DNA from: an uncultured virus (IMG/VR IMGVR_UViG_3300025809_000016)
Taxonomy: Duplodnaviria > Heunggongvirae > Uroviricota > Caudoviricetes
Virus record (IMG/VR): IMGVR_UViG_3300025809_000016
DNA length: 20,000 nt
Direction: 5' to 3' (one strand)
Shown here: piece after piece, positions 1 through 20,000 of the stretch
Layout of the letters: each line of letters opens with the position of its first letter
Numbering within the stretch: position 1 is the first letter of the stretch
The notes under the pieces: generated by a model
Database searches by the model: none
What the model was told of the DNA's origin: nothing
The model's input: the letters and a program-made list of their open reading frames with translations, nothing else
Position numbers and translations under genes: made by a program

Positions 1-1
1 A

Positions 2-85
2 GACCACTACAAGAACATGGATGCTCTGGAATTGTTCAGCGCACTAAATATAAACGTAACAAAGTTGGAGAACCACCTTGAGTAA
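2..85 (+). CDS. 3' end of upstream gene, possibly dCMP deaminase (partial)
   Basis: Open frame from the window edge, DHYKNMDALELFSALNINVTKLENHLE*, with its stop overlapping the RNR start. It resembles the Y-x-x-x-x-G/A-L-x-L/F...I-x-V tail of dCMP deaminases, but only 27 aa are visible. Confidence 0.35.
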   Translation, partial: DHYKNMDALELFSALNINVTKLENHLE

Positions 86-1946
86 CCCCACCTACCGGGC
101 ATTCACGCCTTATGAGGAATTCATCTATCTGAGCCGCTATTCTAAGTGGCGAGATGAAGATAACAGAAGAGAAACTTGGCCTGAAACTGTTGATCGTGTA
201 GTTGACGCTTTCCAGAGACAGACAAACAGTAATAAAGACATCCCTTGGGGAAGTATCCGTCACGCCATACTGAACAGGGACGTTATGCCCTCAATGCGCG
301 TTATGATGGCTGCTGGCCCTGCCCTAGATAACAACCACATCGCTGCTTACAACTGTGCTTACACAGACATTACAAGCTACGCCACCTTTGCTGAGTGCCT
401 GTATGTTCTTATGCACGGTACTGGACTTGGTTTCGGAGTTAGTAAGAAAGCTATCGATAAACTAGACGTAGTAGCCCCTTGCAACGGACGTAAGATCAAC
501 TATAAGATTGATGATTCCAAAGAAGGCTGGAGAGACAGTGTAGCAGTTGCTTGTGACCTAATCCCTAAAGGGTATAAGGTATACTTCGACTACAGCGCAA
601 TCCGACCAGAAGGCGCACGATTGAAGACATTCGGTGGCAGAGCTAGTGGCCCAGAGCCTCTTAAACAGCTTCACCAACATCTGATATCCGTGTTCAGTGA
701 TGCTCGTGGTAGATCTTTGTCTACTAAAGAAGCACACTCGATTGTATGTAAGATAGCAGAAGTAGTAGTAGTTGGTGGCGTAAGACGGTCTGCCCTGATT
801 AGCTTGTCTGACCTCGATGATCGAGAGATGGCACTTGCTAAGTCAGGCGACTGGTGGATTCAGAACGGTGAATTCGGTCTCGCTAACAACAGTGCATTAT
901 ATCACAGCAAACCATCACAACAGGAGTTCGCAACTGAATGGCAAACCTTAATCGATTCAGGGTCAGGAGAACGAGGAATATTCAATCTTCAATCCGCGTA
1001 CAGCAAATGCATCGAAATAGGGAGGAAGCCCCTAATAGCAGGAGTGAACCCGTGTGGGGAAATACTTCTGAGGGATGGTCAGTTCTGCAACCTGTCGGAA
1101 GCAGTGATTCGACCGGAAGACACGATAGACACACTAGCAGCGAAAATTAAGATCGCTTCTATCATCGGAACTATCCAGTCTACCTTTGATGTCTTCAATG
1201 GCCTCAGTGATAAGTGGACTATTAATACTAAGGAAGAAAGGCTCCTCGGTGTCTCTATGACTGGTATTATGGATAACCCATTAACTAACGGTAAAGACGA
1301 CGGCTTGGATTACAGGCTGGCAATATTGAGAGCACATGCTAGAGATGTTAACATTGAATACGCTGAGATCTTGGGTGTCAACCCTTCTACAGCTATTACA
1401 ACTGTTAAGCCTTCTGGTACTGTATCTCAGCTGTGTGGTGTCTCTTCTGGTATCCACCCTGCTCACGCTAATTCTTATATTAGACGAGTAAGGAACGATA
1501 AGAAAGACCCCTTGACACAATTGATGATTGCTGAAGGTGTTCCCGGTGATACCGATGTTATGAACCCTAAGACACATGTCTTTGAGTTCGGCATTGAGCG
1601 ACCTGATTCACTAACGCGAGATGACTTTACTGCTATCGAGTTCTTAGAGATCTGGAAATCATATAAAGTACATTGGACAGATCACAATCCAAGTGTTACA
1701 GTAAGCGTACACGATAGTGAGTGGCGTGCAGTAGGTGATTGGGTGTTTGAGAACTTCGATATTGTAGGTGGCTTAAGCTTCTTACCTTTCGATGGTGGCA
1801 CGTACCAACAAACACCTTACGAGACTTCTACCGATCTGCCTGTTGCAGTGAAAGTGGATTACACTAAACTTCCCGAGTACGAGAAGCAAGATAGTACGAC
1901 CGGAGACCAACAGCTGGCTTGTAGCGCTGGGGTCTGTGAGATATAA
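78..1946 (+). CDS. nrdJ: Class II (adenosylcobalamin-dependent) ribonucleotide reductase, RTPR/NrdJ type
   Basis: Motifs PSMR, YNCAY, VVVGGVRRSALISLS, NPCGEI (thiyl radical Cys), FCNLSE, TVKPSGTVSQL and C-terminal redox pair CSAGVCEI. TTG start with GGAG at 67-70. No beta subunit gene follows. Confidence 0.93.
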   Translation: MSNPTYRAFTPYEEFIYLSRYSKWRDEDNRRETWPETVDRVVDAFQRQTNSNKDIPWGSIRHAILNRDVMPSMRVMMAAGPALDNNHIAAYNCAYTDITSYATFAECLYVLMHGTGLGFGVSKKAIDKLDVVAPCNGRKINYKIDDSKEGWRDSVAVACDLIPKGYKVYFDYSAIRPEGARLKTFGGRASGPEPLKQLHQHLISVFSDARGRSLSTKEAHSIVCKIAEVVVVGGVRRSALISLSDLDDREMALAKSGDWWIQNGEFGLANNSALYHSKPSQQEFATEWQTLIDSGSGERGIFNLQSAYSKCIEIGRKPLIAGVNPCGEILLRDGQFCNLSEAVIRPEDTIDTLAAKIKIASIIGTIQSTFDVFNGLSDKWTINTKEERLLGVSMTGIMDNPLTNGKDDGLDYRLAILRAHARDVNIEYAEILGVNPSTAITTVKPSGTVSQLCGVSSGIHPAHANSYIRRVRNDKKDPLTQLMIAEGVPGDTDVMNPKTHVFEFGIERPDSLTRDDFTAIEFLEIWKSYKVHWTDHNPSVTVSVHDSEWRAVGDWVFENFDIVGGLSFLPFDGGTYQQTPYETSTDLPVAVKVDYTKLPEYEKQDSTTGDQQLACSAGVCEI

Positions 1947-1952
1947 ATGAGT

Positions 1953-1990
1953 GATTCCCCTGACCCCTAAAAAGGTTGGGGGATTCTTAT
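1953..1990 (+). terminator. Probable intrinsic terminator after nrdJ
   Basis: Stem TCCCCTGACC (1956-1965) / GGTTGGGGGA (1974-1983) with two G-U pairs, followed by TTCTTAT. Confidence 0.6.
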
Positions 1991-2062
1991 GTTAAATAAA
2001 CCGAGGCGCAATGCCTCTATAAATAAACGCCTACCGCAACGGTGGCTAAAGGAATTAGATTA

Positions 2063-2299
2063 ATGAACAACAATACATTCAACGCAGTAAGCAACGCCGT
2101 CCTAGAACTAGCAAAGACTCCAGAGGCTGAAGCTTTTCTGCAAGTCGCTACAGGAACAATAGGAACCCTCGTAGCTAAGACAGCTCTACAAGCAGTAACA
2201 AAGACTCCAGTAGGTATGGCAGTTGTCGGTGTAGCCGCAGCAAGCGCTCTCGCAATAGCCGTCTACAAGAGTTCAAAGGCACCAATAGAAGTAGAATAA
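2063..2299 (+). CDS. Small Ala/Val-rich putative membrane protein
   Basis: AAGGA RBS before ATG 2063 (better than GTG 2042). Hydrophobic stretch PVGMAVVGVAAASALAIAVY followed by KSSK. Confidence 0.7.
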   Translation: MNNNTFNAVSNAVLELAKTPEAEAFLQVATGTIGTLVAKTALQAVTKTPVGMAVVGVAAASALAIAVYKSSKAPIEVE

Positions 2300-2381
2300 A
2301 CCGCAATTCAGGTGCAAAGCCTATCTATTGAATACCAACCTAATCGTTTTAAAACAAAATAAACTTACAGGAATAGACTAT

Positions 2382-3416
2382 ATGAACATTACAAACGCTA
2401 TTACAATCGTAGAACAAATGCTTACTAACAACCTGTCTTTGAAGAAAGGCGCAAGCAATGCAGCATACCTCGTACCAATGCTTTGGTCACTTCCCGGCGA
2501 AGGCAAGACAACTGCTATTGAGGACTTAGCAGAGAAGATGGGTGCAGACATCCGAACAGTGATTGTTGCTGGTTATGATCCTGCTGAGTTAGGCGGCTTC
2601 CCTGTTATTGATAAAGAGAACGAGCAGTATGTACGCTTTGCTCCTTTCTTTATGAAGAACTTTGCTGAAGACAGGCCTACAATCTTGTTCCTCGATGAGC
2701 TCCCACAAGCATGTACTTCAAGTCAGAACATCGTGGCACAGTTGGTCAATGAGCGCCGTATTGGTGAGCACAACTTACCTCCTCAAGTCGTAATTGTTGG
2801 TGCAGGAAATCCGATGGCAGCAAGGGCTGGTACGAACCAATCCCCTTCACATCTGAAATCTCGTCTCACACACTTAGACATTGAAACGGATCACGTTGGC
2901 TTCCGGAAGTATGCTCTGACTAAAGGCTTCAACCCTGCTATTACCTCTTACATCAATGATCGCCCTGAGTGGCTTCAGAAGTTTGATGCTAATGTTAATG
3001 CTTGTCCATCACCACGTTCTTGGGAGCGAGTTAACTCCTTGCTATCCTTGAACCTACCTGATGGAATGAAGCGTGATGCAATACAAGGTCAGCTAGGTGC
3101 TGGTGCAGTAACAGACTTCTTTGGTTACCTAGAGATGTTTGAGCATCTGCCATGTGTAGAGACCGACATTTTCCCATCACCGGAGACTGCTGAGATCCCT
3201 ACACGACCAGACCACCTGTACGCACTATGCAGCAACATTGCTCATAAGGCCACAGATGACACTGCTGAAGCTTTGATCACCTACATCAAGCGTTTCCCTT
3301 CTAAAGAGTTCGCCGCATTCTGTGTGCGTGACTCATTGGCTCGGACTCCTACATTGATGAAAGTACCAGTTGTCCAGACTTGGATGGCTACAGAAGGTCG
3401 TGACTTACTACTATAA
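2382..3416 (+). CDS. MoxR-like AAA+ ATPase
   Basis: Walker A SLPGEGKT, Walker B ILFLDE, sensor-1 GAGN, arginine finger LKSRL, sensor-2 PSPRSWE. AGGA RBS before ATG 2382. Confidence 0.9.
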   Translation: MNITNAITIVEQMLTNNLSLKKGASNAAYLVPMLWSLPGEGKTTAIEDLAEKMGADIRTVIVAGYDPAELGGFPVIDKENEQYVRFAPFFMKNFAEDRPTILFLDELPQACTSSQNIVAQLVNERRIGEHNLPPQVVIVGAGNPMAARAGTNQSPSHLKSRLTHLDIETDHVGFRKYALTKGFNPAITSYINDRPEWLQKFDANVNACPSPRSWERVNSLLSLNLPDGMKRDAIQGQLGAGAVTDFFGYLEMFEHLPCVETDIFPSPETAEIPTRPDHLYALCSNIAHKATDDTAEALITYIKRFPSKEFAAFCVRDSLARTPTLMKVPVVQTWMATEGRDLLL

Positions 3417-3430
3417 AGGAGAAGTAAAGT

Positions 3431-4645
3431 ATGGATGCACAATTAAAAGTTAGTAGAGCAGTAACCCGTCTTGCTTGTACAAACCCGTTCTTCGGGTCTT
3501 GTCTAATGCAGTTGGGAACTATAGAGGATCCTACTTGTTCTACTATGGCTACCGATGGCACAACTGTGTACTGGGGTAGGGCCTTTGTAGATACGCTGAC
3601 TGAGGAGGAGGTAAGGGCTGTGTTGTGTCACGAGGTGATGCACGTAATCCTTATGCACTGCCAAAAGCAGCCTGCACGATACTCTGATTTTAAACTTACT
3701 AACGTAGCTATGGATTACACGATTAATCCTGAGTTGCGGAACAGTGGGCATGTGTTGCCCAAGGGTGTCTTGTTCGATGAGTCTGGAAAGACTGCAGGTT
3801 GGACTTGGCAGGCTATCTACTTGTTACTGGAGGAAGTAAAGAAACAGCAGGAGGGTGAAGGTCAGCCCTCTGAGGGTGGAGAAGATGGAGAAGGCCTAGA
3901 TGGTTTCACAGCTTCAGAAATAGAAGCGATGGCTAATGACATAGCCAATGCTGAAGACCACGTAGGGCCATCTAAGAAGTCGGATTCTGAAACAGAGACC
4001 ACTAAGCAGAAGATACAGGATATGGTTGTCAAGGCTGTTACTACTGCTGAAGGCTCTAAGACTGACTTGCCTGCGGGTATGGAACGTATCTTAGAGGAGA
4101 TCAGAGAGCCGAAGCTGCCTTGGAATGAATTCTTCCAGAACAAGGTAAGAGCAAAGTTCCCAGATGATTTCACCTATCGTAAACCTAACAGGAAGTTCTT
4201 CGCAGATGATCTCTATCTGCCGACTATGTCAGGTGAGCGAGCAGGGACAATCGTGTTAGCTTTGGACACCTCTGGATCAGTACGTGATGAGGAGTTAGCC
4301 GCTTACTGTGGAGAGGTCAACTGTATTATTAATGATCTTAAACCAGAGAAAGTATACCTGATGACGTCTGATTGTAGGGTAGCACAGGTACAGGAATTTG
4401 AAGGTGACATGTGGTTTGATGTCGCTGACTTTAAAGCGTTAGGTGGTGGAGGTACTTCTTTCAGACCGGTATTCGAATACTTGGATGAGAAAGAGATAGC
4501 TGTAGACCAACTAATTTACTTTACTGATATGGGTGTGTATGCCTCGGATTACCCGACAAAGCACCCTGATTTTCCTGTTATATTTGTATCAACTGAACCA
4601 AATCAAACAGCCCCATTTGGGGATGTAGTCTACTTAGAACTATAA
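3431..4645 (+). CDS. Putative metallopeptidase + vWA domain protein (DUF2201-like)
   Basis: TMATDG, HEVMH (HExxH), NVAMDYTIN, acidic Gly-rich linker, vWA MIDAS DTSGS, GGGGTSFRPVF and YFTD. It lies directly downstream of the AAA ATPase with an AAGGAG RBS. Confidence 0.9.
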   Translation: MDAQLKVSRAVTRLACTNPFFGSCLMQLGTIEDPTCSTMATDGTTVYWGRAFVDTLTEEEVRAVLCHEVMHVILMHCQKQPARYSDFKLTNVAMDYTINPELRNSGHVLPKGVLFDESGKTAGWTWQAIYLLLEEVKKQQEGEGQPSEGGEDGEGLDGFTASEIEAMANDIANAEDHVGPSKKSDSETETTKQKIQDMVVKAVTTAEGSKTDLPAGMERILEEIREPKLPWNEFFQNKVRAKFPDDFTYRKPNRKFFADDLYLPTMSGERAGTIVLALDTSGSVRDEELAAYCGEVNCIINDLKPEKVYLMTSDCRVAQVQEFEGDMWFDVADFKALGGGGTSFRPVFEYLDEKEIAVDQLIYFTDMGVYASDYPTKHPDFPVIFVSTEPNQTAPFGDVVYLEL

Positions 4646-4655
4646 GGAATATTAT

Positions 4656-5801
4656 ATGAATAGTCTTAACATATCTAGAGATTTAGAAGCACAAAGCTAC
4701 TTCGCAAGCACTATCCAGCCTCTCTGTGCTCTAATTAATCAGCTGAAGTTCTCTGAAGTCTTTGATAACGAAACGGGGAAGGTATTACCCCATATCGCGA
4801 AGGATCTGTCAATCGCTGAGATATCCGCAAGAGAGCATTTAGAGATAGTCTGCTATCGCGAGAAAGTATCTGTAGACGCGGTATTAGAAATCATAGAGCG
4901 CAGGTTAGACCGTACTAGGGCTAAGTTTGCTGATATGTTTCCTACTCCCGCAGATGCCCAAGATGACTTTCAGGCCATTGCGTCAGAGCTGTTTGACTAC
5001 GGAAGCAGATATGGCTACCGGAGGTTTCTGATGCACGATGTAGACTCTGAGCAAGTTGATGAGCTGTTGCTACTCTTACCTAGAGATGGTGCTACTGTGA
5101 AGCAAGGCTTGGTAGGGCTTTACGTGAAATCTCTTAAGTCTCTGATCAAAGCGCTTGTAAGCTTCACTGCTATAAAAGAGCTGATGCCTACTTACCGTGA
5201 AATAGCGGTAAAGCGGAATGAGACCTTTCGAAAGCTTACTAAATCCAAAGAAGATCTGACGGATGGATTTTTCGGGTCTTGGTCTCTATCAGGTAGGATA
5301 AGCATGAGACGCGAACCTACTTCAAAGATAGAGTTGACTGAGCTAAGAAGAAATGGAGCAAGACGTGTCTCTGTCAGCGATGAGTCTCTGGATAATATGG
5401 GAGCTAGTAATATTAAGATCGCTGCTGACGCTCTATCTTTCCGGACTAAGAAGACAGTGATTACAGATGTAAGGGAATGTAGCGTTGAGGAAATTGCAGC
5501 TGCTGGTAAGAAGATGAAGTTCAAAGGTAACACAAGTGACGTAAGGGTCTACGAGATAACACAAGGCTTCGCTATGGACACTCTTGCATTAGAGACCAAT
5601 GCTTCTCAAACTCACGGTCTTAACACTCGACTAGAGAAGATGAAGAGGAACACTATTGACCTTAGAGGTTACTTTATTACAGTACAGGAAACACCTACGA
5701 TGCATTTCCAATCTGTGACGTTATCGATCGGTCGAGGCTTAGGCTCTACCACGAAGCGCATAGTTGGCGAAGTAATGGACACACTGACTCTATCATTCTA
5801 A
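4656..5801 (+). CDS. Hypothetical protein (381 aa), co-operonic with the AAA/vWA pair
   Basis: Long ORF with AAGGA RBS, 10 nt after the vWA gene stop. No motif recognised. Confidence 0.8.
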   Translation: MNSLNISRDLEAQSYFASTIQPLCALINQLKFSEVFDNETGKVLPHIAKDLSIAEISAREHLEIVCYREKVSVDAVLEIIERRLDRTRAKFADMFPTPADAQDDFQAIASELFDYGSRYGYRRFLMHDVDSEQVDELLLLLPRDGATVKQGLVGLYVKSLKSLIKALVSFTAIKELMPTYREIAVKRNETFRKLTKSKEDLTDGFFGSWSLSGRISMRREPTSKIELTELRRNGARRVSVSDESLDNMGASNIKIAADALSFRTKKTVITDVRECSVEEIAAAGKKMKFKGNTSDVRVYEITQGFAMDTLALETNASQTHGLNTRLEKMKRNTIDLRGYFITVQETPTMHFQSVTLSIGRGLGSTTKRIVGEVMDTLTLSF

Positions 5802-5816
5802 ACTAAGGAAATAACT

Positions 5817-6095
5817 ATGTACACTATTACTCACACACATGCACAGATGAGCGCACTTCTTAACCAGAGTGCTAACGCTGAAATCCAGTTAACCAGTAAG
5901 ATAGCAGACCTGTTATCATCTCGCTCGGCGGCAGTTTCCTTCATCCAGACTACTCAGCTCCAGTCAGTTGTGAACTCTAATCAGCGTTCTATTTATGCGA
6001 TGGACTTGCAGCTCACTCAGGCTAGGAAGGAGTTAGATGTGGCGCAGTATAACTATTACTACGCTAGTAAGCAGTTAGCTACCCTAAACAACTAA
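5817..6095 (+). CDS. Hypothetical protein, likely coiled coil
   Basis: AAGGA RBS and Gln/Ala/Leu-rich helical pattern. Confidence 0.7.
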   Translation: MYTITHTHAQMSALLNQSANAEIQLTSKIADLLSSRSAAVSFIQTTQLQSVVNSNQRSIYAMDLQLTQARKELDVAQYNYYYASKQLATLNN

Positions 6096-6112
6096 ATCAA
6101 CTTTTATCAAAC

Positions 6113-6136
6113 TGATCACACTAAAGAACAACCAAC
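6113..6136 (+). promoter_or_regulatory. Phage-specific promoter-like motif, copy 1
   Basis: TGATCACACTAAAGAACAACCAAC, intergenic. 6114-6136 is 22/23 identical to 14895-14917, and the CACTAAAG core matches the T3 promoter core. Confidence 0.7.
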
Positions 6137-6162
6137 TTAATATAAATCAAAGGAATACAAAT

Positions 6163-6456
6163 ATGAGTAATGATACTTTACGAGCACAAACAATCGAACT
6201 GATGACTGGCTTTATGATGGATAACATCTATGCTGGGCAGAATATCGATACAACTGAACTCCAGAACACTGCTGCACTGTACTACGACTTGGTTCTTGGT
6301 GCAAGGGATGCTATTGCTGCCGAGAATGTAATCAAGGAGAAGCAAGCGGTTGACGCGGTCAAGGCCGGTTATGTCGATGCTTCCAATCCTACACAGGTGG
6401 ACTTGATGGGTGGTGCTCGGGCTGTAGAGAAATCTACGTTCTATAAAGGAGAGTAG
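6163..6456 (+). CDS. Hypothetical protein
   Basis: AAGGA RBS; first gene after the promoter-like motif. Confidence 0.75.
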   Translation: MSNDTLRAQTIELMTGFMMDNIYAGQNIDTTELQNTAALYYDLVLGARDAIAAENVIKEKQAVDAVKAGYVDASNPTQVDLMGGARAVEKSTFYKGE

Positions 6457-6457
6457 T

Positions 6458-6634
6458 ATGGGTTTCCAAGACCAAATGGCTGAACTGAGTAGGCGCATTG
6501 TCTCTTTGGAACAGCAGGTGATCTTCTTAAAAGGAGAGATAGCACTGAGAGATCAGAGAGCTATGAGTGAAGAAGGTGTTGAGCTGCTTAAAGCGGTTGA
6601 GCAAATGAATCAGGAAAGAAGGGAGCAAAAGTAG
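6458..6634 (+). CDS. Small coiled-coil hypothetical protein (58 aa, not in ORF track)
   Basis: MGFQDQMAELSRRIVSLEQQVIFLKGEIALRDQRAMSEEGVELLKAVEQMNQERREQK*. AAGGAG RBS; it fills the gap between neighbours exactly. Confidence 0.75.
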   Translation: MGFQDQMAELSRRIVSLEQQVIFLKGEIALRDQRAMSEEGVELLKAVEQMNQERREQK

Positions 6635-6635
6635 T

Positions 6636-6959
6636 ATGAGTGAACACACTTGTCTAGATGTGGATTTCGACGTGACAACAGGGAGCCGCTGTGTTGCCTG
6701 TAGAGAACGTTCAGAAGCTCACACAGTATGGTTAGCCACTAGGGAGTTTCCTGTCTTTGACCACAGCCCTGCTGATGTGATCAGGTACATTCACGAAGGG
6801 GAGATGGAGATACAAGCGAGGATTATCGACAGTTTCCGTGAGAAGTATTGGGAGCAGAACCGCAGGTGTTATGAACGTGATACTACGATAGCTAAGCTAA
6901 AGAAGGACATCCTAGTGTTAGAACAAGCCATCGACTGGTTTGTAAACTCTAGTGAATAA
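6636..6959 (+). CDS. Hypothetical protein (N-terminal CxxC, C-terminal coiled coil)
   Basis: GGGAG RBS, tightly packed with neighbours. Confidence 0.7.
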   Translation: MSEHTCLDVDFDVTTGSRCVACRERSEAHTVWLATREFPVFDHSPADVIRYIHEGEMEIQARIIDSFREKYWEQNRRCYERDTTIAKLKKDILVLEQAIDWFVNSSE

Positions 6960-7281
6960 GGCAGAAGATTTTAAGCCTGCTTTACAGTACAGTACAGAAG
7001 AACTTATTAAGAGGTTACGTCTGAACATCATACTTCACTCTTGTGTCTATTATCAATTTGATGAAAGCATATGGAGTGATTTCGATTTCGACAGTAAGTG
7101 TAAACAGTTGGTCGCGCTATTAGCGGATCAGCCTAATACTTACAGTGACCGCTTCGATAAGTTCTTTGTAGACTGGGATGGAGAGAGTGGCTTTCACTTC
7201 CCTCACCGAGATCCTTGGGTGTACAGTAAAGCAGAAGAATTAATCAGACTAAACAAACTATATACAACAGGAGAGAAATAG
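6952..7281 (+). CDS. Stand-alone NAD+-dependent DNA ligase N-terminal (Ia / Nlig-Ia-like) domain protein
   Basis: IKRLRLNIILHSCVYYQFDESIWSDFDFDSKCKQLVAL matches the LigA Ia pattern (LR..I..H...YY..D....SD.xY/FD....L..L). There is no KxDG adenylation motif. Confidence 0.75.
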   Translation: MNKAEDFKPALQYSTEELIKRLRLNIILHSCVYYQFDESIWSDFDFDSKCKQLVALLADQPNTYSDRFDKFFVDWDGESGFHFPHRDPWVYSKAEELIRLNKLYTTGEK

Positions 7282-7282
7282 A

Positions 7283-7375
7283 ATGGGATTATTCTTTGTA
7301 ATAGGAGCCGTCTTCTTTGGCGCGCTTCTTATACCAGTTTATGTAATTGATCTATACACTAAAGGGGAGAGGTAG
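7283..7375 (+). CDS. 30-aa single-pass membrane protein
   Basis: MGLFFVIGAVFFGALLIPVYVIDLYTKGER*, with AGGAG RBS. Confidence 0.6.
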   Translation: MGLFFVIGAVFFGALLIPVYVIDLYTKGER

Positions 7376-7459
7376 GTGGATGACGGTACCTTTTACTGCT
7401 TACTTTATATCGCCTTTGTAATAGCTCTGTCAGTATATGAGATATCTAAAGAGGATTAA
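7376..7459 (+). CDS. 27-aa single-pass membrane protein
   Basis: GTG start abutting the previous stop, GGAGAGG RBS, MDDGTFYCLLYIAFVIALSVYEISKED*. Confidence 0.5.
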   Translation: MDDGTFYCLLYIAFVIALSVYEISKED

Positions 7460-7463
7460 AACT

Positions 7464-7679
7464 ATGGAAATGAATGAGATGGTAATGTGTTTCGGGTTTG
7501 TCTTACTGACCCTCACGAGTGTCATATCAGTACCTTTCGTAGCATCGTATGTACTAACGTTGATTAGCAGGCCACATTACCGCAAGTGTTGTAGGTGTGA
7601 AAAGCTTAAGCCGTTAGAGTTAACGCATATGCTGTGTGAGGATTGTATAGATGAATTAGTTAACACAGAGGAATACTAA
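7464..7679 (+). CDS. Small membrane protein with C-terminal zinc ribbon
   Basis: GAGGA RBS before ATG 7464. TM segment, then CCRC...CEDC. Confidence 0.65.
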   Translation: MEMNEMVMCFGFVLLTLTSVISVPFVASYVLTLISRPHYRKCCRCEKLKPLELTHMLCEDCIDELVNTEEY

Positions 7680-8086
7680 TGAACATAGACATATTAACAT
7701 CCGTACTTGAGCACGAAGGTTTCAGAGAGAAGCCTTACCAATGTTCAGAAGGTGTTTGGACTATTGGACACGGGTTGACATACTTGACCGAGAGTGAGTC
7801 TGAAGAGATTGTAGCTAATCGCTTAGAAGACTTGTACGACAGATTAGAAGAGAAGCACACCTGCTTAGAGAGCTACAAGTACGGCACGAGGGTGAGGATC
7901 CTCAATGTCCTTACTGAGATGGCATTCCAAATGGGTTGGACTGGCCTTCATAAGTTCGTTAAGATGTTTGAAGCTATCTCTAACCACGACTTAGGTCTGG
8001 CAGCAGTAGAGATGTTAGATAGTAAATGGGCTAAGCAGACTCCCGGTCGAGCTAATGGTCTTGCACGTAAACTAAGAACCGCTTAA
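7679..8086 (+). CDS. T4-type (GH24) phage lysozyme / endolysin
   Basis: HEGFREKPYQCSEGVWTIGHG (E-x8-C-x5-T), EMAFQMG, AAVEMLDSKWAKQTPGRA. Confidence 0.92.
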   Translation: MNIDILTSVLEHEGFREKPYQCSEGVWTIGHGLTYLTESESEEIVANRLEDLYDRLEEKHTCLESYKYGTRVRILNVLTEMAFQMGWTGLHKFVKMFEAISNHDLGLAAVEMLDSKWAKQTPGRANGLARKLRTA

Positions 8087-8101
8087 ATAAGGAATACTAA
8101 A

Positions 8102-8341
8102 ATGAACACAACTATAATCACTAAGCAAAACCCTTTCGGTGGAGAGCCTCGAACGATCGAAGTCAACCTATCACCAGAAGCGTATGAGCAAGCAGCAGCA
8201 GCGTGGAAAGGAGGTTTGTTAATACAACAAGCATTCCCCACCTTGTCCGCTGATGATCGTGAGTTTATTCTTACCGGACACACCCCTGAAGATTGGGAAG
8301 ACATGTTCGGAGAGGATGATGAGGAAGACGATTACATTTAG
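8102..8341 (+). CDS. Phage hypothetical protein with acidic tail
   Basis: AAGGA RBS. The W..G.LIQ.AFP.LS.DDREF..TG.TP.DW motif is one I recall from small phage proteins of unknown function. Confidence 0.8.
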   Translation: MNTTIITKQNPFGGEPRTIEVNLSPEAYEQAAAAWKGGLLIQQAFPTLSADDREFILTGHTPEDWEDMFGEDDEEDDYI

Positions 8342-8391
8342 GTAGTACCCGCAGTATCTAAACTAAAAATATATTATTAAGGAAGTAAACT

Positions 8392-8952
8392 ATGTACAAT
8401 GAATCACAGCAGGTCGGACAACTTCTTACAGACAGCGCTATCATTATGCTGACAGACGGTTTTGAGCAGGACACTATTATGCCAATCGTGGCTAGAATAA
8501 TGGCTTACAACCTGATGCCTAAAGAGCTTCAGCCTGAGTTCATTACTATGGTTATTAACTCACCGGGTGGCTCTGCGCACTCTTGCTTCCACTTGATCGA
8601 CATTATGAAGACCTCTAAGATCCCAGTGCATACTGTTGCTATGGGTATTACAGCGTCTTGTGGTGTTCTTACTTTGATGGCAGGAGCGAAAGGTCACAGG
8701 TCTGTAACACAGAACACTTCTATCTTGAGTCATACTTGGTCTTGGGGCGCAAGTGGTACTTCATTCGCTCTGGAAGCTGCTAACGTTGAGTTTGAACTTA
8801 GCAACCAAAGGATGATGGCTCACTACAGGAAGTGTACTGGTAAGTCAGAGAAGTATATTACTAAACATCTGGTTGGCCCGACTGATAGTTGGTTGACTGG
8901 AGAAGAAGCAGTGAAACACGGATTAATTGACTTTGTAACGGAGACTTACTAA
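8392..8952 (+). CDS. clpP: ClpP-family (S14) protease
   Basis: INSPGG, MGITASCG (catalytic Ser), ILSH (His), DSWLTGEEAVKHGLID (Asp). Confidence 0.9.
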   Translation: MYNESQQVGQLLTDSAIIMLTDGFEQDTIMPIVARIMAYNLMPKELQPEFITMVINSPGGSAHSCFHLIDIMKTSKIPVHTVAMGITASCGVLTLMAGAKGHRSVTQNTSILSHTWSWGASGTSFALEAANVEFELSNQRMMAHYRKCTGKSEKYITKHLVGPTDSWLTGEEAVKHGLIDFVTETY

Positions 8953-8953
8953 T

Positions 8954-9160
8954 ATGGAAAATATGATTGAAGGTATTGAGTGCATTGGCGAATTTGATTC
9001 TCACACAGAAGGTTGTGTAATCACCTTAACAGATCAGACGATCTACATTTACCAGAACGAGTTCTTCCTGACATGTTGGGAGGAGGCGATTGAAGAACTG
9101 AAGATGGTGTTCAGGTTTGAAGATGGCGAACTACTCTCTCTTGACACACTAAGCTACTAA
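8954..9160 (+). CDS. Acidic hypothetical protein
   Basis: GGAG RBS; fills the gap between neighbours. Confidence 0.65.
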   Translation: MENMIEGIECIGEFDSHTEGCVITLTDQTIYIYQNEFFLTCWEEAIEELKMVFRFEDGELLSLDTLSY

Positions 9161-9169
9161 GGAACCTAA

Positions 9170-9721
9170 ATGACTAATGAATACGAAGACCCGAGTTTAT
9201 CATCGGATGCCCCCAGCATTGACCCTAATGCCACGGAGCCTAAAGCAGTAGAGGGTGCTCACGGAGGCAAACGCCCCGGTGCAGGTCGCCCTAAAGGAAG
9301 TAAGAACCAGTTCTCTAAGCACTCGGTAGATCGACTGAAAGAGCTTGAGTTCGACCCAATGGAAGCTATGGTAGATCTCTATCACGAGACAGCAACGATC
9401 ATTGCCGAGATGGAAGATGTCAACCACCCGAGACGGTATAGCGCACCCGCGTTAGCTGCCTTGATCATTAATAAACAGAAGGTTATCAACGACTTAATGC
9501 GATACGGCTACCGACACGTTCCTGAAAAGATCGAGGTAGAGGCTGTTGAGAAGCAACCGTTCCAGATCAACTTTACAGGCGTGACCCCTAAGGCCGCTGT
9601 TGTTATTGAGCAGTTGGACACAGTAGATGTTGAGCTCCAGCCTGCTAACTTTGACAGTGATGTTGGAGTAGTAGAAACTGTTGAAGACAACTCTGCCCCT
9701 GATGAAGATAAAGAAGACTAA
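9170..9721 (+). CDS. Putative terminase small subunit / AT-hook-like DNA-binding protein
   Basis: HGGKRPGAGRPKGSKN motif, then helical FDPMEAM core and acidic tail, as in many phage TerS-like proteins. No terL in the window. Confidence 0.5.
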   Translation: MTNEYEDPSLSSDAPSIDPNATEPKAVEGAHGGKRPGAGRPKGSKNQFSKHSVDRLKELEFDPMEAMVDLYHETATIIAEMEDVNHPRRYSAPALAALIINKQKVINDLMRYGYRHVPEKIEVEAVEKQPFQINFTGVTPKAAVVIEQLDTVDVELQPANFDSDVGVVETVEDNSAPDEDKED

Positions 9722-9780
9722 TAATTAGGCCGAAAGGCTTTTCCCTATTGATACACTAAACTAACTACGAGAATATAACT

Positions 9781-10116
9781 ATGAAAACTATTAACAAGCA
9801 AGTACAATCACAAACATCTTTCAACTTTGACCAGCGCACTATCTCTGATTTCAACTCTTCAGAACTCGCTCAGTTGGCGCATGACTATTTGTCGTTGATC
9901 GCTAATGGCAAGGGTGCCAGCTTTGGCGCAATTGCTGCGGGTCTTGGTATTAACTACCGAACTGAAAGTCGTGTCTACAAGCTCCTCTTTGCTGTATTAA
10001 GGAAGATGGGTGCAGATGGCAGGCTCGATATGTTCCGGTCTGAAATTGGTAATCGTACTATCTATATGTCTAATGGGAGCTACAACGCTAAGCCTGTTCA
10101 CTACTCAGCAACTTAA
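9781..10116 (+). CDS. Hypothetical protein, possible winged-helix DNA-binding domain
   Basis: GASFGAIAAGLGI...LFAVLRKMGADGRLD followed by a beta-hairpin-like segment. Confidence 0.55.
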   Translation: MKTINKQVQSQTSFNFDQRTISDFNSSELAQLAHDYLSLIANGKGASFGAIAAGLGINYRTESRVYKLLFAVLRKMGADGRLDMFRSEIGNRTIYMSNGSYNAKPVHYSAT

Positions 10117-10130
10117 AGGAACCAAACACT

Positions 10131-10406
10131 ATGATCAATGAACACCCCTACTTTAGTGAAGAATACCTCGCAGCAGCAGCTTTAGCAGCTCAGATCAGGA
10201 TGGATACAGAGGCCTTGACATATGCTAAGAACGCTGCTATCGTGGACAAGAATGCAACCTTGCGCTTTATAGCGTATAACACACACAACGTAGGGAAAGC
10301 CGTGTACAACAAAGTATTAGCGGAGTATGAAGCAGCAGAGACTAAGTCTTCTAACGCTTATATGGCAGCTAAGATGACTGCCTTCAATCGATTATTAGGA
10401 GAGTAA
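10131..10406 (+). CDS. Ala-rich helical hypothetical protein
   Basis: AAGGA RBS. Confidence 0.7.
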   Translation: MINEHPYFSEEYLAAAALAAQIRMDTEALTYAKNAAIVDKNATLRFIAYNTHNVGKAVYNKVLAEYEAAETKSSNAYMAAKMTAFNRLLGE

Positions 10407-11084
10407 ATGTATTTCATATCAGCACCTTTCGGAAACTATATAAAGACGAAAAGCACTATCAGTGTTACAGGTAGCTGGACTCTTGAGCCTCGTCCGGGAT
10501 TAGTAAAGCAAGTCGTGAAGACCTTACGCTATACTAAGACTGGATGGAGGAACAAGATTGGCTTACGTAACAAAGGTATTGACTACGCTGTAGCAAGACA
10601 CAAACGAGGAGATGTGATGAGCCTCGCAGCAGGAGAAGATTGGCTAGGCCTGTATGAGAAGGTAAGCCCTTATGCCAGTGTGGAGATTAATATCAGCTGT
10701 CCTAATTTGGATAAGCAGGTAGGTCAACTGGTGGAGGGTTATGATCTCTGGCCTAAGACAGATCGTGAGTGGTGTATAGCTAAGATCTCACCGTTGGCAG
10801 ATGAGGCCCTCGTTGATCAGTTGGTATACGCAGGCTATACGACTATCCACGCAAGCAACACACTACCTTCTGATAAAGGAGGTCTAAGTGGTAAGCTGCT
10901 GGTACCGTATACTATGAGGCTATTAGACTACATTAATAAGAACCATCCCCACGTAGAGGTCATAGCTGGCGGCGGTGTCACTTGTGAGCAGGATGCAGAG
11001 GACTATATGAACGCAGGTGCGGATCATGTCAGCCTTGGTACTGTTTGCTTTACCCCTTGGAAGATAAAAGGAATAGTAGGATGA
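10407..11084 (+). CDS. pyrD: Dihydroorotate dehydrogenase-like FMN oxidoreductase (minimal, 225 aa)
   Basis: NKIGLRNKG, EINISCPN (class 1 catalytic Cys), AKISP, SNT, GGLSG, IAGGGV, AGADHVSLGT. AGGAG RBS. Confidence 0.82.
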   Translation: MYFISAPFGNYIKTKSTISVTGSWTLEPRPGLVKQVVKTLRYTKTGWRNKIGLRNKGIDYAVARHKRGDVMSLAAGEDWLGLYEKVSPYASVEINISCPNLDKQVGQLVEGYDLWPKTDREWCIAKISPLADEALVDQLVYAGYTTIHASNTLPSDKGGLSGKLLVPYTMRLLDYINKNHPHVEVIAGGGVTCEQDAEDYMNAGADHVSLGTVCFTPWKIKGIVG

Positions 11085-11194
11085 TGCACTTAATAGCAGT
11101 AGCGGCCTTTAACCTGTTGGTTATCGTCGCAGTAATCGGGGTTGTAATAGGCCCTTTCTATGCACGTAAACTTTACAAGGAGAAACAACTATGA
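11081..11194 (+). CDS. 37-aa single-pass membrane protein
   Basis: MMHLIAVAAFNLLVIVAVIGVVIGPFYARKLYKEKQL*. ATGA overlap with pyrD, AAGGA RBS. Confidence 0.6.
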   Translation: MMHLIAVAAFNLLVIVAVIGVVIGPFYARKLYKEKQL

Positions 11195-11289
11195 TAATGT
11201 TGATACTACATGTTGTAGCAATTTGTACTATGCCAGCAGCGTTATTCGTAACGATACCGCTTCACATACTGATAGTGTCTGTCTCTTGA
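11191..11289 (+). CDS. 32-aa hydrophobic peptide
   Basis: MIMLILHVVAICTMPAALFVTIPLHILIVSVS*. AAGGAG RBS and ATGA overlap. Confidence 0.6.
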   Translation: MIMLILHVVAICTMPAALFVTIPLHILIVSVS

Positions 11290-11417
11290 GACTCTTAGTG
11301 GCAGTAGTGTTAGTGTTGCTAGTGGGCTGCGCATCACCCTCTCCCTTTGTATTAGGGGAAGAGGTTCAACCACCAACAGGCTGTAGAGAAGGCCGAGAAC
11401 GAGGAGTAGACTGTTGA
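11286..11417 (+). CDS. Small lipoprotein (43 aa)
   Basis: TTG start overlapping the previous TGA. MRLLVAVVLVLLVG-C lipobox; mature part ASPSPFVLGEEVQPPTGCREGRERGVDC. Confidence 0.65.
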   Translation: MRLLVAVVLVLLVGCASPSPFVLGEEVQPPTGCREGRERGVDC

Positions 11418-11809
11418 GTAATGTAAGTAAGAAGCTACTACAGAAGATCTTGAGGAATGTACATTTCAGGTTTGACTACACCTATGACGATGACCAGTAT
11501 GGCGGTGAGCACTGGCCCGATGTGGATATGCTAGGCGGTATTCCTACTGGTCGAGATGAGTTCAAGGATGACTGTGATGGTTTCGCCTTGATGTGTCGTG
11601 CTAAGTGCAGGGAAGAGGGTATACGTAGTAGGTTGGTATTCTGTAGGACTAGTAACGGAACAGGACATTTGATCTTAGAGGTCGATGGCTATTTGTTAAA
11701 TAACATACACAAGTGGGTTATGACTGCTGATCAGTTGCCTGACTGGGAGTTCATTAGTATTAGCGGATTCGAAACAGGAGACCCTTGGCATAGAATTGTA
11801 ATGGATTAA
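11414..11809 (+). CDS. Transglutaminase-like cysteine peptidase (C93/BTLCP-like) catalytic domain
   Basis: Y..DDDQYG.EHW, DDCDGFA (Cys), GTGHLILEVDG (His), LLNN. GAGGAG RBS before TTG. Confidence 0.78.
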   Translation: MSNVSKKLLQKILRNVHFRFDYTYDDDQYGGEHWPDVDMLGGIPTGRDEFKDDCDGFALMCRAKCREEGIRSRLVFCRTSNGTGHLILEVDGYLLNNIHKWVMTADQLPDWEFISISGFETGDPWHRIVMD

Positions 11810-11865
11810 ACTATAAGAGATAGGACATGGACGAGCATATAATGAACCAATACAAGGACTAGTTA

Positions 11866-12294
11866 ATGTATACATACAAAGTAGAGATAGTAAGAGTAGT
11901 AGACGGAGATACAGTCAGGGTCGATATTGACCTCGGCTTCGATATGTGGATGAGGGATGTATCTGTACGCTTAGAAGGTATAGACACTCCGGAATCCAGA
12001 ACTAGTGATCCAAAGGAGAAGTATTACGGTCAACTGGCTAAAGAAGCACTGGAGGACATCATGGACAATCGTGAGATCTTCTTGAACGTCTCTGGAACTG
12101 GTAAAGATAAGTATGGTCGTATCTTAGGATACTTCTTGTATAAGTCTGACGATGTAAACGCTAATAGCATTAATGCACACTTGGTAGAGATGCACCACGC
12201 TGTCTCTTATTACGGACAGAACAAAAACACTATCAGGGCATCTCATATGCTTAACAGACGAAAGCTAGAAGAAGCGGGGTATGAAGGATGTTAG
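11866..12294 (+). CDS. Thermonuclease (staphylococcal nuclease-like)
   Basis: RVVDGDT, RLEGIDTPE, DKYGRILG. Confidence 0.92.
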   Translation: MYTYKVEIVRVVDGDTVRVDIDLGFDMWMRDVSVRLEGIDTPESRTSDPKEKYYGQLAKEALEDIMDNREIFLNVSGTGKDKYGRILGYFLYKSDDVNANSINAHLVEMHHAVSYYGQNKNTIRASHMLNRRKLEEAGYEGC

Positions 12295-12383
12295 CAGATA
12301 TCGGGATGTTAGTCTTGGCAGTAGTGGTTTTGCTGGTAAACTTATACGTGGTAAAGGTAGCTATATTTGATGAAGATGAATGA
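12288..12383 (+). CDS. 31-aa single-pass membrane protein
   Basis: MLADIGMLVLAVVVLLVNLYVVKVAIFDEDE*, overlapping the nuclease stop. Confidence 0.5.
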   Translation: MLADIGMLVLAVVVLLVNLYVVKVAIFDEDE

Positions 12384-12480
12384 AGAAGATTCGGGATACG
12401 AGTTTACAATAACTATAATCGTTTACACTTGTACAGCATTGGGCTTTATTGCAGGGCTGTTAATAGGAGGAACACAATGA
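12376..12480 (+). CDS. 34-aa single-pass membrane protein
   Basis: MNEEDSGYEFTITIIVYTCTALGFIAGLLIGGTQ*, with ATGA overlap into the next gene. Confidence 0.5.
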   Translation: MNEEDSGYEFTITIIVYTCTALGFIAGLLIGGTQ

Positions 12481-12641
12481 GCAAGGATAGAGTAAAGGAC
12501 ATGAATGATCTACGAGTAAGGATCCAGAAGATGAAGAAGTGGTTTAACGATAATAAGGAGTTCATCGTTGACATCGCTAAGTCTGTTGTGCGAATCATCA
12601 AACAAAAATACAACGAAAGGAAAAACAAGAATGCTAAGTGA
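12477..12641 (+). CDS. Small basic hypothetical protein
   Basis: AGGAGG RBS before ATG 12477 (MSKDRVKDM...). Confidence 0.7.
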   Translation: MSKDRVKDMNDLRVRIQKMKKWFNDNKEFIVDIAKSVVRIIKQKYNERKNKNAK

Positions 12642-12909
12642 TTGTAACATTTACCAGATATCTCAGAGTGTTAATAATGACATCGGTGCCATTGTTGAAG
12701 CTCGGGTGATCGCTCGATCTTCTTATGAAGCAGCTACTCTCCATCCACGTGGTGGGACAGCTGTGTTAAGAAGGGAACAGTGGAGACGTTATGCTTCTGA
12801 TGATCAATGGTGTGCTGTTCAAGACGTCTCAGTGAGGCTTGTGGGTATCGCTTGTTCTAGTGCTAAAGCTGGTAAGGTTATTATGATTGCTAAGGGTAGA
12901 GGAGTATGA
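12631..12909 (+). CDS. Hypothetical protein
   Basis: AAGGA RBS before ATG 12631 (MLSDCNIYQISQ...). Confidence 0.7.
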   Translation: MLSDCNIYQISQSVNNDIGAIVEARVIARSSYEAATLHPRGGTAVLRREQWRRYASDDQWCAVQDVSVRLVGIACSSAKAGKVIMIAKGRGV

Positions 12910-13208
12910 CAGAAGAAGAGAAGGCTAAAGCCAGAGACGAGAAGAATATGGACATCGTGATCAGGTTTGCCAATGATATGCACAGTGTCTCTTTTGATGA
13001 GCTCTATATGGCAGACAGAGAGGCCAACTATGAGTTACGCAATCAGAAGGTCAGGCACAGTTATTTCTGCGCTATGAAGGCAGTAGGTAATACTACTCAG
13101 GAGATAGTAGATAGCTGTGAGATAGACTTGCTCAAGGCTGAAGGAGTCAAGGGAGCAGTGACCACTATGCTAAAGGTTAAACATCAATACACACAAGAGG
13201 AAGTATAA
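12906..13208 (+). CDS. Hypothetical protein
   Basis: GAGGAG RBS and ATGA overlap. Confidence 0.75.
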   Translation: MTEEEKAKARDEKNMDIVIRFANDMHSVSFDELYMADREANYELRNQKVRHSYFCAMKAVGNTTQEIVDSCEIDLLKAEGVKGAVTTMLKVKHQYTQEEV

Positions 13209-13483
13209 TGAGCTGGGACTTAGTATTAGATTTTGCAGAAGATGAAAGTAAGATCACTGTAACACAACTGGCGAGATGTCTTGCTAAGTCTGAGGAGGAT
13301 TTAGAATACGCTAGGGAGATGATGGATCTAGTCAAGAACAAACGTGGTGAGTTCAGCAACAGTGTCTATATAGAGGCCTGTAGGGTTCATCGTGATCTTT
13401 ATAGGTTAGTCGCATCGTTAGGGATTATGCTCGAGCACAAACAACTAGTAGATGACTATGATGCTAAAGGTGAAGATAGTTAG
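13208..13483 (+). CDS. Hypothetical protein
   Basis: GAGGA RBS and TAATG overlap; last gene before the non-coding block. Confidence 0.75.
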   Translation: MSWDLVLDFAEDESKITVTQLARCLAKSEEDLEYAREMMDLVKNKRGEFSNSVYIEACRVHRDLYRLVASLGIMLEHKQLVDDYDAKGEDS

Positions 13484-13496
13484 GTAACGTAAATAT

Positions 13497-13567
13497 GCCC
13501 CACACAACACTATCTTTGCCTAATGGCATTGATGGTGTTGTGTGGGGCCTTTAACGCTTTTTTTTTT
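13497..13567 (+). terminator. Long hairpin plus T10 tract closing the left gene array
   Basis: GCCCCACACAACACTATC (13497-13514) pairs with GATGGTGTTGTGTGGGGC (13531-13548; one G-U). Inner TGCC-TAAT-GGCA, then CTTTAACGC and ten Ts. Confidence 0.75.
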
Positions 13568-13607
13568 GGTATAGTATAAGGTCAGTGTTTAGTCATTATG
13601 CTAACCT

Positions 13608-13727
13608 AAAAACCCAAAAGTAGAGAGTAGAAATCCAAAACTAGATATTTGAAAATCCAAAACTAGATATCCAAAAACTCAAAAGTAGAGAGTGGAAAAT
13701 GATATCTAGATATTTGAAAATCCAAAA
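13608..13727. repeat. Interleaved A-tract direct repeats
   Basis: CTAGATATTTGAAAATCCAAAA perfect at 13641 and 13706; AAATCCAAAACTAGATAT at 13631 and 13653; CAAAAGTAGAGAGT at 13615 and 13680. Confidence 0.9.
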
Positions 13728-13989
13728 TAAACACATAATCATTACTAAAATACCCAGAAGGGCTATGACATCTCATTACAATCTATTCTGTATTTATTAC
13801 CAAACTATACACAATCTTAACACAATCTATCTCTATTTCTCTTAGGAAAATCACTCCATCCTTAATGAAACCATTAACATAATCCCCTCATCCTTAACAC
13901 CCTACATACCATAATCATACCATATTATGTTTAAGGTTATGTTATAGTTATGTGTTAAGGTTAGGTTATAGGGGATGATTAAAGACAAT

Positions 13990-14118
13990 ATAGATGAGGC
14001 ATTAAGGACATTAAGGCCATTAATGAGGGGGTTATATGGCATACATGGGCATAGGTGGGTATAGATGGCATAGATGGCATAGATGAGGCATTAATGGGCA
14101 TTAATGGCATTAATAGCC
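13990..14118. repeat. Degenerate 9-11 bp tandem repeat array
   Basis: Units ATAGATGAGGC, ATTAAGGAC, ATTAAGGCC, ATACATGGGC, ATAGATGGC x2, ATAGATGAGGC, ATTAATGGGC, ATTAATGGC. Confidence 0.85.
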
Positions 14119-14143
14119 CTAAGTCACTTGAACCAAGAATTTA

Positions 14144-14160
14144 TTCTATAGAGTGATCAA
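14144..14160 (-). promoter_or_regulatory. Phage-specific promoter-like motif, copy 2 (antisense)
   Basis: Reverse complement reads TTGATCACTCTATAGAA. Confidence 0.65.
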
Positions 14161-14649
14161 TCGTATCTCTATGAAATGTAAGGTGTTTGTTTAGGGATAA
14201 ATACTAAGAAATCTGGGAAATGGTTAGTAAAGACTTATCATAATCACATAGGACATGGGGGAATCTAATCCATAAGTTACAGATTTGATGGGTCTAGATA
14301 GGTGGGAGCATTAGGGACATTCTTGGGCATTCGTGGTCATTGGTGCCACTTTGTTTATCCTCTCCAAAATCTGAGAAGAACAGATCACTATCTAATCGCG
14401 TGCGAAAAGTGATTATTATGCCTATAAGGGATTTTATCAAGTCGTTCCCACAAAGCCACGTATAACCACGGATGCTCTTTTTATGGTACACTCTTTCATC
14501 TATGACCAACAGTATCACATACACCACATCTGCCCCACCCATACACTAAGGATCATCGATGCCACCATTGCCCAGAGGTGGCCACTATGGAGCACTCATG
14601 AACACTAATGCTATCGATGCGGGGTATATTCGTGTGGATGAGAGAATAG

Positions 14650-14724
14650 GGAGCATAGGTGAGCATAGATAATTTACGAGGGATTGGTGGCATTGGTGGA
14701 CATAGGTGGTATTGGTGGCAGGGG
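14650..14724. repeat. Short G-rich repeat array
   Basis: GAGCATAG x2, then ATTGGTGG / ATAGGTGG x4. Confidence 0.7.
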
Positions 14725-14893
14725 TGAAGTTAGGCAAGTGTAGTCTCGATGCCCCCCATTGGGCCCTTTTCAAAAATGGATACCTGATCCATCTTGTGTG
14801 CAAAAAAATCGATTTTGAGAGAGGACTTTTTTCACGAGATTTTATCACTGAGAATGTGGCGATAAACCTTATAATACATAACAGTATGTTGAT

Positions 14894-14917
14894 CGATCAC
14901 TCTAAAGAACAACCAAC
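14894..14917 (+). promoter_or_regulatory. Phage-specific promoter-like motif, copy 3
   Basis: CGATCACTCTAAAGAACAACCAAC, upstream of the AGGAGG RBS of the GIY-YIG gene. Confidence 0.7.
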
Positions 14918-14952
14918 CCCTAAACTCACTCGCCCCACCAAGGAGGCCACTA

Positions 14953-15732
14953 ATGACAACTATGCCACAAGAAACACACATGCTCTATCGCTGGTCTCGC
15001 TCTACGGGAGAATACTACATCGGTATCCACTCAGGAACCAACCCTGACACTGATGGCTATATTGGCTCTGGTGTTTTGTTTTTGAAGAAGTTCGATAACA
15101 CTCCGAGAGAACAATGGACAAGAGAAGTTATCTTCTTTGCTACCAGAGAGCTTGCAGAGAACATAGAAGCGTTCATCGTTGATGAAGATACCCTTGATGA
15201 CCCTCTGTGCCTCAACCTTGTCATCGGTGGTGGTAAAGGTTCAAAAGGAATGAAGGTGTCTGATGAAACCAAGGCAAAGATAGGCGCAGCTCAATTGGGC
15301 AGGAAGCGCTCTGCTGAAACCAAGGCGAAGATGTCTGCTGCTATTAAAGGTAAAACCTTGGGCAGGAAGCACACTGATGAAGCCAAGGCAAAGATGTCTA
15401 TTGCTAACAAAGGTGCTAATAACTCATTCTACGGCAAAACACACACTGATGAAACCAAGGCCAAGATATCCGCTGTTAAGAAAAGCCAGAATAAGAAGAT
15501 GCCTGATGAACAGAAAGCGAGGCTATACGCTATCCACAAGGGCAGCAAGCAAACGGAAGAAACTAAAGCTAAGATAGGCGCAGCTCACAAAGGTAGCAAG
15601 CGTACAGAAGAAGCTAAAGCCAAAATGAAAGCAGCAGCAGCCCTCAGATACCCTTGTGCTCACTGTGATGCTATGATGAGCGCATCTAAGATCGCCGTTC
15701 ACCACAACGACAAATGTAAACACAAACCCTAA
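14953..15732 (+). CDS. Free-standing GIY-YIG (Seg-like) homing endonuclease with NUMOD3 repeats
   Basis: LYRW...YYIGIH...DGYIGSG...REVI...E...CLNL..GG nuclease domain; about 7 (H/R)(T/S)xExKAK(M/I) repeats; C-terminal CAHC...HHNDKC. AGGAGG RBS. Confidence 0.88.
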   Translation: MTTMPQETHMLYRWSRSTGEYYIGIHSGTNPDTDGYIGSGVLFLKKFDNTPREQWTREVIFFATRELAENIEAFIVDEDTLDDPLCLNLVIGGGKGSKGMKVSDETKAKIGAAQLGRKRSAETKAKMSAAIKGKTLGRKHTDEAKAKMSIANKGANNSFYGKTHTDETKAKISAVKKSQNKKMPDEQKARLYAIHKGSKQTEETKAKIGAAHKGSKRTEEAKAKMKAAAALRYPCAHCDAMMSASKIAVHHNDKCKHKP

Positions 15733-15761
15733 ACTATAACCCACCCTTAAGAGACCCCAAG

Positions 15762-15902
15762 ATGATCACCCTACTATCTAGCTTAATGCTAGCAACCATA
15801 ATATTCGTGAGCTCAGTACTAAACACAGAACAACCACAACCGGGGCGCGTACCATCGTTCTTCACTAAGATCCAAGATACCAAGGAACAAGATGATGGCT
15901 AA
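15762..15902 (+). CDS. Possible 46-aa membrane/secreted peptide
   Basis: MITLLSSLMLATIIFVSSVLNTEQPQPG...DDG*. Fills the gap but has only a weak RBS. Confidence 0.35.
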   Translation: MITLLSSLMLATIIFVSSVLNTEQPQPGRVPSFFTKIQDTKEQDDG

Positions 15903-16518
15903 CACAAATTCAACCGCTACACCCGTACTTGTATCACCCCATACAAAACAACGGTGCAACTTCTGTCAGACCGATAAGCTCTTGAAGGAGTTTGGGAAAG
16001 ACGCGACAAAAAAATTGGGTTGCCGCAACAAATGCAAGGACTGCCACGCTCAGTATCTCAGAGATAGGCGAGAGAAGCATAAGAAACTCCCTCCAACTAC
16101 TTTGCCTTTTGCGTGCTCAACTTGTAAGGTTGTGCTTCCCTTGGAATCATTTAATAAGAACGCAGGAAATTTGAATGGCTATGCAAATGTTTGTAAGGAC
16201 TGCTCGAAGCCGTATAATCAGCACCAATCCTTCAAGAGGTACTCTGTGCGCCGTAAGAGGAAGCAGACGACACTAGTGAAACGTTTTTGTACGAGGTATG
16301 GATGCTCTGTGTGCTCTTATAAAGACAACCCAGCCGCATTGAACCTTTATTCTCCTACAACCCATAAACACATCTCAACAGTGGGCAGTGTTGACAACTT
16401 GAAGAAAGATATCAGGTCATATACTGTGAGATGCCACAACTGCCAAGCAATCCATCTTGACTCTATACCAAGACCCGGTGAAAGAGAAACAAGTACGCAT
16501 AACCCATTCGTTCGATGA
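15892..16518 (+). CDS. Zn-finger repeat protein with degenerate HNH endonuclease domain
   Basis: Two CxxC...F......CKDC repeats, then CSVC.Y....AAL...CHNCQAIH, matching the phage HNH scaffold. AAGGA RBS. Confidence 0.75.
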   Translation: MMANTNSTATPVLVSPHTKQRCNFCQTDKLLKEFGKDATKKLGCRNKCKDCHAQYLRDRREKHKKLPPTTLPFACSTCKVVLPLESFNKNAGNLNGYANVCKDCSKPYNQHQSFKRYSVRRKRKQTTLVKRFCTRYGCSVCSYKDNPAALNLYSPTTHKHISTVGSVDNLKKDIRSYTVRCHNCQAIHLDSIPRPGERETSTHNPFVR

Positions 16519-16526
16519 GCATAGAT

Positions 16527-16564
16527 GCCCCTTATTGACATTCGTGTTGATGAGGGGCTTTTTA
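16527..16564 (+). terminator. Intrinsic terminator
   Basis: 14-bp stem GCCCCTTATTGACA / TGTTGATGAGGGGC (3 G-U pairs), TTCG loop, then TTTTTA. Confidence 0.85.
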
Positions 16565-16659
16565 TCGCAACATCAGTGGCACTAGTGACATCGGTGAAGA
16601 TACCGAAGGCGCGTCTAGCGACTGAGGGGAGTTTTTAGGTTTTGTTCGCGCACAGGAGT

Positions 16660-16676
16660 TTGATCACACTATAGAA
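16660..16676 (+). promoter_or_regulatory. Phage-specific promoter-like motif, copy 4
   Basis: TTGATCACACTATAGAA; the ACACTATAGAA core is identical to the SP6 promoter core. Confidence 0.72.
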
Positions 16677-16712
16677 CGTATTGATCACCCCTTGGTACGT
16701 ATGGCACTAAAA

Positions 16713-16729
16713 TTGATCACACTATAGAA
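16713..16729 (+). promoter_or_regulatory. Phage-specific promoter-like motif, copy 5
   Basis: TTGATCACACTATAGAA, identical to copy 4. A half copy TTGATCACCC lies between them at 16681. Confidence 0.72.
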
Positions 16730-16961
16730 AAACTTCTTGTTATTAATGCTATTAGTGTTATTAATGCACATATATGCCATTGATGACCTTAGGGGGTCTT
16801 ATAACTACCACCACCCTCAATGTCATATATGAAGTTGATCGTTCTTATCCCCTATACCCTATACCATAACCCAATAAAGCCTAGATGCTATAATGACTTA
16901 GAGATCCCCACAAGTGTTTCTCTAAACCACAATCCCCCCCTTCCTTAAAAAGGATAACCTT

Positions 16962-17636
16962 ATGTTTAACTTTGATGGTGCAGATATAGCAACAATCATA
17001 AGTGCAATATTGGGATTAGTGGGTGCCGTTGCAGCTACCCTATTCGGTAAGAAACATCTAGAGAAGAAGGAAGAACTGATTTCTGCTCTCCAAGCCCCTA
17101 CTACAATAGACCACTCCACCTTGTCAGATTTCTTACAAGAGTGGGAAGAATTAGAAGCAAGTGTAAATCATCTTATAAATAACTCAGCGATAGATGCTGT
17201 AGTGATTTCAAAAGCATTTACTATGCCCGGAGGTACCAGTCTTGTTTGGGGTGCCTCTGTCCACTCAACCCCGCCTTATGACAGTTATCTGTCCTTGAAG
17301 GTAGAAAGAGTTGAGCTTGACCAAAGATACAAAGATATAATCGAGGCAGTATGTATGAAAGGCCACTATGTCATTGTTACCAAAGATGAACCAGAAAGCC
17401 TACTTAAAACCAGATACGAAGCAGCTGACATCGCTTTCAGCTCTTGGTTTCATGTTATCGACGAAGATGTCCTCCACGATGTCTCTGTGACTACTACTAT
17501 CGGTTTCCTCAGTCGCGACAAATTCTACAACCCATTTGATAAGTTCCTACTAGCTAGGTGCCAGTCTATTGCTTCACGGGTGAAAGTTGCCGCACTTACA
17601 TTTAACCCTAAAGGACGTATTAGACATGGATATTAA
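16962..17636 (+). CDS. N-terminally anchored membrane protein, candidate holin
   Basis: One TM (IATIISAILGLVGAVAATLFG) + KKH, followed by a ~185-aa alpha/beta soluble domain. AAGGA RBS. The holin call is inference. Confidence 0.5.
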   Translation: MFNFDGADIATIISAILGLVGAVAATLFGKKHLEKKEELISALQAPTTIDHSTLSDFLQEWEELEASVNHLINNSAIDAVVISKAFTMPGGTSLVWGASVHSTPPYDSYLSLKVERVELDQRYKDIIEAVCMKGHYVIVTKDEPESLLKTRYEAADIAFSSWFHVIDEDVLHDVSVTTTIGFLSRDKFYNPFDKFLLARCQSIASRVKVAALTFNPKGRIRHGY

Positions 17637-17907
17637 CTTCTTAGTGGCTATCGGTGGATGGCTCCTGTCTTTCGGACTTGTGTGCGCACAAGCTACCTAT
17701 TGGTGGTGGAACCGCGAAGAAGAAGACATGCACCAAAGAATATGGACTCAAATAGTCGCTCTTGATATGAAGGTCTCCCACAACTATGACGCAGTGAAAG
17801 GTATCAGAGAGGCCAATCGTAAGAAAGCTCTCGAAGATAGGATACCTGCTAACATACGAGATCTCTCCAAAGATGAGATCGTTGCGCTGTGTAACAAATA
17901 CTTATAA
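17626..17907 (+). CDS. Single-pass membrane protein, candidate i-spanin
   Basis: ATG 17626 with AAGGA RBS. N-terminal TM, helical C-terminus, Cys near the end. Confidence 0.5.
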   Translation: MDINFLVAIGGWLLSFGLVCAQATYWWWNREEEDMHQRIWTQIVALDMKVSHNYDAVKGIREANRKKALEDRIPANIRDLSKDEIVALCNKYL

Positions 17908-17923
17908 CTCAAGGAAAACAAAA

Positions 17924-18121
17924 ATGTACTACTTAAGACTAATAACACTGACCCTCGCGCTTGGTCTCTTAGCTTCTTGTGCTGCCTCACGTGGCACTCT
18001 TGAAACTATGGCTCTCGAATGTGGCGATGTCAAATATGAAGCGATAGTACCATTCTTCGGTTCGTTCTCATACGGACGTACAAGAGATTGTGCTACGCCA
18101 GAAGCTGCCAAGGAGGGCTAA
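17924..18121 (+). CDS. Lipoprotein, candidate o-spanin
   Basis: MYYLRLITLTLALGLLAS-C lipobox, AAGGA RBS, two further Cys. Confidence 0.65.
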   Translation: MYYLRLITLTLALGLLASCAASRGTLETMALECGDVKYEAIVPFFGSFSYGRTRDCATPEAAKEG

Positions 18122-18484
18122 ATGTCCTTCTACCACTTCACAAGATTGGTAGTTGAAGCTCCTCAAGACAAGCCTGACGCTTGGATCCTCTTTGAACCTC
18201 TTATCGTCCTAAAAGACGATGAGGTGTTAATGGAAGTTCCAGTCGGGTTTGTTACGGATCTTGCAAGTCTACCACGAGGGATACGAAGCATTTATTCGAG
18301 AACAGGACGCTCTCGGTATGCCTCCGTAATCCACGATTACCTATATAGCATCAAGTGGTCAACTCGGAAAGAGTGCGACAAGATGTTCAAAGAACTATTA
18401 ATAGCCTCGGGCGTAAGTCGATTCCGTGCTCAGACCTTCTACATGGGTGTCAGAGCTGGAGGATGGACACGCGGACGATGGTAG
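18122..18484 (+). CDS. DUF1353 family protein
   Basis: VPVGFVTDLASLPR, ASVIHDYLY, RKECDKMF, FYMGVRAGG. Confidence 0.88.
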   Translation: MSFYHFTRLVVEAPQDKPDAWILFEPLIVLKDDEVLMEVPVGFVTDLASLPRGIRSIYSRTGRSRYASVIHDYLYSIKWSTRKECDKMFKELLIASGVSRFRAQTFYMGVRAGGWTRGRW

Positions 18485-18531
18485 TACACACCCTTAACCA
18501 CTCACTAAGTCAACACGAAAAGGTATTACAA

Positions 18532-19239
18532 ATGGGCAAGCAGAGAATGAAGAAAGAGAAGAAATTTAAGAAGGAAACTAAGGTTTACCAGACAGAACAC
18601 AAAGTACAACCTATCCTTCCTCAAACCCGCAACCAGCAGGACCTCATCGACGCGATTAACTTTAACGATCAAGTTATCTCTACGGGCTCCGCAGGAACAG
18701 GTAAAACCTTCATCTCAGCAGGTATGGCAGCAGATTGGTATGCTCAACGTGCTAGCCGTAGAATAATCATCACGAGGCCAATGGTGCCAGTCGGAGAAGA
18801 CATGGGTCATCTCCCCGGTGATGTAAATGAAAAGACAGTACCGTGGGCTCTCCCTGTCCTTGACGTTATCAAGCAAAGGGTTGGTGAAAACAAACTTAAG
18901 TGTGACCTAGGTAAATCGATCGAGATCGTTCCACTCCAGATGATGAGAGGGCGTACATTTGATGACGCTTGGATCCTCGCTGATGAGTGCCAGAACCTCT
19001 CAATCCCACAAGCAAAGATGCTCATTACTCGCATCGGCACTAACTCTAAATTACTAATAAATGGCGATCTGAAGCAGAAAGATATCCCGATGGTCTCAGG
19101 CCTTTCGTGGTTGCTTCAGCAAGTCGAACGGTATGATCTCCCAGTACCCGTAGTCGAATTCACGCTAGACGATTGTCAAAGAAGTGACACTTGTAAAATG
19201 TGGCTCGAAGTTATGGAAGCTGAAGACAACCGAACCTAA
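18532..19239 (+). CDS. phoH: PhoH-family ATPase
   Basis: GSAGTGKT, IIITRP, GHLPGD, MRGRTF, ILADECQN, TRIG, NGDLKQKD. True start is probably ATG 18532 (AAGGT RBS). Confidence 0.95.
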   Translation: MGKQRMKKEKKFKKETKVYQTEHKVQPILPQTRNQQDLIDAINFNDQVISTGSAGTGKTFISAGMAADWYAQRASRRIIITRPMVPVGEDMGHLPGDVNEKTVPWALPVLDVIKQRVGENKLKCDLGKSIEIVPLQMMRGRTFDDAWILADECQNLSIPQAKMLITRIGTNSKLLINGDLKQKDIPMVSGLSWLLQQVERYDLPVPVVEFTLDDCQRSDTCKMWLEVMEAEDNRT

Positions 19240-19265
19240 CCCAACCTAATTCAAGGAACACACTA

Positions 19266-19559
19266 ATGTCAAGCTATACAACTATAACCACAAACGGTTT
19301 CCACCCTCTTATCAAAACTGGCGGATCTGACTCCGTAGTAATCATCGTTGCCCTCGCTGCTAATCTCGGTGGTGGAACGGTAACCCTTTCTGCCCATTCC
19401 GATTCCGCTGATCCTGCCACTGTAGAACTTCTCACTGATGGCGCAGCTATTGCTGGTTTCCAGAAGCACGTAGCAGTCGGAAGAGACATGGTATTCGGCG
19501 TAACGGTAGCAGGAAGTACTGCTGCAAGCATAGGTATCACTGTTGCCCTTGCTGACTAA
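19266..19559 (+). CDS. Small beta-rich putative virion protein
   Basis: Gly/Ala/Thr/Val-rich strands (LGGGTVTL; VTVAGSTAASIGITV), AAGGA RBS, immediately upstream of a fibre gene. Confidence 0.6.
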   Translation: MSSYTTITTNGFHPLIKTGGSDSVVIIVALAANLGGGTVTLSAHSDSADPATVELLTDGAAIAGFQKHVAVGRDMVFGVTVAGSTAASIGITVALAD

Positions 19560-19583
19560 ATTCAATTCAAGGGAGTAAACAAC

Positions 19584-20000
19584 ATGATCAGATCATTAAT
19601 AAACGCCTTAATCAGGCCACTAATAGCAACTTTGGAGAACGCAGGCACAGGCGGGGGGAGTTTCCCGGTGAATCTCCTTAGCACACTGTTCAAATGGGCA
19701 GGACAAACCACTCTCGAAGCAGAGATAGGCGATGCTCCCACATTCACAAGAGCGACCACGGCTACCTTCACAGACTTCGAAGGTATAATCAGACCTGTCA
19801 AGAGTTCCGAACCAAGGTTTCAGGGTGCTAGGCGGGTAGAGAATCTGATGACTATTAACTCAGAGGATTTAACCGTTGTTGGGTATACAAAAGGTAATGG
19901 CGCGGTTGCTAGTAACGCTACTACAATGGTCTATGACGGCACACCCAACGGTTATATTTTTGAAAGTATGACAGTTCCTGCCAAGCCGTTAGGTTCAGGG
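19584..20000 (+). CDS. Virion fibre/spike protein, N-terminal part (runs off the window; not in ORF track)
   Basis: GGGAG RBS; frame is open to 20000: MIRSLINALIRPLIA...PTFTRATTATFTDFEGIIRPVKSSEPRFQGARRVENL. The TFTRAxxAT...PRF motif is typical of phage head/tail fibre proteins. Confidence 0.75.
   Translation, partial: MIRSLINALIRPLIATLENAGTGGGSFPVNLLSTLFKWAGQTTLEAEIGDAPTFTRATTATFTDFEGIIRPVKSSEPRFQGARRVENLMTINSEDLTVVGYTKGNGAVASNATTMVYDGTPNGYIFESMTVPAKPLGSG

Follow-up and report, generated by a model that had tools for sequence, protein, structure and literature searches.

The window (the whole 20,000-nt stretch of DNA analysed here), judged from its sequence, comes from a marine siphovirus akin to the Naomiviridae (roseophage DSS3_VP1), and carries five copies of a motif which is highly probably a promoter: GATCACNCTAWAG(A/G)A, following an A-rich/TT stretch, would be a promoter specific to this lineage, used by a T7-type single-subunit RNA polymerase (RNAP) that the phage encodes. 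Very likely, the motif adds a further promoter to the well-known T7-type class of signals, with an upstream sequence of its own. What is established is that the motif exists, where it is placed, that relatives conserve it and that they encode RNAPs of the cognate type. As for the enzyme that reads it, the comparisons lean towards the canonical RNAP of ~755 aa rather than the RNAP fused to a MuF domain (MuF-RNAP), which is also encoded in the lineage.

Motif copies and their placement

A search for GATCACWCTAWAGAA allowing up to two mismatches gave five matches in the 20 kb, all with 0 mismatches (Table 1), against a mean of 0.20 in dinucleotide shuffles, and 0 of 200 shuffles reached five. All five copies are intergenic (chance P = 7.6e-5, in a test based on a 35-ORF gene set that leaves 2,997 of the 20,000 window bases intergenic). 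The five intergenic copies described by the first-pass annotation are thus borne out, and its +1 G positions, the same as those of Table 1, were correctly calculated; its start coordinates denote the T or C that immediately precedes GATC and not the start of GATC itself. The two subclasses that it distinguished are real in the window, with GATCAC(A/T)CTAAAGAACAACCAAC at 6114 and 14895 and CTATAGAA in the other three copies, and the first two do precede a ribosome-binding site and a gene, 37 and 46 nt from the ATG of 6163 and 14953, respectively. The proposal that CTATAG copies mark non-coding targets is not supported by the relatives, in which such copies lie directly before genes (G002 35871, G003 17811, G022rc 24733) or 130-190 nt before a small conserved gene. 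Even in the window, only copy 14158(-) faces ORF-free DNA, which extends for ~600 nt as far as the hairpin at 13497-13548; copies 16662 and 16715 are followed, after 288 and 235 nt respectively, by the next plus-strand gene (16962-17636), with no ORF between. As regards the form of the motif, the core proposed earlier holds, whereas the A/T at -6 does not, this position being N in relatives.

Table 1. Candidate promoters and neighbouring features in the window; core, match to GATCACWCTAWAGAA.
Feature	Position	Strand	Remarks
Candidate promoter, copy 1 (-17 to +6)	6109..6131	+	core GATCACACTAAAGAA 6114-6128, predicted +1 G 6126, exact match
Gene predicted to be driven by copy 1	6163-6456	+	start 37 nt downstream
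Candidate promoter, copy 2, leftward	14141..14163	-	core 14144-14158, predicted +1 G 14146
Candidate promoter, copy 3	14890..14912	+	core 14895-14909, predicted +1 G 14907
Candidate promoter, copy 4, first of tandem pair	16657..16679	+	core 16662-16676, predicted +1 G 16674, repeat family D7
Candidate promoter, copy 5, second of tandem pair	16710..16732	+	core 16715-16729, predicted +1 G 16727
Half-site TTGATCAC between the tandem copies (upstream half present, CTAWAG half lacking)	16680..16687	+	read from the sequence
Terminator-like hairpin and T run after the HNH gene	16527..16558	+	~100 nt before the tandem promoters
Hairpin with 24-nt arms after gene 13208-13483	13497..13548	.	T run on the + strand; inverted repeat I3
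Leader of the 16962 operon	16727..16961	+	ATTAATGC-type repeats
ORF-free stretch 3' of copy 2	13549..14146	-	ATTAATGCC/ATCTATGCC repeats, period 9-10; further on 22-nt repeats
GIY-YIG/NUMOD3 homing-endonuclease-like gene	14953..15732	+	downstream of copy 3
HNH / endonuclease VII-like gene	15892..16518	+	

As promoters, copy 1 would drive gene 6163, copy 3 the homing-endonuclease gene at 14953 (GIY-YIG/NUMOD3), and the tandem pair with its long leader the operon from 16962, while copy 2 would give one leftward transcript without ORF. The first 11 bases predicted to be transcribed, GAACAACCAAC, are common to copies 1 and 3. Copy 2 is 83% identical over 53 nt to a homologous copy in G003, and the hairpin 13497..13548 is the first strong one for leftward transcripts from it. 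The half-site between the tandem copies contains a TGATCA at 16682.

That copy 14158(-) has no gene to drive is a point against the promoter reading. Minus-strand ORFs of at least 25 aa downstream of it included nothing convincing, and the ~600 nt concerned carry periodic repeats of 9-10 nt. A structured RNA 3' of the CTATAG copies was considered but not supported, the fold z-scores being -1.03 (first 297 nt after copy 2) and -1.85 (leader 16727..16961); an Rfam search with E up to 1 gave no match, and the window contains no tRNA.

Copy 5 and its leader form an inverted repeat with copy 2 (repeats I1, I2, I6 and I11). Copies 14158(-) and 16715(+), each with ~250 nt downstream, flank the two endonuclease genes as inverted repeats, and 23 bases are common to copies 6114 and 14895; both facts would suit functionless vestiges of some small element, mobile or duplicated, that is tied to homing endonuclease genes. 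Such an origin is hardly credible, given that the flanks outside the core are unrelated in most copies, and that phages with protein identities of only 60-80% retain the core, which also occurs at places without endonuclease genes.

Form of the element

Across 36 collapsed sites the element has the form of the T7 group, i.e. an asymmetric stretch of ~23 bp (-17 to +6) with a CNCTA(T/A)AG core. Conservation runs from about -17 (A-rich, with TT at -14/-13) to +3, is asymmetric and leaves -6 free, the conservation of the flank being partly fixed by the site search, whose pattern included TT and AA. Eleven bases of the motif, ACACTATAGAA, are identical to positions -8 to +3 of the SP6 promoter, and CACTATAG and CACTAAAG are the T7 and T3 promoter cores. 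The promoters of SP6, T7 and T3 (Autographiviridae) share with the motif an asymmetric element of ~20-23 bp, an A/T-rich far-upstream part, a part near -12 to -8 that confers specificity, the CNCTA(T/A)AG core and the +1 G; the window also resembles them in having a tandem pair and a terminator-like hairpin ahead of promoters. In contrast, GATC at -12 to -9 fits none of the three, -6 is free, and the phage belongs to a ~75-kb siphovirus lineage with a tape measure, not to the 40-kb podoviruses. Transcription would start at the G after CTAWA, with the conserved CNCTAWAG as the melting and initiation region in common with T7, T3 and SP6 promoters and GATCA (-12 to -8) as the element read by the specificity loop of the RNAP.

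The motif lacks -35/-10 hexamers 16-18 bp apart, and sigma-70-like sites are not enriched (35 found versus 37.4 expected, consensus scan against shuffles). Two weak sigma-70 matches (9-10 of 12) are located beside copies 14158 and 14895. Avoidance of GATC was discarded as there is no depletion of this tetramer (94 found versus 75 expected).

The T7 primary origin consists of the tandem promoters phi1.1A and phi1.1B, followed by A/T-rich DNA. The tandem copies of the window, 53 nt apart, are likewise followed by A/T-rich repeated DNA (a 235-nt leader before gene 16962), and the motif phage has a T7-type DNA polymerase and primase/helicase; the likeness is one of sequence layout, and the window pair, as a difference, would double as promoter of the next operon.

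Conservation in related phages

No near match of the window was found in the phage collection, where its ribonucleotide reductase (RNR) protein is at best ~51% identical to others, namely those of Streptomyces phages. The window and G001, the other record of the same phage, are syntenic with the Naomiviridae phage DSS3_VP1 and more closely with G022, the closest longer relative (DNA polymerase 64-83% aa identity, same gene order). The Naomiviridae comprise the roseophages DSS3_VP1 and DSS3_PM1, with dU-for-dT genomes (PMC8323127). The likeness to them extends to the order of the DNA polymerase, exonuclease, primase/helicase and RNR genes (40-57% aa), to the presence of both a canonical RNAP and a MuF-RNAP in the lineage, and to a repeated motif of VP1's own that ends in TAAAG on the coding strand. 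However, the GATCAC motif is absent from VP1, and the NrdJ-type RNR, MoxR/DUF2201-vWA, ClpP and other proteins of the window phage are unmatched there. In the main texts of two papers on the Naomiviridae, checked for such terms, 'RNA polymerase' does not occur and promoter motifs of the phages are not discussed.

Eleven related contigs together contain 31 copies of the 13-mer GATCACNCTAWAG. As in the window (5/5), the copies tend to be intergenic (20/31, though called ORFs make up 89.5% of that DNA) and co-oriented with genes, a same-strand ORF lying within 600 nt in 27/31; the 11 copies inside ORFs concern mechanically called ones, several of them short or doubtful. One relative has a copy 23 nt before a tRNA-Thr gene, and G022 has a single copy at the place syntenic with window 6114. 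Places are kept while the flanks diverge, both at this site and ~157 nt 5' of the MuF-RNAP gene, where 8 out of 79 loci have a copy. The motif has 0 sites in G018, G019 and G021 (26-35 kb searched), and its exact form is absent from 113 loci around canonical RNAPs of more distant relatives.

These data also bear on the suggestion that the motif is an operator or iteron for a regulator or a replication or packaging protein, with no transcription start. Two short palindromes within it (TGATCA, CTATAG) and the three copies in a repeat-rich non-coding region, possibly an origin or the junction of genome ends, speak for such a role. We nevertheless consider it very unlikely: the element, taken whole, has no symmetry and points the same way with respect to downstream genes in 27/31 cases, copies are scattered genome-wide before genes and a tRNA, the second palindrome is absent from CTAAAG copies, and the predicted +1 coincides with a cDNA end (see below).

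RNA polymerases of the lineage

The first-pass annotation had proposed a phage single-subunit RNAP with a specificity of its own, in a genome unlike classical T7 relatives, a proposal supported by the motif together with RNAPs in relatives and by the cDNA contig at +1. No PF00940 match was found in the window or in G001, a record with only 35 nt ahead of its DNA polymerase gene; because of this starting point, the RNAP gene of the window phage is out of reach. A longer record was not found with ORF 16962 in viral contigs or with the G001 DNA polymerase in viral and metagenome contigs; a PhoH search of metagenome contigs gave 79% at best, with no RNAP nearby in that contig (L242).

In G022, some 3.3 kb separate the RNAP gene from the DNA polymerase gene downstream of it, which places the RNAP gene just past the cut end of the record of the window phage; the latter presumably encodes such an enzyme itself. 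The G022 protein (755 aa, PF00940 7.7e-79) aligns with T7 RNAP at 1.7e-58, with the DGS.., HDSFG and C-terminal FAF motifs in register; this alignment covers the polymerase part only, in two stretches. It differs from T7 RNAP by a 4-residue insertion in the specificity loop, and the loop sequence with this insertion is common to G022 and G023, a second motif-bearing contig whose RNAP is 77% identical. A T7-like RNAP is encoded in 5/5 larger relatives searched (G007-G011) and in the isolate DSS3_VP1.

The specificity loops of G009, G012 and DSS3_VP1 differ from those of G022 and G023. VP1 has its own repeated motif, ATAGGGTGCGTTAAAG (13 times, plus strand), and G009 has ACCAGGGGACGCTAAAG (5 times); with the window motif these share the TAAAG core and differ in their upstream parts. 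This suggests, from three to four lineages compared, that the upstream part of the promoter co-varies with the specificity loop of the RNAP. The consensus is testable and concerns an abundant, little-studied marine phage lineage, the relatives of the Naomiviridae, whose operon maps could be drawn from sequence alone. It also provides a candidate orthogonal RNAP/promoter pair, in which the SP6 initiation core is shared and -12 to -9 is different.

A possible virion-carried polymerase

The lineage also points to a second, head-protein-fused RNAP. In G002, the protein encoded at 11701-16149 matches Phage_Mu_F (1.8e-14), RNA_pol (3.1e-7) and phrog_414 (4.6e-24); in relatives such proteins have ~1,470-1,490 aa, and both catalytic Asp motifs align to T7. 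The promoter could be read by this virion-carried, MuF/SPP1-gp7-fused T7-like RNAP, either as the sole reader or as the earlier of two, the canonical RNAP being the other, with the enzyme being injected with the DNA and starting transcription without the host RNAP, as the N4 virion RNAP does. The phage represented by G002 and G022 has a motif copy 5' of the canonical RNAP operon itself (G022rc 16455), so that another polymerase would have to act there first, unless it is that of the host. Promoter pairs near contig ends, at 0.2-0.7 kb in G002, G004 and G005, would also suit an injected enzyme. We regard this possibility as rather doubtful. The segment of the MuF-RNAP equivalent to the specificity loop is nearly the same in motif-bearing contigs and in the motif-free G018, G019 and G021, whereas the loop of the canonical RNAP is distinctive in two motif-bearing contigs. 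A copy also lies 5' of the late MuF-RNAP gene.

The early promoters of the N4 virion RNAP are recognised as a short hairpin (stem 5-7 bp, 3-nt loop). The motif has no such hairpin: it contains no inverted repeat beyond the 6-bp palindromes and no conserved stem. The scheme resembles that of N4 in that two T7-family polymerases occur in the lineage, one of them built into a virion protein, but the carrier domain is MuF/SPP1 gp7-like instead of having the gp50 architecture, and the protein has ~1,480 aa versus ~3,500. Iyer et al. 2017 (PMC5512222) state that virion RNAPs of the N4 kind are confined to N4-like phages.

More specifically, this ~75-kb siphovirus lineage might run an N4-like programme, independent of the host RNAP, through the MuF-RNAP at these promoters, with the divergent CTATAG copies as an entry and early control region. 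We think this unlikely. The copies concerned, with their ATTAATGCC repeat leaders, lie where the contigs of relatives end. The control region could perhaps also be a transcription-primed bidirectional origin, on DNA that may contain dU, as in the Naomiviridae. The role of the fused RNAP could explain how transcription starts in such phages, some of which have dU-substituted DNA.

A putative transcript end at the predicted start and other library contigs

Returning to the promoter, one RNA run (X24) contains a 543-nt contig on 6138-6662, from one sample and a relative of ~93% identity. It opens with 18 letters made up of ACATGGG and then GAACAACCAAC, the latter being window 6126-6136. ACATGGG, a string that occurs in 77 papers, is given in PMC11846981 as the 3' end of the SMART template-switch oligonucleotide, which abuts the 5' end of the RNA. 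The putative adaptor remnant, a reading that rests on 7 letters, meets the predicted +1 G at 6126 with no base between; the observation concerns one contig and copy 6114 only, and contigs are poor witnesses of RNA ends.

Three further observations on contigs were not counted as evidence. Another X24 contig spans the 14895-type copy and is therefore not a single promoter-initiated transcript. Cover is absent over 14675-16675 in X11, X23 and the DNA run X2, which might reflect relatives without the two endonuclease genes. Contig depth reaches 24-30 over parts of 13658-14849 (X23, X24) versus 3-8 elsewhere, and the non-coding region might therefore be abundant in RNA.

Promoter-like motif in the window and in related contigs

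A search for GATCACWCTAWAGAA that allowed up to two mismatches returned five sites in the window, all of them exact, against a mean of 0.20 in dinucleotide shuffles, of which 0/200 reached five. Intergenic DNA makes up 15.0% of the window in a 35-ORF gene set, and 5/5 copies lie outside ORFs (P = 7.6e-5), which bears out the five intergenic copies claimed in the first-pass annotation; the motif is real and non-random. The copies at 6114 and 14895 have 23 bases in common (GATCAC[A/T]CTAAAGAACAACCAAC) and stand 37 and 46 nt 5' of the start codons of genes 6163 and 14953, each of which has a ribosome-binding site. The copies at 16662 and 16715 stand in tandem at a spacing of 53 nt, and the next gene (16962) begins 288 and 235 nt after them, while the copy at 14158(-) faces leftward into about 600 nt that hold no convincing ORF. 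Since the bare CTAAAG core is common in the window, specificity would be supplied by the GATCAC part. On the + strand of the whole window CTAAAG occurs 21 times versus 2 for its complement CTTTAG, a strand excess that is probably a codon-usage effect.

Among viral contigs, a 17-mer scan gave 30 loci, with two copies each in five contigs, and the 13-mer GATCACNCTAWAG occurs 31 times across 11 related contigs. Twenty of these 31 copies are intergenic, while called ORFs cover 89.5% of the DNA, and for 27/31 an ORF on the same strand lies no more than 600 nt away. When collapsed to 36 sites, the alignment is conserved from -17..-15 (A-rich) and -14/-13 (TT) through +2/+3 (A), some of the flank positions having been fixed beforehand by the search patterns. 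The split of the copies into two sequence subclasses, CTATAG and CTAAAG, holds in the window; it does not carry over to the functional classes first attached to it, since in relatives genes are preceded by copies of both kinds.

Coordinates of the motif copies and associated features
Feature	Location	Remarks
Motif copies	window 6114(+), 14158(-), 14895(+), 16662(+), 16715(+)	exact matches; predicted +1 G at 6126, 14146(-), 14907, 16674, 16727
Terminator-like hairpin	window 16527-16558	~100 nt before tandem copies 16662/16715
Inverted repeat (putative promoter + ~250-nt leader)	window 13900-14170 and 16700-16970	flanks GIY-YIG/NUMOD3 and HNH genes
Period 9-10 repeats (ATTAATGCC, ATCTATGCC; GGCATNNNTG is the + strand form of ATTAATGCC)	window 13990-14120, 14315-14346, 14640-14720, 16738-16796	downstream of CTATAG copies
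22-nt repeat AAAATCCAAAACTAGATATTTG	window 13609-13727	5.5 copies, embedded palindromes, in ORF-free stretch
Motif copy in a relative	G006 1107-1218 region, predicted +1 at 1119	23 nt before tRNA-Thr(AGT) gene
gp108	NC_055826 21242-25633	DSS3_VP1 counterpart of the MuF-RNAP, annotated 'head morphogenesis'; its polymerase domain and the one in G002 are 56% identical

The window phage and its polymerase-bearing relatives

The window is phage DNA, with genes for a B12-type ribonucleotide reductase, a lysozyme, a ClpP-like protease, an SNase-like nuclease, a MoxR-like ATPase with a DUF2201/vWA partner, a small DHO_dh-fold protein, DUF1353 and PhoH, together with GIY-YIG/NUMOD3 and HNH endonuclease genes. 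The short (225 aa) dihydroorotate-dehydrogenase-fold protein (10407-11084) and the MoxR-like ATPase with its DUF2201 metallopeptidase/vWA partner (2328-4645) are unusual as auxiliary genes in a phage replication module. No near-identical match to the window was present in the phage collection. A viral record, G001, is 99.9% identical to window 1-13250 and extends 10 kb upstream, where a primase/helicase and an exonuclease region accompany a gene for a T7-type DNA polymerase. Joined to the window (30 kb), G001 is collinear with 48.7-57 kb of DSS3_VP1, an isolated roseophage of the Naomiviridae, and amino-acid identities range over 40-57%.

A closer relative, contig G022, was found by a motif scan followed by tblastn with RNA polymerase (RNAP) queries. 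It is collinear with G001 and the window (DNA polymerase 64-83%, primase/helicase 66-72%, MoxR 66%, ClpP 69%), and its coding strand has four exact motif copies, one of them at the place equivalent to window 6114. It also encodes a 755-aa RNAP (PF00940 7.7e-79; T7 RNAP 1.7e-58) in which two catalytic-aspartate motifs and the C-terminal FAF align with those of T7 RNAP. This combination of motif and enzyme in the closest longer relative supports the original proposal of a promoter for a single-subunit RNAP with distinct specificity: such a promoter, with an upstream specificity of its own, is the best explanation of the motif and very probably the right one. The RNAP gene of G022 (3919-6186, minus strand) precedes the DNA polymerase gene by about 3.3 kb, and G001 begins 35 nt before its own DNA polymerase gene, so that a homologous RNAP of the window phage would fall just beyond the known DNA. 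A second motif-bearing contig, G023, encodes an RNAP 77% identical to that of G022, downstream of a motif copy. In G023 (4449-7379) the RNAP gene is interrupted by about 820 nt, and in the window phage an ORF of 159 aa (1521-2000) splits the DNA polymerase gene (G001 36-2608); each interruption probably stems from an inserted homing endonuclease, intron or intein.

The relatives hold a further T7-like enzyme. In viral record G002, a protein of about 1,480 aa (11701-16149) carries a MuF/SPP1-gp7 minor-head domain (Phage_Mu_F, 1.8e-14) fused to a T7-like RNAP domain at the C-terminus; the latter has both catalytic Asp motifs, and its palm matches PF00940 (3.1e-7), phrog_414 (4.6e-24) and T7 RNAP in the PDB (2e-5). 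This fusion (MuF-RNAP) occurs in 79 viral loci and is annotated in isolates only as head morphogenesis or minor head protein. G022 and G002 overlap by 14,276 bp at 99.97%, and thus represent one phage of about 75.8 kb with seven motif copies and both RNAPs. Each of the larger relatives searched, G007-G011 (5/5), matches PF00940 twice, strongly in a frame of 722-1,020 aa and weakly in one of 1,472-1,737 aa, and the DSS3_VP1 annotation lists an 'RNA polymerase' (gp080, 42436-44634).

Which polymerase would read the motif

A motif copy precedes the MuF-RNAP gene, at about 157 nt, in 8/79 loci, position -6 taking all four bases. The segment of the MuF-RNAP equivalent to the specificity loop is nearly identical between motif-bearing contigs and three motif-free contigs of 26-35 kb, whereas the loop of the stand-alone, canonical RNAP is distinctive in the motif clade, and this comparison of sequences favours the canonical enzyme as the putative reader. 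In G022 the canonical RNAP gene is itself preceded by a motif copy, at a distance of about 290 nt that includes an ORF of 89 aa; if the canonical RNAP reads the motif, something else must transcribe its operon first.

The stretch aligned with the T7 specificity loop, RVRVRFC(K/R)SNRGKGIQLTIQ, is common to G022 and G023 and has a four-residue insertion. It is unlike that of G009, G012 and DSS3_VP1, and the GATCAC motif, when searched for, was absent from these three genomes. On their coding strands, DSS3_VP1 has ATAGG(G/T)(T/G)(G/A)CGTTAAAG 13 times and G009 has ACC(A/G)GGG(G/T)ACGCTAAAG 5 times, and these would appear to be the promoters of the respective phages. The promoters of T7, T3 and SP6 have a common initiation core and lineage-specific upstream parts; the same pattern of a constant core and a variable upstream part is seen among the present relatives. 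Set against T7 structure-function data, the G022 RNAP retains the equivalents of R756 and Q758 and has R in place of N748, which would fit a kept C at -9 and altered -10/-11. The coding-strand motif of DSS3_VP1, also written ATAGGGTGCGTTAAAG(A)GGGG, stands in 13 places, including two tandem pairs; that of G009, also written ACCAGGGGACGCTAAAG, stands in 5 places, with a hairpin and ATTAAT-rich DNA after two of them; and G012 has TCATAAGGGTCAAGTATTTTT repeated five times instead.

The promoter class is already well known and this motif is a further example of it; added interest comes from its context, namely two RNAPs, one of them fused to a head protein, in relatives of Naomiviridae. The main text of the Naomiviridae description (PMC8323127) has no 'RNA polymerase' and one unrelated 'promoter', and that of a 2025 single-particle study (PMC12669031) has neither term. 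N4-like virion RNAPs are given as confined to N4-like phages by Iyer et al. 2017 (PMC5512222). Searches of freely accessible full texts brought up no publication that describes these promoters or a MuF-RNAP fusion.

Possible transcript end and repeat region

Three marine metatranscriptome runs contain relatives of the window. In one of them (X24), a single 543-nt contig aligns with window 6138-6662 and starts with 18 unaligned letters, ACATGGG followed by GAACAACCAAC, the latter corresponding to window 6126-6136. ACATGGG forms the 3' end of the SMART template-switch oligo, whose complete string appears in 77 papers and which PMC11846981 shows attached directly to the 5' ends of RNA. The cDNA end would thus fall on the predicted +1 G at 6126, give or take one G, which we grade as suggestive because it comes from a single contig of a relative at about 93%.

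The copies at 14158(-) and 16715(+), each with about 250 nt downstream, form inverted repeats (families I1, I2, I6, I11). This divergent arrangement recurs in contigs G003 and G024, where it encloses HNH-like genes. Short repeats, which read ATTAATGCC in the direction of transcription, have similar counterparts after CTATAG copies in at least seven related contigs, among them G002, G004, G005, G006, G024, L242 and, in another form, G009. The RNA fold of the repeat leaders was not significantly structured and no Rfam family matched them; the repeat region may be a leader, a protein-binding array, an origin or an end region. By synteny, the inverted-repeat region is where G022 ends and G002 begins, and as these contigs end there it may be a genome end or a hard-to-assemble stretch.

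Follow-up and report, generated by a model that had tools for sequence, protein, structure and literature searches.

A predicted late control region with back-to-back promoter modules and a variable endonuclease zone in an uncultured marine phage

Why should a phage keep, at a single locus, two similar promoter-headed elements that point away from each other, one of them reading into DNA that holds no gene? The question is raised by positions 13930–16880 of the window (the whole 20,000-nt stretch of DNA analysed here), where an initial annotation recognised two divergent non-coding elements bracketing two endonuclease genes, and offered as possible readings a pair of polymerase-driven origins, DNA-entry or packaging signals, related small RNAs, or an endonuclease-carrying element of which they would be the inverted ends. 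The locus holds 1.9 kb of non-coding DNA, which is unusual for a phage, and its left copy amounts to a conserved promoter without a gene behind it. Our best explanation, held as a whole with slightly better than even confidence, is that of a late control region built from paralogous back-to-back modules, with an orphan left copy and a plastic cassette zone lying between the two (Table 1).

Table 1. Features of the locus, with predicted promoters named as in the text (positions are those of the window)
Feature	Position	Strand	Remarks
Promoter-word matches in the window	6112, 14160, 14893, 16660, 16713	+, -, +, +, +	
Hairpin	13497..13568	.	24-nt arms (88% complementary) and a run of 10 T
A-tract-rich direct repeat, about 55 nt	13608..13727	.	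three copies
Imperfect palindrome	13870..13980	.	centre near 13925; the leftward RNA is predicted to fold here into a long hairpin
Left arm, non-coding leader of P-	13940..14133	-	repeat array A and ATCCCCTATAACCTA
Predicted leftward promoter P- (TTGATCACTCTATAGAA)	14134..14165	-	predicted start G at 14146; 29/30 match to P-b of G002
Repeat array B	14290..14359	+	ends in a small hairpin and T-run, 14333-14349
Repeat array C, then GC-rich motif and T-run	14640..14780	+	
Predicted promoter P2 (TAAAG type)	14893..14909	+	word match; predicted to drive the endonuclease genes
GIY-YIG homing endonuclease with tandem NUMOD3	14953..15732	+	NUMOD3 4.3e-30 (3 stretches); phrog_314 1.1e-36
46-aa ORF between the endonuclease genes	15762..15902	+	no family match
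HNH-like zinc-finger protein	15892..16518	+	phrog_2255, 2.7e-15
Repeat array D	16520..16600	+	encloses a terminator hairpin, 16527-16558, and T-run
Predicted tandem late promoters P3 and P4	16660..16729	+	P3 16660-16676; P4 16713-16729; degenerate third copy 16681-16701
Right arm, G-poor 235-nt late-operon leader	16730..16961	+	ATCCCCTATACCCTA at 16847-16861
First late-block gene, 224 aa	16962..17636	+	no family; homologue in L027/L028

The source of the window is a podovirus-like marine phage, uncultured and only distantly akin to Roseobacter phage CRP-7, its closest cultured relative (primase 45.6% identical); with an upstream contig of 10 kb (G001), 30 kb of its sequence were available. The phage encodes a T7 gp4-like primase-helicase, PolA and a T7-like exonuclease, and all credible genes of the window lie on the + strand, in line with the initial description of the left element as antisense to every gene. 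Profile searches of the 30 kb (window and G001) found no RNA polymerase gene; CRP-7 is described as encoding a T7-like RNA polymerase (PMC6918029). Our comparison draws on a small sample, namely three phages (that of the window, a syntenic relative, G002, and a distant relative represented by contigs L027 and L028) and one contig set. Ten of the 25 G002 proteins have a counterpart in the window or in the contig upstream of it, with identities of 69% for primase, 65% for MoxR, 50% for VWA and 71% for ClpP, and a relative in run X2 is about 88% identical.

Both elements begin with predicted promoters for a single-subunit phage RNA polymerase, and the genes of the window phage are predicted to be transcribed from promoters of this T7/SP6 type. 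The promoter word, (T)TGATCAC(A/T)CTA(T/A)AGAA, has a T7/SP6-type core; with up to three mismatches allowed, TTGATCACACTATAGAA finds five matches in the window where 0.12 are expected, a number reached in none of 200 shuffles, and a sixth copy lies in the upstream 10 kb. A T7/SP6-type promoter is expected to be a conserved word of about 17-23 bp whose CACTATAG-like core ends at the start G, with copies well above chance in number and upstream of genes; the word found here conforms, the four copies on the + strand of the window being placed 51-300 nt 5' of start codons. The ACACTATAGAA core is common to the window promoters and to those in the SP6 genome record (six matches, all on the + strand), and 11-mer counting in CRP-7 yielded no promoter word. 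Among the viral contigs, several promoters are carried only by G002 and L028, with five copies in each. All seven TATAG-type copies across the three phages fall within this locus, and three of the eight TAAAG-type copies fall outside it; P2, with its first transcribed bases, is a 22/23 copy of P1 at 6112.

Past the promoter, the comparisons that follow indicate that the two elements are true paralogues. The strings first reported were found in their places, with 24 of 27 bases agreeing between 14160 (-) and 16713 (+), 14 of 15 agreeing in ATCCCCTATA(A/C)CCTA (13962-13976, reverse complement, against 16847-16861), and the second tandem promoter at 16660; the similarity claimed beyond the promoter also withstood its controls. 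Local alignment of arm against arm scores 40, a value reached by none of 1000 dinucleotide shuffles (mean 20.95, sd 3.03). With the same BLAST-like scoring of natural tiles, the left arm comes top of 778 at that score by a modest margin, with unrelated coding tiles close behind at 34 (12551-12844) and 31 (12101-12344); in collinear-chain scoring it reaches 36.5, whereas 942 control tiles average 11.9 (sd 2.5) and peak at 21.5. The shared signal consists mostly of repeats of one family, 9-10 bp in length (ATTAATGC(C) and ATATGCCAT), and the similarity continues past any candidate element end; this arm-to-arm likeness is shown within one genome, that of the window, and the G002 contig ends before the right arm. 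Neither element encodes a protein: the longest arm ORFs are of 31-46 aa, and none of six has a PHROG match at E<=1. The comparison covered 16 small ORFs, from the non-coding DNA and from the interval that separates the endonuclease genes; 13 have no family match, and the other three, all outside the arms, have weak matches only (E 0.07-0.3). We regard the elements as predicted back-to-back paralogous copies of one 'TATAG-class' promoter-plus-leader module.

Repeats of 9-10 bp, of the form CAT-nn-(A/G)TG, fill every non-coding piece of the region; array A occupies about 13985-14122 of the left arm, with + strand units GGCATTAAT and GGCATAGAT, and an inverted array (E) occupies about 16740-16800 of the right. 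Their strand switches at the late promoters (all 12 + strand matches to GRCATWNRT fall within 13525-16537), so that each outward transcript would start with like repeats. Array C and its GC-rich motif are collinear with the second array and GC-rich motif of G002, which lie there upstream of a TAAAG-type promoter.

The role of the right element is the easier one to suggest, as a predicted tandem late-operon promoter with its leader, transcription from P4 having a predicted start at 16727. In the distant relative, the homologue (24%) of the gene at 16962 also comes after tandem promoters, and is followed in order by genes for a holin, an endonuclease, PhoH (70%), a GIY-YIG protein, the terminase large subunit, the portal and a tail protein. 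Judged by the two relatives, the locus is a control region lying between DNA-metabolism genes and late genes (lysis, packaging/terminase, portal, tail).

On the left, P- would head a leftward unit that is self-contained and holds no gene; it would start at 14146, end with the hairpin at 13548-13497 and measure no more than 650 nt. This hairpin is predicted to terminate the upstream + strand genes and is likely to be the stop of the leftward unit as well; a hairpin of similar kind, preceded by an A-run and followed by a T-run, stands at the corresponding position in G002. Near 13925 the GC skew flips from -0.59 to +0.44, and no 60-nt tiles in the locus scan are richer in AT than those of the A-tract repeats, whose 75-77% equals the maximum for the window.

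Sequence comparison indicates that P- is conserved in relatives at the same place. Positions 17181-17210 of G002 and 14136-14165 of the window agree at 29 of 30 bases, in DNA that does not otherwise align; the next-best match between the two outside promoters (18/19) lies inside repeats. The DNA downstream of P-b in G002 scores 27 against the left arm of the window, a score reached by 6 of 880 control tiles, and 23 against the right arm, reached by none of 880; the 47 nt behind P-b in L028 score 12 against the late leader and do no better than controls, 71 of 880 of which reach that value. The X2 relative keeps 14146-14423 and then diverges, with GGCATTAATG about 20 nt beyond the divergence point. 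The first transcribed bases of P- are common to the distant G002 and apparently not to the closer X2 relative. Module exchange explains this pattern more readily than simple vertical conservation does, and the case for a selected function in cis is the weaker for it.

To our knowledge, the promoters of T7 all face right (phiOL exists in T7), and the initial annotation took this one-way arrangement as its point of contrast; the premise does not carry over to the present lineage, in which predicted leftward promoters of the family appear to be normal, with three in G002, and two plus one degenerate copy in the L028 phage. In both phages a leftward promoter precedes a leftward HNH gene (17769-17368 (-) in G002; 803-111 (-) in L028), these genes being 56% identical to each other, and each having its own leftward promoter in front and a ATTGATCACTCTATAG promoter just behind. 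Another leftward promoter of G002 precedes a small ORF with a ribosome-binding site, and the degenerate copy in L028 precedes four small leftward ORFs. This leftward HNH cassette is absent from the window, and 14161-14890 shows no detectable trace of a leftward HNH gene that has since gone, so that 'lost' may equally be 'never present'.

The window carries a different cargo. A GIY-YIG match and NUMOD3 repeats identify the product of 14953-15732 as a GIY-YIG homing endonuclease, with five DNA repeat copies inside the gene. The protein of 15892-16518 lacks the D-H of the HNH motif, reading LNLY--SP where the leftward HNH proteins have LDFDH(L/I)DP, with CxNC kept. The GIY-YIG gene and this degenerate HNH-like gene are both on the + strand; in their place G002 has an HNH gene on the - strand, and L028 an HNH gene (-), four small - strand ORFs and a zinc-finger ORF (+). 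As the cargo differs in all three phages, the arms are better seen as backbone than as the ends of a mobile element.

Bringing these observations together, we suggest that P4 and the tandem P3 would form a working late-operon promoter, with the G-poor leader behind it, and that P- would correspond to the leftward promoter which relatives keep just downstream of a leftward HNH cassette that has a promoter of its own. Between the two copies would lie a plastic zone in which endonuclease cassettes, each bringing a promoter along, have settled in an orientation that depends on the phage. Polymerase would fire outward from both copies, and the repeated promoter modules might provide shared boundaries for cassette exchange, as do the PeSL motifs of T4-like phages, with the orphan leftward copy perhaps being kept for a job in cis. 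Our preferred guess for this job, by analogy with T7 phiOR, is a promoter-dependent opening of AT-rich DNA for replication; it is a tentative one, that we think would sooner prove wrong than right.

A rival reading would make the locus a mirror pair of polymerase-primed origins: transcripts from P- and P3/P4 would open up AT-rich DNA and act as primers for leading strands synthesised outward, with the arrays helping to load the replisome. We consider this reading rather unlikely to hold, albeit with several points in its favour. The phage has T7-like replisome genes, and T7 offers a precedent for promoter-dependent origins, with every origin described as needing a phage promoter, and replication starting at phi1.1A/1.1B, or at phiOR/phi6.5 when these are deleted (PMC8373140). 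The resemblance of layout first pointed out is real: tandem promoters at 16660 and 16713 are followed by tiles of 73% AT (window 95th percentile, 68%), and in G002 the most AT-rich tile of the locus scan, at 90% AT, lies directly behind P-b (contig-wide tiling peak, 88%). The long non-coding DNA and the conservation of a promoter with no gene behind it would also suit an origin. Against this, the DNA behind P- in the window is just 60-70% AT, and the locus as a whole shows no enrichment of T7-type primase pentanucleotides; the cumulative GC skew flattens at the locus, which a change in gene content explains equally, and the late genes of L027 keep a positive skew. The repeat units, moreover, would lie on the transcribed template strand and not on the displaced strand expected for primase sites. 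A more specific form, in which the arms are halves of one split, mirror-symmetric origin, with late-class promoters firing outward into AT-rich DNA, CAT-nn-ATG arrays loading or positioning the T7-like primase-helicase, and endonucleases settled in the dispensable gap, seems to us a shade more doubtful again. Here, the repeat unit holds the T7 primase word TGGTC in G002 and L028, and that of the window has TGGCA/GGGCA; the two phages also differ at a primase zinc-finger residue that in T7 makes contact with the template.

The arrays might instead be operator-like sites, for a phage or host protein controlling both TATAG-class promoters and so the timing or insulation of late transcription; the left promoter would be there to halt, by transcribing head-on, any read-through out of the middle genes. 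A near-helical period and partly palindromic core (CATTAATG), the adjacency of arrays to promoters and terminator hairpins in all three phages, and the three terminator-like hairpins in series (13497, 14333, 16527) between middle genes and late promoters would agree with this; arrays B and C, however, are remote from every promoter, no protein emerged as a candidate to bind the arrays, and we hold the idea to be distinctly improbable. Lower still is the chance that the units are a pair of related repeat-rich RNAs acting in trans: they start with similar sequence, are devoid of ORFs, and the left one is bounded by a hairpin, but the folds barely beat shuffles (z -1.56, equalled or bettered by 4 of 100; z -1.45, equalled or bettered by 19 of 200), the right 'RNA' would be an mRNA leader, and outside the repeats the window and G002 are not conserved in sequence; searches of the whole window yielded neither an Rfam match at E<=1 nor a tRNA or tmRNA. 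No better a prospect is a genome end, packaging or DNA-entry signal, with the repeats marking a concatemer junction or a cos/pac site near an HNH gene and upstream of terminase. The region does have the length, the repeats (A-tract repeats among them), the lack of coding sequence and the HNH genes that might go with such a site; in G002 the region comes after an endolysin gene and small ORFs, and in L027 the terminase and portal genes are some 3 kb downstream. Terminase is nevertheless not adjacent to the locus, the several other HNH-like homing endonucleases of these phages suggest selfish genes and not packaging factors, and X1 contigs tile 11000-19500 unbroken at depths of 12.6-16, with neither doubled depth nor listed ends in the unitigs, a weak test given that contigs cannot show the ends of molecules. 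Least credible of all, and disfavoured by us, are the inverted ends of a mobile or invertible endonuclease-carrying element of about 3 kb. Inverted repeats of about 170-220 nt, 2.55 kb apart, might look the part, the HNH-like gene has an X1 unitig break at each of its ends, and the relatives do have an HNH-family gene on the opposite strand to that of the window; those leftward genes are only 26-33% identical to the window gene, however, and so are not the same gene flipped, and no strand-changing joint occurs among the listed X1/X2 contig joints. The right arm is a predicted late-operon promoter, a backbone function, and the left promoter keeps its backbone position in relatives with other cargo. 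Profile matches in the window include no transposase or recombinase, the flanks are not duplicated, and the promoter-plus-repeat combination has no match in the metagenome contigs.

Returning to the control region that we favour, several known systems resemble parts of it. The PeSL promoter-terminator motifs of T4-like phages, as described in PMC4122927 (see also PMC2839356), are likewise modules of hairpin terminator and promoter that border variable cassettes, in plastic regions whose cargo differs between relatives; PeSL promoters serve the host enzyme, whereas those here would serve a phage single-subunit polymerase, and one pair here is inverted and not direct, with recombination at the window modules being our suggestion. 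Divergent early/late control regions in phages with two arms of transcription, such as the layout of CRP-7, likewise set promoters back to back where two modules meet; the polymerase of CRP-7 is T7-like and the virion genes of that phage occupy the opposite strand, whereas the window is nearly all on one strand and its leftward unit has no gene. Free-standing homing endonuclease cassettes are matched by the GIY-YIG/NUMOD3 and HNH families in an intergenic region, by the promoter copy that the first gene has to itself, and by content that varies among relatives, but account for the cargo only and not for the promoter feature, and the HNH-like protein is without its D-H. Finally, the T7 primary origin (tandem phi1.1A/phi1.1B with AT-rich DNA) and the secondary phiOR use the same kind of single-subunit polymerase promoters (PMC8373140), and share with the window a tandem pair at a gene-module boundary, followed in the window by tiles of 73% AT, and at least one promoter without a gene of its own; as a possible origin, the locus in the window differs in having a leftward member and promoters followed by arrays of 9-10 bp repeats.

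In the window phage, the locus is the control region that separates the middle genes from the late ones. The strings quoted in the initial annotation were found where it had placed them. When up to 3 mismatches are allowed, the 17-nt word TTGATCACACTATAGAA occurs five times in the window (P1, 6112+; P-, 14160-; P2, 14893+; and the tandem late promoters P3 and P4, 16660+ and 16713+), against 0.12 copies expected by chance and with none of 200 shuffles reaching five; a sixth copy is found on the viral contig G001, in the 10 kb by which it extends the window upstream. G001, which stops at window position 13250, is 99.9% identical to the window in the part that was compared. The core ACACTATAGAA is common to the window promoters and to those located in the SP6 genome record, where all six matches to GTGACACTATAGAA are on the plus strand. 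Start codons lie 51-300 nt downstream of the four plus-strand copies of the window, with G-poor leaders behind the promoters; it is this positioning, along with the SP6-type core, that leads us to read the copies as predicted promoters of a single-subunit phage RNA polymerase. No polymerase gene was found within the 30 kb of this phage covered by the window and G001, and a scan for sigma-70 promoters and terminators returned 7 promoter-like sites against 9.5 expected. Copies of the TATAG class fall in the control locus in 7 of 7 cases across three phages, with the TAAAG class also found elsewhere.

The two arms of the locus (left, the leader behind P-, with a predicted start at 14146; right, the leader behind P4) share a 28-nt promoter block that is 89% identical. 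Past this block they align locally with a score of 40, which none of 1000 dinucleotide shuffles reached (mean 20.95, sd 3.03). Scored in the same way against natural sequence, the left arm came top of 778 tiles, followed by two coding tiles that score 34 and 31 because they hold ATTAATGC-like strings. When collinear blocks were chained (the promoter-proximal ATTAATGC repeats, TATGCCAT, ATCCCCTATAxCCTA and CATAAC), the left arm scored 36.5 and the 942 control tiles at most 21.5 (mean 11.9, sd 2.5). The paralogy of the arms is thus real and, as had been claimed from the first reading, extends beyond the promoter, with a similarity that exceeds both shuffles and control tiles. Likeness between arms of one genome is shown for the window only. 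The two relatives described below, G002 and L028, are each without one arm: in G002 the late tandem promoters fall past the contig end, and in L028 the 47 nt behind P-b, up to the contig end, scored 12 against the late leader, a score that 71 of 880 controls also attained.

Much of this similarity is due to repeats of 9-10 bp built on a CAT-nn-(A/G)TG core. On the plus strand GRCATWNRT has 12 matches, all of them within 13525-16537, in four clusters, and a fifth cluster occupies the opposite strand (see table). Leftward transcription from P- would cross cluster A and rightward transcription from P4 would cross cluster E, so that each of the two predicted transcripts would open with the same repeat polarity. 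Two short stretches within coding genes also resemble the right arm unusually closely, namely 12160-12178 (17/18 to 16743-16760, reverse strand) and 12666-12698 (a 33-nt gapped match to 16753-16786); either chance or past recombination may account for this. The GIY-YIG protein itself carries five tandem NUMOD3-type repeats of 17-36 aa (window 15244-15627), such that a periodic DNA-binding region adjoins periodic DNA repeats.

Features of the control locus in the window and in two relatives
Genome	Feature	Position	Strand	Remark
Window	Repeat cluster A	about 13985-14122	+	GRCATWNRT matches
Window	Repeat cluster B	14290-14350	+	GRCATWNRT matches
Window	Repeat cluster C	14640-14730	+	GRCATWNRT matches
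Window	Repeat cluster D	16520-16600	+	GRCATWNRT matches
Window	Repeat cluster E	16740-16800	opposite	directly after late promoters
G002	Hairpin	after last plus-strand genes		A-run before, T-run after
G002	P-c	16874	leftward	promoter
G002	GGTCATTAATGG x3 array	between P-c and P-b
G002	P-b	17204	leftward	promoter; AT-rich DNA, among the contig's most AT-rich, between GGTCATTAATGG array and P-b
G002	HNH gene	17769-17368	-
G002	P-a	17812	leftward	promoter
G002	GRCATAGATG array	between P-a and 18400
G002	Promoter	18400	+	then contig end
L028	HNH gene	803-111	-	56% identical to G002 HNH
L028	Promoter ahead of HNH gene	about 835
L028	Promoter ATTGATCACTCTATAGG	about 45 nt past HNH stop
L028	Four further small ORFs		-	behind degenerate leftward promoter

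The arms were also said to be non-coding, and this held: no credible ORF was found in 13484-14952 or 16519-16961, the largest in the arms being 31-46 aa. Minus-strand ORFs of 82 and 87 aa in 14294-14848 had no family match, and among 16 small ORFs searched against PHROGs at E<=1, 13 were without a match and three gave weak ones only (E 0.07-0.3). When the non-coding DNA was searched for pseudogenes by tblastn, with every window protein and the leftward proteins of the relatives as queries, matches were at chance level only; Rfam at E<=1 gave no matches, and there was no tRNA. The predicted transcripts of the arms fold only slightly better than shuffles (z -1.56 and -1.45).

Close relatives of the window phage are rare. 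None was found by DNA search of the phage collection in near and distant modes, or with the 224-aa protein that opens the late block (the 16962 gene) against the phage collection, viral contigs and metagenome contigs; the single database homologue of this protein, 95% identical, sits on a 1.5 kb contig. The promoter-plus-ATTAATGC pattern had no match in metagenome contigs. Unrelated loci reached through the DHO-dehydrogenase-like and PhoH proteins were rejected, having that one gene alone in common, as were L033-L038, found by protein alignment, which are unrelated phages without a promoter of this family. Of the matches listed from exact and degenerate promoter scans, most were single and unrelated (L002-L011, L039-L106 and 18 of the 20 in L163-L182). 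Among the degenerate-promoter matches listed was G002 (locus L160), an 18.6 kb viral contig that shares synteny with the window phage, where 10 of its 25 proteins have a match, including primase (69% identity), AAA ATPase (53%), dCMP deaminase (65%), MoxR (65%), VWA (50%), ClpP (71%) and a 183-aa protein (73%). L027 and L028, two overlapping viral contigs of one more distant phage, have the same promoter family, with homologues of the 16962 gene (24% identical) and PhoH (70%).

Among the genes of the window phage are those for a ribonucleotide reductase, a T7-like exonuclease, ClpP, PhoH, a primase-helicase resembling T7 gp4 and a MoxR/VWA pair, and a PolA gene in two ORFs parted by an endonuclease VII/HNH-like gene (36-1484, 1521-2000 and 2054-2608 of L032, the G001 locus). 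Its reductase (window 78-1946) is B12-dependent and class II-like; in the same place in the gene order, the enzyme of G002 (L160 4143-7078) is of the two-subunit NrdA/NrdB type and ends in a thioredoxin-like tail. By primase, the closest cultured relative is Roseobacter phage CRP-7 (45.6% identity), which encodes a T7-like polymerase and has its virion genes on the opposite strand (PMC6918029). Counting 11-mers in CRP-7 gave no promoter word.

In L027/L028, tandem promoters 38 nt apart precede the homologue of the 16962 gene, followed by holin, endonuclease, PhoH, a GIY-YIG gene, terminase large subunit, portal and tail protein; tandem promoters ahead of late genes mark out the right arm as the late-block promoter and leader, predicted to drive the late genes. 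Leftward promoters of the same family occur at this locus in both relatives, and the left arm is a conserved predicted leftward promoter that, in those phages, lies at the tail end of an HNH cassette. The match between G002 17181-17210 and window 14136-14165 (29 of 30 bases) points to P- as the counterpart of P-b; the rest of the two loci is unalignable, and the next-best match outside a promoter (18/19) lies within repeats. DNA behind P-b of G002 also resembles both window arms, with a score of 27 for the left (attained by 6 of 880 controls) and of 23 for the right (attained by 0 of 880). G002 also has a small leftward ORF (L160 16560-16808, minus; about 75 aa from its ATG) behind P-c. Its ribosome-binding site reads GAGGAG and its C-terminus is hydrophobic, and neither a family match nor a counterpart in the window was found for it.

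In one sequencing run (X2, seen as contigs), a relative about 88% identical to the window keeps 14146-14423 and diverges leftward, yet has GGCATTAATG about 20 nt on; cover in this run includes 16667-17543. GAATAAATTCT, with which the predicted P- transcript opens, is common to the distant G002 and apparently absent from this closer relative, which suggests that promoter modules have been swapped between phages and not simply inherited. P2, ahead of the GIY-YIG gene (14953-15732), is a 22/23 copy of P1, first transcribed bases included (6112-6140 against 14893-14917), suggesting an endonuclease cassette with a borrowed promoter. We infer recombination at the promoter modules of this locus. The HNH-like gene of the window (15892-16518) is 26-33% identical to the leftward HNH genes, and aligns better by position with a plus-strand zinc-finger ORF of L028; its protein retains the CxNC portion of the motif, along with the CxxC pairs of the zinc finger, but is without the D-H (LNLY--SP against LDFDH(L/I)DP in the HNH proteins encoded leftward in G002 and L028), and is probably not an active HNH nuclease.

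No strand-changing joints were listed in the four runs, all of them available as contigs. The stretch 14692-15543, at the GIY-YIG gene, has no cover in X2 or X3, and X2 has a low-support joint at 13883>14018. In run X1 there is a minor variant with a 34-nt insertion at 13608/13609 (depth 3.7 against 15.4), a low-support joint at 14601>14891 that is a candidate 289-nt deletion (depth 2.68; one side 21), and unitig breaks at each end of the HNH-like gene (15873-15902 and 16468-16497); strains that differ in the endonuclease gene and the repeat region may account for them.

What, then, might an orphan leftward promoter do? In T7, as set out in PMC8373140, each origin requires a phage promoter, and the tandem phi1.1A/1.1B or phiOR can serve. 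A T7-like origin may be considered in view of the 73% AT that follows the tandem promoters of the window and the up to 90% AT directly behind P-b of G002, among the most AT-rich DNA of that contig; AT content behind P- of the window is ordinary, however, and the loci show no enrichment of T7 primase pentanucleotides. Cumulative G-C rises steadily for ~23 kb upstream and flattens at the locus (window 13380-15500; L160 about 16500), but this tracks gene content in both phages, making skew uninformative as to origin or terminus. As an explanation standing by itself, we consider an origin rather unlikely. A DNA-entry or packaging signal, also raised by the initial annotation, is disfavoured, as is a genome terminus, X1 unitigs being continuous over 11000-19500 at an even depth of 12.6-16, although contigs cannot show molecule ends. 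Disfavoured too is its proposal that the arms are the inverted ends of a mobile, endonuclease-carrying element, since the arms belong to the phage backbone, P- having its match in G002, and the cargo between them is different in all three phages.

Some further observations concern primase. The repeat unit of G002 (L160 17021-17050) and of L028 (about 994-1044) includes TGGTC, in agreement with (G/T)(G/T)GTC, the word of the T7 primase; units in window arrays A-D hold TGGCA or GGGCA. At the position of T7 D31 in the primase zinc finger, G002 has D and the window phage (L032 5915-6400) V, in two sequences only. The AAA protein beside primase is a classical AAA ATPase and not recognisable as an initiator.

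We return to the control region, for which we propose that the left arm of the window heads a non-coding unit, expected to end at the hairpin 13548-13497, and that the interval between the arms serves as a landing zone for endonuclease cassettes that bring promoters with them. Phages with a T7-type polymerase are usually described as transcribed in one direction, with orphan promoters that are also replication origins. The compact control region of this lineage departs from that picture in three ways: its late-class promoters stand back to back, no fewer than two divergent phages retain one of these promoters with no gene attached, and endonuclease cassettes are gained and lost between the promoters. 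If the orphan promoter is an origin or an insulator, the T7 model would reach a widespread and largely uncultured marine group (CRP-7-like), and a defined promoter set would be in hand for a new orthogonal polymerase; if it is merely left over, the locus would nevertheless illustrate clearly how promoter modules mark the borders of a zone of selfish-gene exchange. The feature is real and conserved, and is best described by reference to known kinds of element, namely the orphan or replication-type promoters that T7-like phages carry and the promoter modules found at the edges of plastic regions; in T4-like phages, as outlined in PMC4122927, the PeSL promoter-terminator modules likewise border variable cassettes.
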